Virus record (IMG/VR): IMGVR_UViG_2740892439_000009
Source: a virus
Lineage: Duplodnaviria > Heunggongvirae > Uroviricota > Caudoviricetes
DNA: 64,000 bases
Strand: one strand, 5' to 3'
Shown: positions 1-64,000 of the stretch, in pieces
Position numbering within the stretch: position 1 is the stretch's first letter
How the letters are laid out: the number at the start of each line of letters is the position of its first letter
Position numbers and translations under genes: made by a program
The notes under the pieces: generated by a model
Seen by the model: the letters and a program-made list of their open reading frames with translations, nothing else
What the model was told of the DNA's origin: nothing
Database searches by the model: none

Positions 1-186
1 TGTCTGCACCTTTCTGAAGAAAACGGTGTAACTGGTCTGTACGGCGGCGAAAACGCCGGTATCGTTGTGGAAAACATCGGCACTGTTCAGAACAAAGACG
101 CAGTACGTACTCGTGTGAAGTGGTACTGCTCTCTGGCCAATAAGCACGATAAGGCTATCGCTGCACTGACCAATGTAAAAATTTAA
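1..186 (+). CDS. Partial CDS, 3' end of an upstream structural gene (possibly major capsid protein by lambda-like synteny)
   Basis: Frame open from window start to TAA at 184-186; followed by GC hairpin and T-run. Confidence 0.4.
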   Translation, partial: CLHLSEENGVTGLYGGENAGIVVENIGTVQNKDAVRTRVKWYCSLANKHDKAIAALTNVKI

Positions 187-217
187 TCAGTGCAGTAGAT
201 AAGTAATTATCTATGTT

Positions 218-247
218 AAAGGGTGGGCTATACGCCCACCCTTTTTG
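218..247 (+). terminator. Rho-independent terminator
   Basis: Stem GGGTGGGC / GCCCACCC followed by TTTTT. Confidence 0.6.
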
Positions 248-259
248 TAGGAGCGAGAA

Positions 260-1180
260 ATGCCAGAACAAAAGATGAAGATTACGGAAGAGGCATTTTC
301 GGATTTTACGGGGCATATGTGCCGTGCCGGATTTACCAATTCTATCTCCGATGAACCTTTAACCGAGCGACAACAAAGTCAGCTATCTGCTTGTTTGCAG
401 GCGGTTCCCTTCTCCCAATCCGTAAACATAACCCCGGCTTCACCGTCAGTTTTGGTTGGGAAAACTGTTCAACTTAGTGCAGGTATTACTATGGGTAAGA
501 GTGCCAGTTCATTCACCTGGAAGTCAGCCAATGATCAAATTGCAACCGTCAACGGCACTGGATTAGTAACTGGCGTAGCACCAGGCAAAGTGGAAATTAC
601 CGCAACTGATCAGGAAACCCAGCTTTCCGCATCAGTGGAAGTCACCGTAAATCCGGTAGCCGTTCAATCCGTAACGGTAACGCCAGACTCAACCTCTGTT
701 GAGAAAGGGAAATCAGTCAGTCTGAAAGCGAATGTTCAGCCGTCAAATGCGACGAATAAGGCAGTTACCTGGTCTTCCAAAAATGAAGACAAGGCAACGG
801 TAGACCAGAGCGGGAACGTTACTGGTGTAGAAGTTGGCACTGCGACGATTGAGATCGTTTCCCAAGATGGCAGCAAAAAGGCAACTGCAACGGTGGAAGT
901 AACTGCGCCTGTTGTGGCTGTTACCGGCGTCGAAATCGACCCAAATAGCACAACCGTTGAGGCAAACAAAACTGTTCAGCTGACCGCAAATGTCGAGCCG
1001 GCAGGAGCCACAAATAAAACCGTTACTTGGGAATCCAAAAATACCGAGTTTGCAACGGTTGACAGCGAAACCGGTGTTGTAACTGGTGTTGCGGCTGGTA
1101 CTGCCACAATCGAGGTTACTACCCAAGATGGTAGCCACAAAGCGACAGCAACTGTAGAAGTAACTGCCGCACAGGAATAA
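260..1180 (+). CDS. Virion-associated protein with three tandem Ig-like (Big_2-type) repeats, possibly capsid decoration
   Basis: Repeated VTVTP/VTGV..ATNK.VTW.S...ATVD..G.VTGV..G.A.I motifs typical of bacterial Ig-like domain 2. Confidence 0.6.
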   Translation: MPEQKMKITEEAFSDFTGHMCRAGFTNSISDEPLTERQQSQLSACLQAVPFSQSVNITPASPSVLVGKTVQLSAGITMGKSASSFTWKSANDQIATVNGTGLVTGVAPGKVEITATDQETQLSASVEVTVNPVAVQSVTVTPDSTSVEKGKSVSLKANVQPSNATNKAVTWSSKNEDKATVDQSGNVTGVEVGTATIEIVSQDGSKKATATVEVTAPVVAVTGVEIDPNSTTVEANKTVQLTANVEPAGATNKTVTWESKNTEFATVDSETGVVTGVAAGTATIEVTTQDGSHKATATVEVTAAQE

Positions 1181-1224
1181 CCGATATTGGGCGGCTTTCG
1201 CCGCCCAAGTGGAGAGAAAGCGTT

Positions 1225-1659
1225 ATGAAACCAGCAAAAATTGTTTTATTAGAACCGCAATTTTCCGGTTATTCGGGAATGTTGTGCGGCGTTCAGTTCG
1301 AGAACGGGGTGTCCGTAGCGGAGTTGCCTTTTATCGATCAGCAAAGGATTTGTGCCTCAATGCGAGCATCAACAGTCGAGGGCAAAAATGTTTCTCCGTC
1401 TGCCGCATACAGTGATCGTGGCGAGTTGACCGCAGACCTGATTACCGAGCCAGCAGCACCTGACATTGTACCAATGAAACGTGGGACACCAGATGAACCG
1501 GCCAAACAGATCCAGACTTTCACACGAGAAGAGTTGGAGTCAATTGCAGACAATGAAGGCATTGCCGGTCTACGTGTGATTGGTAATCAGGTTGGTGTCA
1601 AAGCGAAAGGAATTGTCGAGATGATTGAAGGCATCCTGAAAGCACAAGGCGGTGAGTAA
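1225..1659 (+). CDS. Hypothetical head-module protein
   Basis: ORF in operon; stop overlaps next start. Confidence 0.45.
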   Translation: MKPAKIVLLEPQFSGYSGMLCGVQFENGVSVAELPFIDQQRICASMRASTVEGKNVSPSAAYSDRGELTADLITEPAAPDIVPMKRGTPDEPAKQIQTFTREELESIADNEGIAGLRVIGNQVGVKAKGIVEMIEGILKAQGGE

Positions 1660-2492
1660 TGGCGCAGATCGACTCGTATCGTAGCGGTGAAGCTGTTTCC
1701 CTTTCATTTGCCTTCAACGTGCTGGATATCGAATCTGCTACCTACACAGTAAAGGACAGCACCGGGGCTATTCTCGTTGATGGCGAGCCGCTAGAAATTA
1801 CCAGCGGTCAAATGTCGATTCCGGTTGTTGTGTCGGCTGAATATAACCAGCTCTCTGAGAAAGAGCGAGATCTGCGGTACGTCATTGTGAAGGCTGTTGC
1901 ATCGGGCCTGACGCATGAAGAGCGTCAAATGTATGTTCTGCTGAATAGTTTTGAACTGTCGATACCAGAACAGTCGTTTGCAACTGTCGCTGATGCTCAA
2001 ATGCAGGCGATCGATATGCTGAATGGGGACACTTTGCTGTCGGATGGTGAAGGCTTAATGCGCAAGCGTCTCATTGAGGCTACCAGACGAATTAAAACTT
2101 TACCGTTCTCAATCCGCAAAATTCTACGTATCGACTTTGACCGATACGATCGCCCTCAAAATATGCTGAATGTGTATGACATTCCGTGGGGAGCAGATGG
2201 AGCGTACCGGCATGATTTAGTCGATTGGGAAAAGATGACGCAGGAGAAGTTTGAAGAGTTCCCTGACTACTTCAAAGAAGCGTTGATGCTTGCCGTTGTC
2301 AACGAAGCGTGTGAGATCGCAAATGGCAATGATGTAGCCGCAGCACGAGAGGATGGCATTTTGTCAGAGTCCATCGGTGAAACAACCAACATGTACCGTA
2401 CCGGTAAAGCTGCAAACGTGCATGTGGCTCGTAGTACCTGGCGCTTGCTGGTCAGTTACATCAACAACCGTATGATTGTTCGCCGTGCGTAA
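1659..2492 (+). CDS. Hypothetical head-module protein
   Basis: 277-aa ORF, start overlaps previous stop. Confidence 0.45.
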   Translation: MAQIDSYRSGEAVSLSFAFNVLDIESATYTVKDSTGAILVDGEPLEITSGQMSIPVVVSAEYNQLSEKERDLRYVIVKAVASGLTHEERQMYVLLNSFELSIPEQSFATVADAQMQAIDMLNGDTLLSDGEGLMRKRLIEATRRIKTLPFSIRKILRIDFDRYDRPQNMLNVYDIPWGADGAYRHDLVDWEKMTQEKFEEFPDYFKEALMLAVVNEACEIANGNDVAAAREDGILSESIGETTNMYRTGKAANVHVARSTWRLLVSYINNRMIVRRA

Positions 2493-2571
2493 CGCCAGTC
2501 GCATTATTTACTTTTGGTCTAAAGGGTTTTTGGCCAGTAATGAGAGCGACCGACAACAACAGGGAGAGAGC

Positions 2572-2916
2572 ATGAATATTTCATGGCAAACAGAAATTGC
2601 GATCTACCGCTTTGGCGCAAAGAACGTTTACGGTGAGGCGCAATTACAATTCGTCAGGAAGACGAATGTCGGCGTGGTTAAGTTCGAACAGAGTAATGAG
2701 AAATCGTCAGTTCGTGCTGATAGCTCTGGTAGTCGTGGTAAGGCGAGTCTGGAGCTGTTTGATGCTGTGTTAGTTGTCCCTTTAGAAGCGGCTGTACAAC
2801 TTGATGATGTACTGATCCTTGAAGGTCAAAAATTAAAGGTGTCCAGTGTTCATCGCCGCTGGGGGCTACGAGGAAGACCTGGGCATCTTGAAGTAGGGGC
2901 GAATATATGGGTCTGA
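2572..2916 (+). CDS. Putative head-tail joining protein (FII-like by position)
   Basis: ATG at 2572 preceded by AGGGAGAGAG; ORF track frame 2476..2916; synteny only. Confidence 0.4.
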   Translation: MNISWQTEIAIYRFGAKNVYGEAQLQFVRKTNVGVVKFEQSNEKSSVRADSSGSRGKASLELFDAVLVVPLEAAVQLDDVLILEGQKLKVSSVHRRWGLRGRPGHLEVGANIWV

Positions 2917-3380
2917 AATACGATGCGCATCAGTTCAAACGTGCGGGGAATAGACTCAACAACAGCCAGAAAGCATTTAAGCGATATCTTATTCGGGACA
3001 TGGAAAAGCTGGCGCGTTTGGTTGAGCGCCTCAGCCGTGCAATGGCCCCGCTGGAAACCGGATCTCTGGAGACAGCCATCTTTGCCAGGGTGATTAAAGA
3101 AGGTTATTCAGGGCTGCGCATTGAGCTTTCTGTGTCTGGAGCAAAACCACGTCAGGGGCATCCGGGCGTAGAAGTCGGTGACTATGCTAAGTACATGGAG
3201 CTGGGTAAATACCGACTCGGTTATCTTTCTCGAATGAAGAACGTGACAAACCCACCAATTGCCGGTGTTAAACCTCGTGTTGGGCCACACTTTCTGGAAA
3301 GAGCGGTGGAAATTAGCGAGAAGCAGTTCTCAGAAGCGATTCTTGAGGCTGCCAGAAAAGCCGGTTTTACGAGAGGTTAA
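2907..3380 (+). CDS. Putative tail completion protein (Z-like by position)
   Basis: 157-aa ORF overlapping neighbours; synteny only. Confidence 0.4.
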   Translation: MGLKYDAHQFKRAGNRLNNSQKAFKRYLIRDMEKLARLVERLSRAMAPLETGSLETAIFARVIKEGYSGLRIELSVSGAKPRQGHPGVEVGDYAKYMELGKYRLGYLSRMKNVTNPPIAGVKPRVGPHFLERAVEISEKQFSEAILEAARKAGFTRG

Positions 3381-3381
3381 T

Positions 3382-3765
3382 GTGTTTATTGAAGCGTTTG
3401 CAAGTTTGATGCAGAAGGCAAAGATTGGCACGGTCGGGACTGACATTTTCTGTCACTACTTGCCTGCCAATGTGAAATCTGGCGTCCTGCTTATTAACCC
3501 AAATACCGGCATCAGCATCGATCATGAGCTACAGGGCTTTTATCACGAATCATTCACAATCATTGTGCGTGGTTCGTCAATTACTACGACGGTTGAGAAA
3601 GCCAATAAAATCATTGAGATGTTTCCAGTAGAGGAAACGGAATCTGGTGGTGTGTATTTTCGACTTGTACGACCGATGGCGATGCCAATCATTTATCCCA
3701 AAAATGATGGGGCATTAATAGAAGCAGGCATTCCTGTTGAATTTGCTGGCTATTTATTGAATTAA
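3382..3765 (+). CDS. Putative tail terminator (U-like by position)
   Basis: GTG at 3382 after GAGAGG; same frame as ORF 3259..3765; size about 127 aa. Confidence 0.4.
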   Translation: MFIEAFASLMQKAKIGTVGTDIFCHYLPANVKSGVLLINPNTGISIDHELQGFYHESFTIIVRGSSITTTVEKANKIIEMFPVEETESGGVYFRLVRPMAMPIIYPKNDGALIEAGIPVEFAGYLLN

Positions 3766-3839
3766 CTCAATTGGTAAGTATATACTTACTATTAGCGCAA
3801 TGAATGCGTAGAATTAACGGAAAAAGGAGTTTTCCATCA

Positions 3840-4586
3840 ATGTCTAATACCCATGTAAAAAACATCAAACTTGGTGCCTGTAAGGTGTCGTTTGGTGGTG
3901 TGGATTTGGGTTACACCAAAGGTGGTGTTCAGGTTGAAATCGCAACCGAAACGCTGAAAGTGACCGTAGACCAGCTGGGCCAGACCACGATCTCCGAGCT
4001 GATCCAGGGCCGCAACATCACCATTACTGCGCCGCTGGCTGAATCCGTGTTGAAAAACATGGTCGATCTGATGCCAGGTTCCACGCTGAGTTCTGGCGAA
4101 GATACCGTAACCATCACGTCTGCGCAGGGAGTGAACCTGATCGACGTTGCGAAAGAGTTGGTGCTGACCCCGCAGGATGCGACGGATTATGTTCTGACCA
4201 TCCCTAAAGCAGCAACCGCGGGTAACTTCACCATGACCTACCAGTCTGACGACGTTCGCGTGTTCTCAGTTGAGTTTTCCGCTTACCCGGACGACGCTGG
4301 CGTGTTGGGGAAAATGAGCCTCCCAAAGCCGGTTGAGAGCGTCACGCTGACCCCGTCTTCACCGACCGTAAAAGTGGGCACTAAAGTTCAATTGAGCGCA
4401 ACCTTCACCCCGGCCGATGCAACCAATAAGACTGGCGTGTGGAGCTCTGATGCGACTGATAAAGCGACCGTAGATCAGAACGGACTGGTAACTGGTAAAG
4501 CTGTCGGTTCAGCCAATATCACCTTCACAACTAATGACGGTGCCAAGAAGGCGACCAAAGCCGTCTCTGTAACTGCCGCAAGCTAA
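3840..4586 (+). CDS. Major tail protein (lambda V-like) with C-terminal Ig-like domain
   Basis: ATG 3840 after AAAGGAG; C-terminal Big_2-like motif (VTLTPSSPTVKVGTKVQLSATFTPADATNKTGVWSS); position before chaperone and tape measure. Confidence 0.6.
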   Translation: MSNTHVKNIKLGACKVSFGGVDLGYTKGGVQVEIATETLKVTVDQLGQTTISELIQGRNITITAPLAESVLKNMVDLMPGSTLSSGEDTVTITSAQGVNLIDVAKELVLTPQDATDYVLTIPKAATAGNFTMTYQSDDVRVFSVEFSAYPDDAGVLGKMSLPKPVESVTLTPSSPTVKVGTKVQLSATFTPADATNKTGVWSSDATDKATVDQNGLVTGKAVGSANITFTTNDGAKKATKAVSVTAAS

Positions 4587-4647
4587 ATTGTGATAACCCA
4601 AGAGGCCCATGGATGGGCCTCTGTATGAGTTTAAAAGGATTTAAACC

Positions 4648-4965
4648 ATGACCAAATTACTCGATCTCGACTCCATTCTGCCGCCGAAAAAAAGCATCAA
4701 ATTTGGTGGCAAAGAATATCCCATCGTTGAAATGACCGTCGGCCTCTTTGTTTCCATCAAGCAGATGGAAGGCAAAGATCTCATGAACATGTCTCCTGTT
4801 GAGCAAGTGACAGCTTATGCAGATCTGGTTCGTAAGGTTATCCCTTCAGTACCTGACGAAGTTCTTGAAAAACTGACTGTTCCGCAACTCCAGCAGATCT
4901 TCACCTTCGCTATGGAAGTGATTGATGAAGAAAACGAAAAAGCGGCTGGCGAAGGGGCAAAGTAA
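4648..4965 (+). CDS. Tail assembly chaperone (G-like)
   Basis: 105-aa acidic ORF between major tail and tape measure genes. Confidence 0.5.
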   Translation: MTKLLDLDSILPPKKSIKFGGKEYPIVEMTVGLFVSIKQMEGKDLMNMSPVEQVTAYADLVRKVIPSVPDEVLEKLTVPQLQQIFTFAMEVIDEENEKAAGEGAK

Positions 4966-5315
4966 TTTCCCGCGATGAATCCGGGACAAGGACCGTCTCA
5001 ATAGATCTCGGATTCTATTTCAGTCGTGTAGTTGCTCACTACGCCGTGTCGCCATTAGAGCTACTGAACGTTCCTCTCACGATGTTCTGGATGCTCAGTC
5101 GCAATATAGACCGTCTGCGTGCGGAAGAGGATGTCCGCAACTTACAAGTCGCTCGTGCGTCCCAGGCGGATGGCGAGGCTGTGAAGGCGTTCATGGAGGG
5201 TTTGCAACTCAGGATTGGAAGACCAGTCGTAACAGATAAAGTCTACGATCCAAGCCAGGATAAGGCAGACCCTGACGCCAAAGAGCAACTGATGCAAATA
5301 TTTGGCAGAGGATGA
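4929..5315 (+). CDS. Possible T-region reached by -1 frameshift from the G-like chaperone
   Basis: -1 frame opens at 4929 inside the 3' end of the G-like ORF and runs to 5315; no canonical slippery heptamer seen. Confidence 0.25.
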   Translation, partial: RKRKSGWRRGKVISRDESGTRTVSIDLGFYFSRVVAHYAVSPLELLNVPLTMFWMLSRNIDRLRAEEDVRNLQVARASQADGEAVKAFMEGLQLRIGRPVVTDKVYDPSQDKADPDAKEQLMQIFGRG

Positions 5316-5622
5316 CAAGGGAATGTCACAAAACGTAGAGTTTATCCTGTCGCTGGAAGACAAACAGTTTACAGCGTCAATCGATCGTGCGGGGAAACTG
5401 CTTACTCGATTTGGTGAGCAGGTAACAAAGCCTGCTCAAAAAATCCAAACCTTTGAACGCTCTTTGGGTTCGGTCGCCCGTATCATTGGCGTTCTGGAAA
5501 GCAAGCTCGATTCTACGGCAGATAAACTACAGGATGTAGCTGCCGGTTTTGAGCTTGCTTCAGATGCTACGCGTAAAATGCGTGGCAACATCACCAGCCT
5601 CAATTCTGGTCTTAAAGCCTGA
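5302..5622 (+). CDS. Tape measure protein, N-terminal segment
   Basis: Coiled-coil-like ORF; the next frame opens at 5616 and continues the same sequence character. Confidence 0.45.
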   Translation: MAEDDKGMSQNVEFILSLEDKQFTASIDRAGKLLTRFGEQVTKPAQKIQTFERSLGSVARIIGVLESKLDSTADKLQDVAAGFELASDATRKMRGNITSLNSGLKA

Positions 5623-5681
5623 TTGAGCGCGTCGATACGACAACTTCTTCAGTAGATAAACTCACCGCGTCATTACGTAAA

Positions 5682-7415
5682 GTGCAATCAGAGCTAAATG
5701 ATTTCTCTGATTGGGCGACCTATGCAAGCAAAAGCGCAAGCCGCTTTGGTACGGAGGTCAAAGAAGCCTCTGCGTCCGTGAGTGGCATGAATACGCGCCT
5801 TAATACCACGACGAAGCGACTCAGTAATTGGGGTGTCACAACGAGTCAGGCTGCCGAGGGACTGAAAAAGGTTCGTGAGCAGATGGACGAAGTTATCGGA
5901 CGTCAGCAACTGATTAGCAAGCCGGTACGCGTTCGTACATCTGGAAGTGGCGATGGTGGTAGCGGGCGGCGTAGCGGCGCTTCTGGCCATAGCGGTAAAA
6001 GTAACGAAGGAGGTATGTTCTCTGGCCTTCGTGGCAACATTTTCCTGCTTGGCGAGATCGGAGATGCAGCCAGAACGGTTACTGACATCATGTTTGGGTG
6101 GCAGAAGCCTATTGTTGAAGCTGCGGCCGAAATGGAACGTATGCGGGTGATGCTTCGAGGGTTGAATAAGGAGAAGTCCAACCCGGGCCAGGCTGCCGCT
6201 GATGATATGAAGTACATCGTAGACATGGCTCAAAATGCGCCGTTCGCGATGCAGGCGTTAACAGACTCCTTCGTGAAGTTTCGTTCTGCTGGCTTAGATC
6301 CAACCGATGGTTCTCTGAAGGCGCTGGTGGACTCCGTTGCTCGTTTTGGTGGTGATAGTGAGCTGTTGAAACGTGCGGCTGTGGCCGTTCAGCAGATGTC
6401 CGGTAAGGGCGTTGTGTCAATGGAAGAGCTACGTCAGCAATTAGGTGAAGCCGTTCCTAACGCGATGCAGGCAATGGCAGACGCCGCAGGCATCACTATG
6501 GGGGAACTGACTAAAGCCGTTGCCAGCGGTACGGTTGAGGCAAAACAGGCGTTGTCTCTGATGTTTGTTGGTCTGCGTGCGGAGAATGAGAACGCAGCGA
6601 AAGACATGATGCAAACCTACACAGGTGCGCTGGCGCAACTTCAGACGTCATTCACGTTATTTGCTGATCGGGTTGGTCAGGCCGGATATCTGGATTCTCT
6701 ATCGAAGGGGATGAAAGAACTGGCTTCAATCATGAATAGCGCCGAAGGGATTTCGTTTGCCAATTCTTTAGGTTCGGGGTTAACAACGGCAATCGATGGG
6801 TTGCGTCAGCTTGCTCAATGGTTAGCAAAGAACCAAGAGCTGGTAATTAATCTCGGTAAGGTCGTGGCCGCGATGGTTGCGTTCAAACTGATGCGAGCAG
6901 GGATCATGGGGGTAGTTGGCGCTGGGAGCCAGATGGTTAGCACCTTTGCCACGATGGCGACCGCCATACAGACTCCATTTAACCTCGGCGCTACAGCAGT
7001 AACTCGATTCAATCGTGCGGCACGTATGGGGCTGGCTCCGATCCCCTCTCTTATTTTCGCCATCCGTGGGGCGATTACGGGGCTTAAAGGCGCTTTTGCT
7101 GGATTAACGGCGTTCATTGCAGCAAACCCTATAGGGGCAGCATTTACAGTTGCCACTGTAGCTGTTGCTGGCCTAATCACGTACATGACCATGCTCCGCA
7201 GCGAAACTTCAAAGGTCGTTGACGAGATTAGGAAAATACCAGAAGCGATGACAGCGGCCAAACGTGCACAAATGGCCGACCGCGCAGAAAAGCTCGAAAA
7301 GCAGATTCTTGCTGATCAACGAGCATTAAAAACTGGTGAGGGTGTTAATTACGTATCTAACTCTGCCGGTGTTATTACTCACAAAGAGTCGAAGCTGACA
7401 TCGAAGCACGCCTGA
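5682..7415 (+). CDS. Tape measure protein, middle segment
   Basis: Gly/Ser-rich stretch, long hydrophobic segments, position upstream of M/L/K/I/J. Confidence 0.65.
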   Translation: MQSELNDFSDWATYASKSASRFGTEVKEASASVSGMNTRLNTTTKRLSNWGVTTSQAAEGLKKVREQMDEVIGRQQLISKPVRVRTSGSGDGGSGRRSGASGHSGKSNEGGMFSGLRGNIFLLGEIGDAARTVTDIMFGWQKPIVEAAAEMERMRVMLRGLNKEKSNPGQAAADDMKYIVDMAQNAPFAMQALTDSFVKFRSAGLDPTDGSLKALVDSVARFGGDSELLKRAAVAVQQMSGKGVVSMEELRQQLGEAVPNAMQAMADAAGITMGELTKAVASGTVEAKQALSLMFVGLRAENENAAKDMMQTYTGALAQLQTSFTLFADRVGQAGYLDSLSKGMKELASIMNSAEGISFANSLGSGLTTAIDGLRQLAQWLAKNQELVINLGKVVAAMVAFKLMRAGIMGVVGAGSQMVSTFATMATAIQTPFNLGATAVTRFNRAARMGLAPIPSLIFAIRGAITGLKGAFAGLTAFIAANPIGAAFTVATVAVAGLITYMTMLRSETSKVVDEIRKIPEAMTAAKRAQMADRAEKLEKQILADQRALKTGEGVNYVSNSAGVITHKESKLTSKHA

Positions 7416-7486
7416 AAAAAAATCAGGAAGAGTATCAAAAGATAACCGGCACGATAGCTCTTGGTGACGGCGCTGTAGCAAAGCGT

Positions 7487-9844
7487 TTGGCTAAAGAGGC
7501 TGCCGAATCTCAGATTGAGAAAATTCGAGCGGAAAACCAGATTTTCGCGGCAACATTCGTGAAAGCCCGGCAGGAGGCTCTGGATAAGATCCAGAAAATC
7601 AATGATGACGGTTCACTTTCAGATGATGAAAAGAACAAGCTATTGGCACCGTTACGTGAAACGGTAAACAAAAGCTATCTTGAGCCTGCGCAAAAACTGG
7701 TTGATTCACTTTCTTCTCGTAAGAATGCGACCGAGAAGCAAATCGCGACTCTTAATGATCAGCTTGAAAAAGCCAAAAAGGATGGAAATACCGAGCAGAT
7801 CCAGAAACTGCAAGGCAGTATTCGTGGTTATCAGGAGCATTTGGAAGCCGTTGCTCAGGAGCTGACTCAGGCAGAGTTCGAGAGAGATAACGCGGCCAAA
7901 ACTGGTAAGGGCGTAATGTCAAACCAGGGGACTGTTCTTGGGTTAGGTACAACTGATAAAGCTGCTCAGAAGGCGCTGGCGCAATATATGCGAAACCAGA
8001 TGGATTCTGCGACTTATCAACGTACTTTGCCTGACGGCACTCCGATGATGGACTTCGAAGGTAAGCCGATTATTGGGCCTAAACAACTCAAGACGCAGCT
8101 TAATTTGCAGAAAGCATCCAGTGCCAGCTCTCTGGAGAAAATGAGCGATGAAGAGCGTGCCGCAGCCATTGCTGCACTGACTAAAGCTCGTGAACAGGAT
8201 GCAGCAGCCGCCGAGAAAGCAGCCCAACGATCAGCTAACGCCTCGCAGCGTGCGGCCAAGAAGGAACAGGCAGCGCAACAGAAATTGGCAGCCGGATACC
8301 AGAAGGCTCTGGACAAAGCCGATCAGCTTATGGGGCAAATGGGTGAAAGTTCAAAGGCCACCGTGTCGTTTGATCAGTCGCTGCGTGATGTCACTAAGTC
8401 ACTAACCGATCTTGCAAACGCCACGCCTAACGAGTTTATCTCGCAGGAGATGGTTGACCAGGCTAAAAAACGTCTCGCGGATTTGAGGAACGCTACCCCC
8501 GAATACAGTGAAATGTTTAATCGCCGCAACGTCGAGCAAATGATCAGCGCTTGGGCGCCGGAATCGGATTCGATTATCAGCGCAGGCTTGATGCAAAGCC
8601 ATGAGGAGAAGGCTGCAGAGTTTTCGGATACCTACAACCGCAATCTTAAGGCGCTGATCGAGCTGCGTGATAAGGCGACTGACCCGAAAATCATCTCGCT
8701 TTACAACAAGCAGCTTAATCAGCTGGTGGCCGCTGGCAATAATGCGCTGATTAAGCAAACAGGTACAGCGACCCAGCAGTTGGCTCTGGAGTATGAGAAC
8801 CTGGCTGAGCAGATTGAGGGCACCTGGACAGATCTGTTTAGCGGCTTAACTGACACGCTTACTGACTTTGTTGTTAACGGAAAGATGAGCTTCTCCAGTC
8901 TGGCCACATCGATCCTTAAAGACATCACCAACATGGTCGTGAAGACCCAGATCACTCTGCCTCTCATGAATATGTTGGGAATGGGAACGACAAACGCCGG
9001 CAATGCACAAAGTGGAAATCTCATGAATAGCGTAGCGTCTGCGATCGCTAATCAAGGGGTTCAGCTAGGTAATTCTGGTGGGTCGGTGGCCAATGGGGAT
9101 AAATCTGTCGGCGAGGCCACTAAGGAGACAGCCTCCGGCGTGAATTCGATGGGGCAAGCGTCTCAGAATGCGGCCAGTGGTTTAAGTCAGGCGGTGAATG
9201 GCGTCTGGGACTGGACTAAGTCATTGTTCACCGGTACTGACGCTACGAAAGATCAAACCAAAGCGGTTAACAGCAGCATCCTCAGTATGGGGAATCTGTC
9301 TACCGCGGCTGGGGCGCTGGCAGCTACATTCGCCATGGTAGGTGCTTCGTCGTCGAGTTCGTCCAGCCGTTGGCTGAATTTCGGTCTGTCACTGGCCAGT
9401 ACCGCAGTGTCCGCCTGGGCTGGGTCTTCGACGCCATCAGGCTCAAAGCCAAATGTGAAGAAGCACGCCAATGGCGGCATCTTTGGCAGGGAAGGGGTTG
9501 TGCCTCTGAGAGCTTATCAGAAAGGCGGAATTGCCACCTCACCACAGTTGGCGATGTTTGGCGAGGGCTCAATGAACGAGGCTTACGTTCCGTTGCCAGA
9601 TGGTCGAACCATTCCAGTCACACTTTCTGCAGAGTCGGCTGGAAAGAGCACGGGTAACGCGGTGTCCCCTGTCTCGATTCAGATCAATGTAACCAAGGAT
9701 GGCCGAACCAGCGAGAGCAGCAGTGGAAGCGAGAGCAGTCTCTGGAACGGCGCAGCACGGCAAATCAAGTCGATTGTGCTTGAGACGATTGCCGAAGAGA
9801 AACGTTCTGGTGGTTCACTTAATCCGCATACCACCAGAGGGTAG
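7487..9844 (+). CDS. Tape measure protein, C-terminal segment
   Basis: Frame open from 7361; long coiled-coil-like region; frame changes next to an A8 run at 7415-7422. Confidence 0.65.
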   Translation: MAKEAAESQIEKIRAENQIFAATFVKARQEALDKIQKINDDGSLSDDEKNKLLAPLRETVNKSYLEPAQKLVDSLSSRKNATEKQIATLNDQLEKAKKDGNTEQIQKLQGSIRGYQEHLEAVAQELTQAEFERDNAAKTGKGVMSNQGTVLGLGTTDKAAQKALAQYMRNQMDSATYQRTLPDGTPMMDFEGKPIIGPKQLKTQLNLQKASSASSLEKMSDEERAAAIAALTKAREQDAAAAEKAAQRSANASQRAAKKEQAAQQKLAAGYQKALDKADQLMGQMGESSKATVSFDQSLRDVTKSLTDLANATPNEFISQEMVDQAKKRLADLRNATPEYSEMFNRRNVEQMISAWAPESDSIISAGLMQSHEEKAAEFSDTYNRNLKALIELRDKATDPKIISLYNKQLNQLVAAGNNALIKQTGTATQQLALEYENLAEQIEGTWTDLFSGLTDTLTDFVVNGKMSFSSLATSILKDITNMVVKTQITLPLMNMLGMGTTNAGNAQSGNLMNSVASAIANQGVQLGNSGGSVANGDKSVGEATKETASGVNSMGQASQNAASGLSQAVNGVWDWTKSLFTGTDATKDQTKAVNSSILSMGNLSTAAGALAATFAMVGASSSSSSSRWLNFGLSLASTAVSAWAGSSTPSGSKPNVKKHANGGIFGREGVVPLRAYQKGGIATSPQLAMFGEGSMNEAYVPLPDGRTIPVTLSAESAGKSTGNAVSPVSIQINVTKDGRTSESSSGSESSLWNGAARQIKSIVLETIAEEKRSGGSLNPHTTRG

Positions 9845-9887
9845 TAAAGCAGGCCGCCTTAACGGGCGGCCATCACAAGGAAGTGAT

Positions 9888-10223
9888 ATGTCGAGGAAAG
9901 TATTTAATTGGTATCCAGATTATGAGTCTGAGAAAACCGTAAAGCCTAACGTGATCGTGCTGAACTACGGCGACGATTACGAGCAGCGCCAGTCGCAGGG
10001 GCTCAATCGGATTAAAGAAGAGTGGTCTCTCACGTTCACCCGTAGCCATGACGTGGTAAACGACGTTGATGACTTTTTGACTGCCCGCGCTGGGGTGGAG
10101 TCATTCATTTGGACTAACCCAAGAGGCAAAGCAATTATCGTGGTTTGTGACAGCCATACGGTAAAGCGTTACCCCGGTTATCAAGTGCTTACGGCAACAT
10201 TTAGACAGGTTTTTGAGTCTTAA
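9888..10223 (+). CDS. Minor tail protein M
   Basis: GDDYEQR, ESFIWTNP, VVCD and ATFRQV motifs parallel lambda gpM; ATG 9888 after AAGGA. Confidence 0.75.
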   Translation: MSRKVFNWYPDYESEKTVKPNVIVLNYGDDYEQRQSQGLNRIKEEWSLTFTRSHDVVNDVDDFLTARAGVESFIWTNPRGKAIIVVCDSHTVKRYPGYQVLTATFRQVFES

Positions 10224-10232
10224 CTTGCGACT

Positions 10233-10256
10233 ATAGATAAGTAATTACTTATCTAT
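10233..10256. promoter_or_regulatory. Perfect 24-bp palindrome ATAGATAAGTAATTACTTATCTAT
   Basis: Self-complementary; member of a recurrent intergenic GATAAGTA/TACTTATC motif family. Confidence 0.5.
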
Positions 10257-10266
10257 TATCATATAT

Positions 10267-10296
10267 CAACGTCACATCCTGTGACGTTGAGTTTTT
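10267..10296 (+). terminator. Hairpin with T-run between M and L genes (possible attenuator)
   Basis: CAACGTCACA tcc TGTGACGTTG followed by AGTTTTT. Confidence 0.4.
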
Positions 10297-10309
10297 CAAG
10301 GATGAAGTG

Positions 10310-11008
10310 ATGGGTATTAGAGCTGATATTCAGAGTTTATCGCCTTCAGCGCTCATTGAGTTGTTCGAGCTGGATATGTCGGTGACAACCTCCGGCGGCA
10401 AGTTGTATTTCCATGCCGGCACCAACGGGCTTAGCCAGCCAATTGTCTGGCAGGGAGTTTCCTATGAGCCGTGGCCAATTAAAGCGTCTGGCTTTGATAA
10501 AAGCGGTCAGGGAACACTTCCTCGTCCAAAGATTCAGGTTTCCAACTACGACGGTGTAATTTCTGCCGAGCTGCAGGCCAATGACGATCTGATTGGCTGC
10601 AAAATCATTCACAAGATGACGCTGGCACGTTTTCTGGACGCGGTGAACTTTCCGGATGGAAACCCGACCGCAGACCCAAGTCAGCATTTTGCTGATGAAA
10701 TGTGGTTCGTCGAACAGAAGACCCTGGAGACGCACCAGTATGTCGAATTCGAGCTGTCCAGCGTCTTAGATCTGATGGGCGTTCAACTGCCGTATCGTCA
10801 GATCATCAAAAACAGCTGCCCGTGGAAATATCGCGGAACAGAGTGTGGTTACACCGGCCCCTATTTCGACAAAAACAACCAGCAAACCTCTTTGGCCGGC
10901 GCCGACTACTGCACCAAGCGTTACGACGCCTGTAATGCTCGCCGCAACTACTTCGCGAATGGCGTTATTCATTTTGGCGGATTTATTGGGGCGACACGAT
11001 ATGAGTAA
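10310..11008 (+). CDS. Minor tail protein L
   Basis: Motifs WQG..Y.P.PI..SGF, ARFLDAVNF, C.W.YRG.ECGY.GP and GNFGGF parallel lambda gpL. Confidence 0.8.
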   Translation: MGIRADIQSLSPSALIELFELDMSVTTSGGKLYFHAGTNGLSQPIVWQGVSYEPWPIKASGFDKSGQGTLPRPKIQVSNYDGVISAELQANDDLIGCKIIHKMTLARFLDAVNFPDGNPTADPSQHFADEMWFVEQKTLETHQYVEFELSSVLDLMGVQLPYRQIIKNSCPWKYRGTECGYTGPYFDKNNQQTSLAGADYCTKRYDACNARRNYFANGVIHFGGFIGATRYE

Positions 11009-11798
11009 CCAGACGTTACCTGAGCTGGGCTCAGAAGTCATGCAGGATATCTATCGCTGCGCTATCCAACGTTACCCGAATGAAGCGTGTGGCTTTCTTG
11101 TGCGCACACAGGGTGAGAAATATCGCTTTATGGAAGCGATGAATGTCTCTGAAACGCCACGTGAGGATTTTGTCATGCGTGCCAGCGACATTATTGCGGC
11201 CGAAGATGCTGGGGAAGTGATCGCTATTTGGCACTCTCACGTTGAGCGCAGCGCAGAGGCGTCAGACCCGGATCGCTCCGGGTGCGAGGCGACGGAACTA
11301 CCGTGGATGATTCTGGCAATTCGCAAAAATGTGGAAAGCGATATGCCATTCCACTTTAGCGAAATGAACGTCATTTATCCGTGTGGTTTTGAGATGCCCT
11401 ACCTCGGGCGCCCATACGTATTCGGTGTGTTTGATTGCTGGATGCTGTGCCGCGATTACCTAAAGCGTGAATTTGACGTTGAGCTGAATGCAAACGCCCA
11501 CCTGCATATTCCTTCTTGGTACACGGGGGACAACGACATCCTCGACCAGAACTACCGAAATGAAGGACTTGTCCGCATGGCGCCGGGGACGGAACCCCAG
11601 CGCGGCGACATCTTCTTCATCCAGTACGGGAAAATGCCAGATCACTGCGCGGTATACATCGGCGACGGCATGATCATGCATCACCAGATCGACCGTCTCA
11701 GCTGTCGGGCTTATTACGGTGGGATGTATCAGAAGCACACGACGCATCACCTGCGTCACAGGGATTTACTCAAGGGAGACGAGACGTGTCTGAATTAG
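11001..11798 (+). CDS. Tail assembly protein K (JAB/MPN plus NlpC/P60-like)
   Basis: ACGFLV..G, HSH, DCW.L.RD and HCA.YIGDG motifs parallel lambda gpK; ATG 11001 overlaps L stop. Confidence 0.75.
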   Translation: MSNQTLPELGSEVMQDIYRCAIQRYPNEACGFLVRTQGEKYRFMEAMNVSETPREDFVMRASDIIAAEDAGEVIAIWHSHVERSAEASDPDRSGCEATELPWMILAIRKNVESDMPFHFSEMNVIYPCGFEMPYLGRPYVFGVFDCWMLCRDYLKREFDVELNANAHLHIPSWYTGDNDILDQNYRNEGLVRMAPGTEPQRGDIFFIQYGKMPDHCAVYIGDGMIMHHQIDRLSCRAYYGGMYQKHTTHHLRHRDLLKGDETCLN

Positions 11799-12397
11799 TT
11801 CATGTTCAGCTCGGCGGTGCGATGGCAAAGAACTTTGGCCGCCACTGGAAATTGAAGGTGCGCAACACCAAACAAGCCATCGATTTGATTGAGGCGAATC
11901 GCCCGGGCTTTAAAGCCTGGATTAAGCGTAACCGTAACCACTTCGATAAGTACCACATCCAGGTCACAAATAAGCAGGGCCACAAGTGGTCAATGGACGA
12001 CACCGAATACCAGATGATGGGCGAGTCGGAAAATATCGCAAAAATCCGCATTACTCCCGTACCACGTGGCAGCGGTGGTAAGGCGTTTGGGTGGTTCCAG
12101 ACTTTCGTGGGCGCCGCGATGATCGCTGTCGGCGCTCTGGCCTCTGGGCTGACTTTTGGTGCGTCTTCCGCGCTGGTGATGGGAGGGATGTCATTGATGA
12201 TGGGCGGTGTGTCCATGCTGATTTCGCCGCAGGCATCAAATGCGTCTGTCAGACAGGCGGATAACACGGATTCGTTTTATTTCGATGGGCCTCAAAACAC
12301 CAGCAACCAGGGAAACCCGGTTCAGCTTAATTACGGCGAGGAAATTTTAGTTGGCTCACAGATTGTGAGTTCTTCAATCACCATAGACCAACTGTAA
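11786..12397 (+). CDS. Tail assembly protein I
   Basis: Position between K and J; Gly/Ala-rich hydrophobic C-terminal stretch. Confidence 0.6.
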   Translation: MSELVHVQLGGAMAKNFGRHWKLKVRNTKQAIDLIEANRPGFKAWIKRNRNHFDKYHIQVTNKQGHKWSMDDTEYQMMGESENIAKIRITPVPRGSGGKAFGWFQTFVGAAMIAVGALASGLTFGASSALVMGGMSLMMGGVSMLISPQASNASVRQADNTDSFYFDGPQNTSNQGNPVQLNYGEEILVGSQIVSSSITIDQL

Positions 12398-12407
12398 GGG
12401 AAGTTTT

Positions 12408-15400
12408 TTGAACATGTATCAGTTCAAGAAAAAGAGATTGCCCCTCCTGATTGCGGGAGCGGGCGGCAAAAAGAGCTCAGGCTCAAGCCGTACACCAGTT
12501 GAAGCGGATGATACCGTTAATTCGCGGGCCATGGCGTCTATCCTCGATCTGCTCGGGGAAGGTGTTGTTGGTGGGCTTATTAACGGTGCTAAATCTATCT
12601 TCATCGATGGCGTGGCGCTGGAGAACGAAGACGGATCATTCAACTATTCCGGTGTAACCTGGGATTTCCGGGATGGTTCACAAGACCAAAGCCCGATGCC
12701 TGGTTTCGATTTTGTCGAAACGCCAAAGGCCGTTAACACACAGCTGAAAACCACAAACGCGGTTACGGTCGCCATCGATAACGACGACGCTGATCGTGTC
12801 CGAGTGATCATGAAGTTCCCGTCGCTGCGTAGCATTGACAAGAAAACAGGGGACACAAACGGTACTTCTGTCCAGTTTAAGTTCCAGCTGGCCAATGGCA
12901 ATGGCTCTTTCTATGACGTGATTGCTACAGGTGAGAGCAGCTCTGACGTGAAGCTGACTGCGAAAAAGACTGGTGTCTACTACCGCAGTTACGAAATCCA
13001 ACTTCCAAAGCCTGGGCGCGCCTATAAAGTGCGCGTGCTTCGTCTCTCCGCCGACAGCAACGATCAGTATCTCTTTAACGATACCTGGGTCGACTCTATC
13101 GGTGAGATCGTTGACACCCCAATGAACTACCCGAACTCCGTTCTGGTTGGCCTTAAGGTTAACTCTGAGCAGTTTGGTAGCTCTATGCCGTCACGTTCGT
13201 ATCTTATCCGTGGCCTCAAAATCCGTGTGCCTTCGAATTATGATGAAAATACGAACACTTATAACGGCGTTTGGGATGGAACCTTTAAGCTTCTGTCGTC
13301 TTCCAACCCTGCCTGGATTCTGTTCGATCTGCTGACCAATGCTCGTTATGGCCTCGGCAAATTTGTTTCGGAGTCAATGATTGACCTTGGTAAGCTTTAT
13401 CAGATCGGTCGCTACTGCGACGAAGAGGTTGATGATGGCTTTGGCGGCAAAGAAAAACGCTTTGCAATCAACACCCAGATCACCAGTCGTCAGGACGCTT
13501 ATCGTCTGATTCAGGATATTGCCGGCGCTTTCCGTGGCATGGTTTTCTGGGCTGGTGGCATGGTGAATATCATGCAGGACAGCCCGTCTGACCCTGTCAT
13601 GCTCTTTACCAATGCGAACGTAAAAGATGGCCTGTTTACCTATAAAGGCTCAGCTCGAAAAGACCGGCCGTCCGTAGCGTTGATCACTTATAACAACAAA
13701 CAAGACGGCTATAAGCAGAACGTTGAGTATGTTGAAGATCAGGAAGCGATGGCCCGATACGGGGAGCGCAAGACCGAGGCCGTTGCGTTCGGATGCACCA
13801 GCCGAGGTCAGGCTCATCGTGTAGGTTTGTGGCTGCTCTATACCGCGCGTATGGAGTCAGACATGATCACCTTTACCGCGGGCCTGGACGCCTCGTTCCT
13901 GATGCCGGGCGAAACCGTTCTGATCCAGAACAAATATCGTGCCGGCAAACGCAATTCCGGTCGCATTGTCTCTTTCACCAAAAACAGCATCACCCTCGAT
14001 GCACCTGTCTCTCTGAAAAAGAGCGGTAGCTTCATCCGTATCATCAATCAGGAAGGCAAAATCGTTGAGCGAGACATCAACGAGACCGGCGACAACATCA
14101 CTAAAGTTACCTTCAAGACGGCGTTGGCCACAGCCGATCAACCAGTAGCGAATGGCGTCTGGACGATCACCGAACCAGACCTTGTTCCAATGCGGGCGCG
14201 CGTTGTCGCTATCGCGCAAGGTGAAACCCCGGGGTCGTTTGATATCACGGTGGTGCAGAACAATGCATCTAAGTACCAGGCGATTGATAACGGGGCCGCG
14301 CTCGTTCCAGAAAATACGACGGTTCTTGATCCCACATATTCCAAACCGAGCAACCTGGTCATCTCAGAAGGCACCTATCTGTCCAGTCCGGGCAACTTGT
14401 CCGTGAAGCTGATGCTTGCCTGGGAAGGTAAATCACCAGAATACTGGGTCAGCTGGCGCCGCTCCGACGAGGGCAACGTCTCCAACTGGCAATCTGCCCG
14501 CGCCACGGAAGAACAATATGAAATCGTCAATGTTGCCGAAAATGGGCGATATGACTTCCAGCTGTATTCCGTTTCCTTCGGCGGCAAAAAATCCGAGATC
14601 ATTACTGCTGTCTATCAGGTAAAAGGCACGATGACGCCGCCAGGGGCGCCCACATCACTCACCGCGGTGGGGGATTATCGTAACGTGGTATTGAATTGGG
14701 TTAACCCTGATTCAGTCGACCTCGCGCAGATCAACGTGTATGCGTCCAAAACAAATAAGCTGGACACCGCAACACTCATTGCTCAGGCCGCAACAACGAC
14801 TTTCACTCACGCTGGCCTGGGTGACAACGAGACCTGGTATTACTGGATTCGTGCGGTAAACAAACGTGGGATGGTAGGCCAGCCGAACTCGAACCTCGGT
14901 ACAGAGGCCACCACTCGCGACGTATTGTCTTTCCTGAAAGATAAGATCACATCTTCTGAACTCGGCAAGGAGCTGCTCGACGAAATCGACAGCAAAGCCA
15001 CTCAGGAGGCGGTAGACAACGCCATTGGCGAGGTTCAGAACTCAGTCAACGAGTCTATCCAGCAAGTTGAAAACGATCTGGCGCAAACCTCCTCCGAAAT
15101 TAAGGCGCAGGTTGACTCTGTCAATCAGTCGCTGAAAGAGGACATAAAGACCGTCAATCAGACGATTGTTGACAACATCGATACCGTCAACCAGACGATC
15201 AATACCAACATCTCCAACGTAAACAACCAAATTGAAGCTGCAAAACAGTCTATTAAAGACGGCGACGCGGCTCTGTCGCAGGAGATTAAGAATGCGCAGT
15301 CATCACTGACAACGTCGCTGTCCCAGACCAGCAAAGATCTGACTGCGGCCATTCAGAAAGAGACGAATGACCGTATTGCAGATGTTAATGACGCAGCCAA

Positions 15401-15614
15401 GCAAGCGGCCGACCAACTGCTGAGCGCGAAGAATGAGCTGAAAACCTCTATCGATAGCTTGTCTGAGGTTGTGACCTCCGGTGACGAAAACCTCGCGCGA
15501 CAGATCTCGCAGATTGCCGCTGGCACAGGGGAACAGTTTGACTCTCTGAAAATCTGGTATTTCGACCAGGACGCTGAAGGCTGGACGGAAGATGATAATG
15601 CTACACGCCAATGA
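12408..15614 (+). CDS. Tail tip / host specificity protein, lambda J-like N-terminal and central part
   Basis: Motifs NPAWILFDLLTNARYGLGKF, GFGGKEKRF, AMARYGERKTEAVAFGCTSRGQAHRVGLWLL and KITSSELGKELL parallel lambda J; stop overlaps next start (ATGA). Confidence 0.8.
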   Translation: MNMYQFKKKRLPLLIAGAGGKKSSGSSRTPVEADDTVNSRAMASILDLLGEGVVGGLINGAKSIFIDGVALENEDGSFNYSGVTWDFRDGSQDQSPMPGFDFVETPKAVNTQLKTTNAVTVAIDNDDADRVRVIMKFPSLRSIDKKTGDTNGTSVQFKFQLANGNGSFYDVIATGESSSDVKLTAKKTGVYYRSYEIQLPKPGRAYKVRVLRLSADSNDQYLFNDTWVDSIGEIVDTPMNYPNSVLVGLKVNSEQFGSSMPSRSYLIRGLKIRVPSNYDENTNTYNGVWDGTFKLLSSSNPAWILFDLLTNARYGLGKFVSESMIDLGKLYQIGRYCDEEVDDGFGGKEKRFAINTQITSRQDAYRLIQDIAGAFRGMVFWAGGMVNIMQDSPSDPVMLFTNANVKDGLFTYKGSARKDRPSVALITYNNKQDGYKQNVEYVEDQEAMARYGERKTEAVAFGCTSRGQAHRVGLWLLYTARMESDMITFTAGLDASFLMPGETVLIQNKYRAGKRNSGRIVSFTKNSITLDAPVSLKKSGSFIRIINQEGKIVERDINETGDNITKVTFKTALATADQPVANGVWTITEPDLVPMRARVVAIAQGETPGSFDITVVQNNASKYQAIDNGAALVPENTTVLDPTYSKPSNLVISEGTYLSSPGNLSVKLMLAWEGKSPEYWVSWRRSDEGNVSNWQSARATEEQYEIVNVAENGRYDFQLYSVSFGGKKSEIITAVYQVKGTMTPPGAPTSLTAVGDYRNVVLNWVNPDSVDLAQINVYASKTNKLDTATLIAQAATTTFTHAGLGDNETWYYWIRAVNKRGMVGQPNSNLGTEATTRDVLSFLKDKITSSELGKELLDEIDSKATQEAVDNAIGEVQNSVNESIQQVENDLAQTSSEIKAQVDSVNQSLKEDIKTVNQTIVDNIDTVNQTINTNISNVNNQIEAAKQSIKDGDAALSQEIKNAQSSLTTSLSQTSKDLTAAIQKETNDRIADVNDAAKQAADQLLSAKNELKTSIDSLSEVVTSGDENLARQISQIAAGTGEQFDSLKIWYFDQDAEGWTEDDNATRQ

Positions 15615-18600
15615 GCGTCACCAGCGATGGCTGGCTGAAAGCGAACAATCCGACCTCAACCTGTCGTTCCCCTAACGGCTTGACGATCGATGCCCATGCT
15701 TATCGTTTCATTAAGATGCGCATTAAAAAGGTTGGCAACCCAACCTGGAACGCCAAAATGTTCTGGATCGGCGCTGATGAAACCGGCTGGAATGCTGGTC
15801 GCTCCGTGGTTATCAATGAACCGGAATACGATGACAAGGGTATTGCGATTCTGACCCTGCACGACATTGAGTGGCGAGATTCGACAACGATTCGTCGTTT
15901 CCGCTTCGATTTCACTTCAGGTCAGGATGCGGACAATTACCTGTTATTCGACTGGATCGCCGTCGGTCGACCGACGCCGGGCGCAGGCATGGCCGCGTTA
16001 CAGGAAGAGCAGCAGGCTCGTGCGAATGCAGATACCGCCGAAGCGCAGGCGCGCAGCACATTGGCTGCACAAATCCGCGGTTCCTCTGAAAGCGGAAATC
16101 TGGACGACATTCGCTCCGGTCTGATCTATCAGGAGAAAAATGCTCGTATCACCGCCGATGCTGCGGAAGCGAGTGCGCGTGAATCCCTGCAGACTGAATT
16201 CAACAGAAACAAAGCCTCTGTTGCAGAAGAGCTGCATACGCTGTCCACTGAACAAGCTTCTCAGGCAAGCAAGATTACCGGGTTGCAAACAAGCCTTGGC
16301 CAGAAGGCCGATGCCAGTGCAGTACAGACAATTTCCCAGAAGGTTGAAGAGCAGGGCAACACCCTTAAATCACAAGGTGCGGCATTGTCTACGCTGGATA
16401 ATCGCGTAGGAAGTGTTGAGTCTGGTGTATCTGCGAATAGCAAGGCGATCACGGGTCTACAGTCGACCGTAACCCAGCAGGATAAAACCCTTAGCAGCCA
16501 GAGTGAAAGCATCACCACCCTGAATAACTCGCTGAGCGATATCCAGAGCGATACCGATACTGCCAAAAGCAACCCGAGTAATTTGCTGGTTAACGCCTCC
16601 TTTGAGCGTGACCTGGCAGGGTGGTCTGCAGGGAACAGCGTATCCAATGTTATCAAAGCGAGTGCGCCCCATTCTGGTAGCAAAATTCTTGTTTGCGCCG
16701 CTGGCACGGTGCAAATCACGCAATCTGTAAGCGTCGTCGAAGGGCGGACATACAAGCTGTCCTCTTTTGTGCGCTGCACCACTGATGCGGTGATCAGCAG
16801 CCCTGGCAACAACAAACTGCGTATTGGCGCGGCTACGTTGCTCAAAGAGATTCCGATCCGTCCGGAGAATCTGCCCAAAGATGAAACATGGAAGGAGGTC
16901 TCTGATACCTGGAAGGCGACGCTGACCGGTAAAGTTGACGTATCGATCATGTCTTCTCTCAAAACCGGTTCTCAGTACTTCGATGATGTTGGTTTTGTTG
17001 ACGTCACTGATGCTCTGGCGATTGAGGCGAACGCCAGTGCCACCAATGCTTTGACCTCTCGGGTATCGTCTGTTGAGGGCACCATCACAAGTCAGGGGCA
17101 ACAGATCACTTCGATGCAGAACAGTATCAAGAACAAAGCTGACGCCTCAGCTGTGACTAATCTGACAAACCGCGTAACTGCTGCCGAAAATCAGATCTCC
17201 AGCCAGTCCCAGAGCATCACCAGCCTGTCAAATTCGCTGGATAACGCCAATGCTGATGCGGATGCCTCGAAAGCGATCATCGGCAACATGCTCAAAAACA
17301 ACTCTTTTGAACGTGGTTTCGAAGGTTGGGAGTATGTTGGTTGGACTCTGCTGGAGGCCCAAAACCCCAAATCGGGGAAATACATCATCCAGGCGGGCAA
17401 ACTGGCCTCTGGCGGTGACTCGGGCTGCAACCAAACGATCGAGCTGCAGGCTGGCAAGACTTATCGTATCGGCGCATGGGTTCGCAAATCCGCTGACTTC
17501 GCGATTAATAATGCCGGCAACAACAAAATTAGCCTTCGAAACGCAGATCTTACGCCAATAAAGGATATCCCGATCACTGGCGCCGGGCTGTCGACGAACT
17601 GGGCGCTTATTAGCGGCGAGTATACGCCAGCCAAAACCGCGAGCGTGGTTGTGTCTCTGCGCGCAAGTGTCGCTTCAGGCTATATGTATCTCGATGACGT
17701 CTTCTGCGTTGACGTGAGCAATGAGAAAGCGATTGATGCGACGTCCAATGCGTTATCAACCCTCAACAGCACCGTGACCCAGCAGGGAAAAGACATTACG
17801 TCTAACTCCAACAGCATCACTTCGCTGTCAAACCAGATGGTTAACGGCCGCCAGAACATGTGGGTGCGTAGCGTATACAACGTACAACTGGCGAACAATA
17901 CCACTGAGCCGACCTTTAGCGATATCAACGGTAAGGCGCCAATCTCGATCGATGAGGTTCCTGACGCGGCAAAACTGGACTTTGTGAGCGCCGGCAGTTA
18001 CGTGATCGCGCATTACAAAGCCTTCGTGAAAGTCAATGCTGATACCACCATCACTATGGCACCAGGGTCTCGTGTTTTTGATGATACGGGCGCCGTGTAC
18101 GTGAACGGTGTTAGGGTTGCCTTTGGTAATGCGAGCTGGAATACGGTTAGCTTTGATCTGAAAGCTGGCTGGAGCACGGTTGAGTTCTTGGTGAACCAAT
18201 GGACTGGTCAGGCTTACATTAACCTCGGCTTTAAACTGTCCGAGAAGGTAGCCCAGCTGAATTCTGCTCTTGGGATGAACGCGCTTTCGAATGCCATTAG
18301 CGCCGTCACCTCAAACGTCAGCACCGTAGGTGATCGCGTCACGAGCACCTCACAGAGCGTTACTGACCTGCGAAATAGCCTCGAACAGACCAACGCAAAT
18401 CTAGCGAATAAGGCAGATGCACAGGCGCTGTCTACGCTGCAAAATACGGTCTCCAAGCAGGGGGATACGATTTCCAGCCAGGGTAACAGCATCACGAACC
18501 TGAATAACACCCTGACCGCTGCCAGAAACGCCGGTGACAACCTGATCCCGAACTACGATTTCCTGCAGGGTGCAACTGCGTGGGATATCCAGTATCCGGC

Positions 18601-21600
18601 GGGCGTCGCTTTTGGCAACTTCGGTGATGGTAAGGCTGGGGTTAAGCTGAACCGGACGACCACGACCAGCCCAGGCATCTTCTCCAACAACAACAAGCCG
18701 CTGCCGCTTAATGGTCAGCGCAAATATCGTGTTGTGGTTAAAGCCAAGGGCGTGTCCGGGGCGATGAACATGTTGATCCGGCGCCAGAACAAAATCGGCC
18801 AGACCGACAGCAATTATGAAGATAAAAACGTCACACTCACCAGTGAGTGGCAGACCATTACCTGGGAAACTGGGCTTACTGCCTCTAACGCTGATGGTCA
18901 GAACTTTAAGCTTTACGCGCACCCGGCTAATGCCGAAATCTGGGTTGATACCTTTAAGGTCTTTGATATCACGGATGAGGTGAAGATCAAGGCTAATAGC
19001 GATGCGCTGTCTACGTTGTCGAGCACGGTGACGCAGCAGGGTGACAAGATCACCAGTCAGGGCAACAGCATCACTAAGTTGACCAATGACCTCGAAGTCG
19101 CTGACGCAAACATCGCGAAAAAGGCCGATCAGTCGGCAGTCACTACGCTGACAGGTCGGGTAGAGAAGACGGAGTCCGGTCTGACGGCGGCGAACAGCAA
19201 CATTACGTCGCTCAGCAGCTCTCTGAACCAGCAATCCAAACGCGGCGCCAATCTGCTTCCTGATGGCACTTTTGAAAGCTACGCGGTTGGCCATAATCTA
19301 TCAAATAATCGCGTTATCGTGACCACTGATGACTCGCATGGCGGTAGTAAGTGCATCCGTGTGACGCGTCCGAATGATTACAACGCTAACGCAACTGATA
19401 ACAGCGATAATCACATTTTCAGCGGGTTCCAGGTTCGCGATAACGCAGTCTTCTATATGGAATGCTGGGTTAAGCTGGATGCCAAGAGCACCGCTATGGC
19501 CGAGAATGCGCAGATCTCCATTGGCTTGTCGCTCCAGTATCAGGATAACTCCTGGCAGTGGCCAGCAGTAACCAAAGCGGCGAAAGATCTGTCTACAGCT
19601 CAATGGACGAAGGTTTCTGGTTACCTGAAATCAACGAAGAGCGGTATTAAGCAGGCAATGGTGAGGATTTCTATTCCTAACGTTAGCAGCGTTAAGGCGG
19701 GAAACTCATTCCTCATTGATGACCTGGTCATTACCGAAGTGACTGATGCCTACAATGCGCAAAGTACAGCAGACGCTAATGCCAATGCGATTTCGACACT
19801 GGACTCGACCGTCTCCCAACAGGGTGACCAGATCACCAGTCAGGGTAACAGCATCACCAAACTGACAAATGACCTGGCAACGACCAATAACAACGTCAGT
19901 AAAAAAGCGGATCAGAGCGCTTTAAGCGTGTTGTCCGGGCGCGTCGATCAAACAGAATCGGGCTTATCCTCTGCGAATAGCAGTATCACTGCGCTTAATT
20001 CATCTGTACGCGCAGGGAATGCGACAAGTGGCGATTTGATTAGCAACCCGACATTTGACCCAGAGTTTAGTCAGATGGGCTTCACTGTGGTTTCCAGCTC
20101 GTCTGAGGGCGTGCCAGCCAATTGCCCATACGCTTATGTTGCACGCATTGCGGCTCGCGACCATCACCCCAATTTTGCTGCTATTCCGGCGACATTGGGG
20201 GATGTCTATGAAATGTCTGCTCTCGTCGCGTGTGGCACCGGCTCCGCTGATTTCAACCTGTATCTCGGAACCGCAACACGGCCAAGCGGCAGCGTGGGCG
20301 CGCCTCTGTCATCCGGCGGCAACCGCAAGGCGTCGGCCACATGGCAGCGAGTAACCTGGCGATTCAAAATTACTCAGGGGATTGTCGATCGCGGCTTCTT
20401 CCGTCCATTCCTGCAAATTAACCAGTCCAGCCCATTCGGCACCGTCTGGTATGTGACTGACTGGCATCTGCGGAACGTGACCGACTCCTCCAAAGTCCAG
20501 GATTCCCTCGACGCCACGGCGAAAGCGGTTGATTCGCTGACCTCTACGGTAAATCAGCAGGGGGAGAATATCTCCAGCATTGGTACACGTACTACCAATC
20601 TTGAGAATAATTTGAGAACAACAAATGCAAACGTTGCTCAAAAAGCGGACGCCAATGCTCTGACGGCACTGACCAACCGTGTTACCCAGACCGAAAAAGA
20701 CATTAACTCAACGAGTTCTTCTGTCACGAATCTGAACAACAAGGTTGATGCCATTTCTGTTGGCGGTACAAACCTGATTAAGAACTCTGGCGATATGACC
20801 GGCTGGTCGAACGTTACCAGCGACACGTATCGTGGTAACGCGGTAATTGGCGCAACTGTAAAAGCCGGCTCCGGCTACAAGGATCTGCGGGAAATCACGC
20901 TTGAGTCGCCGGTCGATGCAGGTGAGTACGTTTACAGCTTCTATGCAAAAGGCGGTGTTGCTGGCCAGATTATGACGGCGTTCTTCTACAATCCGAACAC
21001 TACAACGTCTATCGAGACCAGCCAGGGTGCGAAAGGTAACAACAGTGATGGCCGTGCGCAGTTCACGCTGACCACTTCATGGTCCCGCTATTGGGTTAAG
21101 TGGAAACAGACACCTACCACGAGTACCAAGCGCCTGATTCTGTGTCGTATCGAGAGCAATACCTCCAAAGACCAGACGGTGTACATCAACAGTCCGAAGT
21201 TTGAGGTAGGTAACGTTGTTTCCGACTGGAACGAGTCTCCGTCTGATAGTGCCAGTGCGTCGGCTGTGGACTCGCTGACAACGAAAGTGAATCAGCAGGG
21301 CACTTCCATTAGCTCTATCGGAAATCGCACCACATCGTTGGAAAACGGGTTATCGACAGCTCAAAACAATATTGCCAAGAAGGCTGATGCTTCTGCATTG
21401 CAGGATCTCCGGAACACGGTGACATCTCAGGGTGATGATTTAACTGCGGCGAACAGCAGCATTACCAGCCTGCATGCCTCGATGAACCGTCGCACTGTGT
21501 TTACTGTCACTGCACGGGGTAATGGCAACAGCGTTACCCATGGGGTGTTTGATGAAAGCGGCAAGAATCTGTTTACCCCTGGTCGCAGCTGGGCGCTGGT

Positions 21601-23413
21601 CACTTTTGCAAAACACAGCGACGGATCAACGGTGATTGCGACCTCCAAAACATACGATGTCTTTGGCAGCGCGAATAATGGCGCCACGATGTCGGCTGAT
21701 ATCGAGGCACTGGCCAGTGGGACTTACGTTTGCGTCCTGACATTCGATGAGCCAACTGGCAACCGAGGTAAGGTGTTGTCTGCCCTGGAATCTCTTGGTG
21801 GCACTTCCGAAGTCGTTAACTCTCTGCCGTATCGTGGCGCCTACATTCTCCTTGGCCGCAAAGGTATGAAGCCGGGCGATGGTCTGGAACTGCGTGCGCC
21901 AACCGGTGGCGACGGCACCGCCCACATTTCGACCTCAGTCGAGTTTGTGAACGGGGTAATGATGGGGCTGGGCGCCGCTGGTGGTGTGATGATGAAGGCT
22001 GATGCGAACGCATCTGCAATTACCACGCTCCAGAATACAGTGAAGACCCAAGGGGATAATATTGACTCCCTGAGCTCCTCGACAACAGCGCTGGAAAACA
22101 GCCTTGCGTCCAGTAACGTCAGCGTGGATGCAGCAAGCCAGATCCCCGGTAACCTGATCGTAAACCCGTCTTTTGAGCGTGGTACGGAGGGCTACACTGG
22201 TTGGAGCGGTATTGCCACGGTGGCAACGCTGCAGGTTCCACATCTTGGCACCAAAGCCGCCAAACTAGCGGCGGGTGGTTCTGCAGGCGTGGGCCAGAAG
22301 ATCTCCTTCAAAAAGGATCGGTCGTACAAAATTGGTATTTGGGCAAAGCAGGACCCTAATACCACCATTCAGTCGACCGACAACACAAAATTCCGTGTGG
22401 CTGACGGTACTGGCCTGATTGCAAGTAAGGTTTATGGTCCGTTCACCTCGAACTGGCAGGAGGTGTCATGGACATGGAAGGCGACAAAGGATGTCCTTGC
22501 TGACGTTCAGTTCACTGCTTTCTTGTCAGCCGGCGCGATGTACTTTGATGATTTTTACGTCGTCGATGTGACCGACTCAGTTGAAACTCAGGCGAACTCG
22601 AGTGCGATCACGAAGCTCGATAGTCGTGTGACCAAGACAGAGAATGACATCACCAGCCAGGGCAGCCAGGTTACGCAACTTAAGAATGACCTTGCTACCA
22701 CAAACACAAATGTTTCGAAGAAAGCGGATGCAGCTGCGTTAACGGCATTAACGAACCGCGTCACGCAGAATGAGAAAGAAATTGGAACCCAGAGCAGCCA
22801 GACAACTTCGCTCAAAAACTCTTTGAGCACTGTTCAGGCAATGGGAAGCAACCCGTGGTTTGATGGTTCTCTGGAGACGTACTCCGAAAACCAGCAGATC
22901 AGCGGCTCGCGCGCGGTCGTCGTCAGCTCTCAGAAACGAAGCGGAACGAAGTCGTTGCGTGTTTCCCGCGGCGCCGGTGAGGGCGGAAACAGCGATAAAA
23001 CCATCGGTAAGTGGATTGCTCTGCGTGAAAATGCGGTATTCCGCATTGAACTCTGGGCGATGATGCCGGCAGATCAGTCGCCATCATCCGGGTGGTCAAC
23101 GCTCGTTGGTTTGCAGACCCAAAACGCTGCCAACAACAATAACTGGCCGACGGCAATCACTATCAATGAAGCCGCATTGGGTGCAAGAGGCGCATGGAAG
23201 AAATTCACCGGTACGCTCCGTGTAGCCGCTGGCCACACTCGCGGCGCATTTTGGGTATCTACCGCGGCACAACTGGCACTGGTACACCGGGGTATGATCT
23301 GTATATCGATGACGTTGTTGTCACCGATATCACCGACGCAAAAGAGGCTCAAGATTCGGCTAATTCGAACGCATCCGCGCTCACCAGCCTTACCTCACGT
23401 GTTACCAATGTAG
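15611..23413 (+). CDS. Giant modular fibre segment (about 2600 aa) of alternating globular and coiled-coil modules
   Basis: About 10 repeats of a globular unit ending in a Y.DDV.V.DVTD-like motif followed by a coiled-coil unit (STV.QQG..ITSQGNSIT.L.N.L). Confidence 0.7.
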   Translation: MSVTSDGWLKANNPTSTCRSPNGLTIDAHAYRFIKMRIKKVGNPTWNAKMFWIGADETGWNAGRSVVINEPEYDDKGIAILTLHDIEWRDSTTIRRFRFDFTSGQDADNYLLFDWIAVGRPTPGAGMAALQEEQQARANADTAEAQARSTLAAQIRGSSESGNLDDIRSGLIYQEKNARITADAAEASARESLQTEFNRNKASVAEELHTLSTEQASQASKITGLQTSLGQKADASAVQTISQKVEEQGNTLKSQGAALSTLDNRVGSVESGVSANSKAITGLQSTVTQQDKTLSSQSESITTLNNSLSDIQSDTDTAKSNPSNLLVNASFERDLAGWSAGNSVSNVIKASAPHSGSKILVCAAGTVQITQSVSVVEGRTYKLSSFVRCTTDAVISSPGNNKLRIGAATLLKEIPIRPENLPKDETWKEVSDTWKATLTGKVDVSIMSSLKTGSQYFDDVGFVDVTDALAIEANASATNALTSRVSSVEGTITSQGQQITSMQNSIKNKADASAVTNLTNRVTAAENQISSQSQSITSLSNSLDNANADADASKAIIGNMLKNNSFERGFEGWEYVGWTLLEAQNPKSGKYIIQAGKLASGGDSGCNQTIELQAGKTYRIGAWVRKSADFAINNAGNNKISLRNADLTPIKDIPITGAGLSTNWALISGEYTPAKTASVVVSLRASVASGYMYLDDVFCVDVSNEKAIDATSNALSTLNSTVTQQGKDITSNSNSITSLSNQMVNGRQNMWVRSVYNVQLANNTTEPTFSDINGKAPISIDEVPDAAKLDFVSAGSYVIAHYKAFVKVNADTTITMAPGSRVFDDTGAVYVNGVRVAFGNASWNTVSFDLKAGWSTVEFLVNQWTGQAYINLGFKLSEKVAQLNSALGMNALSNAISAVTSNVSTVGDRVTSTSQSVTDLRNSLEQTNANLANKADAQALSTLQNTVSKQGDTISSQGNSITNLNNTLTAARNAGDNLIPNYDFLQGATAWDIQYPAGVAFGNFGDGKAGVKLNRTTTTSPGIFSNNNKPLPLNGQRKYRVVVKAKGVSGAMNMLIRRQNKIGQTDSNYEDKNVTLTSEWQTITWETGLTASNADGQNFKLYAHPANAEIWVDTFKVFDITDEVKIKANSDALSTLSSTVTQQGDKITSQGNSITKLTNDLEVADANIAKKADQSAVTTLTGRVEKTESGLTAANSNITSLSSSLNQQSKRGANLLPDGTFESYAVGHNLSNNRVIVTTDDSHGGSKCIRVTRPNDYNANATDNSDNHIFSGFQVRDNAVFYMECWVKLDAKSTAMAENAQISIGLSLQYQDNSWQWPAVTKAAKDLSTAQWTKVSGYLKSTKSGIKQAMVRISIPNVSSVKAGNSFLIDDLVITEVTDAYNAQSTADANANAISTLDSTVSQQGDQITSQGNSITKLTNDLATTNNNVSKKADQSALSVLSGRVDQTESGLSSANSSITALNSSVRAGNATSGDLISNPTFDPEFSQMGFTVVSSSSEGVPANCPYAYVARIAARDHHPNFAAIPATLGDVYEMSALVACGTGSADFNLYLGTATRPSGSVGAPLSSGGNRKASATWQRVTWRFKITQGIVDRGFFRPFLQINQSSPFGTVWYVTDWHLRNVTDSSKVQDSLDATAKAVDSLTSTVNQQGENISSIGTRTTNLENNLRTTNANVAQKADANALTALTNRVTQTEKDINSTSSSVTNLNNKVDAISVGGTNLIKNSGDMTGWSNVTSDTYRGNAVIGATVKAGSGYKDLREITLESPVDAGEYVYSFYAKGGVAGQIMTAFFYNPNTTTSIETSQGAKGNNSDGRAQFTLTTSWSRYWVKWKQTPTTSTKRLILCRIESNTSKDQTVYINSPKFEVGNVVSDWNESPSDSASASAVDSLTTKVNQQGTSISSIGNRTTSLENGLSTAQNNIAKKADASALQDLRNTVTSQGDDLTAANSSITSLHASMNRRTVFTVTARGNGNSVTHGVFDESGKNLFTPGRSWALVTFAKHSDGSTVIATSKTYDVFGSANNGATMSADIEALASGTYVCVLTFDEPTGNRGKVLSALESLGGTSEVVNSLPYRGAYILLGRKGMKPGDGLELRAPTGGDGTAHISTSVEFVNGVMMGLGAAGGVMMKADANASAITTLQNTVKTQGDNIDSLSSSTTALENSLASSNVSVDAASQIPGNLIVNPSFERGTEGYTGWSGIATVATLQVPHLGTKAAKLAAGGSAGVGQKISFKKDRSYKIGIWAKQDPNTTIQSTDNTKFRVADGTGLIASKVYGPFTSNWQEVSWTWKATKDVLADVQFTAFLSAGAMYFDDFYVVDVTDSVETQANSSAITKLDSRVTKTENDITSQGSQVTQLKNDLATTNTNVSKKADAAALTALTNRVTQNEKEIGTQSSQTTSLKNSLSTVQAMGSNPWFDGSLETYSENQQISGSRAVVVSSQKRSGTKSLRVSRGAGEGGNSDKTIGKWIALRENAVFRIELWAMMPADQSPSSGWSTLVGLQTQNAANNNNWPTAITINEAALGARGAWKKFTGTLRVAAGHTRGAFWVSTAAQLALVHRGMICISMTLLSPISPTQKRLKIRLIRTHPRSPALPHVLPM

Positions 23414-24570
23414 AAGGGCAGGTGACATCCCAGGCGTCTCAGCTGTCCTCTTTGACGTCCCAGGTGAATGATGCGTCTTCGAAGGTTGATCAGATGGCGC
23501 AAACCATCACCAACAACGAGAAAACGCAGTCGTCGCTGAATACCAGCTTGCAGTCGCAAATTGATGCGCAGGCATCGGCAAACATCAAGAACCAGACGGA
23601 GTTGAATAACGCCACCACTTCGATGGCGGCAATTAAATCAACTCAGCAGACTCAGGCCACAACGATTAGTGCACTGTCTCAGCAGCAAACGAATTTAACG
23701 GCCCAGGTAGGAGGCCAGTCAGCCGAGCTGCAGGAGCTGAAGAAAACGGTTGTTGAAAACGGCAACGTTAACAGCACCTGGATGGTCAAAATGGAAACCA
23801 ACAGCAACGGTAAAAAGTATGCTGCTGGTATAGCTTTAGGTATCGATGGCAAAAATTTGCAGAGCCAGTTTCTGGTTCAGGCTGATCGCTTCGGCTTAAT
23901 CAACACCTCTAACGGGAATACGACTACACCTTTCGTTATCGAAAATGGCGTTGCGTATATTAATGCCGCTGTCATTAAAGATGGCTCGATCACCAATGCG
24001 AAAATTGGAGGCGAAATCCGTTCTGACAATTTCGTTAATGGTTCAAATGGCTGGAGAATTGGAAAAGACGGTAGTTCACAGTTCAACAATGCGATATTCA
24101 GAGGTCATATTGAAGCGCGCAGTGGTACGTTCAAAGGAACCCTGGAAGCTCAAAACTTTATTGGTGATATCGCTGTAGCTCGGCGTTATGCGGATTTATC
24201 GTTCCGTCGTAACAACACCGTACAGCGTGATGGTCGTTACCAGAACCGCGGATACGGTATGACTATTGTGCTAAGTTGTACCCTGATATATCAGGTTACT
24301 GGGGGGAATGAGGATCGTAACGGTTATATTGTTGAAATGACATTTAACGTTGGCGGTCAGGAGGTAACTCGCCGTTTCCCGATCAACCCGCGAATGAATA
24401 TGGGCTCCTACTCGATGGAGTTTCGTTTTGCAGCGGATATTCCAGGCAACTATGACAACGTCCCGTTCTTTGTAAGAGCACGTGGTCGGGATGCTACTTG
24501 GGACTACCAGTGTTATGTAGAAAACATCACTGCCACTGCTTTCCGTACAAACAGCAACTCATTCAGCTAA
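23194..24570 (+). CDS. Fibre C-terminal segment carrying the lambda J-like C-terminal domain
   Basis: Continues the module motif (YDLYIDDVVVTDITD) in a different frame; from about 23780, WMVKMETNSNGKKYAAGIALG...SQFLVQADRFGLI...GTLEAQNFIGDI parallels the lambda J C-terminus. Confidence 0.65.
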   Translation: MEEIHRYAPCSRWPHSRRILGIYRGTTGTGTPGYDLYIDDVVVTDITDAKEAQDSANSNASALTSLTSRVTNVEGQVTSQASQLSSLTSQVNDASSKVDQMAQTITNNEKTQSSLNTSLQSQIDAQASANIKNQTELNNATTSMAAIKSTQQTQATTISALSQQQTNLTAQVGGQSAELQELKKTVVENGNVNSTWMVKMETNSNGKKYAAGIALGIDGKNLQSQFLVQADRFGLINTSNGNTTTPFVIENGVAYINAAVIKDGSITNAKIGGEIRSDNFVNGSNGWRIGKDGSSQFNNAIFRGHIEARSGTFKGTLEAQNFIGDIAVARRYADLSFRRNNTVQRDGRYQNRGYGMTIVLSCTLIYQVTGGNEDRNGYIVEMTFNVGGQEVTRRFPINPRMNMGSYSMEFRFAADIPGNYDNVPFFVRARGRDATWDYQCYVENITATAFRTNSNSFS

Positions 24571-24697
24571 CATGGCGCCCCTTTGGGGCGCCCACTAAAC
24601 CGTATTAACTCAAGGAAGAGTAAATTATGGCAATGTATGAAGTTGGCACCATAACGGGTGCTGCAAACCAGGCAAAGGTTACAGGTATTTCCACTAA

Positions 24698-26065
24698 GTG
24701 TCGGAGACCGCCCTGGGTATTCAAGAGGGTTCGATTCTTGTCATTTATCGCAATGGAAGTGCCGATCTGTATGCCATCAAATCCGTTAATAACGACACTC
24801 AACTGACCCTGACGAGAAACATTACAACAGCTTTTTCTGGTGCGAAATATGGAATTATCACATCAGAAACAGCCAGCACATCGTCTTTTGCTAATCAACT
24901 CGCCAGTGCATTCACTCTGTGGCGTAATGTTGTCCAGGGGTGGTCTACAGCACTAACAGGTAGTGGCAATATTACAATAACAGACCCTTTAACGGGTGTA
25001 TCTGTGACTGTTCCAGCAATTTCAGGAATGGCGAAAGCGTCCGATCTCACAGCACTTAGCAACTCGCTGAAAGATGTAGCGAAGACTACAACGGCAAACA
25101 CATGGACGCAGGCGCAGACGTGGAACGCAGCATCTACGTTTAAAAATAACCTTACGGTGAACGGCACTTTTACAGTAAATGGGAATTTCTACGGCAAGCA
25201 GCTTGCTGGAGGCCACATAGAGTTAACAGGGGCGACCCCTTATATCGACTTTCACCACGGCAACACCACAACAGACTACACACATCGAATTATTACTGAG
25301 AATGGGGCATTGGCTGTTTATCCGGGCTTACGCGTCCGTGGTGGATTGGGGATTTATGGTGTAGCTACGCAATACGGAGATCAGTACGGGCAGGGATTTA
25401 TCACCCGTCTTAACACAGATCCAGGTAACGTAGCTAACGGCACAATCATTGCCTCTCCACGCGTCACAACTAGGTTCAACACTCGCGGCAGTGACACAAA
25501 TGTTGACGGCGGACAGGGGGCCATGTGGTTTGAGGAGCAGGTGGGGACGAACCATAGGCTGGTATTCATGCTTGGTGGTTTCAGTCAGCCTGTCCAATAT
25601 TGGCAACACTTGCCTGATGGGCGGATCTATAGTAGTTCTCGCGGCGATGTTGCATTTAACGGGACGTCCGACGAACGGTTGAAACATAGTATAGAACCGA
25701 CTGACGGCCATTTGTCAGTCGATCGCATTCGTCAGCTTGAGCTGGTGACGTTCGTCTATAACGATGACGAGCAGGAACGAGTACGCCGCGGGATTATTGC
25801 GCAGCAGGCTCAGCTGGTCGACAAACAGTATGTTAAGCAGATTAACACATCGTATATTCTCAACGGTGAGAAAGTGGACGATGACCGTCTGCAACTCGAT
25901 AATAACGTTATTCTAATGGATACATTGGCGGCGGTTAAAGTACTGATTCAGCGAGTTGAAGAACTTGAGAATAAACTTAACTCATCAGAAGGGAGCGACG
26001 CCATAAATACAAACCAGAATACCTTCGATACAGGCGTGGCCATGAGAAGTGAGCAATCAAATTAA
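24698..26065 (+). CDS. Side tail fibre with C-terminal intramolecular chaperone-like domain
   Basis: C-terminal SDERLKHSIEP motif region; an apparent N-terminus (ATG 24627, MAMYEVGTITGAANQAKVTGISTK) lies in another frame and joins at about 24698. Confidence 0.55.
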   Translation: MSETALGIQEGSILVIYRNGSADLYAIKSVNNDTQLTLTRNITTAFSGAKYGIITSETASTSSFANQLASAFTLWRNVVQGWSTALTGSGNITITDPLTGVSVTVPAISGMAKASDLTALSNSLKDVAKTTTANTWTQAQTWNAASTFKNNLTVNGTFTVNGNFYGKQLAGGHIELTGATPYIDFHHGNTTTDYTHRIITENGALAVYPGLRVRGGLGIYGVATQYGDQYGQGFITRLNTDPGNVANGTIIASPRVTTRFNTRGSDTNVDGGQGAMWFEEQVGTNHRLVFMLGGFSQPVQYWQHLPDGRIYSSSRGDVAFNGTSDERLKHSIEPTDGHLSVDRIRQLELVTFVYNDDEQERVRRGIIAQQAQLVDKQYVKQINTSYILNGEKVDDDRLQLDNNVILMDTLAAVKVLIQRVEELENKLNSSEGSDAINTNQNTFDTGVAMRSEQSN

Positions 26066-26143
26066 TTCAATTCGTATGTAAGTGCTTACCTACAATTAGT
26101 TTCTAATTTATGATATAAATCTGCCATCCGATTTGACTTATTC

Positions 26144-26479
26144 ATGGAGGAAGACATGTCAAACGAGATGGCAGGCGTGACGCCAGAGCAGGTGGAGCGC
26201 ATTGCCGCAATTGTTGCGCGAGAAGTCGTAGGAAAATTAAGTAAGGAGCTTCGCGATGATATTGGCCAGGAGGTCAACGATCAGCTGCGAACCTACTTTG
26301 GCGATATGACTCCGGCGCAACATAGCATTCAGCATTCCAACCTGGACAAACTTCTTAATCGGCTCGACACGATTTCAAGCGGGTTCTTTGGAGGCATTAT
26401 TTCCAAGATTACCTCGTTCCTGATCACCGTGCTGCTTTTGGGTTTGGCCGCTTATGGCGTGAAAAATGGACTGCAATAA
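26144..26479 (+). CDS. Small membrane protein with single C-terminal TM (holin candidate)
   Basis: Hydrophobic C-terminal helix; position at head of lysis cassette. Confidence 0.3.
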   Translation: MEEDMSNEMAGVTPEQVERIAAIVAREVVGKLSKELRDDIGQEVNDQLRTYFGDMTPAQHSIQHSNLDKLLNRLDTISSGFFGGIISKITSFLITVLLLGLAAYGVKNGLQ

Positions 26480-27185
26480 CAGGAGAACAAGGATGAGTAC
26501 TCCAAGAGGCATTCGTAACAACAACCCTGGCAACCTGGATAAAGGGTCGCCGTGGCAAGGGTTAGTAAACAACCCGTCGGAACCGCGGTTCTGTACTTTT
26601 AAAGACCCCGTATGGGGGATTCGAGCACTGACAGTAACGCTCATCACCTACCATGATAAGCGCCGTGCAAAAGATGGCTCCAGCATCGATACGATCCGCG
26701 AAGTCATCGAGCGTTGGGCGCCGCCACACGAAAACAACACCGCCGCCTATATCAATGAGGTTTCTAAAGCCGTTGGCGTGACGCCGGACATGATCATCGA
26801 TCTGCATGACTACAATACTATGCGGCCGCTGGTGGAGGCGATTATTCGTCATGAGAACGGTCGTGGCCCTTTGAAAACACTCAACAGCTGGTATTCGGCC
26901 GAAGTTATTGACGAAGGTATGCGTCGCGCCGGCGTCGTTAAACCGGTAACTGCAGTGAAAGCCGTACCTGTCACGAAAGAAACTGCAGGCGCAACGGTGA
27001 CTGCAGGTATCGGTATTGCGCAGCTGGCGGACGTAATGCCGCAGATCTCCGTTGCGATGGATAAGGCCCAGGGACATATTACCAGCGGTGATACCGTTCG
27101 CATTATCTTCGGTATTGCGACCATTGTTGTCGCCGGCTTTATTGCCTGGTCGCAAGTTCGTAAGCATCAGGCAGGAGTGGTGTAA
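26466..27185 (+). CDS. Putative lysis-associated / muralytic protein, C-terminally membrane-anchored
   Basis: GIRNNNPGNL motif near N-terminus; C-terminal TM; sits between holin-like gene and spanins; function uncertain. Confidence 0.3.
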   Translation: MDCNNRRTRMSTPRGIRNNNPGNLDKGSPWQGLVNNPSEPRFCTFKDPVWGIRALTVTLITYHDKRRAKDGSSIDTIREVIERWAPPHENNTAAYINEVSKAVGVTPDMIIDLHDYNTMRPLVEAIIRHENGRGPLKTLNSWYSAEVIDEGMRRAGVVKPVTAVKAVPVTKETAGATVTAGIGIAQLADVMPQISVAMDKAQGHITSGDTVRIIFGIATIVVAGFIAWSQVRKHQAGVV

Positions 27186-27187
27186 CC

Positions 27188-27439
27188 ATGAACGGCAGCC
27201 TGCTTTCAAAAGTCAAATCGACCATCATGACTTTGGCTGCCGTCTTCTCTGTGCTCGTTGGGGCGTACACCTGGGGTGGACGAGCTGCCCGGCGGGCCAT
27301 GGAAGAAAAGGCGCAGAGAGAAACCAACAAACGGCTTCAAGGCACAGTGGATGTGAAAAATGAGACGATTAATGAAGTCAGGACTAAGGATGCTTCTGCC
27401 GTTCATCGCGAGCTTCGCGATAAGTGGATGCGTGATTAA
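27188..27439 (+). CDS. Inner-membrane spanin (Rz-like)
   Basis: N-terminal TM, charged coiled C-terminal part; overlapped by lipoprotein ORF in another frame. Confidence 0.5.
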   Translation: MNGSLLSKVKSTIMTLAAVFSVLVGAYTWGGRAARRAMEEKAQRETNKRLQGTVDVKNETINEVRTKDASAVHRELRDKWMRD

Positions 27440-27587
27440 ACCCCAGACCGTGGGCGTACAATTCTGCGATGGGGCTAACCCTATCTACATCAGCAAGGAC
27501 GACGCCCTGACAGAAGAAACTGAGAGGGAAATCCTGATCCACAACACGCTGGGTGAGCGAATCTGTGATTGGGGGAAAGGTACATAA
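27360..27587 (+). CDS. Outer-membrane lipoprotein spanin (Rz1-like)
   Basis: Signal peptide with lipobox ISGC; starts inside the Rz-like gene in a different frame. Confidence 0.5.
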   Translation: MRRLMKSGLRMLLPFIASFAISGCVIKPQTVGVQFCDGANPIYISKDDALTEETEREILIHNTLGERICDWGKGT

Positions 27588-27598
27588 GGAACTGACGT

Positions 27599-27640
27599 AA
27601 GATGCGCTTGCGTTGATGTGAGGCGCATCTGTTTCTTCTA
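27599..27640 (+). terminator. Rho-independent terminator after lysis cassette
   Basis: AGATGCGC ... GCGCATCT stem followed by a T-rich tract. Confidence 0.55.
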
Positions 27641-27667
27641 TCTGTAATCGAGTAAATGCCGTCATCC

Positions 27668-27702
27668 AAGTTCACCGAACTTGATTATTCTTCACCGAAC
27701 TT
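27668..27702. promoter_or_regulatory. Direct repeat TTCACCGAACTT x2, first copy within palindrome AAGTTCaccGAACTT
   Basis: Copies at 27671-27682 and 27691-27702, about 130 bp upstream of ORF 27831. Confidence 0.35.
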
Positions 27703-27830
27703 CACTCAAGGTAATCTTGAATCATCCTGCTTAATGATGTAGATTTAACCAACAGCTGACGATGTCGTCAGCCGTTAGACCTGAAAAGGTGCCGCAATGA
27801 CATTCAATTGTTAACGGCTAAGGTGGAAAC

Positions 27831-28223
27831 ATGCACAACGCACTGAACGCATCCCGTTCTATACAAACGATCCGTGATTGCACGAGCGTTATTGAGACTC
27901 ATGTGCTGGCTCAGCACAAGATTGAAGTCCGTAAGCTCAACAATGACGCGGTTGATCTAAAAGACACTCGCTTCATCATCACCTTTAAAAATGATGTTGA
28001 GAAGCCGTGTGCCAGCGTAAAGCCGTTAGCGGAAGCAATCTTCCTGAACGGACGTGTACGTTTTGTCGTAAAACCTGATAAGCAATACCCTGAATTTTTG
28101 CGTCATTTAAAAGAGTTTTCTGAGGTGATAGAACATTCTATTCGTCGCTTCGTACTTGGTCATGGTAGCATTAGTAGTCATGTAAAGGCTGATAGATCTG
28201 CTACCAAATGGCTCCTACACTAG
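27831..28223 (+). CDS. Hypothetical protein (accessory gene)
   Basis: 130-aa ORF; 16-nt overlap with the next ORF. Confidence 0.4.
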   Translation: MHNALNASRSIQTIRDCTSVIETHVLAQHKIEVRKLNNDAVDLKDTRFIITFKNDVEKPCASVKPLAEAIFLNGRVRFVVKPDKQYPEFLRHLKEFSEVIEHSIRRFVLGHGSISSHVKADRSATKWLLH

Positions 28224-28960
28224 ATAGCTCATACTCTAAAGATCTTAGCGAGTTTCCTCATAAAGGGGAGACTCTTGTATCTCGTTTCGGTTACATAATC
28301 AACGAAGCCTCTCTCTTCAAAATTTCTGAAATCACCATTGTTGATCCCGAAGATGATATAGTTTTGTACACCCGGATAGAACGGGTTGGTGCGCTTGATC
28401 AGGATCAGTTGATGGAGTTCATCTTGGACAAGGCTGATGACGATATTCCTGAAGAGGATATCATCAGAGAACTTCTTCGCTCCGGTATAATCGATGAAAG
28501 CAAAAATTCTATAGTAGGCAGAATTGCCTTGCGAGAATACAGCTTCGTTGAAGATGGAAATGAGGTTGAATGCTACCAAGTGGCAGGTGTTGAGACTGTG
28601 AAAGCTATTCGTCAGAGAGGGCTGTGCCATCGCACATACCTGTTCTTGCTTCACTGGTACGAACATCTAGTTTGTGACGATATGCAGACAATCCCTGGTG
28701 CTAAGATCTGGGCAGGGCCTCTCATGCGAACCGGCGATGTGCGTATATACAATGCCAAAACAGAAACGTTCGAGGATGTGTTAGGTGAGTACGGGATGGG
28801 GAAAGAAACCGGATTTTTGCCGTGGAACAGAGGATTGTTGCTTGATGCAGAGTTAAGCTCTTGGCTCCCAAACAAAGTGCAAGTTAACGTTCAGAAATTT
28901 ATCGTACTTATCATCTCCCGCAAAACAAGAACTCCAGTAGGTTTATACCTAAAAGATTAA
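28208..28960 (+). CDS. Hypothetical protein (accessory gene)
   Basis: 250-aa ORF, acidic; followed by terminator. Confidence 0.45.
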   Translation: MAPTLDSSYSKDLSEFPHKGETLVSRFGYIINEASLFKISEITIVDPEDDIVLYTRIERVGALDQDQLMEFILDKADDDIPEEDIIRELLRSGIIDESKNSIVGRIALREYSFVEDGNEVECYQVAGVETVKAIRQRGLCHRTYLFLLHWYEHLVCDDMQTIPGAKIWAGPLMRTGDVRIYNAKTETFEDVLGEYGMGKETGFLPWNRGLLLDAELSSWLPNKVQVNVQKFIVLIISRKTRTPVGLYLKD

Positions 28961-28965
28961 AAATA

Positions 28966-28989
28966 AGGCGACTTTGGTCGCCTTTTTTG
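28966..28989 (+). terminator. Rho-independent terminator
   Basis: GGCGAC ttt GGTCGCC followed by TTTTTT. Confidence 0.6.
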
Positions 28990-29136
28990 TTAACAGCCAT
29001 TGATTCTCGCCTAAAAATTCTAAGGCAGCACCTACCATTTAACCTTTACACCACAGCCGTAGGCATTTAGGCTATATCACATATAAGAAAACAAGTTGTT
29101 TCAGACGATAATTATATACGCAAAGGGAACTCTCCA

Positions 29137-29805
29137 ATGACCAAGATCTTTGTGGTTGGCGGCACAAAGGGCGGGCCTGGCAAATCCACCGTTGCCCAGC
29201 AAATTGCCGTTTGCCTGAAAGTCAAAAAGAAGAAGAAGGTTTATATCACCGATATAGATATTCAGCGCACGACAACGAGCTGGTGTGAAGACCGTCGACA
29301 GAACGAAGACCTTGAGCTGATTCCTTTTGCATACGTTCAGGATGACATCATTAAGCACCTAAAATCGCTTCAGGGTAGAGCTGAGTTTGTAGTGGTAGAT
29401 GCTGGTGGCTTCGACTCCGAAATTCAGCGACAAGCGATGCTGATGGCTGACGTTATCATTATCCCGCTGCGTCCTAAGCGTCGTGATTTGAAATCTTTAC
29501 GTGACATCGATCCTATTATCGACAATGTTCGCAATGTAAACGATAAAGTGAAGGTCCGCGCGGTCATGAACCAGTGCCCGGCTTTGCCATCACAAGTGTC
29601 TCGCATTCTGGCGGCTAAAGAGATTGTCGAGACGTTTGGCATCGAGTCTGCGCCAGTCAATCTATATAACCGCAACGTCTACGATGATGCGGAAGAGTCT
29701 GGTCGTTCTATCTTCGAAATGACCGGTAGCGAGCGCGACAAAAAGGCGGAAGCCGAGTTTGAAGAATTTGTAGATTATCTGTTGAGTCTGGAGGAAGAAG
29801 AATAA
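29137..29805 (+). CDS. parA: ParA-family partition ATPase (small type)
   Basis: Deviant Walker A GGTKGGPGKST; 222 aa. Confidence 0.75.
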   Translation: MTKIFVVGGTKGGPGKSTVAQQIAVCLKVKKKKKVYITDIDIQRTTTSWCEDRRQNEDLELIPFAYVQDDIIKHLKSLQGRAEFVVVDAGGFDSEIQRQAMLMADVIIIPLRPKRRDLKSLRDIDPIIDNVRNVNDKVKVRAVMNQCPALPSQVSRILAAKEIVETFGIESAPVNLYNRNVYDDAEESGRSIFEMTGSERDKKAEAEFEEFVDYLLSLEEEE

Positions 29806-30164
29806 TGTCCATGAAAATGGGTGACCTAGCAAAGCGCAAAGAGCCTGATGCACCGGCTAAGAACACAACTCCTTTGCGCCAACCAGTCAGACCACAAGGA
29901 CGCCCGACTCGTGGCAAAGAGAAAATTAAAAGCCGCACCATGTCACTGGAAGACGAATACTTCGAGCTTCTGGAAATGATGAAGTTTATCCCTCGTTTCG
30001 AGAAGTTCACCCGCTCTGATGTGATTCGTGCTGCTATTTTCCATCTGGCAGAGAAGTCGCCGCAGGAAATCGAGGATATCGTGAAACTTAACGAGGCGAT
30101 CACTGCTGCCGACGTCACGATGCGTACCGATGAAATCAAACGCGAGTTGATGAAGAAAGGTTAA
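29805..30164 (+). CDS. Putative centromere-binding partner of ParA (ParG-like)
   Basis: 119-aa basic N-terminus, start overlaps parA stop. Confidence 0.45.
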   Translation: MSMKMGDLAKRKEPDAPAKNTTPLRQPVRPQGRPTRGKEKIKSRTMSLEDEYFELLEMMKFIPRFEKFTRSDVIRAAIFHLAEKSPQEIEDIVKLNEAITAADVTMRTDEIKRELMKKG

Positions 30165-30208
30165 TTTTATTGAGGTGCTGCTTGGCACCTCTTTCTATAG
30201 GTTCCCTA

Positions 30209-30928
30209 ATGCTCTACAAATATATTGGAAGTGAAGATTCGCAAAAAGTGTTACGTAACCTCAAACGGTTTGTAGAGGACGGCACTATCTCTGCTAGCGC
30301 ACCTTCTTCATTCAACGACCCATCAGAGTTCAAAGTTTCGATAACGATGGGAGGTACAGAAGTGGAGCGCCGGAAACACTTTGAAGACAATGGATGTAAG
30401 GATTTTTCCTTTGAAGACTGGGATGCTGTAGCTCCTGAAGCTGCAAAATCGTTGGCTGTGGATTTGCGGAAAGAATCATTAGGGGCTTTTGGTGTGGTGT
30501 GCTTGTCACCAAACGAAGATAACATCTTGATGTGGTCACATTACTCAGTGTCGCATAAAGGTTTCTGCATAGGCTTTGATGATGATTTTGTTACCTCTAT
30601 TGAGGGGTATCACAGCTTTGATAATGTGAAATATATACCTTCTGTTCCCGTGTTCGATGAAGTTACAGATGAGTTTAAGGTACTTTTTGATAAGCTCTTT
30701 TTCTACAAGCACGAATGCTGGAAATATGAGGAAGAACAAAGGGTTATTACTAAAAAAATAGGCGCTCAGGCATTTGATAAGAAATATATTAGAGAGATCA
30801 TTCTTGGACATAACGTTTCTCCTGAAGTAGAAGAATATGCCCGGACACAGCTAGACACGAGCATCGAGGTTTACAAAATGAGTACACCTGATGATGGTTA
30901 TCTTCTTGTCAAAGAAAAGCTGAAGTAG
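30209..30928 (+). CDS. DUF2971-family protein
   Basis: SFNDPSEF and LMWSHYSVSHKGFCIGFDDDF motifs; AT-rich gene. Confidence 0.6.
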   Translation: MLYKYIGSEDSQKVLRNLKRFVEDGTISASAPSSFNDPSEFKVSITMGGTEVERRKHFEDNGCKDFSFEDWDAVAPEAAKSLAVDLRKESLGAFGVVCLSPNEDNILMWSHYSVSHKGFCIGFDDDFVTSIEGYHSFDNVKYIPSVPVFDEVTDEFKVLFDKLFFYKHECWKYEEEQRVITKKIGAQAFDKKYIREIILGHNVSPEVEEYARTQLDTSIEVYKMSTPDDGYLLVKEKLK

Positions 30929-30994
30929 CTCCAGACTTTCCTCAAATGATTATGTTGGGCGCTTTTCTTATTGAACTGGTTAGTGAGGCTAATA

Positions 30995-32167
30995 ATGGAT
31001 TTGTTCTCAACCAAAATAGCAAAAAACAAGCTGCACGAATCTTTTAAACAGATTTATCAAGATAATACATATGCTCCAGTAAGAGAAGTGATACAGTCGT
31101 GGGGGCGTGGGTTACTGGAGCGTAGCGGTGAGCAGACTAAATTCGTTAAAGAGTTTCAGACAACCTTCAATTCCGCCTTATGGGAATTGTATCTGAACGA
31201 AATGTTTATTCGTCTCGATTATTCTGTCGACTACACAAAAGACAGTCCCGATTTCTGTGTTACTACACCGTCAGGCTACCAGTTTAACGTCGAAGCTGTG
31301 ATATCAGATCGGCCACATAATCCACCTGCAGGTGCTCTTTTTAGCGAATCAAAATTCAAACATCAATCAACGCTAAAATTAATCGGAAAAATCAAAGACA
31401 AACATGATCTTTTTACAGGAGTTAATGGCAAAAAATTCCCGTACTCTACGATGTCTCATGTAGTTAATAAGCCGTTTGTTCTGGCGCTTGCACCCTTTGA
31501 CTCCGATTTATCATTGTCTCAAAATAACACAATCATCAATCGAGTGTTGTTTGGCATTGAGGAACCTACCACCAGAAATTTGGTGACTGGCAGCCAAACT
31601 AAAGTTACCTCAATCAAAAAGAATGAAGACGTTGAAATTCCATTAGGTATATTTACTAACGACTCATATAAAGAAATAAGTGCGGTTATTTTCTCCACCA
31701 CCGGCACTTTTGGAAAAGCCGTGGTTCAAAGCGGTATCGGTAGATATGTAAGGTCAACACGATATCGAGCCATTGATGTGAATGATTTCATCGCCAATGA
31801 AGGGATGAAAAACGAGGGAAAGCACACACAAAGGATAGGACCTGATCATTTCATCACTACATATCGGCATTTTTTAAATAACGAAGTCACTGGTGCGGAT
31901 ATTGTAGTTTGCCATTCCACTGCTCATGAAGAGACGCACTTTGACGGCCTTCATATTTACTACAATCCTTTTGCGACAGTGCCACTGGACAGAAATATTT
32001 TCTTCCCCCCAGAGATAACTCATAATTTTTACGATATGGAAAAAGAACAGTCTGTTCAGAATCATCCTGATGGAGCGCTGGTATCTAGACAGGTTTTTGA
32101 ACCAACTAGAGCACATTTTAGGTATATCATGAAACATTGGTTTCCAGGCTTTCTAAAAGATGTTTAA
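30995..32167 (+). CDS. Hypothetical protein downstream of the DUF2971 gene
   Basis: ATG 30995 after TGAGG; AT-rich; no recognisable motif. Confidence 0.45.
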   Translation: MDLFSTKIAKNKLHESFKQIYQDNTYAPVREVIQSWGRGLLERSGEQTKFVKEFQTTFNSALWELYLNEMFIRLDYSVDYTKDSPDFCVTTPSGYQFNVEAVISDRPHNPPAGALFSESKFKHQSTLKLIGKIKDKHDLFTGVNGKKFPYSTMSHVVNKPFVLALAPFDSDLSLSQNNTIINRVLFGIEEPTTRNLVTGSQTKVTSIKKNEDVEIPLGIFTNDSYKEISAVIFSTTGTFGKAVVQSGIGRYVRSTRYRAIDVNDFIANEGMKNEGKHTQRIGPDHFITTYRHFLNNEVTGADIVVCHSTAHEETHFDGLHIYYNPFATVPLDRNIFFPPEITHNFYDMEKEQSVQNHPDGALVSRQVFEPTRAHFRYIMKHWFPGFLKDV

Positions 32168-32355
32168 GCATCCTGCTGGTTGAATTTGGAACCTGCTTCT
32201 GTATATAAATACTAAGTTACTTATTATTATTTATACGGAAGCAGGTCTTTTTCTATGCCAACTTCCCAGACACATTCCCTTCCGTTTCCACTTCCAAAAA
32301 CTGCCACCAGTCGCTATCATCCGCTCATTGCAATAAGTAAGTAACTACCTATCGG

Positions 32356-33105
32356 GTGAGCCACATGAGCCAAATCTTTTTTGATACCATTGACAACGAC
32401 CAGTACGACTTCATGACAGAGTGGAATACCGCTGTTATGGACAAGTGGGTCGCTGAAAACATTGGTTTGTCGCGCTGCAAAGACGAGGCTGAACTCTTCG
32501 AGACGAAGTGGTTTGATTACCGCGATATGCATCCTCTCATGGCCACCTGTCTGTTTACGGAGGCGTACAAACGTCAGTACTCAAATATCATGCTGACGCA
32601 CGGTCGCGAACACTTTGAAACAGCTCCGTTCACCACCGGGTTAAAACGCCTGCCTTATCAGGAGTTGTCGACTGCCAATAAAACGTCGCTATGGAAAGCA
32701 CGCCAGTTTGCTGATCGCTATTGCTGTTCATACGACTACTTTATCTCCACGGTTCTTTCCGCAGCTGCACGGCGTCTGTGGGACAAGTTGCCGCGCCCAC
32801 AGCATTTATGGCAGCCAGAACTGATTGAGATATTCGAAGAGAAATTATCCAGACGCGCAACAACCCGTCTGGATGACTCTCTGGTTAGCTTTAAGCATAT
32901 GGGAGACATGCAGTTCAACCCGATTCAGGAAAGCTATTTTGAGTGGATTCTGGAGCGTTTGCGCATCATCCCCCGCAGCAAGCGCATACGCGCAATTTTC
33001 TCTGCTATCTGGCTAATGGAAATCGTTCCAGAGCGCCTTATTTCCGCCCACTTTCCAGAAGAACTGGAAGAAGCACGGCGGTTTATTGATCCCCTATCTA
33101 ATTAA
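32356..33105 (+). CDS. Hypothetical protein upstream of helicase
   Basis: 249-aa ORF. Confidence 0.45.
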   Translation: MSHMSQIFFDTIDNDQYDFMTEWNTAVMDKWVAENIGLSRCKDEAELFETKWFDYRDMHPLMATCLFTEAYKRQYSNIMLTHGREHFETAPFTTGLKRLPYQELSTANKTSLWKARQFADRYCCSYDYFISTVLSAAARRLWDKLPRPQHLWQPELIEIFEEKLSRRATTRLDDSLVSFKHMGDMQFNPIQESYFEWILERLRIIPRSKRIRAIFSAIWLMEIVPERLISAHFPEELEEARRFIDPLSN

Positions 33106-33148
33106 CTAATACTAGAAAACAATTTGTTTAAAAAACAAAGGAAAGCAC

Positions 33149-34087
33149 ATGACCGAACTTTGCCATACAGGACGCGGGCTGTCCGAAGAGTTTGATGAAG
33201 ATTTCCAGAACAGACTGACGGCATATTTTTGTCGTGATCACGAGTTTCTTACTCGTGCGGGAGATCTGGTTGTGCCTAGCCAATTTGCCAATGCGGCCAA
33301 TGCCATATTGGTTAATATGGTTTCGGGCTATTACCGTATGTACAAGAGCGCGCCTTCTTCATCTGCGATTCTGGATATGCTTAAGCGCGCGAAACGCGAT
33401 AAGACCATCCGTGAGGAACTCTTCCCGGATGTTGTTGCTGCGTTTAAGCGCATCCTTGCAGAAAAATTGTCTGATACCTCGTACATGGTTGACCAGGTAT
33501 CCACATTCGCAAAAAGTGTAGCGTTTGATGATGCTCTGATTAAAGCTGCTGAACTGAAAGAGAAGGGCGACTTTCAGGGGGCGATGGCAATCATGGCCAA
33601 GGTTCAGCAGATAGGCTCGAACGAAGCGACCGGAATCTATGACTACTACACCTCCGCAAGTGAGCGATTGAAAGCGCGTGAATATGAGGCTTCAGAGGAG
33701 TATGTGCCAAACAGCATTACAACTGGACTCCCTCTGCTTGATAGATTGCTGTACCAAAAAGGCTGGGCGAAGCGTGAAATGGTGCTCTTCATGGGGTTCG
33801 CTAAATCCGGTAAATCGACCGCAATGGGTGAGTTTTCCATAAACGCAACACTTGCTGGCTACAATGTTCTGTATCTCTCGCTGGAGGTTCACACCACCAT
33901 TTTATCCGACCGTTTTGATGCAAGATTGTCGGAGACAGAAATGTCCAGGCTGGTGGAACGGCGCGATGAGGTTCATCGTAAGTTGGCAGAGTTGGGAGCA
34001 CGAAGGGGATTGGTAGTTTGTGGGTGGTTGAGCGTCCGTCAGGAAGTATGTCACCGGCAGATCTGGACCGTATGCTTAACAGCATGA
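33149..34087 (+). CDS. DnaB-like replicative helicase, N-terminal segment with Walker A
   Basis: GFAKSGKST Walker A; continues in another frame. Confidence 0.6.
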   Translation: MTELCHTGRGLSEEFDEDFQNRLTAYFCRDHEFLTRAGDLVVPSQFANAANAILVNMVSGYYRMYKSAPSSSAILDMLKRAKRDKTIREELFPDVVAAFKRILAEKLSDTSYMVDQVSTFAKSVAFDDALIKAAELKEKGDFQGAMAIMAKVQQIGSNEATGIYDYYTSASERLKAREYEASEEYVPNSITTGLPLLDRLLYQKGWAKREMVLFMGFAKSGKSTAMGEFSINATLAGYNVLYLSLEVHTTILSDRFDARLSETEMSRLVERRDEVHRKLAELGARRGLVVCGWLSVRQEVCHRQIWTVCLTA

Positions 34088-34488
34088 AAGCCAACGGCAT
34101 GGTGCCTGATATGGTTGTTGTCGACTACGCAGATTTGATGCGTGCCAGTTATGACCTTCGTGATGATCGCGCCAACATTCGTAGTATCTACACCGATTTA
34201 CGTGCTCTTTATGACAAACATAACGTTGCTGGAATCACGGCATCGCAGACAAACCGTGAAGGTGGCGCGTCAGAAGTTGCCACAATGATGCACGCCGCCG
34301 ACAACATCGAAAAAGTACGTATTGCTGACCTGGTAATAACGATCAACAAAACCGAAGAAGAAGAAGCGAAAGGAGAGGCTCGTCTCTACTTTGCTGGTTC
34401 ACGTAACCAGCAGGGAGGGATCAGCATTCGTGTTAAACAAAACCTCGAACAAATGCGCTTCATTGAGCGAATCTTAGACGTTACCTAA
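34018..34488 (+). CDS. DnaB-like helicase, C-terminal segment
   Basis: MVVVDYADLM Walker B-like and ITASQTNREG motifs; overlaps previous ORF by 70 nt in a different frame. Confidence 0.6.
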   Translation: MWVVERPSGSMSPADLDRMLNSMKANGMVPDMVVVDYADLMRASYDLRDDRANIRSIYTDLRALYDKHNVAGITASQTNREGGASEVATMMHAADNIEKVRIADLVITINKTEEEEAKGEARLYFAGSRNQQGGISIRVKQNLEQMRFIERILDVT

Positions 34489-34497
34489 AAAATAAGC

Positions 34498-35751
34498 GTG
34501 GAGAACACCTCCACGCTTGATTCATTGGTGAAACAACTTTTCTTTTGCCAAACCACAAAAGAAAAACACATGAACCTTTATATTATATCAACATTTAGGT
34601 TGGTCACAATATTGCCTGTTAAAAGTGGAATTATCGTGAGCGAGCTGAAAGAGCTAATTGCCGAATTAGATTTTGAACAATGGTTGGATACTGAAGGTAT
34701 CGTTTATCGACGTGGAGGCGTGAGTGCTCGCGGTCGTGAAGTGAATATCAAAGAGTGTCCGGTATGCGGCAGCTCCAACTGGAAGGTATATTTCAATCTG
34801 ACCAGTGGCGTCGGCAAATGCTTCGCTGGTGATCATCCCGAAGAGATTCAGTTCAATAAGCTGGTCTTCCTCAAGCACTACAGCAGTAAATCACGACGAC
34901 AGTTCGAGGAATATGTGCAGAACGCTCTTCTTTCCCAGGGGTGGGCACCAAAGAAAGAAGAGCTAGTGCTTGCAAGCACAGTCGAGTTAGAGGGGCCAGT
35001 TGCACTCCCTCGTCATTACGAACTTCCTATAGATGGCCGTCTTCCAGACTATCTGGTTGAACGAAACATATCACCTGAAATGGCAAAGTATTTTGACCTA
35101 CGATACTGCGTCGAAGGCAAGCACGCTTATGTAGATCCGTATACAGATCAGGTTAAAGGACAGATATTCGATATGCGAATACTGATACCGATTTACGATC
35201 TGGATGGGGTAATGAAGACATTTCAGGGACGAGACATTACCGGTACAGCAGAACGCCGCTACCTCTTTCCTATGCAGCTTCCAGCTTCAGGTAAATTTCT
35301 CTACAACGGCCATAATGCAGTCGGCAAACAGACTGTAGTTGTCTGTGAGGGTGCGTTCGATGTTATGGGGGTCAAACGAGCTATTTTCGACGAAGAAACA
35401 TTACGTGATTACGTGGAGCCAATAGGAACGTTCGGGATGCATCTATCTGGCAACACCACTCAGGATGCAGAAGATCAGTTGGGCGCGTTCCTGACGCTCA
35501 AGGCGCGTGGATTACGTAATGTGATCATGATGTGGGATAGTGAAAAGCAAGCTATACGCAACACTATGGCCGCAGCCAGGCGACTGACCAGTATCGGTCT
35601 TAATGTCAAAGTTGCGTGTTTGGGCGAGGAAGGACTCGACCCGGGCGGTGCAACGCCAGAACAAATTATCAAAGCCTATTATCGGGCAAAACCGTATACC
35701 AAACAGTTGGAGTTGCAAAGCAAGGTTTTGGGCATTAAGGCTCTATCGTAA
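34498..35751 (+). CDS. DNA primase (zinc ribbon plus TOPRIM)
   Basis: CPVCGSSNW...C..GDH zinc-binding motif; VVVCEGAFDVMG TOPRIM motif; true start may be internal (34570 or 34636). Confidence 0.6.
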   Translation: MENTSTLDSLVKQLFFCQTTKEKHMNLYIISTFRLVTILPVKSGIIVSELKELIAELDFEQWLDTEGIVYRRGGVSARGREVNIKECPVCGSSNWKVYFNLTSGVGKCFAGDHPEEIQFNKLVFLKHYSSKSRRQFEEYVQNALLSQGWAPKKEELVLASTVELEGPVALPRHYELPIDGRLPDYLVERNISPEMAKYFDLRYCVEGKHAYVDPYTDQVKGQIFDMRILIPIYDLDGVMKTFQGRDITGTAERRYLFPMQLPASGKFLYNGHNAVGKQTVVVCEGAFDVMGVKRAIFDEETLRDYVEPIGTFGMHLSGNTTQDAEDQLGAFLTLKARGLRNVIMMWDSEKQAIRNTMAAARRLTSIGLNVKVACLGEEGLDPGGATPEQIIKAYYRAKPYTKQLELQSKVLGIKALS

Positions 35752-35764
35752 CAAGTGCCGCCAA

Positions 35765-35786
35765 AATAAGTAGATGATTACTTATC
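35765..35786. promoter_or_regulatory. Intergenic inverted repeat AATAAGTAGATGATTACTTATC
   Basis: ATAAGTA / TACTTAT arms; motif family member. Confidence 0.4.
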
Positions 35787-35826
35787 TTTCTGTAAGAATA
35801 CTTTCATCTGTTAGCTAGGAGTTGGT

Positions 35827-36609
35827 ATGAAAGACGAAATTCAGAAATTAGCCTGCGACATCATTGATAAAACTGGTTTAGAAATCAGCGAGAGCAATCG
35901 GCTAGACATCATTGAAAAAGCCGTAAAAACAGCAATGGATCATATCGCCACTCGTTTGGTCGAGATCCCGCTACCGGGGCTACCTTATCTGAAGGTTAAG
36001 TTACACGTATGGGGTGAACCTTCTTGTGCACGGCGTTCTGCATTAGTTGTTTTTATTAGCAAAGAAAACCCGATCAGTCTTAAAGTGCAGGTTGGGGCAT
36101 GGATGGATGGCAAAGTGATCTACACAAATACCGTTTTTTGTGCGTCAAATGACAGTATTATTGAAGAGGCTATTCAAGAATCACTTCTAACTATGCATAG
36201 CTTAGTTTTGCTGGAAGACAAGCAAAACTACGAAGAGTACTTACGGTCGATAAAAGGTGAGAGAACATTGTCACTTAAAGCAGATTTCGTTACCCCGACA
36301 AACCTGTTGGAAGTCTTGCTTAATAAAGGGGCTAATGATGCCGTAAATGTAATCAGAGAGAGTGAGTATGCGTCTCTTTGCGACATGTGCAAAAGCCAGT
36401 TGGATCTGGTGCATATCGTTATTGATGCTGGGAAGGCATGTGATGGCGTAATGGCGGAATTTGCTGGGAAGGTGGTCAGGATTGCTAACGAATTACCGAT
36501 GATAGAGCAAGAGGCTAAATCATACGCCACCAATCATGTCACAGAGCTTCTTGCCCCCTATCGCTTAGAAAGCAATCAGCGCAAGATGATTAGCTGGGGA
36601 AGTTGGTAA
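35827..36609 (+). CDS. Hypothetical protein
   Basis: 260-aa ORF. Confidence 0.45.
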   Translation: MKDEIQKLACDIIDKTGLEISESNRLDIIEKAVKTAMDHIATRLVEIPLPGLPYLKVKLHVWGEPSCARRSALVVFISKENPISLKVQVGAWMDGKVIYTNTVFCASNDSIIEEAIQESLLTMHSLVLLEDKQNYEEYLRSIKGERTLSLKADFVTPTNLLEVLLNKGANDAVNVIRESEYASLCDMCKSQLDLVHIVIDAGKACDGVMAEFAGKVVRIANELPMIEQEAKSYATNHVTELLAPYRLESNQRKMISWGSW

Positions 36610-36664
36610 TCTCTCAGTGTGTCGTTTTTTACGCAAAGAATGATAGGTAAGTACAAGATTATTT

Positions 36665-37147
36665 GTGGCGGTGGTTGTGAAAGCTGATTTGTCAAAAATC
36701 CCCTCTATTTCAGGAAATAATGGTTATTCACTTCGTTGTGAGGAAGTAAAGATAAACGGTGAGTCGGCATATTGCAGCTATTCCGTTTGCCAGCACACCA
36801 TTCTTGCCTTCAAAGAAAACCGTCTTCCTCGAACTTCATTCCAGTCGTGCGCAACCGCTATCAAAGCAGGCAAATGCAAGGCGTTAAAAATGATGGTTGA
36901 AGAGATTCGTAAAGGAGAATCTCTGTATTTCGAAGATATGACCGCACTCATTAAGGAGGTTGAAGAACGGAATAAACAAGCCAGAACTATAAAACGAAAA
37001 CGTGACAGTGTAACGATTAATAGCATGGTTAAGAAGAGCGCCATATCACAAACAGCGATCACTGACGTGTATGCGGCGTTGCTTGAAGAAACAACAAAAA
37101 AAACACATGAGCAAATCGATCAACATATGGAGGCAAAACAACAATGA
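36665..37147 (+). CDS. Hypothetical Cys-rich protein
   Basis: 160-aa ORF; stop overlaps ligase start. Confidence 0.4.
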   Translation: MAVVVKADLSKIPSISGNNGYSLRCEEVKINGESAYCSYSVCQHTILAFKENRLPRTSFQSCATAIKAGKCKALKMMVEEIRKGESLYFEDMTALIKEVEERNKQARTIKRKRDSVTINSMVKKSAISQTAITDVYAALLEETTKKTHEQIDQHMEAKQQ

Positions 37148-38466
37148 AAAAGTTGATCGCACTTAAGCATAAGCTGGACGAAATGAAAGCTATGGGAACC
37201 AATGCAAAAAAAGAGGCATTGGCCAACATGGATGACTTTGAACAAAGCATGGTTTCATTGATGCTCAACCCTTTCATCCGTTTTGGGGTAAAGAAATACA
37301 AAGTGGCAAAGCCGCTTAGTGAGTCCGTCCCAAGTGACGAAAAAGCCATTGATGTACTGAATAAGCTGGCCTCTCGCGAGCTGACGGGGAACGCAGCAAT
37401 AGCAGCTGTTGAGTCTATCGTGGCGTCAATGTGCGCCGATGGGCAGGACGTGTTCCGTCGTTTCCTCTTAAAAGACCCGAAAGCAGGTGTTGGGATTAGC
37501 CTATGCAACAAGGTTTTTGAAAATCCCATTCCGAAATTCGAGGTGCAGCTGGCGTCACCGTATAAAGAAAAAGGCGACAAATACCCCTTCAAGCCAAATC
37601 CTAAAGCAAAATGGCCGATGATTGGCAGTCTTAAGCTCGATGGTTTGCGAGTAATTTGCGAGGTTATTGTTGACGAGGAAGAGGTTAACTTCCTTTCTCG
37701 TACTGGTAATCCAATCACGTCTCTCGATCACCTAAAGCCAGCAATGCTCGAATTAGGCAAACTTTCAGGCCACAAACACATCTTCTTCGATGGTGAAGGA
37801 ACAGCCGGTTCATTTAACCAGTCCGTATCTGCATTGCGCAAAAAGAACGTGCAGGCAATTGGCGCTATTTATCATGTTTTCGACTTCTTCCTACCGGAAT
37901 GGCGAGCACAGGCTAAATCCAAAGAGTATGCAAAGACAGGTATGAAGCTGAAAGAGCGCCTGGCTATTCTCGTGGCGTTGTTCAAAAACGATCGCAGTGA
38001 AGGCTACACACAAGACATTCACCTGCATCCGTTCTATATCATCCATAGCCACGAAGACTTCATCGAACGCTTCATGAAACGCCTGGACGATAACGAAGAA
38101 GGGGAGATGGGTAAAGATCCGAACTCTGTTTACGAGTTTAAACGCACCCGCAGCTGGTGGAAGTTAAAAGACGAAGATTCAGAAGATGGTGAAATTATCG
38201 ACTTTGAGCCGGGCGACCCGGACTCTGGTTTTGCCAACACGCTTGGAAAAATTGTTATTCGTCTTGAAAACGGCGTCATCGTGCGTGCGAGCGGCATTAA
38301 GCATAAATATCTGGACGAGATCTGGAACAACAAAGAGAAGTACCGTGGTCGTATTGTTGAGGTTCATTGTCACGAGAAAACACCGGATGGCAGCTTACGC
38401 CACCCACGACTGAAATGGCCGCGTTGCTTACGCGATACAGAAGATCGAATCGGAGATAAAGAATGA
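37144..38466 (+). CDS. ATP-dependent DNA ligase
   Basis: KxDGxR motif (SLKLDGLRV) and FFDGEG motif. Confidence 0.7.
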   Translation: MKKLIALKHKLDEMKAMGTNAKKEALANMDDFEQSMVSLMLNPFIRFGVKKYKVAKPLSESVPSDEKAIDVLNKLASRELTGNAAIAAVESIVASMCADGQDVFRRFLLKDPKAGVGISLCNKVFENPIPKFEVQLASPYKEKGDKYPFKPNPKAKWPMIGSLKLDGLRVICEVIVDEEEVNFLSRTGNPITSLDHLKPAMLELGKLSGHKHIFFDGEGTAGSFNQSVSALRKKNVQAIGAIYHVFDFFLPEWRAQAKSKEYAKTGMKLKERLAILVALFKNDRSEGYTQDIHLHPFYIIHSHEDFIERFMKRLDDNEEGEMGKDPNSVYEFKRTRSWWKLKDEDSEDGEIIDFEPGDPDSGFANTLGKIVIRLENGVIVRASGIKHKYLDEIWNNKEKYRGRIVEVHCHEKTPDGSLRHPRLKWPRCLRDTEDRIGDKE

Positions 38467-38639
38467 TGCTCGGCTGGATGATTGCATTTTTAGCAGTTGG
38501 TTTTTTCATCGGTATTGTGGTGATGTCCAGTTGCATTAATGACTACATTAAAAACGGTGTTATAGAAAGACGCGGTCGTATTTATCGCATTGTAGAAATA
38601 ACCAACACCCTGAAGGAGATTAAGGATGATCGTATTAAG
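38463..38639 (+). CDS. Small membrane protein (58 aa)
   Basis: ATG overlaps ligase stop; one TM. Confidence 0.35.
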
Positions 38640-38841
38640 TAAACGGGAGAAGGAAACGCTTCATGAAATCAGTAAGTGGCCGGAGTTCCCTGAGTACTGG
38701 AAGCCTAAAACGCGAGCTAAGTTAGAGCGTTTAGGGTTGGTTGCAAACGTTTCTGAAACGAAGTGTTCGGCCAACTACCAGTTAACTGATAAAGGGAAAG
38801 TATTGCTACAGCAATTAGTAGAATCAGGAGTGTTAAAATGA
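38626..38841 (+). CDS. Small hypothetical protein (71 aa)
   Basis: ORF in ATGA-coupled series. Confidence 0.4.
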   Translation: MIVLSKREKETLHEISKWPEFPEYWKPKTRAKLERLGLVANVSETKCSANYQLTDKGKVLLQQLVESGVLK

Positions 38842-38990
38842 TTCCATACATCTCATTAGCTTTTATGAGTGGCTTCCTTATCGGCTTCGGCATCTGTCGT
38901 GATTTAATTAAGCAGGAACTTAAAACCAAAACACTGTGCATCGGAAAGCGTGTGTATCGGGTAGTTCATGAAACAAAGGTTAAAAAATGA
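38838..38990 (+). CDS. Small membrane protein (50 aa)
   Basis: ATGA overlap; one TM; C-terminal KRVYRVVHETK resembles 38463 ORF. Confidence 0.35.
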   Translation: MIPYISLAFMSGFLIGFGICRDLIKQELKTKTLCIGKRVYRVVHETKVKK

Positions 38991-39277
38991 GCAATTTAAC
39001 TTCTTGGGACTGGTGGTTGGCCACCTATTTCTTAGCGGCCGGAGTCGCATTCGCCTTTTACGTAGGTCAGTTAGTCGTAAAACTGTTGCTGATTAAATTT
39101 GCTAGTCATAAACGTATCGATGATGGTCTGTGGCGTCTTGGCACCCTGGTGGAAACTCGCTACGGGCAACTTAAGGAGAACGAAACCATTACTATCCAGG
39201 CGAAACGATTCACTGCCACCATCACAAGAACACCTAGTCGTAGAGTGGCCTTGATCAAAAAAGTCACAACCGAATAA
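38987..39277 (+). CDS. Small membrane protein (96 aa)
   Basis: ATGA overlap; N-terminal TM. Confidence 0.4.
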   Translation: MSNLTSWDWWLATYFLAAGVAFAFYVGQLVVKLLLIKFASHKRIDDGLWRLGTLVETRYGQLKENETITIQAKRFTATITRTPSRRVALIKKVTTE

Positions 39278-39286
39278 AAATATCAT

Positions 39287-39308
39287 GATAAGTATTTACT
39301 TACTTATC
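39287..39308. promoter_or_regulatory. Intergenic inverted repeat GATAAGTATTTACTTACTTATC
   Basis: GATAAGTA / TACTTATC arms. Confidence 0.4.
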
Positions 39309-39691
39309 TTTTATGTATAAGATGACTTTGTTTTCGTTGAGACGCGACTGTTTGAACTTAAATACAAGTGCAAACGAAGAAGTCTATCTGGCAGTAGCCT
39401 AATAAGCCAAACACCAGCGAGGTCAGTTTCCAGCCTCGTTACCGAAATGGGACACACTGAGCGAGTGTGATTGCAGAACGCAGGATAGGGCATAGACAGC
39501 CAAACCACTATGCCCTATTCGATGAAGTAACAGAATGGGCGGTTGGTATATTTTCAACTCCATATGACTCCCGGATTCTTAGCCTCTGACCGCCCATCCT
39601 GTTACGTCATTTTGTTCAATTATGTCGTTTATACTGGGTTAAAAAGCGGCGACGTAGCCCGGCTGGTATGGTTAGCCAGCACACAACGTTG

Positions 39692-39803
39692 AGGCCATTA
39701 CATTTTTATCAATTCTAAGGTTCTATTCACAGAGATACCGGCGAGCGTTGATATGTAACATGTTGGGCAAACATTCAATCGGAGTAGTGGCCTCAACGTT
39801 GTG
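39692..39803. repeat. Perfect 15-bp inverted repeat CACAACGTTGAGGCC / GGCCTCAACGTTGTG separated by about 82 nt
   Basis: Read directly; lies in a 750-bp non-coding region with other long stems. Confidence 0.5.
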
Positions 39804-40068
39804 AAGACAGGATTGTTGTGTAGGTTTAACCACTGTTGCCATTGGTGCCTGTTTTCACAACAAATGATTCCATACATCACATTGTATAAATTACAAAGTA
39901 GGTGCTGTCCTCAAAAAACATCATCTACTTAAAGATTTTGCCTTCTATTGAGCGAAGTCGAAAACGTCTGGCACTAACGAAAAGTGCAAGTAGCGGTGCG
40001 TTTCCTGGCAGAAACTAACACCGCCGCGATTGGCACTGTTGAGTAATAAATACTGGCAGTGCTGAATT

Positions 40069-40143
40069 GATGGTGTAGCTCAGCGGTAGAGCAGTTGGCT
40101 GTTAACCAACTGGTCGGTGGTTCGAATCCACCCACCATCGCCA
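40069..40143 (+). tRNA. tRNA-Asn (anticodon GTT)
   Basis: Acceptor GATGGTG/CACCATC, D-arm GCTC..GAGC, anticodon loop CTGTTAA, T-loop TTCGAAT, encoded CCA. Confidence 0.8.
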
Positions 40144-40148
40144 ATTTA

Positions 40149-40235
40149 GGGGAGTTAGTCCGTAGAGGTAGCGGTGTAGACTGTAAATCTACTGTCATTG
40201 CGACTCGGGTGGTTCGACTCCATCACTCCCCACCA
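40149..40235 (+). tRNA. tRNA-Tyr (anticodon GTA), long variable arm
   Basis: Acceptor GGGGAGT/ACTCCCC, anticodon arm GTAGA-CTGTAAA-TCTAC, T-loop TTCGACT, CCA. Confidence 0.75.
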
Positions 40236-40239
40236 AATT

Positions 40240-40315
40240 GCCGGTTTAGCTCAGTTGGTAGAGCGCTGCCTTGTAAGCAGGATGTCAGCGGTTCGAGTCC
40301 GCTAACCGGCACCAA
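40240..40315 (+). tRNA. tRNA-Thr (anticodon TGT)
   Basis: Acceptor GCCGGTT/AACCGGC, D-arm GCTCAGTTGGTAGAGC, loop CTTGTAA, T-arm AGCGG-TTCGAGT-CCGCT, CCA. Confidence 0.7.
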
Positions 40316-40538
40316 TACAACGATAAGATCATTACGGTTAATCGTCGTTCATGTGCACAATGACTGGTCGAAAGGTAGTGATCTTACCGTTGTGGTGGAT
40401 TCGCAGACTGATGCGATAGCTTTCTTGGATGTTAGGGAAATGCGGCCGCAAATCTTCCCTTTCGCGAGCGGTGATCGTCCGTAGTCCTAATTGGCTGCAC
40501 CGTATGCCGGAGATTCAGTACCGGCCACCACAACGGCC

Positions 40539-40625
40539 GGAGAGTAGGGAGCATGGTGCTCAAGCGGTCTTGAAAACCGTCCCATTGCGCAAGCGATGAT
40601 GGTTCGATTCCATTACTCTCCGCCA
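40539..40625 (+). tRNA. tRNA-Ser (anticodon TGA), long variable arm
   Basis: Acceptor GGAGAGT/ACTCTCC, anticodon loop CTTGAAA, T-loop TTCGATT, CCA. Confidence 0.75.
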
Positions 40626-40628
40626 GAC

Positions 40629-40696
40629 ACAGCGTTGAGCGGTTTGGCCTTTTAATCAACTCGATTAAGACTCCGCTAACATAAACCAGACCGCTC
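40629..40696. terminator. Long inverted repeat ACAGCGTTGAGCGGT / ACCGCTCAACGCTGT
   Basis: 15-bp arms separated by about 38 nt between the tRNA cluster and convergent minus-strand genes. Confidence 0.45.
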
Positions 40697-40779
40697 AACG
40701 CTGTGATAGACAATTACGGCAGACGTTCTTAACCATAGCTTGCTAACATCCTAGCAACACTTTTTTCAGCGCAAAATTC

Positions 40780-40803
40780 AAAGGGGCTTCGGCCCCTTTT
40801 CTT
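40780..40803. terminator. Bidirectional rho-independent terminator
   Basis: AAAGGGGC ttcg GCCCCTTTT flanked by T/A runs on both strands. Confidence 0.6.
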
Positions 40804-42014
40804 CAAAAAAGTTTTATAAATTCATAATTCTGGTCAATTAAGGATTCAATACACACCATGCAAAAATCTACATCGTCAAAATCAGGTGTGTAATATTCAT
40901 CCTCATAACATTCATTTAGACCTTCAATCAATTTTTCTTTAAAAACTCCCCACGTTTCAATATGAACCATTTCCATATAAGGCGCATGTGTATGTGCTTG
41001 CAATACATCCCAGGTGTCTATAACCTCGATCCGCGGCTTGCAATTAATTTTTTCTAAATATGCCTTCCCAGAATTGTAAATTTTCGACATTGATGCCCCA
41101 AAACCTGATGGTTGGTAATGAGTGTAAATGTCATAAATTTTTTGTCCTATTCTAGGGAGTTGAGAAGCATTGGATATTTGTGGCGAATGAAAGTATCGCT
41201 CTATGGAAGAAAACGCAGAAACATTAACTAGAGTAATCGTATATGGCGCTAAAGTTCTCTCATTCAAATTTCTACATAAAATAGCAAACCCATGGCTATT
41301 AGTCTTTTCACCGTCTGAGGACATTTTTGCCATGCTGGCTTTAATAACATTCAATTTCGAATGTAAACGAGAAGTTGAAGTCGGTTTATTATACATTTCA
41401 TCATCATACAAACATATATGAAACCCACCAAGATGACGAAATGAGAACTTGAGTGCTTCTTCCGCAATAACTAATTTATTAATATCTAAAGGAGTAAGTG
41501 ATACGTTACCTTGTAAATCATAGCAAGGTTCTAAACATAGAAAGTTTTTCTTCTGCCACACGATCATATTAAAAATAAAGTGTCTAACCAGGGGTGGCCA
41601 GTCAGGTGATATAAGTACATTGGTAATATCTCCATCAGACAAGTATGACAAGTAACTTTTTAGTTCCGCAGCATATGCCACCAACTCAGTTCCAGCTTCC
41701 CTTGTTGGTGTTGAAAAGTTTTTTAACTCAATAAGAACTAAGGATTCATTCTCTGTTGAATAAGCAACAACATCAGGTCTTAATATCTCAGATTTTGTTG
41801 CTGAGATATTCTCATCATCTGTCATTAAATGTAACAATGTTATGTTCTTTAAACAAAACTGATAACTCTCCTTAATTTTTTTCTCTTCGGGTCTTTTCGG
41901 ATTAAATTCGTTTAATTTATCAATATTGATGATTGAATTATATAATCCATCTTGATCAGATAATTTGTCAATTATCCAATTTTGCATTTCCTTTTCGCTT
42001 AAAAATATTGACAC
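40803..42014 (-). CDS. Candidate defence effector: 403-aa protein with putative PD-(D/E)xK nuclease motif
   Basis: RPDVVAY ... LVLIELK arrangement in N-terminal third; GTG start preceded by GGGAG; markedly AT-rich. Confidence 0.5.
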   Translation of the reverse strand: MSIFLSEKEMQNWIIDKLSDQDGLYNSIINIDKLNEFNPKRPEEKKIKESYQFCLKNITLLHLMTDDENISATKSEILRPDVVAYSTENESLVLIELKNFSTPTREAGTELVAYAAELKSYLSYLSDGDITNVLISPDWPPLVRHFIFNMIVWQKKNFLCLEPCYDLQGNVSLTPLDINKLVIAEEALKFSFRHLGGFHICLYDDEMYNKPTSTSRLHSKLNVIKASMAKMSSDGEKTNSHGFAILCRNLNERTLAPYTITLVNVSAFSSIERYFHSPQISNASQLPRIGQKIYDIYTHYQPSGFGASMSKIYNSGKAYLEKINCKPRIEVIDTWDVLQAHTHAPYMEMVHIETWGVFKEKLIEGLNECYEDEYYTPDFDDVDFCMVCIESLIDQNYEFIKLF

Positions 42015-42040
42015 TAATTAGGCTCCCGTTAAACCAAAAA

Positions 42041-42862
42041 TTAAAAATCTTGCTTTACTTTATCCATGGTCAGAATTTTGCTAATAATTGAAGATTCAAA
42101 TCCATCTAAACCTGAGAGAAAGTTAATTAGCTTTTGGATATGTTGTTCTTTAGGTATAAGTATATATTTTATATCATTGAACTCAAAATCAATGCCAAAC
42201 TTTGAAAATTCTGAGCTAATTTTTGCTTTGTCATCAGAAGTGATAACACGCTCCAAACTCAGACTAGGCCATAAATCACCAATAAAAGGAGCTGGCACAT
42301 AACGCCACTCTTTCTCGTCTGCATATATATAATTCTCTATTGTTTTATTATCTTTTCGCTCTAGCTTGCCTCTGTAATTTTTCATATAACGCAGTAAATT
42401 ATATAGATCAGAGTATTCTGCTTTCAATTTCTCAAACTCTATTCTGTTTTTGGTATCTAAATTTCCTCTAGCCTTCCAAAGCGGCACCAACTTATTTTTA
42501 ATAAGTCGAATTCTGGCATTGTATTTAGAAAATATTTCACTACTCTTATTCATATATAGAACTGGGTGTAGACCTTTCTTTTCCGCCCAAGACTTAGTTA
42601 GCCCAAGACCGAATTCTCCATATTTTCCGCTATGATCTCTGATTTGTGATAGTTTTATGTCACAAAACGATACCATTGGTACTGCAAACCTCCTACGTCC
42701 CCCGACTCCTCTTATTTCCTCGCGAGCAAGAAATGGTTTAAAATATTTCTCAGCCAATATGCTATAGAAAGCATCTTCGTTTTTTGTAAAATGAAACAAC
42801 GTGGTTGGATGAAGACTATAAACAGATTCAACATTCGCATCAGGATTTTCAAGGATAGTCAT
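42041..42862 (-). CDS. Candidate defence partner protein (about 273 aa from ATG; track ORF extends to 42907)
   Basis: ATG (MTILENPD) preceded by AGGTG; LFHFTK...YG.FGLGL motifs; AT-rich; co-oriented 26 bp upstream of the 403-aa gene. Confidence 0.5.
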   Translation of the reverse strand: MTILENPDANVESVYSLHPTTLFHFTKNEDAFYSILAEKYFKPFLAREEIRGVGGRRRFAVPMVSFCDIKLSQIRDHSGKYGEFGLGLTKSWAEKKGLHPVLYMNKSSEIFSKYNARIRLIKNKLVPLWKARGNLDTKNRIEFEKLKAEYSDLYNLLRYMKNYRGKLERKDNKTIENYIYADEKEWRYVPAPFIGDLWPSLSLERVITSDDKAKISSEFSKFGIDFEFNDIKYILIPKEQHIQKLINFLSGLDGFESSIISKILTMDKVKQDF

Positions 42863-42938
42863 TTTACACCTTGTGGAAAGCCAGTTTAGTTCTGTAAATA
42901 GTATCACACGACAGGCGGCTATTCTTCTATCAATAAAT

Positions 42939-42955
42939 GATAGGTAAGCACTTAC
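42939..42955. promoter_or_regulatory. Palindrome GATAGGTAAGCACTTAC in divergent control region
   Basis: GTAAG..CTTAC inverted repeat, motif family. Confidence 0.35.
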
Positions 42956-43151
42956 TTTTTACGCACGTTAACTGTATAGTTCTTTCGGATACTCACTTGA
43001 AAGGACTCAATATGGGAAATAAATGTAAACATGCGCGTCGCGCATCTCGTCAGGTGCAGAAGTCAAATCCATACATTCACGAGCACTACCACCTCAGCTC
43101 TTTCACTAACCGCTACACGTTCCCCAGCGAAGCGCATAACGAGGCAAAGCA

Positions 43152-43397
43152 ATGACGATCACTATCTATGGACGAGATAACTGCTCATACTGCAAACGTG
43201 CGGTCGAACTGGCGAAGCAACTAAAGGGACATGGCTACGGTGATTATGAGTACATCGACATCACAACTGCCGGTCTCGACAAAGAAAAACTAAGTGAAAT
43301 TGTTGGTAAATCGGTAGAGACAATCCCCCAAGTGCTGATCGATGGCCAACCGATTGGCGGATACACAGAACTGGCTGCATACGTCAGCACCCTCTGA
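43152..43397 (+). CDS. Glutaredoxin-like protein
   Basis: CSYC redox motif at N-terminus; 81 aa. Confidence 0.65.
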   Translation: MTITIYGRDNCSYCKRAVELAKQLKGHGYGDYEYIDITTAGLDKEKLSEIVGKSVETIPQVLIDGQPIGGYTELAAYVSTL

Positions 43398-43403
43398 TTT
43401 TAA

Positions 43404-43426
43404 CGGCTCACAGGAGCCGTTTTTTA
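43404..43426 (+). terminator. Rho-independent terminator
   Basis: CGGCTC acag GAGCCG followed by TTTTTT. Confidence 0.6.
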
Positions 43427-43468
43427 TTCCCACCAAACTCACTCCTGTTTCCCTTAAAATTCAAAAAA

Positions 43469-43501
43469 AAAACGTCTAAATGATTCCATACCTACTATGT
43501 A
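43469..43501. other. lox/FRT-like candidate recombination core: 13-bp perfect inverted repeats around a 7-bp spacer
   Basis: AATGATTCCATAC ctactat GTATGGAATCATT, about 110 bp upstream of the tyrosine recombinase gene. Confidence 0.45.
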
Positions 43502-43609
43502 TGGAATCATTACTGAAAATGAGTTACTTTTACTCTTGATCCTATAAGAATCTATGCCTAATATACTGTTTACTTATACAGTGCATCGGCGTAACTCGGT
43601 GATTGTCAT

Positions 43610-44713
43610 ATGAAAAATAGCTTTGACAGAGCACGCGCTGCGGAGAACACCTCAAAAGAGGCGATAGAGTATCTCGAAAGAGCATCTCAAATGCAGGCCG
43701 TTATGATCTCGCAGGTTAGCAATGACATGAGATTCTCGGACGCATTCATGTTATTCACTCGCTTATCTCTGCTGATAACCAGACGTCGGCCAGAGATCGC
43801 TGTTCATTGTATTTTGATACATGTTTTGCCGCACATTGCCGATGTAAAAGTAAGTGACATTAATAGGTTCATGGTGAACCAACTGGTCAACCCACTAATA
43901 CTGGATGGCAAAATTGTTATGGGCCGCCGCGTTTTCTCTCTGATGAAGCAGTTCCTTAGCTGGTGCGCCTTCCAGGGGATGATAGACGTGTCACCGTTAA
44001 ACGATATGTCACTTAACAAAGTTGCCGGTGGCGCAAAGCCCACACCTCGCGAGCGGAAGCTGACCGACGCAGAGGTATGGGTGTTCTGGAATATATGGGA
44101 CTACTTCAATGTGTGCGCTGGTACAAAATGGGCGGCCAGGCTGTGTCTTGTATCAGCAAGACGACCTGATGAAGTACTGCGGGCTAAAAAAAGTGAGTTC
44201 AATCTTAAGCGTGGGGTTTGGAATCAAGGCAAAAGAAACAAGTCAGCACGTGAGCATTCGCTGCCTTTAAGCACATTAATGCGCACATGCATTGAAGAGT
44301 TGTTCGAATACGGTAAAGACAGCCAGTGGCTCGTGCCTTCGAATAAAAAAATCGGGAAAGACCTTCCTATGTCTAAAGTGGCAATAGCCCAGGCATTACG
44401 TCGTATTCTGGAACGACCAGAACTGATGGAGCTTGAGCCATTTACACCCCGAGATTTGCGCCGTACTGCGCGTAGTTACTTCCCAGCATTAGGCATAAGC
44501 CAGGAGGTATCACGCAAAATCATGAACCACAGTCTTGAGGGGATAGATCGGGTCTACGACCGGCACGATTATATGGACGAGATGCGAGACGCCTTAGAAA
44601 GTTTCTCGACGTACATCGCATCAATCGTAGAGCAACCGGATTTAGACGAAATTGACCACAAATTCAAGGGAGATCGTCTATCAACAGAGCTTATTCGTGT
44701 AAATTTTTCATAG
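43610..44713 (+). CDS. int: Tyrosine recombinase (integrase/resolvase family)
   Basis: C-terminal R...H..R...Y pattern (DLRRTARSYF, MNHSLEG, VYDRHDY). Confidence 0.7.
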   Translation: MKNSFDRARAAENTSKEAIEYLERASQMQAVMISQVSNDMRFSDAFMLFTRLSLLITRRRPEIAVHCILIHVLPHIADVKVSDINRFMVNQLVNPLILDGKIVMGRRVFSLMKQFLSWCAFQGMIDVSPLNDMSLNKVAGGAKPTPRERKLTDAEVWVFWNIWDYFNVCAGTKWAARLCLVSARRPDEVLRAKKSEFNLKRGVWNQGKRNKSAREHSLPLSTLMRTCIEELFEYGKDSQWLVPSNKKIGKDLPMSKVAIAQALRRILERPELMELEPFTPRDLRRTARSYFPALGISQEVSRKIMNHSLEGIDRVYDRHDYMDEMRDALESFSTYIASIVEQPDLDEIDHKFKGDRLSTELIRVNFS

Positions 44714-45094
44714 AGACTTTATGGCCTCAACAACCTTTTGTGATGCGCCTTTCTCTTTACCGAATCGCTCGTTATATGCAGCAAGAACCTGTTTTTCGTC
44801 CTCGTTAAGAGGAGCGGTGCCTTCTTTGTATAAAAATGCTGCGAGTTCAGGTTGGCGTTCTTCCAGCACCATCATCATAAGACGACTTGGCTCAATACCC
44901 AGCGCCAGCGCCAACGGACGAACCTTATCGATAGGCAAAGGAATTTTGCCACTTTTAATTAAAGAAAGGTTGTTGGCATTTTTATAACCAATAAGTCTGG
45001 CTATTTGGGCCTGACTCATAGGTGAGGATTCAATCAGCCCTGCGATAAAAGCAGCATAGCGACTTTCTATAAATTCAATCTTGTTGTCAGACAT
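44708..45094 (-). CDS. XRE-family HTH transcriptional regulator (repressor-like)
   Basis: HTH segment SQAQIARLIGYKNANNLSLIKSG. Confidence 0.6.
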   Translation of the reverse strand: MSDNKIEFIESRYAAFIAGLIESSPMSQAQIARLIGYKNANNLSLIKSGKIPLPIDKVRPLALALGIEPSRLMMMVLEERQPELAAFLYKEGTAPLNEDEKQVLAAYNERFGKEKGASQKVVEAIKSL

Positions 45095-45126
45095 TGTTAC
45101 AACCTTTGCGCGTTCAATTCTCTCTG

Positions 45127-45140
45127 GTAAGTGCTTACCG
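45127..45140. promoter_or_regulatory. Palindrome GGTAAGTGCTTACC upstream of the regulator gene
   Basis: Perfect 14-bp palindrome in divergent intergenic region. Confidence 0.4.
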
Positions 45141-45345
45141 ATATTACATCAAAGGTTAGGGTTGTAAAGCTATTATCATTTTTTTCGATAGGCACTTAAA
45201 AGACCGGTTAAAGGCCATTGCACGGAGAAAAATTAGCCCAAAATAGGTAAGAAAATTAACTTGCATATGATATGAATGTATTCAGTATTGATATAGATTT
45301 TAGTAGTATTCCTTACCATAGTATAAGTTAGAATGGATTGATTGA

Positions 45346-45558
45346 ATGAACACCACTATTCCCAGCCTAATCGCTCTTGAGATCGGACACGTACAGAAAT
45401 TAGCTGATGAGTGTGTAGCTGACATCCTCACCGATCTACCGAATGAGCAGATTCAGGTTGGTGTGAATGACACAACTGGCTTTATATTCGAACTTAACAA
45501 CAAACGCTTCACGCTTCTCAATACCGGCTCCGGGTCTTTAGCCGTCAGAATCTGTTAA
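45346..45558 (+). CDS. Small hypothetical protein divergent from regulator
   Basis: 70-aa ORF. Confidence 0.35.
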   Translation: MNTTIPSLIALEIGHVQKLADECVADILTDLPNEQIQVGVNDTTGFIFELNNKRFTLLNTGSGSLAVRIC

Positions 45559-45656
45559 CCCCTCTTCTCCCTGCGCGAATGGCTTAGTTCCCTGTTCGCG
45601 CAGTGCTACATTAAACACACTAGTAAATAATTTGTTTTCATAACAAAGGATTAGCC

Positions 45657-47036
45657 ATGTCTAAAAAACGTTCCATCAAAGAGGTTCAGGACTTCCGTGA
45701 CAGTGTAAAACGAGTAGTCGCTCTCCTTTCAGGTAAAAACATCCCTGTTGCAGAACGAGGGGACGACGCTTATGTACGCTATAACGATGATGGAGAGCCA
45801 ATTCTCGTAAACATCCCATCAATCCCGGATAACGCAACACCGGCATTGATGAATGCTGTGCGCGGATTTCTCGATCATGAGGTTGCTCACATTTTGTTTA
45901 CCGATATTCGTGTGTCCAACAAAATGAGAGAAAAAGGACGCGTTCCTTCCTGGTCGCTATGGAATGCCTTAGAAGACGTGTTCATCGAGCGAAAAATGGG
46001 GCAGGTCTTTAACGGAACAAGACGTAATCTGATGGCAACTCAGCGCCTTATAATCGAAAAAGTCTTTAAACCAAAGGCTTCAGAGGCTATTGCTTATTGT
46101 GGCAAAGATCAGCGCGCGCTTTTTCTAAACTTCTTTCTCTGTCCGGTTGTAAGAGCCTGGGATGGCCAAGCACCGTTCGTAGATTTCATGGATGAATATT
46201 GGCCTGTCATTGAGAAACCAATTTCATTATTAAAAGAACATGGTATCGATGTGGCCGTGCGTAACATGTCTTGCACCGAGGATTGTGTAAAGGTGGCTGC
46301 GACCATAGCTAAGATCCTCAAAGACACTGAAAGTGAAAGCAAAGGTAAGGAGTCAGCTCCGGGAAAAACTTCCGATCCTTCAGACGCTGACCAGACGGAT
46401 GCCTCTGGAGAAAACAATGAAGACAACGAAGATCATGAGACACCCTCATCGTTAGATAATCACAAATCTATCGAATCAGAATCACATAGTAAGCACAAAC
46501 ATGATAATAACGACAGCGATGATTCAGATAATTCTGAATCATCAGAAACAATATTCGATGATACAGAAAATGATAAAGAGGTATCAGATTCTGATGCTTC
46601 TGATAACGCGGCGTCAGAATCATTAACCGCTGACCACGAAAAAAGAAAAACGACAGAAGACGGCTCTTCAGATATCCCAACTCCGTCAAAAATGAGTCTG
46701 GAAGAGGCTTTAGAGGAGCTGGATAGCATAGAAGATGAAGTCGGAGGCATGACAGAAGATGCTCTATCCGAAACGATTAAAAGCGAGTTAACAGAAAGCT
46801 CGAAAAGCGAATACAGGCCATACAATCGCTCATACGACTTCATCGGCTCGATTGATCAGGCAGAAGCCATATCAAACGGCTTATTAAAACATTCTCCGAT
46901 ATTGATTTGGGAGGATATCCAATCAGCCGCTATCGCATCGTTCCTGAAGGCAACCAGCTCTTCGACAAATATATTGAAAAGCATCTTTCGTCAGGTGTTT
47001 CGTCGACGCTGGCAAAAGACCTGGAGCGAGCAATAG
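45657..47036 (+). CDS. CobT-like protein, N-terminal segment with acidic Ser/Asp-rich linker
   Basis: Long acidic low-complexity tract; continues into vWA segment in another frame. Confidence 0.45.
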   Translation: MSKKRSIKEVQDFRDSVKRVVALLSGKNIPVAERGDDAYVRYNDDGEPILVNIPSIPDNATPALMNAVRGFLDHEVAHILFTDIRVSNKMREKGRVPSWSLWNALEDVFIERKMGQVFNGTRRNLMATQRLIIEKVFKPKASEAIAYCGKDQRALFLNFFLCPVVRAWDGQAPFVDFMDEYWPVIEKPISLLKEHGIDVAVRNMSCTEDCVKVAATIAKILKDTESESKGKESAPGKTSDPSDADQTDASGENNEDNEDHETPSSLDNHKSIESESHSKHKHDNNDSDDSDNSESSETIFDDTENDKEVSDSDASDNAASESLTADHEKRKTTEDGSSDIPTPSKMSLEEALEELDSIEDEVGGMTEDALSETIKSELTESSKSEYRPYNRSYDFIGSIDQAEAISNGLLKHSPILIWEDIQSAAIASFLKATSSSTNILKSIFRQVFRRRWQKTWSEQ

Positions 47037-47764
47037 CAAGCAGAAACAGAGTTCAGTTTATACCGGGCCAGCGTCGGGGGCGCATTCATGGTTCTAGTAT
47101 CTACAGATTAGCAATGAATGATGATCGCGTGTTTCGTAAAAAAGAAGAATCTAAAGCCGTTAACGCCTGTGTTCAACAAGTGATTGATTTATCAGGTTCA
47201 ATGAGTGGTATAACGATACAATTGGCTCTTGCAAGTGCATATACCATCGCCGATGCCCTTGATCGAATAAATGTTCCCAACATTATCACCGGCTTCACTA
47301 CATTTGGTAGTCATATGGCGGCAGGAGAACTTAAGGCTGTCAAGTATGAGTTCTCTCGCTTTGAATCTTTAATGCTACCTATCATCAAAAATTGGAATGA
47401 AAAGGTAAATTCTCGCGAAGTTCGCTCACGTATGGGGTGCGTAGGCTACACATTCCCACTTCTTAATAACGTGGATGGTGAAAGCATAGCCAGCCTTGCA
47501 TCGTTATTTTCCGGTCGCATGGAGGACAGGAAGATCATGCTTGTTCTGAGTGACGGCGCGCCGTGGGCTGTTGGGAGAGGTTTTGACGCTCATTTGCGTT
47601 CGGTTGCGAAGCAAATTGAAACGCAGACTGACATTGATTTGATGGCAATTGGCATCATGACTGACGCACCGGAGAGATTTTACTCAAATCATGCCCTGGT
47701 AACGAGCGTTGATAGTCTTGGTTCATCTGTAGTTACTGAACTATCTCGTATCATTTTGAAGTGA
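46907..47764 (+). CDS. von Willebrand factor A domain segment (CobT-like C-terminus)
   Basis: MIDAS motif VIDLSGSMSG; overlaps previous ORF by 130 nt in a different frame. Confidence 0.55.
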   Translation: MGGYPISRYRIVPEGNQLFDKYIEKHLSSGVSSTLAKDLERAIASRNRVQFIPGQRRGRIHGSSIYRLAMNDDRVFRKKEESKAVNACVQQVIDLSGSMSGITIQLALASAYTIADALDRINVPNIITGFTTFGSHMAAGELKAVKYEFSRFESLMLPIIKNWNEKVNSREVRSRMGCVGYTFPLLNNVDGESIASLASLFSGRMEDRKIMLVLSDGAPWAVGRGFDAHLRSVAKQIETQTDIDLMAIGIMTDAPERFYSNHALVTSVDSLGSSVVTELSRIILK

Positions 47765-47780
47765 ATAAAACAGCCTTAAT

Positions 47781-47802
47781 GATAAGTAACCACTTACGAT
47801 AG
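47781..47802. promoter_or_regulatory. Intergenic inverted repeat GATAAGTAACCACTTACGATAG
   Basis: TAAGT / ACTTA arms. Confidence 0.35.
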
Positions 47803-47859
47803 TTAATGGTATATTTATATAAGAAGTTGAACGCTCATTAGAGAACAAAGGAAAAACGC

Positions 47860-49095
47860 ATGACGACTACTGCACTGCAAAATGAAAAAAATCATTCTGA
47901 TTACCTTGTTTGCAAGTGGTGCGGCAAATCATTTCACTATTTTAAGTCCCATGTAGCCAATGGTAATTGCGAGGGCATTCCTGAGTCAGTAAAAGATGCC
48001 GATCCTGACACCGTACTGAAAATGTACACAACGCAGTTTCCAGATGAACCAACGCTATCGAAAAAGGCACTTGATGCAATTCAAGCTAAACGTGCCGAGC
48101 AAAAAAGCGAAATGGCCAAATCTTCTAGCTTGACCAGTAGCCCTGGCTACACAGGCACAGTTGAGTACAAGACAGATCTGGTCGCAGCTCACGAACTGCT
48201 AAACGTAACGGTGGAAGAACTCGGAACAAAACGTGGGACGCCGCTCATGGTTAGCGTCAACGTCAATACGCCGTATCCAGAGTTCGTTCCCGAAGTGAAG
48301 AAAGGCTACGTATATGGCGACTTCGAACTGATCAAAGATATTTTCATGATGCTTGAACTTGGCATACCTGGCTATTTGTGGGGTCATGCAGGAACAGGCA
48401 AATCGTCATTGCCTACACAGCTATGTGCTTTGCTCAATCGTCCGTTGATCCGTGCCCAACATACAGCATCAATGGAAGAGGCACATGTTACGGGGCAAAT
48501 TCTGGCGCGTGATGGCTCTACGTATTTCGAACCTGGCTTGCTTGCGCTCGCAATGAAGCATGGCTGGGTTTACCTCGCGGATGAATACGACTTTGCGTTT
48601 CCACAAATTCTTGGCGTGTATCAGCCAGTGCTGGAAGGTGAAGCGTTAGTCATCAAAGAGGCGACTCCAGAATGGCGTCGCATTACTCCGCATGAACGGT
48701 TTGCTTTCATTGGCACTGGCAACACGAACGGATCTGGTGATGAAACCGGCTTGTACCAGGGTACAAACATCCAGAACGCCGCGAACTTTTCGCGTTTTGG
48801 CATCGTTTCGAATGTGAAATACATGAGCAAAGACGCAGAGATCAACATGTTGATAAATGCCGGTATCGTGGATGAATACGCAGAAAAGATGGTTAAGTTT
48901 GCCGGTATCGTTCGCGATGGATACGAAGAACACCTTATCAGTCAGCCAATTGGCCCTCGTGAACTTTTGTTGTCGGCCAAGATTGGAATGATGCGAGGCG
49001 ACTTTGTGACAGGTATTGAGCGTTCTTTCATTAACAAACTCCCTTCAGCTTCTGCACAAGCGGCTCGTGAAGTTGTTCAAAAAATATTTGGTTGA
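47860..49095 (+). CDS. AAA+ ATPase, CobS/MoxR-like
   Basis: Walker A GHAGTGKSS; Walker B-like VYLADEYD. Confidence 0.6.
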   Translation: MTTTALQNEKNHSDYLVCKWCGKSFHYFKSHVANGNCEGIPESVKDADPDTVLKMYTTQFPDEPTLSKKALDAIQAKRAEQKSEMAKSSSLTSSPGYTGTVEYKTDLVAAHELLNVTVEELGTKRGTPLMVSVNVNTPYPEFVPEVKKGYVYGDFELIKDIFMMLELGIPGYLWGHAGTGKSSLPTQLCALLNRPLIRAQHTASMEEAHVTGQILARDGSTYFEPGLLALAMKHGWVYLADEYDFAFPQILGVYQPVLEGEALVIKEATPEWRRITPHERFAFIGTGNTNGSGDETGLYQGTNIQNAANFSRFGIVSNVKYMSKDAEINMLINAGIVDEYAEKMVKFAGIVRDGYEEHLISQPIGPRELLLSAKIGMMRGDFVTGIERSFINKLPSASAQAAREVVQKIFG

Positions 49096-49274
49096 TCGTG
49101 CGTAAAGGATGTTTCGGCTCTCTTATCGCTGCTTCTGAAACTGGTAAGGCTTGTCTGGTGTGTCCAGACAAGCCCGATTGTCACCAATCAGCAAAAGAAG
49201 TTGCGATTTCGATGCATGGGAAGTTCGTAGCTTCCCCAATGACAAAATCAAAAAAACCAGAAAGGTAAAAACAC

Positions 49275-52200
49275 ATGAAGGCACTGATGGTTCGAACTGA
49301 CTTCTCACTTGGGGAGTCGGCTTTAAAAGCAGAAAACGCGGTGAAGATTGCCAGAGAAGCTGGCTACACCGCTGTAATTTCAGCAGATAGCATGAATATT
49401 GCGAGCGTTATTCCACTACAACGTGCCGCTGGTGACGACATGGCGGTTATTTGTGGTGTGAAACTAAACATTGTTGATGATCCCACATACGAGCACCGGG
49501 TTAAACTTGCTAAAGAATCTATGAGATGTATGGAATCATTAGAGCGGGGACGTAACTACTCGTTTACCGCTCTAATTAAAAATGAGCAAGGATATCGCGA
49601 CATCTGCGAACTAATGACGGTGGCCAACACACGAGAACAGTTCTACTTTGTACCGCGTCTCTCGCTCGAACAGTTGGTTTCTACATATGCCAAAGGCAAC
49701 ATCATCCTGCTCACTTCCGACATCGGTAGCGTGTTCCAACGCAACGATTTTGCAAAAATCATAAGCTCACTGATTACAGCGGGCGGGAAAGACAACTTCT
49801 ATAGCGTGGTTTATCCGCACCCTACCCCATTCTACGACCAGATTAACGTCCGGGCGATGAAAGTCGCCAGCGCATTGAAAATAGAGCCAGTGGCGTTCTA
49901 TCCCGCTTATTACGAATCGATCGACGATGCAGACATTAAAGACATTGCGCACATGGTTACGAACAACATAAAAATCGACCAGCCGCATCGTCTGCGTATC
50001 CCCCACCAGCGAGATAACGCCATCAATGGTCGTCGCCATCTCCTTGAGGCGCTTAAAGCCTTCTCCGTTCGCATGGATGTGCCGGTAACAGCTGCAATGG
50101 CCTCAACAACGCAGGACTCCATTATCGATGCCTGCACATGGCGCTGGCATGAATTGCCACCAGCACTGCCCAAGATGGCAGACGACGAACCTGCAACGCT
50201 GATGAAACTGGCTGTTGCAGGGCTGCGTAAACGTCTTACCACAAAAGAGTTTGGATACACACCACCTGCTTCTGAGAACAGGGTTTATGTTGAGCGGCTA
50301 AAGTACGAAATGGACACGCTGACTCGCCTGGGATTCTGTGGTTACTTCCTGATGGTACGCGATCTGATGAATCACAGCCGTGAAACTGGCATTCCTGTCG
50401 GGCCTGGTCGTGGTTCCTCTGCCGGTTCTCTGGTGGCGTGGTGCATAGGCATAACCAACGTCGACCCAATCCGTCACGGTCTTCTGTTTGAGCGTTTCAT
50501 CAACCCTGAGCGTCTCGACTTGCCGGATGCGGACTTGGACTTCAGCCAGGCACGTCGCCATGAGGTGATCGAGTATCTGAATGAACGCTACGGCGAAGAT
50601 TACGTTGCAGGCATTCCGAACTTCACCTATCTGGGCGCGGCATCTGCGCTGCGTGACACTGCACGTATTTACGGTGTCGATGCTGCGGATATGGCGGTAT
50701 CCAAAGAGTTCAAGAATATGGAGGACGACAGCCTGTCTCTGGAAGAGCTGCGCGAGCAACTGGCCAGCCTGGACAAATACGCCACGAAAAACCCGGAAGC
50801 GTTCAAAGCGGCGTGTAAGCTGCAAAGCCTGATGCGTGGTTTTGGTCGTCACGCTGCGGGGATGATCGTCGCTGGCGTTCCATTAGTAGAGCGCACGCCC
50901 GTCGAGCTGCGTGGCAATGCTCGATGTATTGCGTTCGATAAACGTTACTGCGAGGCGATGGGGCTGATTAAGTTGGACGTTCTCGGTCTGGCAACACTCG
51001 ATCTTCTGGATAGCGCGAAACGCTACATCAAAGAGAGTACCGGTGAATACATCAATCTCGACGCTATCCCACTGGACGATCGCAAGGTTCTGGATGGGTT
51101 CGCTGCAGGGTACACGCAGGGCGTATTCCAGCTGGAGTCCGGCCCCATGCGTAAGCTGCTTAAAGATCTGGGCGGTGGCATCGAGCCAATGAGTTTCAAA
51201 ACCGTTGTCGCAACTACCGCCCTCTTCCGACCGGGACCGATTCAATCCGGCATGTTGGATGACTATGTTTCCGTTGCGAAAGGATTTATGACGCCTACAT
51301 CACTACATCCTGTCTTGGATGAACTGACCTCTGAAACAAATGGAGTGATTCTCTATCAGGAACAAACGATGAACGCAACAAGGCTTCTTGCTGGTTTCAC
51401 AATGGCCGAGGCGGATGGTGTGCGTTCAGCAATCGGTAAGAAGAACATGGAAAAGATGAGGAGCATGGGTGAGAAATTTGTCATTCAGGCTCAAGCTGGG
51501 TGGATCGACGTAGAGCTTGAAAATGGCGCAATACAACGGATTCATCGCGCAGAACATTTTAAATGCGAGGACGGTACTCTGAGGACAGTTGAAGAGGCGT
51601 TGGAGCATGGAGTGAAGCTGCCAATGCCAGTTGTGCGCGTTACAACGTCACATCCAGGTCTGTCTGAGACGAAGGCAAAAGAGATATGGACTGCATTTGA
51701 GAAAAACGGAGCCTATCAGTTCAATAAATCACACTCCGTTGCTTATTCTTTAATCAGTTATCAGTCTATGTGGCTAAAGACGCACTACCCTGCTGAGTTC
51801 TTCGCAGCTGCGCTCACCATTCTGGGCGAGGATAAGCATCAGGGGCTGGTGAAGGATGCGCTGACCTATGGCATTCGCGTATTGCCACCAGACGTTAATG
51901 TGTCATCTAACCGAATTGAGATCCGCACACTCGAAGACGGCAGTCAGGCACTGTATGCGCCATTCTCTGCTGTGAAAGGCTGTTCTGAAAATGGTTGTCA
52001 GGCAATTATGCGTGCGCGTGAGAAAGTTGGTGGCAAATTCGAGTCAGTGGCACAATTCGATGAAGCGGTCGAGAAGCGTGCATGTAACAGTCGTGTACGC
52101 GAGTCGCTTCATAAAGTAGGGGCTTTTGCGTCAATTGAGCCAGGCAGTCTGCCAGCAACTGATCCTGAACGACTGCGCGACCAGGCTGAGCTGATGGGCA

Positions 52201-52793
52201 ATCTCATCATTGACGCTGTTAAAGCATCACGTCCGTTCGAAATGAATCCTAAGCGTTCTGCCGAAATCAACGTACTCATGACACGTATGGCGGCTGAAAT
52301 GGGCTTGGGTGAGGAGTTGATACGCCCGACTATTGGTATTAAACCCAAAATCATGATCATTCTGGACAATGCGAACGGCAATGACGCTCGTACCGGCTAC
52401 TTCATGGAGAACGGATACGACGACTTTAAGGCAAAACTACTGACAGTTGGAGATCTGCGCATGGGCGATCTTTATGTCACGGGTGTTTGTAAGAAGGTTA
52501 AGGACAAAGAGAAAGACTATACCAAAGACGAGATAGGCCAGTTCACAGACTTTATGCGGGAAGAAATTAATCTTGTACGACCAACCTACATTTTGACGTG
52601 TGGTAGTCGTTCAACCGCACTATTTAACAATAAGAGTAAACCATCAGATCTGATTGGTCGTAAGGAGTACTTCCCAGAGCTTGATGCAACCGTCTTCTAC
52701 GGATTTAACCCGAATATCCTGTACTTCCGACCGGAAGAAGGAGAGCGACTGGAGGCCATTCTGGCTGATATCGCGGAGACAATAAATAAGTAA
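49275..52793 (+). CDS. dnaE: DNA polymerase III alpha subunit-like (DnaE-type) replicative polymerase
   Basis: 1172 aa; GLIKLDVLGL and GVILYQEQ motifs characteristic of the Pol III alpha core. Confidence 0.75.
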   Translation: MKALMVRTDFSLGESALKAENAVKIAREAGYTAVISADSMNIASVIPLQRAAGDDMAVICGVKLNIVDDPTYEHRVKLAKESMRCMESLERGRNYSFTALIKNEQGYRDICELMTVANTREQFYFVPRLSLEQLVSTYAKGNIILLTSDIGSVFQRNDFAKIISSLITAGGKDNFYSVVYPHPTPFYDQINVRAMKVASALKIEPVAFYPAYYESIDDADIKDIAHMVTNNIKIDQPHRLRIPHQRDNAINGRRHLLEALKAFSVRMDVPVTAAMASTTQDSIIDACTWRWHELPPALPKMADDEPATLMKLAVAGLRKRLTTKEFGYTPPASENRVYVERLKYEMDTLTRLGFCGYFLMVRDLMNHSRETGIPVGPGRGSSAGSLVAWCIGITNVDPIRHGLLFERFINPERLDLPDADLDFSQARRHEVIEYLNERYGEDYVAGIPNFTYLGAASALRDTARIYGVDAADMAVSKEFKNMEDDSLSLEELREQLASLDKYATKNPEAFKAACKLQSLMRGFGRHAAGMIVAGVPLVERTPVELRGNARCIAFDKRYCEAMGLIKLDVLGLATLDLLDSAKRYIKESTGEYINLDAIPLDDRKVLDGFAAGYTQGVFQLESGPMRKLLKDLGGGIEPMSFKTVVATTALFRPGPIQSGMLDDYVSVAKGFMTPTSLHPVLDELTSETNGVILYQEQTMNATRLLAGFTMAEADGVRSAIGKKNMEKMRSMGEKFVIQAQAGWIDVELENGAIQRIHRAEHFKCEDGTLRTVEEALEHGVKLPMPVVRVTTSHPGLSETKAKEIWTAFEKNGAYQFNKSHSVAYSLISYQSMWLKTHYPAEFFAAALTILGEDKHQGLVKDALTYGIRVLPPDVNVSSNRIEIRTLEDGSQALYAPFSAVKGCSENGCQAIMRAREKVGGKFESVAQFDEAVEKRACNSRVRESLHKVGAFASIEPGSLPATDPERLRDQAELMGNLIIDAVKASRPFEMNPKRSAEINVLMTRMAAEMGLGEELIRPTIGIKPKIMIILDNANGNDARTGYFMENGYDDFKAKLLTVGDLRMGDLYVTGVCKKVKDKEKDYTKDEIGQFTDFMREEINLVRPTYILTCGSRSTALFNNKSKPSDLIGRKEYFPELDATVFYGFNPNILYFRPEEGERLEAILADIAETINK

Positions 52794-52798
52794 TAAAG

Positions 52799-52826
52799 AA
52801 AACCCGCCTGTTGGCGGGTTTATAAA
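52799..52826 (+). terminator. Rho-independent terminator
   Basis: AAACCCGCC tgtt GGCGGGTTT. Confidence 0.6.
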
Positions 52827-53096
52827 GAATTATGGCGCTTGTTGAGGAAGTCACTCCTCTTACGCACTTTGTTTTGCCATGCCGGCAGTTAGCTTCTGCC
52901 TTTGACTATTCATGCGGCAACCCCGCATTTCGCCACAATGGGCAATTCACTTTTATGGAATAAACTGGCCGTTGTGTCGATTTAATTAGCATGGCCTTAC
53001 CATGCTAATTTATTCAACTTGTACAATCCTACAAATCTATCCACTCAGGCTTACACCGTCTTCGTTATTGTAGAAATGAGGATCATCAGCGTTGAA

Positions 53097-53312
53097 TCAG
53101 CTTAGAGCAACGACATTTGCTGCTGCTGGGCCTTTAGCCCCATTCTCGATAGAGAATTCGACCTGCTGGCCTTCTTCCAAAGTGCGGAAATTATTACTCT
53201 GAATTGCCGAAAAATGTACAAAAACATCTTTACTGCCATCAGCAGGAGAAATAAAGCCAAAGCCTTTATCAGAGTTAAACCATTTTACTAAACCAGTCAT
53301 TTTATTAGACAT
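53097..53312 (-). CDS. Cold-shock protein (CspA family)
   Basis: [23 protein letters not shown]...VFVHFSAI closely parallels E. coli CspA. Confidence 0.85.
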
Positions 53313-53641
53313 AGATATTACCTTCTTAATTTTGTGAGCCACATAGTGCGGCGAGAATTTGATCTGTATAGATTGGGACTTACTTAGGCACTTAAGGAGG
53401 AGACTCACGAAGAAGGGAAATCAGAAGATAACACTGAACTGAGACTGCTTTACTAAAACTGCTTACATAAGGTCTGTCTTGCAAACCAACGATGCTATTA
53501 ACGCATACCCCTTCTTTTCATGCAACCTTTATTTTTCAAAGATAACTAATTTTTGTCACCATTGGTTTAGTAAACGTTAACGAACCAGACGATGCCAGAC
53601 ACCTTTACAGAGAACAGATGCCCGCCAATTGGCGGGCATCA

Positions 53642-54241
53642 TTATGCGCATTTCGCAATATCTTTGCGGCGTTTAATCAGTTTCTCCGCAATTTGCTCTA
53701 TTTCGTTGAAATCTTTCGAGACGCTGTTTCGAAGCGCCAGATTCCATTTACTCAAAGTTCGGGCATTTTGGACAATTTGATCGCCCTCTTTAAGTCGTCC
53801 GTTATTCATGAGCCATTCAGCCACATCAGCCCAATCCCAGAGAGGAGACTGGCCTTTTATGCGTTGTACAGGGCAAGGGAAGTCGCCGCTTCCGCGCTTA
53901 CCGTCTTTGAGCAACGCCACTGCCTGGCGAGACAGGTCTGTCAGTTCCGCGATATCGCTTAAGCCCACAAGAGCCGAGTCGACGGATTCAACAATTGCAC
54001 CGATACCGGCTGATTCAATATTGTCGACCGCAGATGCGATAGCTGCATCAAGTGATTGTGCTTCGCGGTCAAATTCTACATAGACGGAGTTTCCATATGC
54101 GCAAATTAGCGCATCGTCACAGCCGTTTTGGTACAGCGCGTCTTCCAGTCCTTCCGTCTCATACGATACGCCTGAGAGCGTCAGAGTGAAGTTATAAAGC
54201 GCCATAGTTTTCCTTTGAAGATAGTTGGACAGTTTCTGCAA
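53642..54241 (-). CDS. Putative antitoxin/regulator with C-terminal HTH (HicB-like)
   Basis: Second gene of a two-gene minus-strand operon; HTH-like segment LSDIAELTDLSRQAVALL. Confidence 0.4.
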   Translation of the reverse strand: MQKLSNYLQRKTMALYNFTLTLSGVSYETEGLEDALYQNGCDDALICAYGNSVYVEFDREAQSLDAAIASAVDNIESAGIGAIVESVDSALVGLSDIAELTDLSRQAVALLKDGKRGSGDFPCPVQRIKGQSPLWDWADVAEWLMNNGRLKEGDQIVQNARTLSKWNLALRNSVSKDFNEIEQIAEKLIKRRKDIAKCA

Positions 54242-54265
54242 AAGGCGGCTAATGCCGCCTTGAAA

Positions 54266-54490
54266 TCATTTACAACGATCAACCATTCGTTTGATCTGTT
54301 TGGCATGGTTTTCGGGATTACCCGGAGTCGACCATACGCTCATTTGGTGAGTTTTGTGTTCACCTTCTGGATTACCGCATCGCAGTCTGCAAAAACAATG
54401 TGCAGCACCACCAGCTGCTACCCAGATCCAGCCTTTACTTAATGCATAGTCAATGGCTGCTTGAATATGCTTATTCGGATGTTGCTTCAT
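54266..54490 (-). CDS. Small protein, possible HicA-like toxin
   Basis: 74 aa; GW...AH pattern; GGAGG before ATG; first gene of operon. Confidence 0.35.
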   Translation of the reverse strand: MKQHPNKHIQAAIDYALSKGWIWVAAGGAAHCFCRLRCGNPEGEHKTHQMSVWSTPGNPENHAKQIKRMVDRCK

Positions 54491-54504
54491 TCGCCTCCGA
54501 TAAT

Positions 54505-54540
54505 AGTATTCTATTCACAGTGTTGACATCTGTCAACGGC
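54505..54540 (-). promoter_or_regulatory. Sigma70-like promoter (TTGACA-17-TAGAAT) with overlapping palindrome GTTGACAtctGTCAAC
   Basis: Read on minus strand upstream of ORF 54490; palindrome at 54522-54537. Confidence 0.5.
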
Positions 54541-54744
54541 GACTGAATTTCATCCGTTCATGCCACACCCCCATCCATCTCATGTATGTGACCTAAAGAT
54601 GGTCAGCACAGCTTACCAAAATAAGACAACTAATTATCTTCGGTGATCTCAACATTTTCCCCTGAACAAAGTTGACATGACGCCATAAACCCGTTCTCTG
54701 TTTGATATAATTGATACAGATTTTATAAGTAGGAACTTATTAGA

Positions 54745-55176
54745 ATGAACACTGATATTTTTTCTAAAATCATGGCTGATCTGGAGTTCGACCGCGACAA
54801 CCTTGAGGAAGTATGGCGTAAGCAGCCACGGCTTTTAATGGAGTATGGGTCAAAACTAGCGCTGGCAGATCGAGATGTCGCAGAGGCAAAACTTAACCTT
54901 GAAGCTGTTGAAGCAAAGCTATACGACACAGAGCGTAAGAACTTGAGTATGAACGGCATTAAGTTCAACGAGTCTGTACTGGACGCTAAGGTTAAAACAA
55001 ACCCACAGTATCTGTCTAAACGGCAGAAGTTGGATGAAGCACGGCACATCGCAGACATATACAAACATGCTGTCGCCGCCTTTTCGCATCGCCGAGACAT
55101 GATCGTTCAGGCGTCGAAGATGGCTATCGTTGAATTAGAGCGATTAGGCTCTGAACGCTTTATTTCTCCCCGTTGA
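54745..55176 (+). CDS. Hypothetical coiled-coil protein upstream of SSB
   Basis: 143-aa ORF. Confidence 0.45.
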   Translation: MNTDIFSKIMADLEFDRDNLEEVWRKQPRLLMEYGSKLALADRDVAEAKLNLEAVEAKLYDTERKNLSMNGIKFNESVLDAKVKTNPQYLSKRQKLDEARHIADIYKHAVAAFSHRRDMIVQASKMAIVELERLGSERFISPR

Positions 55177-55181
55177 TTTTT

Positions 55182-55210
55182 GATAGATAATAAGTAAGTA
55201 CTGATCTATC
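55182..55210. promoter_or_regulatory. Intergenic inverted repeat GATAGATAATAAGTAAGTACTGATCTATC
   Basis: GATAGAT / ATCTATC outer arms. Confidence 0.35.
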
Positions 55211-55293
55211 ATTTAACAGCTCGAAAGAGCCACGAATGAACGAAAGCCCAACGCGCATAGCGCCATCGGCCAAATCACAACAAGGAGAAACAC

Positions 55294-56322
55294 ATGTCTA
55301 AGACATTACTTGATTTGCTTAACAAAACTCGTGAAGACATTGCCGCCAAACGTGGCAACAACGTTGATCTGACTCGCTTAAAAGACGGCGTCAACTATAT
55401 CCGCATCTTCCCGAATAAAGACGACCCAAACGGTAAGTTCTTCCAGACTTTCGGTATGCACTACGTTAAGTATCAGAACGAGGAAGGTAAAGAAGCAACC
55501 AACGCTTATATTTGTGAGCAACATACTCACGGTCGCGCTTGTCAGCTATGCGAAATGGTGATGGAAGGTCGCGCTCGTCACAAGGGTAACAAAGCAATGG
55601 AAGAACGCATCGGTCAAATGCGTGCCACTCCTCGCTACCTGGTCAACGGCATTCTTTCTGCTCGTGAGGATTTCGCAGATGCTGAGAAATGCCAGTTAAT
55701 CGAGCTGCCGTCTACTGTATTCGATGATATCTGCAAAGCAATCACCGAAGACATCGCTGATGATATCGGCAATCCACTGAGCAAAGAGGAAGGCTACGCA
55801 TTCCTGATTAAACGTACTGGCTCTGGTCGCGATACCAAATATGACGTCTCGCCTAAGCGTAAAGTCTACAAAGGCGATATCGAAGATAAATTCTGGAACA
55901 CCCAGCATGATCTGATCGCATACGCAAATCAGGCTGATGAAACTCGTCTTCTGTCGACAGTTCGCACTATGGGTCGTCTGATTGGCATCGCTGCACCAAC
56001 TGCCGCAGCATCTGCACCAGCAATTTCCTCAACCGCGAAAACATCGGCTGCGGCACTACCTGGATTTGGCTCTGTCACTGGTCATACAGAAGGAGCGACG
56101 GCTGTAGCAACCGCGCACACACCGGCTTCTGAACCAACCAGTCTGGTTGATGAAGAAATCCTCCGTGCCGTTGAAACTGAATTTAAACCAGAGGCAAGTT
56201 CCGCTGCCGTTGCCGTATCAGTCAAAGAGTCTGAAGCAGTCGCAGCGACATCTGTAGCAACCGCATCTGCGACGGAAGATGAAGGTCTGGATGACCTACT
56301 GAGAGAACTGGACTCTCTGTAA
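55294..56322 (+). CDS. Single-stranded DNA-binding protein (T4 gp32-like)
   Basis: Zn-binding-like C..H.H...C..C cluster; acidic C-terminal tail. Confidence 0.5.
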   Translation: MSKTLLDLLNKTREDIAAKRGNNVDLTRLKDGVNYIRIFPNKDDPNGKFFQTFGMHYVKYQNEEGKEATNAYICEQHTHGRACQLCEMVMEGRARHKGNKAMEERIGQMRATPRYLVNGILSAREDFADAEKCQLIELPSTVFDDICKAITEDIADDIGNPLSKEEGYAFLIKRTGSGRDTKYDVSPKRKVYKGDIEDKFWNTQHDLIAYANQADETRLLSTVRTMGRLIGIAAPTAAASAPAISSTAKTSAAALPGFGSVTGHTEGATAVATAHTPASEPTSLVDEEILRAVETEFKPEASSAAVAVSVKESEAVAATSVATASATEDEGLDDLLRELDSL

Positions 56323-56339
56323 TCCCATTACGTGACCAG

Positions 56340-56368
56340 TAAGGCGTCTACGGACGCCTTACTTTTTG
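56340..56368 (+). terminator. Rho-independent terminator
   Basis: AAGGCGTC tacg GACGCCTT followed by ACTTTTT. Confidence 0.55.
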
Positions 56369-56441
56369 GAAGGAGTGTACCGGTGAATTATCTCTTCGTA
56401 GATGGCAATAGCTGGGTTATTACCACCAACAATCTGACAAA

Positions 56442-57326
56442 TTGCACAACGGCGAAATGGAAGTACAGGCTGCTTTCGGCTTTGTTAAGAACGTCCGTCG
56501 TTATGCCTCCATCCTCCATGCCCGACCTATGATTCTTTGGGATGGATTTAGTGACAAGCGTCGCGACTTTTACCCGGACTACAAAGCAAATCGCGACGAC
56601 GATCCTGATATGAAAAAGATGAAGGAAGGCTTTGCTATCCAGAAGCCATACATCCTCAAAATGATGACCGCGCTTGGAGTTACCCAACTCATTGCAAAAG
56701 ATGCAGAAGCGGATGATCTGGCCGGGCTGCTGGTATCCCGCATGGCACCGCAGCCAACCGTTGAACACATCTATCTGTTAACAGGCGATAGCGACTGGCT
56801 TCAGTTAGTTCGCGAAAACGTAAGCTGGGTAAGCCTGCGCGAAGACGCCAAAAACAAGCAGGTTAATTTTGAGCAATTTGCGGAGCTGACAGGATTCGCT
56901 ACTCCTCGCGCATTTTTGGAAGCAAAAGCATTACAAGGCGATAAATCGGACAACATTAGCGGTGTTGGTGGCATTGGTGCTGGCGGTGCGAAAGAGCTGC
57001 TGCATGAATGGGGAAGTGTCGCAACGATGGTACGCGGCATCAACGACGGCTCAATCGTGGTTGACAAAGGACGCCATAAGACCGCCTTCAACAAACTAGC
57101 GAAGAATGCCTTCAACGAGAAAACAGGCTGTCGAATGCTCGAAGCGTTCAAGAGAAACATCACGCTAATGAACCTGATTGAGACGAAGTTTCCGCCTACC
57201 GAAATCGAAACAATCAAAGGCAATCGTGACGTGAAAGCATTCGAGCAACTGTGCTACGAGCTGAATTTCCGTTCGTTCCTTGAAGACCTTGAAGTGTTTG
57301 TTCTTCCATTCGAAAGGTATTGCTAA
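56442..57326 (+). CDS. 5'-3' exonuclease / flap endonuclease (FEN, RNase H-like)
   Basis: LLTGDSDWLQL and DKSDNISGVGGIG motifs; expected N-terminal motif (NYLFVDGNSW, GTG 56383) lies in a different frame. Confidence 0.65.
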   Translation: MHNGEMEVQAAFGFVKNVRRYASILHARPMILWDGFSDKRRDFYPDYKANRDDDPDMKKMKEGFAIQKPYILKMMTALGVTQLIAKDAEADDLAGLLVSRMAPQPTVEHIYLLTGDSDWLQLVRENVSWVSLREDAKNKQVNFEQFAELTGFATPRAFLEAKALQGDKSDNISGVGGIGAGGAKELLHEWGSVATMVRGINDGSIVVDKGRHKTAFNKLAKNAFNEKTGCRMLEAFKRNITLMNLIETKFPPTEIETIKGNRDVKAFEQLCYELNFRSFLEDLEVFVLPFERYC

Positions 57327-57592
57327 TGCTTAAATCGATTATTAATGGCGCTACAACCACCCCTACCCAACTGGCAAAAGAGATTGTCTTTTATCACGGT
57401 GAATACGCTGTCATCGCACTGCCGTCAATTCTGGGCGCTGCCGGAATGAAAGCGACAGATCGCGAGTTTGGATTAGTCAGCGAGCAGGTCGTAAAAATCC
57501 TCGCTCGTGTATCCAGACTCCTTAATCACGATGCGATTGTATTCGACGAATCCGCCGCTTTAAAACGAATCAACGAAACAAAAGGAGCCTGA
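57320..57592 (+). CDS. Hypothetical protein
   Basis: 90-aa ORF between FEN and RecA-like genes. Confidence 0.4.
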   Translation: MLMLKSIINGATTTPTQLAKEIVFYHGEYAVIALPSILGAAGMKATDREFGLVSEQVVKILARVSRLLNHDAIVFDESAALKRINETKGA

Positions 57593-57594
57593 TC

Positions 57595-58668
57595 ATGGCA
57601 AAAGGAAAATCCGCACTGGCACTTGCTCTGAAAAAGAAAATCGGTAGCAACGACGAAATTCAGAAAGTAACTCATTGGATTGACACAGGCTTTCCTCCGT
57701 TAAACAAAGCTATTTCTGGTCGTTACGATGGCGGCTTCCCATGTGGTCGTATCGTCGAAGTATTCGGTCCTCCAAGCGCGGGGAAAACGTTCCTTGCAAC
57801 AGCAGCGATGATCTCCGCTCAAAAACAAGATGGTCTGGCGGTATTCCTCGATCATGAAAACAGTTTTGACGTTGGCCTGGCTGTAGCCAATGGCCTGAAC
57901 GCAGATGAGGATGACGGTCAGTGGGTATACAAGCAGCCAGATACCTTCGAAGACTCTGTAGAGTTGATCGGCACAATACTTAAATTGGTTCGTGATGAAG
58001 AGCTTATCCCCGAATCAGCACCTATCTGTATCGTGGCTGACTCTCTTGCGTCTATGGTTCCGAACTCCAAAGCCGAGAAGTTCGAAAAGATGGCTGAAGG
58101 CACTGCCAAAGACAAAGATCAGCTAAACATGAACGACAATACGGCACTGGCTCGTGCGACGAGTGCGAACTTCCCTACTCTGGCTTTGTGGGCACGCAAA
58201 TACAACGCCTGCATCATCTTCTTGAATCAGGTTCGCACAAAAATCGGTGTAATGTTTGGCGACCCTACTACGTCGCCAGGTGGAGATTCACCGAAGTTCT
58301 ACGCTTCTGTACGTATCCGTCTTGGTGCATCGGTGATGAAGGATGGTAAAGAGAAGATCGGCCAGGACGTAGGCGCAGAATGCATCAAAAACAAAGTTGC
58401 ACCACCGTATGGCAAATGCACCTGGAAATTCTACTTCGATCCTACTCGTGGCCTCGACGTTATCGAATCGCTCGTCGAGTACATGCTGGAAGAAGGATAC
58501 CTGCCAAAGAACGCCAGCGGGCGAGTTGAAATTGGTGACAAGAAATACACAAAATCGCAGATCGTCGAGATGTATCGGGAGAAGCCACTGGCTGAAATCA
58601 TTGCGGCTTTGCAGGCAATCGACGACCGAAGAGCAAAAGACAACCCCACCGAGTCAGTAGAAGAGTAA
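57595..58668 (+). CDS. RecA/UvsX-like recombinase
   Basis: GRIVEVFGPPSAGKT Walker A region and overall pattern parallel RecA. Confidence 0.75.
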   Translation: MAKGKSALALALKKKIGSNDEIQKVTHWIDTGFPPLNKAISGRYDGGFPCGRIVEVFGPPSAGKTFLATAAMISAQKQDGLAVFLDHENSFDVGLAVANGLNADEDDGQWVYKQPDTFEDSVELIGTILKLVRDEELIPESAPICIVADSLASMVPNSKAEKFEKMAEGTAKDKDQLNMNDNTALARATSANFPTLALWARKYNACIIFLNQVRTKIGVMFGDPTTSPGGDSPKFYASVRIRLGASVMKDGKEKIGQDVGAECIKNKVAPPYGKCTWKFYFDPTRGLDVIESLVEYMLEEGYLPKNASGRVEIGDKKYTKSQIVEMYREKPLAEIIAALQAIDDRRAKDNPTESVEE

Positions 58669-58712
58669 ACACAAGGCGTCCACATGACGCCTTTTTTATC
58701 TCTTGAAAATAC

Positions 58713-58728
58713 ATAAGTACTTACTTAT
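58713..58728. promoter_or_regulatory. Palindrome ATAAGTACTTACTTAT
   Basis: ATAAGTA / TACTTAT arms with 2-bp spacer. Confidence 0.4.
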
Positions 58729-58760
58729 TATTTTCGCATAACAACCACATAGGAAAACAC

Positions 58761-58961
58761 ATGATCAAAATCTATCTATTGGCAGTAGCCACAGGCCTTT
58801 CAGTGGCTCTCATCTACGGTTTACTGGTTCCATCGCTGATTTCTACCAAGAGTGATTTAGCCGTCATGTTTGGAGTTGTCGTTGGTTTTGGCGCTCCAGT
58901 AATCGGTCTTATTGGTGGTCGTAAGTTTATTAACTCATTAATCAAAGCAAAGGGGAAATAA
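58761..58961 (+). CDS. Small hydrophobic membrane protein
   Basis: 66 aa, two hydrophobic stretches. Confidence 0.45.
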   Translation: MIKIYLLAVATGLSVALIYGLLVPSLISTKSDLAVMFGVVVGFGAPVIGLIGGRKFINSLIKAKGK

Positions 58962-59095
58962 GTAATGAAGAAAGGTTTACTTGCAGTTGCTCTGGCGGCT
59001 ATTTGCACAATGGGTCTTACTGGCTGTGATCGCGTGGAGCTGGATACGTTGGCATCAAAGTAAACAAATTAGGTGAAGACAAAGGGATTGGTGAA

Positions 59096-59794
59096 GTGGT
59101 TGGCGTTGGTCGCCAATGGACAGGTCTTAACACCGAACTTTACGTATTCCCAACCTTCAAACAAATGAAGACCTACGACGAGCCGTTCACATTCCAGATG
59201 AGTGACGGTACTGCTATTGGTCACAAAATTGGCGTTGCGTATCTGGTTAATCGTGACAAGGTAACGACGGTGTTCCAGACCTATCGCAAAGGCGTAGACG
59301 ATATCACCGAATCAGATCTGCGTCAGAAAATTGCCGACTCTCTAAACCGTTTGGCCAGCCGTATGACCACTGATTCATTTATCGACGGTGGTAAGGCGCA
59401 ATTGCTGGACAACGCACTTAAAGATATTCAGAAAGAGATGTCTCCGGTTGGTATTGAGGTACTGAGCCTGTCATGGGTTGGAAAACCTGATTACCCAAAA
59501 ACCGTCATTGAATCTATCAACGCCAAAGTAACGGCTAACCAGCGTACTCTGCAACGTCAGCAGGAAGTTGAACAGCGTAAAGCTGAGGCGAATATGCTAC
59601 GTGAACAGGCTAATGGTGAAGCTGATGCTATCCGTGCTCGTGCGCAAGCAGAAGCAGACGCCATTCGTCTGCGCGGTGAAGCTCTGCGTCAAAACCCGAA
59701 CGTTATGGAGCTGGAAGCCATCAATAAATGGAATGGCCAGTTACCGCAGTACATGACTCAAGGGGCTAACACTCCTTTCATTACAGTGAAATAA
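59096..59794 (+). CDS. SPFH/band-7 domain protein
   Basis: GYVGIKVNKLGEDKGI-type N-terminal region in frame upstream of the called start; a lipoprotein signal peptide (58965-59063) lies in another frame. Confidence 0.55.
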   Translation: MVGVGRQWTGLNTELYVFPTFKQMKTYDEPFTFQMSDGTAIGHKIGVAYLVNRDKVTTVFQTYRKGVDDITESDLRQKIADSLNRLASRMTTDSFIDGGKAQLLDNALKDIQKEMSPVGIEVLSLSWVGKPDYPKTVIESINAKVTANQRTLQRQQEVEQRKAEANMLREQANGEADAIRARAQAEADAIRLRGEALRQNPNVMELEAINKWNGQLPQYMTQGANTPFITVK

Positions 59795-59808
59795 CTCCCC
59801 TTAAAAGT

Positions 59809-59837
59809 TCAGGCGTCCAGTTGGACGCCTTTTTTAT
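59809..59837 (+). terminator. Rho-independent terminator
   Basis: AGGCGTCC agtt GGACGCCT followed by TTTTTT. Confidence 0.6.
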
Positions 59838-59885
59838 CGCAATTATCTTATTAAGAAAACAATTTGTTTAAAGGGTCAAGAAAAT

Positions 59886-60311
59886 ATGACAGCTATTAAG
59901 AAACTCTACGATGCTGCAAACGCGGCTCTGGATGTTATTGATGATGAAGTATCAAAAGGCTTTCCTGAACCTGATTGGGCGCATCAGCTACGAAACGCTA
60001 TCGCCGAAATGAATCCACCAGATCCAACCCCCGACGAGACAGACTGGCAGCGATTCATCCGTATGTACGCTCAGGAAATAGGTCCAACGCCAACGGCAGA
60101 GCAGGCAATGCTGCTGAAATACTTCAAAGAGGCGGGAGAGGATTTACCAATTGATGACTCAGCATATTGGTTCCACTGCGCATGGCGTAAGTATGACGTG
60201 ATATTCACACAAGGCATGGGAAGCAAAGATATGGTTGTGTGGCATCTACTCCATATAGACACAGCCGTTGACAGAGTTATTGAACAGTTTTTACCTAAAC
60301 AAGAAGATTGA
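59886..60311 (+). CDS. Hypothetical protein
   Basis: 141-aa ORF. Confidence 0.45.
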   Translation: MTAIKKLYDAANAALDVIDDEVSKGFPEPDWAHQLRNAIAEMNPPDPTPDETDWQRFIRMYAQEIGPTPTAEQAMLLKYFKEAGEDLPIDDSAYWFHCAWRKYDVIFTQGMGSKDMVVWHLLHIDTAVDRVIEQFLPKQED

Positions 60312-60366
60312 TCGCCTATTCATAACTAACAAAATAAGTAAACACTAACCACAAAAGGAAAAACAC

Positions 60367-60642
60367 ATGAGAGTTTTAGTTCGAATCGTTACCAGCACTG
60401 TCTATGACGTGTTTCCGCTTTTTATGGTCAAAGCCGATGGCCTTAACGACGAAGAAACTGACGCGCTGATCCAGCGTATTCTCGTTGAATATACAGGTCA
60501 TGACGCTGATTCAGTGATGGTTGATGATGATGGTGTTTGTTGGCATAACGGCAACTGTTGGTACGTAGAAGAGACTCAACAAATCAGTGATGAAGATGCC
60601 GCACATCTTGAGCGTATTTTAAGCATCAGCACTTTTGAGTGA
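60367..60642 (+). CDS. Hypothetical protein
   Basis: 91-aa acidic ORF. Confidence 0.4.
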   Translation: MRVLVRIVTSTVYDVFPLFMVKADGLNDEETDALIQRILVEYTGHDADSVMVDDDGVCWHNGNCWYVEETQQISDEDAAHLERILSISTFE

Positions 60643-60857
60643 GTTTACAGTAAAATTTATATAAGTTAGTATCTACCTATCATGAAGATTTTTATTGAAT
60701 ACTTGTTACTCATCGTTTCAATAGCTTTTGTCATCGACTGCATTTTCACTGGTGTCATTCGTAAAGTCTTTTCCCCGGTGAACGACGTAGTCATAAACGC
60801 TTTGGCTATCGTGCTCGTATTTAATTCAGCATTTGATGTAATCAAAGAGGTGGCAGC

Positions 60858-61193
60858 ATGAAGGCCATCCCATTCGCGCTGTTGTTCCTTTCTTCGATCG
60901 TTGTGGCCGACACCACTGTTTATCAGTGTGAAATGTCTGTAGCCGACGTTAAGAATGGCGCTCTTACCGACGTCATAAAAGCACCATATGGAGCGATGGT
61001 CGTAGACAGCGGCGACCAGTTCTATGTTGTGCGTGACGATCGAGTATTGTCATCCCCATATCTCACAAACCGTAATGGCAAATTAACCGGCGTCGGAGAA
61101 GACCACTTCGTATACAATAAATACAAGGGCTTCTATGGCGTTCACGCTTCTCAGCAAAGCTACCTTTTCGATGACTGCAAGGAGGTTGGATAA
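60858..61193 (+). CDS. Secreted small protein with N-terminal signal peptide
   Basis: Hydrophobic N-terminus MKAIPFALLFLSSIVVA. Confidence 0.45.
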   Translation: MKAIPFALLFLSSIVVADTTVYQCEMSVADVKNGALTDVIKAPYGAMVVDSGDQFYVVRDDRVLSSPYLTNRNGKLTGVGEDHFVYNKYKGFYGVHASQQSYLFDDCKEVG

Positions 61194-61450
61194 TGGCATT
61201 AACACTGGCAGGTCTGGAAATCGAGAAAACAAGCGGCTACTGGCGTGCTAAGGGTTTCAAGCAGCCTGGCATTCTTGAGCGTCTGGAACGTGAAGATGGG
61301 TATATCGTCCACCAGCGGCGTGAATGGCGTATGTACGATCCAGAAACAGGAAACTGACTACAAAAGCCGGAACACTTTGGGGTCTGTTAAAGAAAATACA
61401 CTAAATGCAAACTGACTGCGGCACGTTCCGCAGTCATATTTCATAGTCGT

Positions 61451-61985
61451 CACCGCTGACAGCATACACAATCAACTACCGCTGATAGCATATCGAGAGT
61501 CTATCTCACCGCTCACAGCATACTTTACTCGATTTTTTACCGCTGACAGCATACTTAAGACATTGCATGAATAATGTGTACCGGTATGGGTATAACCAGA
61601 ACAAAATTACCGCTGGCAGCATACGAAGGTCTGACATATGCCATTAATTACCGCTGATAGCATATCCAAACAAAAATTCCTCAATAAAACACCGCTGACA
61701 GCATACATTCTATCAGAGAGTAGCAGGCAATAAATGCCTTTCACTACAAGCAATCAGCGCAATAGCAATAGAATGTTAGTGAGCGCAAACCTATATGGAA
61801 TGCACTCTTCGAGGTTAGTAACCACTGGGGAGGTATGACAGAGCATTGAGTGGTGATAGATGATTTACCGCTCACAGCATACGTTCATCTCACTATACCG
61901 CTGGTAGCATATCTTTAACCGTTCACAGCATACTTTTCAGAAAAATAGCCGCTGATAGCATACATTTCACCGCTGACAGCATATC
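61451..61985. repeat. Iteron array (12 copies, consensus about yACCGCTGACAGCATAC) downstream of repA
   Basis: Copies near 61451, 61478, 61507, 61538, 61607, 61647, 61690, 61865, 61896, 61917, 61947, 61969. Confidence 0.8.
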
Positions 61986-63078
61986 AAAGCAGTTTGAGAC
62001 TATTGGAAAGGATCTCAATCATCTTGATATTTTCAGGCGTCAAATTCTGCGAAAGTTCAGTTATCTTGTTGATAATGTTCTGTTTGGCATCAATTTCCCC
62101 GGCTTTCTCATCTGGTTTTTTGGGTTCGATGTCTTCAGGTTTTGGCGGTGCGACTTTGAGTTTTGGATTGCGGCTGTGAATCTGGATATAGATCGACCGC
62201 CCACGCTTAATCTCGCTGTATTCGAGATAGCCCAAATCTTGGAGAGCTTTTAAGCCGTTACGTATAGTCTGATTCTGCGAGCTGACATTCCTGCTACTCA
62301 AATTGAGTCGCGCACGCAATCGAGCAAGCGATACCGGCGCAGGCTTGGTTGGAAGACTTTCGATGAAGGTGTACAGAGCCTGTGCTGTTTCTTTGCGTGG
62401 TAGCTTATTGATAACCTTTAACTGCAAAAGAACCTTATGGTCAAAGCGATATAGTTCGGCCAGCTTCGGTTCTGCATAGAACACCACCGTATCTTTCTGC
62501 TCGTTGTAGTCCACGCTATTGATGAGGTGCACCATCAGAAGCGAGATCTTGTTAGAGCCGTCGACGTTCTTTTCTTCATACGTTCTCTGGAAAGACAGAG
62601 TTGTACGCATGATCTTCAAAAGACTGTTTGTAAGCCGGTCGCGGAGTGTTTTGCGGATCTGTGACGATGGATAGCCACAAAACTTCGCAAATTTCGTGAT
62701 GCTTAACTCGACACGACCATTAGGTTCGCCGTATTCTGCCAGCGAACGCACAACGCCCACCCACGTTTTGAAATCATGATCCATGTCCAGGCGAGGACCG
62801 GTTATCTTGATATCGGAATAGCCTTCAGAACGGGCTACTTCGAGCTGGACAAGCTCCTTTGAAGCATCGATCTCATTTGGCTTGTTACGTTTACTGTATT
62901 TTGTTCCCTTAAGCGTGGGGACGAACAACCCCAGTCGCATCAACGCAATTGGTTGGACTGTATTGTTGCTATTAGGGACAAGTTCCCCTGTGTACAATTC
63001 AAGGGAACCTTCTTCAAAGTTGTCGATGTTATCTTCTACTTCTTTGTTATTTTTACCTTTTTTATTTTTTGTGGACAT
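61984..63078 (-). CDS. repA: Plasmid replication initiator RepA (iteron-binding)
   Basis: Flanked on both sides by iterons; ATG (MSTKNKKGKNNK) preceded by AGGTG; track ORF extends to 63198. Confidence 0.65.
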   Translation of the reverse strand: MSTKNKKGKNNKEVEDNIDNFEEGSLELYTGELVPNSNNTVQPIALMRLGLFVPTLKGTKYSKRNKPNEIDASKELVQLEVARSEGYSDIKITGPRLDMDHDFKTWVGVVRSLAEYGEPNGRVELSITKFAKFCGYPSSQIRKTLRDRLTNSLLKIMRTTLSFQRTYEEKNVDGSNKISLLMVHLINSVDYNEQKDTVVFYAEPKLAELYRFDHKVLLQLKVINKLPRKETAQALYTFIESLPTKPAPVSLARLRARLNLSSRNVSSQNQTIRNGLKALQDLGYLEYSEIKRGRSIYIQIHSRNPKLKVAPPKPEDIEPKKPDEKAGEIDAKQNIINKITELSQNLTPENIKMIEILSNSLKLL

Positions 63079-63098
63079 GTGGACACCTTTGTCATTCA

Positions 63099-63200
63099 AC
63101 CGCTGACAGCATACTTGATTTGCCGCTGACAGAATACCAAAAACAGTTGGCAGCATACGGTGAACCGCTGACAGACTATCAATTACCGCTGACAGCATAC
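63099..63200. repeat. Origin-proximal iterons (4-5 copies) upstream of repA
   Basis: AACCGCTGACAGCATAC, TGCCGCTGACAGAATAC, GAACCGCTGACAGACTAT, TTACCGCTGACAGCATAC plus a partial copy. Confidence 0.75.
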
Positions 63201-63240
63201 ATGAACATGGCTTCAGACCAGTCGTGGCGCGGCTTACAGC

Positions 63241-63313
63241 GATCGGGGATCTTATTTGATCTATACAAGGATCTATCTATGGATCTCTTTATTAGGATCT
63301 ATCCTGTGGATAT
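63241..63313. other. Candidate replication origin: six GATC sites in about 60 bp plus a DnaA-box-like ATATCCACA
   Basis: GATC at 63241, 63248, 63258, 63270, 63282, 63296; DnaA-box-like 9-mer on the minus strand at about 63301-63313. Confidence 0.55.
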
Positions 63314-63399
63314 GTGAATAATTAAAACAGGCATTTACTACCTTCGGCGCACCTGGTGGGTTATCGTTGCCTCGGCTAACAATCACAGAAAAATGACAT

Positions 63400-64000
63400 A
63401 TGGATCTAAAACGCACGCGCTGGGTTCGTCGTCTTGAAGACGGCTCCTACACTATCGAATCAAATTCCAACCTGAATAAGCAGAAGTTGCTTTGTGACAT
63501 CTGCGGTATAGCGGCGAAGTGCCCGATCTACGAAACCAGAATTAAACTTGATAAGGCTGGTGTGAATTTTCATTTAAACAGTTGCATCAGGTACGTTCCA
63601 TTACTCGCATTTCGTAAACCGATCATCGGATTGGATGCTCCCTACTTCAACACACTCCGTTCAGGTGTGACGTGGCGAGATCGTTTATCACCAGACAAGC
63701 TGATTTGCCTTGTATCCGCAGACACAGGGAAAATCATCCGTTTTGGGAAAGTAGACAAGGTTTACTCAGGTCCAGTAGACGAAATGTTACGGAAACACAG
63801 CCGGTTTAATCATCTCTGTATGGGTGGTGAGAAAATCGAAAAGGTGGAAGAAGTGATCCGCAAATCCTACGGACACTTCCTGACCAAAGATAGCCTGCTC
63901 ACCGCAATCTACATCAGACATGTAAAACGTGAGTTCGACCTCGAATACCACAGTGAAGAAGAGCTTAACCTTGTTGACCCACGTCCAAAAGCTGGCGTCA
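63400..64000 (+). CDS. Partial CDS running off the window end
   Basis: ATG at 63400 with open frame to 64000; no stop inside the window. Confidence 0.4.
   Translation, partial: MDLKRTRWVRRLEDGSYTIESNSNLNKQKLLCDICGIAAKCPIYETRIKLDKAGVNFHLNSCIRYVPLLAFRKPIIGLDAPYFNTLRSGVTWRDRLSPDKLICLVSADTGKIIRFGKVDKVYSGPVDEMLRKHSRFNHLCMGGEKIEKVEEVIRKSYGHFLTKDSLLTAIYIRHVKREFDLEYHSEEELNLVDPRPKAGV

What the first reader, a model, noticed from the sequence alone, without database searches (positions are those of the whole stretch)
12408..24570. Lambda J-type tail tip protein split around a roughly 2,900-aa modular insertion
ORF 12408-15614 parallels lambda J through the KITSSELGKELL region, and the C-terminus of ORF 23194-24570 (from about 23780) parallels the lambda J C-terminal domain. 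Between them lie about ten alternating modules: a globular unit ending in a Y.DDV.V.DVTD-like motif and a coiled-coil unit (STV.QQG..ITSQGNSIT.L.N.L ... KKAD.SAL). The short coiled-coil linker of lambda J therefore appears expanded into a very long fibre-like array. The J-N/fibre junction is an ATGA overlap; the 15611-23413 / 23194-24570 junction is a 220-nt overlap in different frames.
Basis: partly seen in the sequence, partly recalled or inferred. Interest (0 to 1): 0.7.

Follow-up and report, generated by a model that had tools for sequence, protein, structure and literature searches.

The report
Giant lectin-studded phage tail-tip fibre gene
The three reading frames are one already-known 4,052-residue phage tail-tip fibre gene (a lambda J relative whose short helical shaft has grown into a long coiled coil carrying 11 sugar-binding-type domains), and it looks split here only because two single bases are missing, most likely through sequencing errors.

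Summary
The observed features are real. ORF 12408-15614 is homologous to the lambda J hub and FNIII region. The end of ORF 23194-24570 is homologous to the J beta-prism fibre. Between them lie 11 globular domains alternating with 12 coiled-coil segments.

The "split" is not an architecture. In every relative checked the three ORFs form one uninterrupted 4,045-4,065-aa gene. These relatives include five E. coli and Klebsiella phage-plasmid records read directly, and 296 plasmids cover at least 80% of the region. The window differs by two 1-nt deletions, at about 15599 (GG to G) and about 23261 (CCC to CC). Restoring them gives a 4,052-aa protein, 99.3% identical and gapless to WP_078207493.1. 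The window carries about ten more isolated 1-nt deletions of the same kind (tape measure twice, side fibre, helicase and others). It has no nonsense mutations in 18 structural genes. This pattern fits assembly indel error better than decay.

The globular domains have carbohydrate-binding folds: CBM_4_9/CBM16-like, a CBM11-like domain shared with the R4C megatron, and an ILEI/PANDER-like domain. Giant J proteins of this kind are known: phiKO2 gp21 has 3,433 aa, PHROG 2589 covers the family, and hundreds of clusters match. The likely function is a long multivalent glycan-binding central fibre for capsulated hosts.

The parts
12414..24570 (+). One gene: giant J-type tip attachment / central tail fibre protein. 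After restoring two missing bases it is 4,052 aa and about 435 kDa.
   Evidence: The repaired translation is 99.3% identical and gapless to WP_078207493.1. A single CDS is annotated in pJN2-26, pECAZ155_2 and pCUVET21-424.2. Mass.
12414..14933 (+). J aa 1-840: hub domains plus FNIII domains.
   Evidence: Pfam FNIII-A_GpJ, Phage-tail_3 and fn3. Aligns to lambda J 3-836, E 7e-129. 84% identical to SSU5 J.
14934..15518 (+). CC0, J aa 841-1035: first coiled-coil segment. It begins at the KITSSELGKELL motif, which corresponds to the top of lambda's alpha-helical shaft.
   Evidence: Free of Pro and aromatic residues; heptad score 0.46 against 0.28 background. Shared with SSU5 J.
15599..15600 (+). 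Frameshift 1: a 1-nt deletion (TGGCT to TGCT) inside domain G0. It creates the apparent ATGA junction.
   Evidence: All of L001-L005 and L011 have the extra G.
15519..15967 (+). G0, J aa 1036-1185: CBM11-like domain. It is conserved as the first globular domain of phiKO2 and 48ST307 J.
   Evidence: A three-sequence profile hits R4C 'Megatron' 8gtc_M residues 489-618, E 6e-12. The authors call that region a carbohydrate-binding domain (PMC10276861). Homologues shown.
15968..16579 (+). CC1, J aa 1186-1389: coiled-coil segment.
16580..17011 (+). G1, J aa 1390-1533: CBM_4_9 domain.
   Evidence: PF02018 34.4 bits against a 25.9 cut-off.
17012..17857 (+). CC2 - G2 (CBM_4_9, J aa 1625-1768) - CC3: the unit that was modelled.
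   Evidence: PF02018 38.6 bits. AF2 pLDDT 85: helix 2-84, beta-sandwich 105-232, helix 234-276. Foldseek top hits are CBM16 2zew/3oeb, E 4e-9, TM 0.75-0.79.
17858..18217 (+). G3, J aa 1816-1935: beta-rich domain of uncertain type.
   Evidence: Only weak matches: sialidase N-terminal region 8um0, E 6e-4, and Pfam Cadherin-like, E 0.013. 74% identical copies occur twice in 48ST307 J.
18218..20794 (+). CC4 - G4 (CBM_4_9) - CC5 - G5 (CBM_4_9, sub-threshold) - CC6 - G6 (diverged copy) - CC7.
   Evidence: PF02018 27.2 bits (G4) and 23.5 bits (G5). G6 matches the other units internally, E 1e-11 to 1e-23. Coiled-coil statistics.
20795..21241 (+). G7, J aa 2795-2943: CBM-like beta-sandwich.
   Evidence: AF2 strands 22-153, pLDDT about 80-90. 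Foldseek hits to CBM4, CBM16 and CBM30 and to the Tuc2009 tripod (BppUct-A-L) chain 5e7t_B, E 1e-5 to 1e-4.
21242..21967 (+). CC8 - G8 (J aa 3026-3185): ILEI/FAM3/PANDER-type domain.
   Evidence: PF15711 37.4 bits against a 27 cut-off. Foldseek hits FAM3B 2yoq and the POMGnT1 N-terminal (stem) domain 5ggj, TM 0.75.
21968..22882 (+). CC9 - G9 (CBM_4_9, J aa 3247-3388) - CC10.
   Evidence: PF02018 38.9 bits. phmmer hit to CBM16 2zew, E 2e-8.
22883..23337 (+). G10, J aa 3491-3642: CBM_4_9-type domain that contains frameshift 2.
23261..23263 (+). Frameshift 2: a 1-nt deletion (ACCCGC to ACCGC). It creates the 220-nt out-of-frame overlap.
23338..23727 (+). CC11, J aa 3643-3772: last coiled-coil segment.
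   Evidence: Shared with SSU5 and Cyrano J.
23728..24192 (+). J aa 3773-3927: beta-prism central straight fibre (Pfam Phage_Tail_Tip).
   Evidence: PF09327, E 1e-43. Aligns to the lambda gpJ713 fragment 133-292.
24193..24567 (+). J aa 3928-4052: distal receptor-binding domain, not lambda-like. It differs between the E. coli and Klebsiella versions.
   Evidence: The lambda alignment ends at 3927. Klebsiella records stop aligning at query positions 11682-11743.

Best explanation
Window 12414-24570 is a single gene. It encodes the tip attachment / central tail fibre protein (a gpJ homologue) of an SSU5-related phage-plasmid from E. coli or Klebsiella.

Shown. The N-terminal 840 aa are the J hub and FNIII domains. 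The last roughly 280 aa are the J beta-prism fibre plus a non-lambda receptor-binding domain. The roughly 50-aa alpha-helical shaft of lambda J is replaced by about 2,900 aa. This stretch holds 12 heptad-periodic helical segments (about 1,300 aa) interrupted by 11 globular domains with carbohydrate-binding-type folds.

Shown. The apparent division into three ORFs comes from two single-base deletions that no relative shares.

Inferred. These deletions are consensus errors of the assembly rather than biology. They belong to a window-wide set of about twelve isolated 1-nt deletions in short G/C runs.

Inferred from gpJ being a trimer. The protein forms a trimeric, segmented coiled-coil fibre roughly 160-190 nm long. 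Each of its 11 nodes would carry three lectin-like domains, 33 in total.

Inferred mechanism. The lectin domains bind capsule or O-antigen sugars weakly and multivalently. This would hold the virion and let the distal receptor-binding domain reach an outer-membrane receptor through a thick polysaccharide layer. The fibre would then have to bend or collapse for the hub to reach the membrane and open as in lambda.
For: One ORF in all relatives read directly: L001-L005 and L011, 4,045-4,065 aa. The region matches 420 plasmids, 296 of them over at least 80% of its length, and 15 complete E. coli genomes.

The two deletions are mapped. The repaired protein is 99.3% identical and gapless to WP_078207493.1.

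Error-like pattern. The 18 structural CDSs show no nonsense codon and no isolated insertion. They carry 5 isolated 1-nt deletions, spread across the three longest genes. More such deletions lie at 33998, 46868, 56412 and 59040 (both at CCTGG) and 61353. Window-unique substitutions in J are 13 synonymous to 5 non-synonymous.

Anatomy. Pfam and PDB sequence hits. AF2 models with pLDDT 85 and 81. Fold matches to CBM16, CBM4 and CBM22, and to PANDER and the POMGnT1 stem domain. Heptad and composition analysis.

Graded series of J lengths. Lambda 1,132 aa (PMC11101478), SSU5 1,385, Cyrano 1,575, Kpn74 3,088, 48ST307 3,193, HJK1 3,391 and phiKO2 3,433.

Host bias. 55 of 65 phage records and 402 of 420 plasmids that carry the modules are from Klebsiella. 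SSU5 itself, a Salmonella phage, lacks the modules.
Against: There is no read-level data, so genuine recent frameshift mutations cannot be excluded. One related Klebsiella plasmid (p2 of Kp1604) could not be induced as a phage (PMC8969562).

Trimer state, in-line geometry and fibre length are extrapolated from monomer AF2 models and from lambda. No sugar binding has been shown for any module. G3 has no confident fold assignment. I found no electron micrograph of a virion with this J.
Confidence: 0.85

Rival explanations
1. The two frameshifts are real mutations. On this reading the element is a decaying, defective phage-plasmid whose J, tape-measure and side-fibre genes are pseudogenes.
For: About ten CDS-disrupting 1-nt deletions across the window hit several essential tail and replication genes. 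A related Klebsiella plasmid, p2, yielded no phage particles on induction.
Against: Every lesion is a 1-nt deletion in a short G/C run, and two lie at Dcm CCTGG sites. There are no nonsense mutations, no frameshifting insertions and no larger deletions in 18 structural genes. The deletions are spread roughly in proportion to gene length. Window-unique substitutions in J remain biased towards synonymous changes, 13 to 5, including downstream of the first frameshift. The closest relatives, at 99.7% identity, are all intact.
Confidence: 0.13
2. The junctions are programmed -1 ribosomal frameshift sites, or the three ORFs are expressed as separate hub, fibre and tip proteins that assemble non-covalently.
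For: Both downstream frames are -1 relative to the upstream frame. ORF2 begins with an ATG that overlaps the ORF1 stop codon.
Against: Neither permissible slip window contains an in-frame X XXY YYZ heptamer. Neither junction is conserved, because all relatives are continuous in frame. Both junctions fall inside globular domains (G0 and G10), so separate products would carry truncated folds.
Confidence: 0.01
3. This is a functional rival to the lectin mechanism. The array is mainly a passive length spacer, and the CBM-fold domains are structural beads or decoys with no sugar-binding role.
For: Only fold and family membership are shown, not ligand binding. The modules are highly diverged and are swapped as cassettes.
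Against: At least five distinct lectin-type folds have been recruited into one fibre: CBM_4_9, CBM11-like, ILEI/PANDER, the G7 sandwich and G3. That is hard to explain for pure spacers. The same folds act as sugar binders in other phage adhesion devices (R4C megatron, PMC10276861). There is a strong bias towards capsulated hosts.
Confidence: 0.2

Closest known systems
Bacteriophage lambda gpJ (tip attachment protein J, central tail fibre; PDB 8iyk, 8xci, 8xcj)
   Same: The hub domains, FNIII domains, the start of the alpha-helical shaft and the beta-prism fibre are homologous (E 7e-129 and 4e-14). The gene order is the same: tape measure, M, L, K, I, J, side fibre.
   Different: About 2,900 aa are inserted where lambda has about 10 aa, between lambda positions 836 and 845. 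The distal receptor-binding domain is unrelated to lambda's LamB-binding Ig-like domain. The score against NCBIfam lambda_TipJ is 525 bits, below its 1,950-bit cut-off.
Klebsiella phage phiKO2 gp21 (3,433 aa, annotated 'similar to lambda J protein'); also J of phages 48ST307, Kpn74 and HJK1; PHROG 2589
   Same: The plan is the same: J hub, coiled coil, the same G0 domain (47% identity), then a CBM/coiled-coil array, then the J tip. phrog_2589 scores 4,490 bits. From memory, not checked here: Casjens et al. 2004 (J Bacteriol 186:1818) already described this as an exceptionally long central tip tail fibre.
   Different: The number and order of modules differ. This J is longer, at 4,052 aa. It sits in an SSU5-type circular phage-plasmid, not an N15-type linear one. 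One four-module block is about 93% identical at nucleotide level to 48ST307, which points to cassette exchange.
Salmonella phage SSU5 tail protein SSU5_020 (1,385 aa) and Escherichia phage Cyrano J (1,575 aa)
   Same: These belong to the same phage-plasmid family. J aa 1-1036 is 70-74% identical, and CC11 plus the beta-prism also align.
   Different: SSU5 joins CC0 directly to CC11, so it has no globular modules. The roughly 2,600 aa from G0 to G10 are absent.
Carbohydrate-binding decorations of other siphophage tail tips: R4C megatron carbohydrate-binding domain (8gtc), mycobacteriophage Douge central fibre gp20 (8zdp), and the Tuc2009 baseplate tripod BppUct-A-L (5e7t)
   Same: Lectin-type beta-sandwich domains are grafted onto tail-tip or central-fibre proteins.
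   Different: Those proteins carry one or a few such domains. Here 11 are strung along a coiled coil within a single polypeptide.

Membership tests
lambda gpJ-type tip attachment / central tail fibre protein | N-terminal hub and FNIII domains homologous to gpJ | tested here: met
   Pfam FNIII-A_GpJ 109.9 bits (cut-off 27) and Phage-tail_3 110.8 bits (cut-off 23). phmmer against 8iyk_J, E 7e-129 over J 20-859.
lambda gpJ-type tip attachment / central tail fibre protein | C-terminal beta-prism fibre (Pfam Phage_Tail_Tip) | tested here: met
   PF09327 148.6 bits (cut-off 22). 8xcj_Z, E 4e-14.
lambda gpJ-type tip attachment / central tail fibre protein | Position in the tail operon after the tape measure, M, L, K and I genes and before the side fibre gene | tested here: met
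   Pfam hits of the upstream ORFs. Annotations of pECAZ155_2 and pCUVET21-424.2.
lambda gpJ-type tip attachment / central tail fibre protein | One continuous polypeptide | tested here: inconclusive
   The window as given has three frames. All relatives have one ORF. Whether the breaks are real in this isolate needs the reads.
lambda J itself (NCBIfam lambda_TipJ, NF049904) | Score at or above the curated cut-off of 1,950 bits | tested here: not met
   525 bits. It is a J homologue, not lambda J.
CBM_4_9 carbohydrate-binding modules (CBM4/9/16/22) | Pfam PF02018 gathering score (25.9 bits) | tested here: met
   G1 34.4, G2 38.6, G4 27.2 and G9 38.9 bits pass. G10 (25.5) and G5 (23.5) fall just below. 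G6 has no hit.
CBM_4_9 carbohydrate-binding modules (CBM4/9/16/22) | Beta-jelly-roll fold | tested here: met
   AF2 model of G2, pLDDT above 90 in the sandwich. Foldseek hits CBM16, E 4e-9, TM 0.75-0.79.
CBM_4_9 carbohydrate-binding modules (CBM4/9/16/22) | Binds a carbohydrate ligand | not testable with these tools
   Needs glycan arrays or capsule-binding assays.
ILEI / FAM3 / PANDER / POMGnT1-stem domain | Pfam PF15711 gathering score and matching fold | tested here: met
   37.4 bits (cut-off 27). Foldseek 2yoq, E 1e-5, and 5ggj, TM 0.75.
Trimeric alpha-helical coiled-coil fibre shaft | Long helices with heptad periodicity and no helix breakers | tested here: met
   12 segments totalling 1,312 aa. 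Most have no Pro or aromatic residues; CC1, CC4, CC6, CC9 and CC10 contain a few. Heptad score is 0.44-0.56 against 0.28 background. AF2 predicts helices of 83, 43 and 76 residues.
Trimeric alpha-helical coiled-coil fibre shaft | Parallel trimer, extended in line | not testable with these tools
   Only monomer prediction was available. The trimer is inferred from gpJ (PMC11101478).
Programmed -1 ribosomal frameshift | In-frame slippery heptamer and conservation of the frame break | tested here: not met
   No X XXY YYZ heptamer in either slip window. Relatives are continuous in frame.

The most novel reading that the evidence does not exclude
The intact protein may be a central tail fibre roughly 160-190 nm long, nearly as long as the tail itself, displaying 33 lectin-like domains of at least five fold types. 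It would work as a capsule-spanning, glycan-scanning probe.

In lambda, the receptor signal passes from the receptor-binding domain to the hub through refolding of a 50-residue helical shaft. A 2,900-residue shaft would need a different way to bring the hub to the membrane and open it. Stepwise collapse or reeling-in driven by lectin binding is one possibility. No paper I could search describes this architecture or mechanism.
Probability: 0.35. Interest if true: 0.55.

Novelty: already known. Interest (0 to 1): 0.25.

Why it matters
For the scan, this is a caution. Adjacent out-of-frame ORFs that continue one protein domain across the junction are a signature of indel errors, and the whole window shows that signature.

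Biologically, the gene family is already catalogued and is widespread in Klebsiella phages and phage-plasmids. However, it is ignored in current work on Klebsiella receptor-binding proteins, which concentrates on the side depolymerases and fibres.

If the giant lectin-studded central fibre does mediate capsule traversal, it would bear on the host range of phage-plasmids that spread resistance genes and on the design of Klebsiella phage therapy. It would also raise the question of how a receptor signal is relayed along so long a fibre.

Tried and rejected
- **Long homologue query.** The search for homologous proteins with the 2,550-aa middle ORF timed out. Shorter queries worked but returned only fragments of 700 aa or less. 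Full-length relatives therefore came from the annotated phage and plasmid records and from the representatives search.
- **Programmed frameshifting.** Rejected: no slippery site and no conservation.
- **Assembly collapse or expansion of repeats.** Rejected. The only DNA repeat family is 101 nt at 61-75% identity. The modules are 25-60% identical at protein level. The array recurs in hundreds of complete plasmids.
- **A depolymerase or other enzymatic domain in the insertion.** None was found with Pfam, NCBIfam, PHROGs or PDB searches.
- **Literature.** Searches for a description of the giant J in SSU5-type phage-plasmids or weberviruses found none. The phiKO2 paper (Casjens 2004) and Gilcrease & Casjens 2018 are not held, so the phiKO2 statement rests on memory plus the GenBank annotation.
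- **Domain G3.** It could not be assigned confidently.
- **Taxonomy of the largest representatives.** Not recoverable.

Full report
**1. The observation**

The three ORFs exist as described: 12408-15614, 15611-23413 and 23194-24570, with an ATGA overlap and a 220-nt overlap.

- ORF1 carries the Pfam domains FNIII-A_GpJ, Phage-tail_3 and fn3.
- ORF3 carries Phage_Tail_Tip at aa 181-312.
- The upstream ORFs are a lambda-type tape measure, M, L, K (JAB plus NlpC/P60) and I.
- The downstream ORF is a side fibre with a Peptidase_S74 chaperone domain.

Against solved structures, residues 20-859 align to lambda gpJ 3-836 (8iyk, E 7e-129). Residues 3773-3927 align to residues 133-292 of the gpJ713 fragment, about lambda 845-1004 (8xcj, E 4e-14). 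About 2,900 residues therefore sit where lambda has about ten. That position is inside the alpha-helical shaft (residues 809-861), which lies between FNIII-2 and the beta-prism fibre (PMC11101478).

The internal modules are real diverged repeats.

**2. The 'split' is two missing bases**

The region matches 11 Klebsiella phage records, 420 plasmids (402 from Klebsiella, 7 from E. coli) and 15 complete E. coli genomes. All are SSU5-type phage-plasmids of about 110 kb.

In every relative I read, the three ORFs are one open frame of 4,045-4,065 aa:

| Record | Status |
|---|---|
| pJN2-26 | one annotated CDS, 'putative tail fiber protein' |
| vB_KpnS_p4727 | one open frame |
| vB_Kpn_1825-KPC53 | one open frame |
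| GArcari-2022b | one open frame |
| pECAZ155_2 (WP_078207493.1) | one annotated CDS, 'phage tail protein' |
| pCUVET21-424.2 (WP_134736790.1) | one annotated CDS, 'phage tail tip fiber protein' |

The window differs from all of them by two 1-nt deletions: TGGCT to TGCT at about 15599, and ACCCGC to ACCGC at about 23261. Restoring the two bases gives a 4,052-aa, 435-kDa protein that is 99.3% identical and gapless to WP_078207493.1. The 'start codon' of the middle ORF is an internal Met codon. Both junctions fall inside globular domains, G0 and G10.

**3. Error or decay?**

I compared the window with its two closest references. It carries further isolated single-base deletions in short G/C runs:

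| Window position | Gene affected |
|---|---|
| 5617 and 7393 | tape measure |
| 24699 | side fibre |
| 33998 | DnaB-like helicase |
| 46868 | CobT-like gene |
| 56412 (at a CCTGG site) | 5'-3' exonuclease |
| 59040 (at a CCTGG site) | SPFH gene |
| 61353 | hypothetical gene |
| 49230 and 49256 | intergenic |

Across 18 structural and lysis genes there is no nonsense codon and no isolated insertion. The only lesions are five 1-nt deletions, distributed across the three longest genes. Window-unique substitutions in J are 13 synonymous to 5 non-synonymous. Neither junction has an in-frame slippery heptamer.

I conclude that these are consensus indel errors, with probability about 0.8. Genuine recent inactivation is the main rival. 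One related Klebsiella plasmid was reported not to be inducible (PMC8969562). Only the reads can decide.

**4. What the insertion is**

Numbering follows the repaired protein.

- **Coiled-coil segments.** Twelve stretches total 1,312 aa. Most contain no Pro or aromatic residues, and a few contain up to three. Their heptad periodicity is strong, 0.44-0.56 against 0.28 background.
- **G1, G2, G4 and G9** pass the Pfam CBM_4_9 gathering score. G5 and G10 fall just below it. G6 is a diverged copy.
- **The CC2-G2-CC3 unit** was modelled with AF2 at pLDDT 85. It is a long helix, a beta-sandwich and a second long helix. Its best structural matches are CBM16, CBM4, CBM22 and CBM61, plus phage fibre CBMs that include the Douge central fibre.
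- **G0** is conserved as the first domain in phiKO2 and 48ST307 J. It matches the carbohydrate-binding domain of the roseophage R4C megatron protein at E 6e-12.
- **G7** is a CBM-like sandwich.
- **G8** is an ILEI/PANDER/POMGnT1-stem-type domain.
- **G3** remains unassigned.
- No enzymatic domain was found anywhere in the insertion.

**5. Comparative series**

| Phage | J length (aa) | Note |
|---|---|---|
| lambda | 1,132 | shaft of about 50 aa (PMC11101478) |
| SSU5 | 1,385 | aligns to J 1-1036 and 3633-3892, so a long plain coiled-coil shaft with no globular modules |
| Cyrano | 1,575 | one extra piece |
| Kpn74 | 3,088 | CBM/coiled-coil array |
| 48ST307 | 3,193 | CBM/coiled-coil array |
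| HJK1 | 3,391 | CBM/coiled-coil array |
| phiKO2 | 3,433 | CBM/coiled-coil array |

- A tblastn search with two modules finds 65 phage records, 55 of them from Klebsiella.
- PHROG 2589, a 3,686-position 'tail protein' profile, scores 4,490 bits.
- An exhaustive search finds 686 clusters at 50% identity. Among the best 147, 93 are at least 2,000 aa, 35 are at least 3,000 aa, and the longest is 4,797 aa. At least 35 of the 93 also have both J ends.
- One four-module block is about 93% identical at nucleotide level to the unrelated phiKO2-like phage 48ST307, which indicates cassette exchange.
- The last roughly 125 aa differ between the E. coli and Klebsiella versions, which is consistent with a swapped terminal receptor-binding domain.

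**6. Mechanism (inferred)**

gpJ is a trimer that seals the tail tip and extends the central fibre (PMC11101478). By analogy, the helical segments would form a trimeric coiled coil. At 0.148 nm per residue its length is about 160-190 nm. This compares with about 30 nm for lambda's fibre and about 226 nm for a tail set by the 1,507-aa tape measure. Each of the 11 interruptions would expose three lectin-like domains.

The host bias towards Klebsiella and other capsulated genera suggests a role in crossing the capsule, and SSU5 itself has no modules. The fibre would bind capsule or O-antigen multivalently and reversibly, and would let the distal receptor-binding domain reach the outer membrane. 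How receptor engagement is then relayed to the hub is unknown.

**7. Verdict**

- The observed features are real, but the interpretation as a split gene is wrong.
- The underlying giant J is an already-catalogued protein family. Near-identical RefSeq proteins exist. phiKO2 gp21 is annotated as J-like, and from memory it was described in 2004 as an exceptionally long central tip fibre.
- The domain-level description given here was not found in the literature I could search, but it adds detail rather than a new kind of system.

Noticed in passing
window 5323-9844 (deletions at about 5617 and about 7393): The tape measure gene is 4,524 nt and intact in relatives. Here two window-specific 1-nt deletions (CCC to CC, GG to G) break it into three frames.
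   Followed up: yes
window 24627-26065 (deletion at about 24699): The side tail fibre gene has a Peptidase_S74 chaperone domain and is 479 aa in relatives. A 1-nt deletion removes its true start, so the listed ORF begins at GTG 24698.
   Followed up: yes
window 33998, 46868, 49230, 49256, 56412, 59040, 61353: There are further isolated 1-nt deletions relative to NZ_CP019002 and NZ_CP098850. They fall in a DnaB-like helicase, a CobT-like gene, an intergenic stretch (two positions), a 5'-3' exonuclease, an SPFH gene and a hypothetical gene. Two of them lie at CCTGG (Dcm) sites. The whole window looks like an unpolished long-read assembly.
   Followed up: partly
window about 19120-22104 (J aa about 2238-3232): A block of four modules (G5 to G8) is 92.7-92.9% identical at nucleotide level to the J genes of Klebsiella phages 48ST307 and Kp4865-4. 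48ST307 is phiKO2-like and carries ParA/ParB genes. This implies recent cassette exchange between different phage lineages.
   Followed up: partly
window about 24090-24570: The distal roughly 125-160 aa of J do not align at DNA level with the Klebsiella versions, but they are conserved among the E. coli plasmids. This looks like a host-specific swap of the receptor-binding domain.
   Followed up: partly
window 40069-40625: A cluster of four tRNA genes (Asn-GTT, Tyr-GTA, Thr-TGT, Ser-TGA), also annotated in pCUVET21-424.2.
   Followed up: partly
window about 27560-29030, 40800-43150 and 52760-54770: These stretches have no counterpart, or only a weakly similar one, in the closest reference plasmids. 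They are probably variable accessory cargo of the phage-plasmid.
   Followed up: no
L010 (Klebsiella phage Kpn74, OQ790078.1), J aa about 974-1010: The N-terminal part of the G0 homologue translates to unrelated, arginine-rich sequence before homology resumes at 75% identity. This suggests compensating frameshift errors in that public record.
   Followed up: no
protein database hits P0001-P0083: Word-indexed protein searches returned only fragments of 700 aa or less, most labelled 'partial', and some clusters hold over 100 member sequences. In draft assemblies this gene is usually represented as broken pieces on short contigs of about 1-2 kb.
   Followed up: no

Follow-up and report, generated by a model that had tools for sequence, protein, structure and literature searches.

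A self-contained two-gene cassette encoding a small protein and a probable divergent acetyltransferase-fold protein in an SSU5-like phage-plasmid

In the toxin-antitoxin (TA) systems TacAT, KacAT, AtaRT and ItaRT a small gene precedes, overlaps and is co-transcribed with the gene for a GNAT-fold toxin of ~170 (160–180) aa. Such GNAT/RHH type II systems are borne on plasmids and prophages and are patchily distributed. Comparable small units include phd-doc of P1, an autonomous phage-plasmid operon that adjoins maintenance functions and is dispensable for phage growth, and prophage morons, which have their own promoter and terminator, a GC content below that of their neighbours, a position between functional modules and a presence that varies among siblings. 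SSU5-like phage-plasmids occur commonly in Klebsiella, E. coli, Shigella and Salmonella from clinical sources. Here we analysed a stretch of 64,000 nucleotides (the window) from an SSU5-like phage-plasmid and found that it carries a self-contained two-gene accessory cassette encoding a small protein, ORF1, and what is probably a divergent acetyltransferase-fold protein, ORF2 (Table 1). The cassette resembles these units in gene order, genetic context and patchy distribution, and probably in the GNAT fold, but not in toxin length; it has no sequence or fold relationship to phd-doc, and post-segregational killing is hypothetical here. Our main reading, to which we give a probability of roughly 45%, is that ORF1/ORF2 is an autonomous moron in a hot spot that works like a GNAT-type TA system.

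Table 1. Positions of the cassette's features and of the hairpin preceding it, in window coordinates
Feature	Position	Strand	Basis or detail
Terminator-like hairpin with T-rich tail, end of lysis cassette	~27601–27639	+	sequence, terminator scan
TTCAC-repeat region	27667–27705	+	exact 12-mers, third TTCAC, palindrome
Putative sigma-70 promoter	27717–27745	+	TTGAAT (27717–27722), 17-nt spacer, TAGATT (27740–27745)
Structured 5' leader	27752–27830	+	folding, covariance model, relatives
Leader hairpin P1	27755–27772	+	leader fold
Leader hairpin P3	27779–27790	+	leader fold
Leader hairpin P4	27791–27818	+	outer GCCG/CGGC; inner 27798–27802 with 27809–27813
Shine-Dalgarno AAGGTGG	27820–27826	+	sequence
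ORF1	27831–28223	+	130 aa, ATG start
Allelic swap unit	27835–29029	+	no similarity to L086/L088 inside
ORF2	28208–28960	+	250 aa, ATG start
Intrinsic terminator-like hairpin, end of cassette transcript	28965–28990	+	terminator scan

ORF1 and ORF2 overlap by 16 nt (28208–28223), with the ORF2 start codon 13 nt ahead of the ORF1 stop codon, an overlap from which translation of ORF2 is likely coupled to that of ORF1. This bicistronic order, small gene first and overlapping or adjacent, is kept in distant relatives. The ORF lengths and overlap agree with the initial annotation, which had described an AT-rich pair of overlapping ORFs directly after the lysis terminator. That position also held: ORF1 is preceded by the spanin genes and by a terminator-like hairpin (GATGCGC...GCGCATC and TGTTTCTTCT; variants at 27609–27627 and 27615–27629 in the terminator scan) 3' of the Rz1-like spanin gene (stop 27587). 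The description as AT-rich stood only in part, as the GC content of the cassette (43.4%) is lower than that of the window (47.4%) and the lysis genes (52.2%), yet only modestly so. A second hairpin ends the cassette transcript (AAGGCGAC-TTTG-GTCGCCTT, then TTTTTT; 8 pairs, 5 of them GC; detected on both strands) and, with the promoter-like element and leader described below, gives the cassette expression signals of its own, as had been proposed. The two ORFs match phrog_2594 (E=1e-41) and phrog_3307 (E=2e-90), and dN/dS values of 0.09–0.23 against relatives indicate purifying selection on both; we therefore regard ORF1 and ORF2 as real genes. Both PHROG families are of unknown function, as the ORFs had been annotated, and were the sole matches in profile searches, with Pfam, NCBIfam and PADLOC scans of ORF1, ORF2 and other alleles finding nothing. 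The PADLOC-DB 2.0 defence HMMs likewise missed the window pair and four other alleles or relatives, while neighbouring genes, serving as a control, matched PD-T7-5 and PDC-S31. The presence of these defence genes just past the par locus counts for a TA-like function, and the failure of toxin, antitoxin or defence HMMs to match any allele counts against it.

The putative promoter, with a predicted start site near 27752, agrees with consensus at 8 of 12 positions and falls under the scan threshold; TTG and GTAGATT are nearly invariant there in 21 distinct upstream sequences with unalignable surroundings. The TTCAC-repeat region lies 12–50 nt upstream of the -35 element. A 12-mer present twice within 32 bp, its first copy inside a palindrome, had previously been singled out here, and both features were recovered: TTCACCGAACTT has two exact copies only (27671–27682 and 27691–27702, 20 nt start to start, spanning 32 bp), the first enclosed by the palindrome cAAGTTCaccGAACTTg (27667–27683), and a third TTCAC follows at 27701–27705. 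No other exact 12-mer recurs at a distance of 40 nt or less anywhere in the window. Since at least one such pair arises in 12% of local-composition shuffles (mean 0.165 per window), and the rest of the window shows no enrichment of the motif and no extra copies, the repeat is real, yet not significant alone and within chance. The exact repeat is limited to the window/Klebsiella lineage; E. coli lineages have a looser arrangement, TTCAC-N15-TTCAC, and among the relatives compared the repeat is absent from the SSU5, PhiR41_1, Pantoea/Erwinia-type and Kluyvera/Buttiauxella cassettes. Being lineage-specific and within chance, the 12-mer is not supported as the key regulatory feature; the conserved non-coding features are instead the promoter and the structured 5' leader, neither of which had been noted before. 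A dedicated, probably host, transcription factor might still control the cassette with the TTCACCGAACTT direct repeats as its operator, which we consider unlikely. The TTCAC copies, which immediately precede the -35 element, start at 10-nt multiples (27671, 27691, 27701). In three other lineages (L006, L021, L011) the copy closest to the -35 element, TTCAC or TTCAT, is always 11 nt away from it and a second copy lies 20 nt further upstream, and both 12-mers are unchanged in Klebsiella plasmids despite a base change between them. The pattern may resemble the direct-repeat sites of OmpR/PhoB-type response regulators, for instance the 'cre tag' of CreB (TTCACnnnnnnTTCAC) and the TorR box (CTGTTCATAT). 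Besides the shuffle frequency and the want of further copies in the window, such an operator is hard to square with the cassettes named above that have no repeat yet retain promoter and leader, or with a spacing that varies by lineage (10 and 30 nt versus 20 nt) and does not fit that of CreB.

The leader folds with an MFE of -28.2 kcal/mol (z = -3.25), and the same hairpin series is found in 26 relatives, most of which have a further hairpin, P2, that is deleted in the window. A covariance model (R1) matches 27770–27833 with 70.9 bits. In the covariance-model alignment 7 of 14 pairs change on both sides, and 85% of cells are paired as against at most 48% in slid controls. RNAalifold run on a plain MAFFT alignment recovered just the invariant GCCG/CGGC stem because the hairpins are out of register in that alignment, so that the covariance-model alignment was needed. 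The leader is thus a covariation-supported candidate for a new RNA element. Like the cis-regulatory leaders in Rfam, it has several covarying hairpins immediately 5' of a Shine-Dalgarno sequence, but it matches no Rfam 15 family and no recognised ligand- or protein-binding motif: Rfam gave nothing at 27600–27900 in the window at the gathering threshold, and nothing relevant in Rfam 15 for the leader of relative L006 at E up to 10. GNAT/RHH systems differ from the cassette in this respect, as it has a structured RNA leader and no recognisable protein operator. Several other roles were rejected. A LexA box in P1 (CTG-N10-CAG) was discarded by inspection, as relatives have unrelated palindromes there; P1 as an operator of an allele-specific ORF1 fails because the window and L086 have the same P1 and different alleles; and a 12-codon ORF at 27762–27800, a possible leader peptide, is by inspection not conserved in relatives. 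No antisense partner or second leader copy was found in the window.

We also weighed whether the leader has no RNA function, being kept only as a homology arm for allele exchange or acting through its hairpins at the DNA level. The left allele-swap breakpoint (27834) does lie within or just after the leader, L086 is recombinant inside the P4 loop, and the pair counts rest on a model-fitted alignment of related sequences. Pairing is nevertheless kept as the sequence changes, both in P3 (ACCU/AGGU, CCCC/GGGG, UCUCC/GGAGA) and in the inner part of P4 (GACA/UGUU, AACA/UGUU, GACA/UGUC), with G-U pairs on the + strand only, and the adjacent intergenic sequence is otherwise unalignable. Together with the drop in the slid controls and the z score, this makes a leader devoid of RNA function improbable.

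The boundaries of the swap unit emerged from relatives L086 and L088, which in their flanks share 99.55% identity with the window up to 27834 and 97.4% from 29030 onwards. In backbones with such 97–99.6% identical flanks, exactly 27835–29029 is replaced by other ORF1/ORF2 alleles of ~30% identity, and the right boundary is the start of a conserved parA upstream region, ACCTACCATTTAACC, common to all slot types. Between Rz1 and parA the slot forms a hot spot for such swaps, with at least four allele classes of ~30–45% identity in near-identical backbones; such allelic divergence is typical of conflict genes and speaks for a TA-like function. Unlike the contents of ordinary morons, those of the slot are alternative alleles of one module, not random cargo, exchanged precisely between the conserved leader and the parA operator region. 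Among 80 ParA-anchored loci, sampled without dereplication, the slot holds a TacA/TacT pair in 42, ORF1/ORF2 in 30 and other genes in 5, and is empty in 2. TacA/TacT and ORF1/ORF2 never occur in it together, again favouring a TA-like function. As siblings fill exactly this slot with a classical acetyltransferase TA pair, the cassette is, by analogy, probably an undescribed addiction or defence module. Lysogens transcribe one such pair, TacAT of Cyrano (PMC9928086). Non-TA genes occur in the hot spot as well, so a position in common does not prove a function in common.

Because empty slots exist (in sibling phage-plasmids L168 and L172), the cassette is dispensable, and these siblings and those with unrelated genes bear out its earlier description as accessory cargo. 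Conserved and essential genes in related phages would have told against that description; the outcome is mixed, as the genes recur at this position in many relatives yet are replaceable and dispensable. In E. coli the cassette is found on plasmids only (70 of 5426 genomes), which likewise favours a TA-like function; 141 PLSDB plasmids have it, and a scan of genome contigs returned only 4 loci. Elsewhere, the pair has an integrase as its neighbour in PhiR12 and L100, and in L092 it is close to Arc/Ant/Bro genes. Direct contact with parA and its conserved operator region, and presence in so many SSU5-like elements, could point to a housekeeping role in maintaining the plasmid or controlling lysogeny, for example in partition, copy number or the lysis-lysogeny decision, rather than in conflict. 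We regard this as very improbable: sibling slots are empty or have unrelated occupants, the module also occurs in integrative phages without a par locus, and housekeeping genes do not show allelic divergence this extreme.

ORF2 appears to be a divergent GNAT-fold protein, and presumably an acetyl-CoA-dependent acyltransferase. In a Foldseek search of the PDB (best E 6.7e-3; probability up to 0.97) nearly all of its top 50 matches were GNATs, the toxins AtaT, KacT and TacT among them, and its predicted order of beta4, xxxGxx loop, alpha3, beta5, alpha4 and beta6 fits the GNAT core, to which conserved N- and C-terminal extensions are added. At the sequence level the link is transitive. The ORF2 family profile matches residues 171–260 of P0090 (E 1e-8; hhalign 93.7%, E 2e-7), of which residues 162–257 match Pfam Acetyltransf_1 with 38.4 bits against a cut-off of 20.7 bits; ORF2 itself has no direct Pfam match, and the relative P0073 falls below the threshold (E 0.007). 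HMM searches of ORF2 against PDB chains with narrow and broad profiles gave no meaningful match, and a third homologue search with the broad profile gave no Pfam-annotated relative. Motif A (Q/R-x-x-G-x-G/A), the acetyl-CoA pyrophosphate loop between beta4 and alpha3, corresponds to RQRGLC (134–139) in the window. Conservation of its first glycine reaches at least 90% in close relatives; GLG, GAG or GSG is seen in divergent alleles, and some members have no glycines. Residues G138, Y144, D157, Q160, W168 and W206 of ORF2 are invariant. The motif-A glycines thus appear only partly conserved and catalytic residues not assignable, which weakens the case for a TA-like function. So do the length of ORF2, ~80 residues more than known GNAT toxins, and its C-terminal part, which is the most conserved and yet poorly modelled. 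ORF2 also differs from the toxins of GNAT/RHH systems in having no significant sequence similarity to the TacT-like toxin of Cyrano (hhalign probability 0.4%).

The motif RSIQTIRDCT lies in the N-terminal part of ORF1, which further has an alpha/beta core, a long helix in its C-terminal part and a disordered tail. Neither Pfam nor NCBIfam revealed a known domain, and fold searches against the PDB and BFVD gave nothing significant and no recognisable fold; faint matches to HAT1 and 'NAT_SF' (E ~0.08–0.5) were not trusted. Whereas the antitoxins of GNAT/RHH systems have a TacA/DUF1778 or RHH domain, and TacA of Cyrano itself matches PF08681 (E 8e-26), ORF1 lacks any RHH/HTH or TacA-like domain, gave no structural match, and scores an hhalign probability of 0.2% against Cyrano TacA, which counts against a TA-like function. 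Its association with ORF2 points the other way. The pairing is kept in relatives down to ~24% identity: for ORF2 homologues of 24–30% identity, the small gene upstream is homologous to ORF1 (hhalign 99.4% and 96.8%), and such distant pairs are adjacent or overlapping in phage and prophage-end contexts. ORF1 also occurs without ORF2 at 36 D6-like phage-plasmid loci, where these orphan copies adjoin phd-doc/humD. This is as would be expected of antitoxin-like 'anti-addiction' genes, and was counted for a TA-like function, but could equally signal a function of ORF1 of its own. One copy lies between hot and humD in some D6-like elements; the idea that ORF1 is P1 Lxr was dropped when tblastn with this copy missed P1.

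The GNAT fold is also used by non-toxic enzymes. ORF2 may be a modifying enzyme that acetylates a component of the host or of a rival element with no addiction or suicide logic; it would then act in anti-defence, in the exclusion of superinfecting phages or in lysogenic conversion, and ORF1 would be an adaptor, a specificity subunit or an inhibitor that works independently. ORF2-like domains with the same LVSDxxQTxxGxxLWA signature and beta4–beta6 core are found in P0090, P0104, P0110 and P0112, where, in contrast to ORF2, they are single domains of 1400–1500-aa proteins with a ParB-like nuclease, DUF6934 and other GNAT domains, and have no ORF1 partner; this architecture presumably resembles that of the 'polyvalent proteins' encoded by phages and by conjugative elements. 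The moron positions in PhiR12, L100 and L092 and the solitary ORF1 copies suit such an enzyme, and strong allelic diversification also fits an arms race with a target. Even so, we think it rather unlikely: a bona fide TA pair is the commonest occupant of the slot, a strict association with a small upstream gene that overlaps ORF2 is what systems of an effector plus a neutraliser more typically show, and no anti-defence family was matched, in libraries that were not built for such families.

Returning to a TA-like function, the analysis shows the anatomy of the cassette, the conserved pairing, the link to GNATs, the swap boundaries, what the slot contains and the covariation of the leader, whereas toxicity, neutralisation, target and biological role are inferred. 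The moron cassette lies in a hot spot of recombination, with the lysis genes on one side and the parA partition locus on the other, and its weak sigma-70 promoter (TTGAAT-17-TAGATT) would yield an mRNA with a folded ~80-nt leader, then a strong Shine-Dalgarno sequence, ORF1, translationally coupled ORF2 and the terminator. ORF2 would modify an essential cell component, and ORF1, its cognate small partner, would bind and neutralise it. Plasmid loss, or perturbation by an infecting phage, would free ORF2, and the plasmid prophage would thereby be stabilised and/or the infection aborted. A more far-reaching version, which we hold to be doubtful, is that ORF1/ORF2 represents a new TA/abortive-infection family with a long, divergent GNAT-fold effector and a new-fold, non-RHH neutraliser. 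SSU5-like phage-plasmids would then carry interchangeable specificity alleles, swapped between the leader RNA, which would be a cis-regulatory element of a new kind, and the parA operator, and the orphan ORF1 alleles of P1/D6-like elements would be anti-addiction genes in the competition of co-resident phage-plasmids.

The locus offers a clean natural experiment, in which a slot defined to the base holds a GNAT TA pair, one of at least four divergent GNAT-like alleles, or nothing. If the cassette is a TA or defence module, it would add an antitoxin fold and a branch of GNAT effectors that are both new, and would provide a tractable case of allele exchange, and possibly of cross-neutralisation, between phage-plasmid families.

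The overlapping genes ORF1 and ORF2 share 16 nt and lie downstream of a lysis cassette of holin, endolysin and Rz/Rz1 genes (PHROG matches). The ORF pair, its overlap, the lysis terminator and an upstream repeat, as described in the initial annotation, were all found at the coordinates it gave; it had also called the pair AT-rich, and the GC content of the cassette (43.4%) is indeed below that of the window (47.4%) and of the lysis genes (52.2%), although the difference from the window is modest. E. coli plasmid pSCMY1 carries the stretch at 100% identity, and 141 PLSDB plasmids of ~100–120 kb match it, nearly all non-mobilizable (Klebsiella 77, Escherichia 60, few Salmonella, Shigella and Enterobacter). 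That the same two genes stand between Rz1 and parA in phages SSU5 (SSU5_031/032), PhiR41_1 and Klebsiella phage vB_KpnS_p4727 identifies the window as an SSU5-like phage-plasmid. The window-type allele was present in 70 of 5426 complete E. coli genomes, plasmid-borne in all 70. The architecture of the cassette matches an autonomous moron of two translationally coupled cistrons.

Coordinates of features in the window and in related loci (L numbers)
Feature	Locus	Position	Strand	Remark
Terminator-like hairpin, 3′ side of lysis cassette	window	~27601-27639		upstream of ORF1
Palindrome around first repeat copy	window	27667-27683		
TTCACCGAACTT, exact copies	window	27671 and 27691		
Promoter-like element TTGnnn-17-TAGATT	window	27717-27745		conserved over aligned upstream regions
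ORF1	window	27831-28223	+	130 aa
ORF2	window	28208-28960	+	250 aa
ORF2 N-terminus M-A-P	window	28208-28216		P3 invariant
Segment upstream of parA	window	29030-29136		~105 bp
119-aa gene after parA	window	29805-30164	+	
119-aa gene after parA	L101	29975-30334		
DUF2971 / PADLOC PDC-S31 gene	window	30170-30928	+	E 4e-38
PD-T7-5 gene	window	30971-32167	+	E 1.5e-139
Three tandem tRNA genes	window	40069-40311	+	Rfam
cspA thermoregulator RF01766	window	53072-53490	-	full-length Rfam match, 185.7 bits
403-aa slot protein	L148	2100-3311	-	
Orphan ORF1 homologue	L045	3341-3733	-	
Orphan ORF1 homologue	L045	4001-4351	+	
Duplicated P4 part of leader	L029	~3874-4003		tandem, ~60 nt

Just after the parA/parB-like pair, two genes of ~39–40% GC match defence-system models; as pSCMY1, otherwise identical upstream, has a different minus-strand gene there, 30170–32167 (+) makes up a second variable islet. 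In the sibling phage Cyrano, the 119-aa gene that follows parA is labelled a RelE/ParE putative toxin. That label looks doubtful, the gene having the position and size of a small ParB/ParG-type ParA partner; the gene matched PHROG 5111 (unknown function), faintly an RHH-like aCcr1 model (E 2e-4), and nothing else. Elsewhere, the thermoregulator match implies that the phage-plasmid carries a putative cold-shock-protein gene together with its 5′ UTR, and Cyrano carries tRNA-Asn/Thr/Ser at the place equivalent to the tRNA genes.

The most informative result concerns the contents of the slot between Rz1 and parA and the boundaries of its exchange. In the sibling loci L086 and L088, Rz1 and ParA are 100% identical to those of the window, whereas their ORF1 and ORF2 share just 30% and 33% identity with the window's; in the DNA, 99.55% identity extends to 27834, no similarity remains across 27835–29029, and identity of 97.4% resumes at 29030. 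There are at least four allele classes (window, SSU5, PhiR41_1 and L086), with pairwise identities of 30–61% for ORF1 and 28–36% for ORF2. Among 80 IMG/VR loci, an unbiased, ParA-anchored sample that was not dereplicated, the slot held a TacA/TacT-type pair in 42, ORF1/ORF2 in 30 (allele classes 14, 6, 5 and 5) and other genes, such as a 403-aa or 183-aa ORF, in five; two slots were empty (~160 bp, terminator plus parA promoter) and one locus was truncated. The TacA/TacT-type pair is CYRAN_26/27 as annotated in Cyrano (Pfam: TacA1 at E 8e-26, plus GNAT models), transcribed 35–60-fold over background in lysogens (PMC9928086); no sequence similarity to it was detectable in ORF1/ORF2. Given the empty slots and the TacA/TacT-type or other genes in siblings, the cassette is dispensable and replaceable, most commonly by a GNAT toxin-antitoxin pair. 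Recombination between ORF1 and ORF2 also takes place: compared with a Klebsiella plasmid (L005), ORF1 is nucleotide-identical and synonymous sites of ORF2 are saturated. The segment upstream of parA, almost invariant across all slot types, empty included, acts as the right-hand homology arm in these swaps; the par promoter/operator or centromere probably lies within it. The 403-aa slot protein, probably also encoded in L150 and L153, has at its C-terminus an R-x4-H motif, RSKLVHG, that recalls HEPN nucleases; Pfam and PADLOC returned nothing for it except a faint NTF-like match.

The pair had been read initially as accessory cargo with its own regulation, carried by the repeat. This 12-mer pair is unique within the window, where its motif is not enriched elsewhere, and 12% of shuffles yielded such a pair. 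Among 21 distinct upstream regions aligned, only the window/Klebsiella lineage had the exact repeat. In the E. coli lineages the arrangement is TTCAC-N15-TTCAC, with 11 nt separating the proximal copy from the -35 element, and SSU5, PhiR41_1 and Pantoea/Erwinia types have no TTCAC repeat. A promoter-like element, missed by the promoter scan since it has just 8/12 consensus positions, and a hairpin leader are conserved instead, so the proposal was right in outline but named the wrong sequence as regulatory.

The leader is a series of hairpins, P1 to P4: P1 varies in sequence with constant pairing, the window type has a deletion of P2, and P4 (GCCG...CGGC with an inner stem) abuts the invariant CGGCTAAGGTGGAAACATG. 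For the window leader, the folding energy is -28.2 kcal/mol (z = -3.25), and no Rfam family matched it. A covariance model of P3 and P4 found one match in each of 27 sources with this kind of cassette and none in TacAT, empty or other slots, nor in D6-like, PhiR12 or distant loci. In the model-fitted alignment, which leans towards the structure fitted, both partners change in 7 of the 14 pairs, 85% of cells are paired (≤48% with partners slid), and 0/500 shuffles reached the covariation score. Alleles whose proteins are ~70% different have this same leader, so its reader must be shared by backbones or host and is not allele-specific. With the L086 recombination point falling within the P4 loop, the leader also acts as the swap's left-hand homology arm. 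In L029, the P4 part is duplicated.

Neither protein matched Pfam, NCBIfam or PADLOC; each falls in a PHROG of unknown function, and dN/dS of 0.09–0.23 indicates purifying selection on both genes. The ORF2 family has few members: among 1.84 billion proteins, 46 representatives matched at E up to 1e-3. Invariant residues P3, Q124, Y144, D157, Q160, W168 and W206 are reported within the signature L(V/I)(C/S)DxxQTxxGxxLWA. M-A-P persists in distant homologues without ORF1 overlap, such as L092, and is thus not a mere by-product of the overlap. A divergent GNAT fold for ORF2 is indicated in three ways, and we call the protein GNAT-like, short of filed superfamily membership. First, with its AlphaFold model (pLDDT 69.5; residues 20–158 good), GNATs made up nearly all of the top 50 PDB neighbours, including Naa10, AAC(2')-Ia, YlbP and the toxins AtaT, KacT and TacT, at weak scores (best E 6.7e-3, probability up to 0.97). 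Second, the family profile matched residues 171–260 of P0090, a 1429-aa multi-domain protein (E 1e-8; hhalign 93.7%), a stretch that Pfam assigns above threshold to Acetyltransf_1; no direct HMM link of ORF2 to PDB or Pfam was found. Third, beta4, an RQRGLC loop, alpha3, beta5 (LVCD), alpha4 and beta6 are predicted in this order, with GxG at the loop in divergent alleles.

ORF1 is modelled (pLDDT 73.9) as an alpha/beta core with a long C-terminal helix and disordered tail; its N-terminal motif RSIQTIRD is nearly invariant, and no structural neighbours were found in PDB or BFVD. An ORF1 homologue lies directly upstream of ORF2 homologues of 24–30% identity, in a phage region (L092) that also has Arc/Ant/Bro genes, on short contigs beside a HEPN gene (L093–96) and at a prophage end adjoining an integrase (L100); the two such upstream genes tested aligned to ORF1 with hhalign probabilities of 99.4% and 96.8%. 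The pair also adjoins int in lambdoid PhiR12 phages. The association of the two genes is old. ORF1 without ORF2 occurs in 36 D6-like (P1-type) phage-plasmid loci, beside hot/humD/phd-doc; four carry two copies of different allele classes, and ORF2 was found in none. The two orphans are divergently transcribed in L045, likewise in L044, L049 and L051, one lying between hot and humD, the position of lxr in phage P1.

The most economical reading, to which we assign a probability of 0.45, is a putative conflict module of GNAT toxin-antitoxin-like type that would act in addiction and/or abortive infection. In its favour are a GNAT-like protein consistently paired with a small partner encoded upstream, the mutual exclusion of ORF1/ORF2 and TacAT in the slot, alleles of extreme diversity, orphan copies of ORF1 in a competing family of phage-plasmids, restriction to plasmids in E. 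coli, and the defence genes PD-T7-5 and PDC-S31 nearby. ORF1 has no DNA-binding domain of antitoxin type, and known GNAT toxins are unlike ORF2 in both size and sequence. A non-toxic modifying enzyme or an anti-defence role is rather unlikely, with maintenance roles or unknown functions making up the remainder. Because ORF1/ORF2 lack two defining features of the TacAT family, we do not file the cassette there, although it may function as TacAT does.

Follow-up and report, generated by a model that had tools for sequence, protein, structure and literature searches.

DUF2971 and PD-T7-5 genes in a variable cargo slot of an SSU5-type phage-plasmid of Escherichia coli

What do two adjoining genes do between the partition genes and the replication module of a viral genome, and do they do it together? 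The question is raised by a stretch of 64,000 nucleotides from a virus of the Caudoviricetes (IMG/VR record IMGVR_UViG_2740892439_000009), called here the window, in which an earlier note, made from the letters alone, had described a DUF2971 gene and an uncharacterised 390-aa gene as an accessory, defence-type insertion. Its sequence relationships place the window among the SSU5/pSLy3-type phage-plasmids of E. coli. Region 27800-33200 matches 584 PLSDB plasmids, mostly non-mobilizable and ~105-125 kb in size, from Escherichia, Klebsiella, Enterobacter and Salmonella, and also phages SSU5, Cyrano and CMS-2020a; the closest match is pECAZ155_2, with 99.9% identity. The features of the locus are as follows.

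29137..29805, + strand: ParA-type partition ATPase (Pfam MipZ, AAA_31, CbiA and ParA; phrog_164, ParA-like)
29805..30164, + strand: 119-aa protein (phrog_5111, E 4.5e-80) in the ParA partner position
30172..30191, + strand: hairpin with an 8-bp stem, dG -13.5 kcal/mol, z -3.1, and a U-poor tail, UUUCUAU
30209-30928, + strand: ORF A, 239 aa, ATG start; DUF2971 / PDC-S31 protein
30929..30994, + strand: A-B spacer, 66 nt, with a GAGG ribosome-binding site at 30985-30988
30995-32167, + strand: ORF B, 390 aa; PD-T7-5 family, with a predicted N-terminal restriction-endonuclease-like module and a beta-rich C-terminal domain
32191..32247, no strand assigned: palindrome of ~56 nt followed by a U-rich tail, dG -24.2 kcal/mol, z -5.7
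32356..33105, + strand: phrog_2500 protein (E 8.4e-113), opens the replication block and forms the conserved right flank

Families of the two genes

The assignment of ORF A to DUF2971 is upheld by Pfam, in which PF11185 matches residues 108-179 with 30.1 bits against a gathering threshold of 22 (E 1.3e-6). One of the two motifs first named for it, FNDP.E, is present as FNDPSE from residue 35; the other, given as MWSHY..HKG, does not stand as written, three residues rather than two lying between Y and H (MWSHYSVSHKGFCIGF begins at residue 108). In PADLOC, the best PDC-S31 model covers residues 2-234 (E 4.7e-38), and three more PDC-S31 models also match, making four PADLOC models in all. In PADLOC, PDC-S31 has the status of a candidate system, and no papers on it were found in a literature search. 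The PDC-S31 model resembles DarT-type ADP-ribosyltransferases, and a published prediction places DUF2971 among the ADP-ribosyltransferases (ARTs), as a relative of DarT and AbiGi (PMC12522546). ORF A shows the marks of the DarT/Tpt1-like ADP-ribosyltransferase superfamily, namely a predicted ART fold, a Tyr motif and Glu-x-Glu. ORF A is a predicted DarT-like ADP-ribosyltransferase and a candidate single-gene abortive-infection module.

ORF B begins exactly 66 nt downstream, the distance first given for it, when it is read from the ATG at 30995 that RefSeq relatives use; the mechanical ORF list uses an upstream TTG at 30971. Its description as a protein without recognisable motif holds for Pfam, which finds no domain even at E<=10, and for NCBIfam, which has no family for ORF B nor for ORF A, but it is no longer uncharacterised: PADLOC places it in PD-T7-5 (PDLC04110; E 1.6e-138, 459.5 bits), residues 1-370 of 390 aligning with profile positions 2-342 of 346. 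PD-T7-1 (PDLC04073) matches residues 1-240 with its positions 109-347 (E 1.1e-41). AbiGii or HEPN identity was considered for ORF B and rejected, no match being found in Pfam at E<=10 or among the PADLOC AbiG models. For both genes, then, profile searches return defence families (the candidate PDC-S31 and the validated PD-T7-5), not housekeeping ones. No relatives of either family were found among solved structures by sequence search.

A functional selection in E. coli brought PD-T7-5 to light as an anti-T7 system consisting of one gene (Vassallo et al., 2022, Nat Microbiol; PMC9519451). The protein tested by these authors is RRM82777.1, and the validated clone, for which protection of E. coli against T7 was reported, contains only the 390-aa ORF with ~143 nt upstream and ~119 nt downstream (PMC9519451, Table S1/S2). 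The label “nuclease” was given by the authors on weak HHpred matches (Hjc, 78% probability, residues 63-107; PMC9519451). A weak restriction-endonuclease-like signal is found in ORF B around residues 60-107, and residues ~1-245 are predicted to form a restriction-endonuclease-like module. An exhaustive phmmer search with ORF B returned 750 cluster representatives at E<=0.001. Among the best 150 of these, most share only residues 1 to ~245 of ORF B and lengths differ, which suggests that in the wider PD-T7-5 family a conserved N-terminal effector is joined to a variable C-terminal domain.

Both families were already known, since PD-T7-5 had been reported via DefenseFinder in clade J SSU5 phage-plasmids of E. 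coli and Shigella (bioRxiv 10.1101/2025.09.12.675607) and identical entries of the ORF A and ORF B proteins are numerous in databases. Further PD-T7-5 alleles are found in a P4-like satellite and next to P2-like genes, and ORF B is 76% identical to a large E. coli P4-satellite cluster (P0037).

A slot between partition and replication genes

The AT-richness of the block is confirmed by its GC content, 40.6% in ORF A and 39.6% in ORF B against 47-48% in the neighbours (48.2% in the partition genes, 47.6% in the replication genes) and 47.4% in the whole window; the low GC of both ORFs points to a foreign origin. The block does lie between the partition genes and the replication module, with ParA and the 119-aa protein, whose position suggests a partition (ParB-like) role, on the left, and the phrog_2500 gene, followed by the DnaB-like helicase and primase of the replication module, on the right.

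The edges of the block were located by pairwise blastn of the window against alternative alleles. On the left, shared DNA ends at 30164-30172 in most alleles, and it extends to 30194 in an allele with PD-T7-5 only (L092) and, in Cyrano, as far as 30232; the variable slot has its left edge at the stop codon of the 119-aa gene, and parA DNA, kept in every allele compared, is part of the conserved left flank. On the right, homology restarts at 32191/32192 in all alleles compared. The variable slot is about 30165-32190. In every allele compared, the inspected empty one among them, the palindrome at 32191..32247 aligns with its own reverse complement, and it bounds the slot on the right as a terminator-like element. 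It stands directly after the stop of the 119-aa gene in the empty allele, L102, which indicates that cargo has entered between the partition operon and the probable terminator of that operon. The hairpin at 30172..30191 closely follows the partition operon, leaves 17 nt to ORF A, and may act as an attenuator or a weak terminator.

Related loci were gathered from IMG/VR with the downstream phrog_2500 protein as anchor, giving 80, of which 74 contain both flanks. Apart from one locus with a disrupted gene, 13 distinct slot contents are found in the 74.

PD-T4-3-like GIY-YIG gene, minus strand: 25/74 loci
Uncharacterised 351-374-aa gene, minus strand: 13/74 loci, one with the ORF split or disrupted
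KAP NTPase (PDC-S49): 6/74 loci
Empty slot, 192-208 nt: 5/74 loci
Divergent DUF2971, minus strand: 5/74 loci
DUF2971 alone: 4/74 loci
DUF2971 and the uncharacterised 351-374-aa gene: 4/74 loci
Two SSU5 hypotheticals and DUF2971: 3/74 loci
DUF2971 and PD-T7-5: 2/74 loci
PD-T7-5 alone: 2/74 loci
Uncharacterised pair, 250 + 140 aa: 2/74 loci
SSU5 hypothetical pair alone: 2/74 loci
Uncharacterised 225-aa gene: 1/74 loci

Besides PDC-S31 and PD-T7-5, the cargos include three PADLOC families. The 351-374-aa protein, which is present in 17 loci (13 on its own, 4 with DUF2971), the 250 + 140-aa pair and the SSU5_035/036 pair have no match in Pfam or PADLOC, and they are obvious candidates for new defence genes. 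Sharp breakpoints, conserved flanks and swappable, mostly defence-type cargo are the features of a mobile-element defence hotspot, and on these comparisons the slot at about 30165-32190 is a hypervariable one. Among complete E. coli genomes carrying the backbone marker, the exact cassette of ORF A and ORF B is found in 13 of 247, its carriers being plasmids of ~111-112 kb with one exception of 240 kb. The accessory, defence-type character claimed for the block, and the variability among related genomes that had been proposed as its check, are both borne out.

Two modules or one system

Family membership, the variability of the slot and the independent occurrence of each gene are established. 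DUF2971 stands alone in the slot in Cyrano and others, and PD-T7-5 stands alone in a Salmonella allele (P0047) and in two further loci (L156/L157). Compared with the Salmonella allele, the window has a clean extra segment of 796 nt, 30195-30990, which carries ORF A. Since either gene can fill this slot without the other, the pairing of ORF A with ORF B is not obligate. The block is probably best read as two autonomous single-gene anti-phage modules stacked in one phage-plasmid defence hotspot.

We infer both enzymatic activities, their triggers and activity in the present host along the following lines. The N-terminal restriction-endonuclease-like module of ORF B would probably cut invading phage nucleic acid, while its C-terminal domain, variable across the wider family, probably determines recognition. 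Upon infection, ORF A would probably ADP-ribosylate, with NAD+ as donor, either nucleic acid or a factor of transcription or replication; phage genes would then no longer be expressed and the infected cell would be sacrificed, an outcome that has been reported for lactococcal Aristaios. The gain of the plasmid-prophage would be that its host, and hence itself, is shielded from competing lytic phages.

There is a more elaborate reading. The two genes might form one cooperative system with an AbiG-like layout, in which an ART-like protein is encoded upstream and a nuclease-like protein of ~390 aa downstream, one sensing for or regulating the other, or the two acting as toxin and antitoxin, so that jointly they broaden or gate defence. 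Lactococcal AbiG is a true two-gene system (PMC13064643), DUF2971 and AbiGi have been described as related ART-like families (PMC12522546), and close PD-T7-5 alleles repeatedly have an ART-related gene directly upstream on the same strand. In close Enterobacterales alleles (73-80% identity) this upstream gene has 228-242 aa and ends 64-85 nt before PD-T7-5, and it is often from an ART-related family, DUF2971 in phage-plasmids and AbiGi in prophages. DUF2971 is directly upstream in the window's own ORF B cluster of >90% identity, as seen from consecutive accession numbers, and matching carrier-sequence lengths, the only basis for it, suggest the same pairing for alleles 76% identical in ORF B and ~54% in ORF A. 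AbiGi (PADLOC E 7e-28) precedes PD-T7-5 in a Proteus lambdoid prophage, two Yersinia prophage contexts and two metagenomic contexts. A 64%-identical homologue of ORF B, in locus L185, follows a 239-aa gene that looks ART-like by eye (STS and ENE motifs) and has no Pfam, PADLOC or PDB match.

The transcription signals allow such a unit. No terminator is found in the A-B spacer, whose folding does not surpass that of shuffled sequence (z +0.9), nor was a convincing promoter seen that would belong to ORF A alone; ORF A and ORF B may therefore be co-transcribed. A promoter-like site, a consensus match only, lies at 30852-30879 within the 3′ end of ORF A. An arrangement that recalls the proposed layout is also present elsewhere in the window, at 40803-42907 on the minus strand, where a second AbiGi-like gene precedes one of 403 aa that has a PD...ELK motif. 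The 403-aa protein (40803-42014) was itself tried as a relative of PD-T7-5 and rejected, with an hhalign probability of 0.2%.

Nevertheless, a cooperative system is unlikely for this block. PD-T7-5 was validated as a lone cloned gene (PMC9519451) and DUF2971 acts alone as Aristaios (PMC11381338); in the slot itself each gene occurs without the other, and DUF2971 also pairs with the unrelated 351-374-aa gene on the opposite strand. The absence of an AbiGii or HEPN signal from ORF B counts against it as well, as does the comparison of the ORF A family with AbiGi by hhalign, in which no more than a motif of 19 residues aligned, with a probability of 14%. Among the prophage cassettes the AbiGi proteins share 81-96% identity, which indicates one ancestral linkage event, that is, one cassette lineage and not several. 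Farther afield, 79 distant PD-T7-5 loci of 28-60% identity, from Pseudomonas, Rhizobiales, Vibrio, cyanobacteria, Firmicutes and others, were searched with an HMM built from 61 DUF2971 sequences, and a DUF2971 gene lies within 6 kb of none of them (0/79). A same-strand upstream gene ending within ~320 nt is present at 39 of the distant loci; 37 of these genes were scanned against Pfam, and AbiGi or DUF2971 was found in none (0/37). An obligate pairing of an ART-like gene with PD-T7-5 is ruled out by these counts as a general rule.

Two independent associations of an ART-like gene with PD-T7-5 remain, which are suggestive but not strong, and for this recurrence a functional link fits less awkwardly than chance. 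Taken to its full extent, the idea would be that ART-like proteins (DUF2971 or AbiGi) and PD-T7-5 constitute an unrecognised cooperative defence architecture, a Gram-negative counterpart of AbiG. This is rather improbable; if it were true, the ART-like partner encoded upstream would act as gate or sensor for the downstream effector or would widen its range, and the single-gene activity of PD-T7-5 would be only part of its native function.

The cassette might instead serve the plasmid, as an addiction toxin or by excluding competing plasmids or related phage-plasmids, and so stabilise inheritance. Since the slot has the partition genes immediately upstream and, downstream, the terminator-like palindrome that they would share with the cargo, + strand genes in it may be expressed along with the partition operon. 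Toxins often have ART or nuclease folds, and a separate variable slot just upstream of parA holds a KacT-type toxin-antitoxin in phage Cyrano. Yet Pfam scans and the ORF list showed neither a macrodomain nor a small ORF adjoining the cassette that could be an antitoxin-like partner, the alternative cargos of the slot are of defence type (PD-T4-3-like, KAP/PDC-S49), and the PD-T7-5 family has a measured anti-phage phenotype (PMC9519451). Moreover, the slot is empty in five loci, so that its cargo is dispensable for maintenance. A plasmid-serving role is very improbable on this evidence.

A core or housekeeping role of the two genes in replication or partition of the phage is hardly credible and already contradicted by the slot survey, for although DUF2971 is frequent here (18/74 loci, and ~260 PLSDB plasmids of this size class), it is absent from 56/74 loci and PD-T7-5 from 70/74, some slots are empty, identity among DUF2971 alleles is only 39-52% where that of the flanks on the same elements is 80-98%, and one divergent DUF2971 allele is on the opposite strand.

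Meaning and likeness to known systems

The finding of two defence-type genes in an exchangeable slot is real, but the families are largely known, that of ORF B as already T7-protective and that of ORF A as a candidate. Relative to the papers searched, what is new is the base-level definition of the slot as a hotspot, the list of its cargos and the recurrence of an ART-like gene before PD-T7-5. Two genes of a common clinical E. coli phage-plasmid lineage, hitherto “hypothetical” or “DUF”, are now placed in defence families, and a cargo slot in which phage-plasmids swap anti-phage genes is defined to the base. The recurrent ART-like gene raises the question of cooperation between “single-gene” systems. 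It matters to phage therapy and to plasmid epidemiology that phage-plasmid cargo alters which phages a host resists.

ORF B is closest to the reference PD-T7-5: it matches the family model over its full length, it has the same 390 aa (validated ORF of ~1173 nt) and the same weak restriction-endonuclease-like signal at ~60-107, and it too is carried by a mobile element. It differs in its carrier, a phage-plasmid slot by the partition genes, and in the DUF2971 gene immediately upstream. With PD-T7-1, from the same study, ORF B has the N-terminal module of ~240 residues in common, whereas PD-T7-1 has an extra N-terminal region and another C-terminus, and ORF B fits PD-T7-5 far better.

For ORF A the nearest validated system is Aristaios, an abortive-infection system found on lactococcal plasmids that consists of one DUF2971 gene (Grafakou et al., 2024; PMC11381338) and interferes with phage transcription (PMC13064643). 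The DUF2971 domain, predicted ART fold, single-gene layout and plasmid location are the same in ORF A, while Aristaios has 316 aa and a Gram-positive host and ORF A has 239 aa, the two being likened by family and not by alignment. From DarTG the locus differs in that Pfam scans find no DarG macrodomain near ORF A, whose neighbours are the 119-aa protein and ORF B, and from solved DarT proteins ORF A differs in having no sequence-level similarity to them and in its large helical inserts.

The layout of Lactococcus AbiG is matched in outline, a protein of ~240 aa from an AbiGi-related family being followed by one of ~390 aa, and true AbiGi genes do precede close PD-T7-5 alleles in prophages; in contrast, ORF A matches only DUF2971/PDC-S31 and not AbiGi (PF10899), and ORF B only PD-T7-5/PD-T7-1. 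Finally, the slot has in common with other mobile-element hotspots its conserved flanks, interchangeable defence cargo and sharp breakpoints. What distinguishes it is that its carrier is an extrachromosomal phage-plasmid and that the cargo is exchanged between a partition operon and a terminator-like palindrome.

Genes stacked with PD-T7-5 homologues

Homologues of the PD-T7-5 family protein ORF B are also found behind other genes. In four loci bearing such homologues (designated by L-numbers, with coordinates within the locus), an AbiGi gene is followed, after a gap of 64-85 nt, by a homologue with 75-77% identity to ORF B:

L087:5187-7176, AbiGi then PD-T7-5 homologue
L088:5249-7182, the same cassette
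L180:1749-3673, the same cassette
L182:200-2123, the same cassette

This two-gene cassette is mobile: it is found in a lambdoid prophage of Proteus, in Mu-like and P2-like prophage regions of Yersinia, and beside ScoMcrA-like genes. Other genes stand upstream of further homologues:

L183:1513-2454, (+), PD-T7-5 homologue (67% identical), 46 nt downstream of a Lit-like Peptidase_U49 gene
L185:1444-2163, (+), gene for a 239-aa protein, upstream of a PD-T7-5 homologue (64% identical)

The former is another same-strand stack of defence genes. The L185 protein has no match in Pfam, PADLOC or PDB, and its STS and ENE motifs, seen by eye, recall R-S-E ADP-ribosyltransferases; a likeness to these enzymes may be taken as a tentative lead.

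Unassigned cargos of two variable slots

The slot between the partition operon and the replication genes also harbors other cargos in related loci:

L113:3662-4735 (-), L172:3692-4816, L167:1262-2317, and also in L163, L166 and L169, gene for a 351-374-aa protein
L085:2899-4066, (+), 250- and 140-aa gene pair with overlapping ends
L002:2637-3681, (+), SSU5_035/036 pair (214 and 136 aa)

The 351-374-aa protein, the second commonest cargo (alone in 13 of the 74 loci, with DUF2971 in four), is a candidate new defence gene, with no match in Pfam or PADLOC, nor, for the L113 member, in NCBIfam. Neither gene pair gave a hit in Pfam or PADLOC.

The window has another variable slot, with the lysis genes on one side and parA on the other:

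27831-28960, (+), two overlapping ORFs of 130 aa (phrog_2594) and 250 aa (phrog_3307)

Both ORFs lack a match in Pfam and PADLOC. Homology to this stretch is absent from many relatives, and in the related phage Cyrano their place is taken by genes for a KacT-type toxin and its antitoxin.

A split helicase gene

33149-34488, DnaB-like replicative helicase, broken near 33998 into ORFs of 312 and 156 aa

The intact counterpart in pECAZ155_2, the plasmid that best matches the region 27800-33200, is 446 aa. The gene is split because a single C is missing (GGGAG-CACG versus GGGAGCCACG in pECAZ155_2). Either the sequence is wrong at this base or a true frameshift has inactivated a gene essential for replication.

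A second AT-rich block, with an AbiGi-like gene

40803-42907, (-), AT-rich block (34% GC), 288-aa AbiGi-like gene then, after 26 nt, a 403-aa gene

The 288-aa protein matches a PADLOC-confirmed AbiGi (BLASTP E 5e-14). The 403-aa protein contains an RPDVV...ELK nuclease-like motif, and no Pfam domain is on record for any of its homologues listed; a homologue with 46% identity adjoins a P2-like integrase, with no AbiGi. Profile comparison shows no relationship to PD-T7-5, ruling out a relative of that family. The layout of the block is the same as that of the pair of ORF A, the DUF2971 protein, and ORF B.
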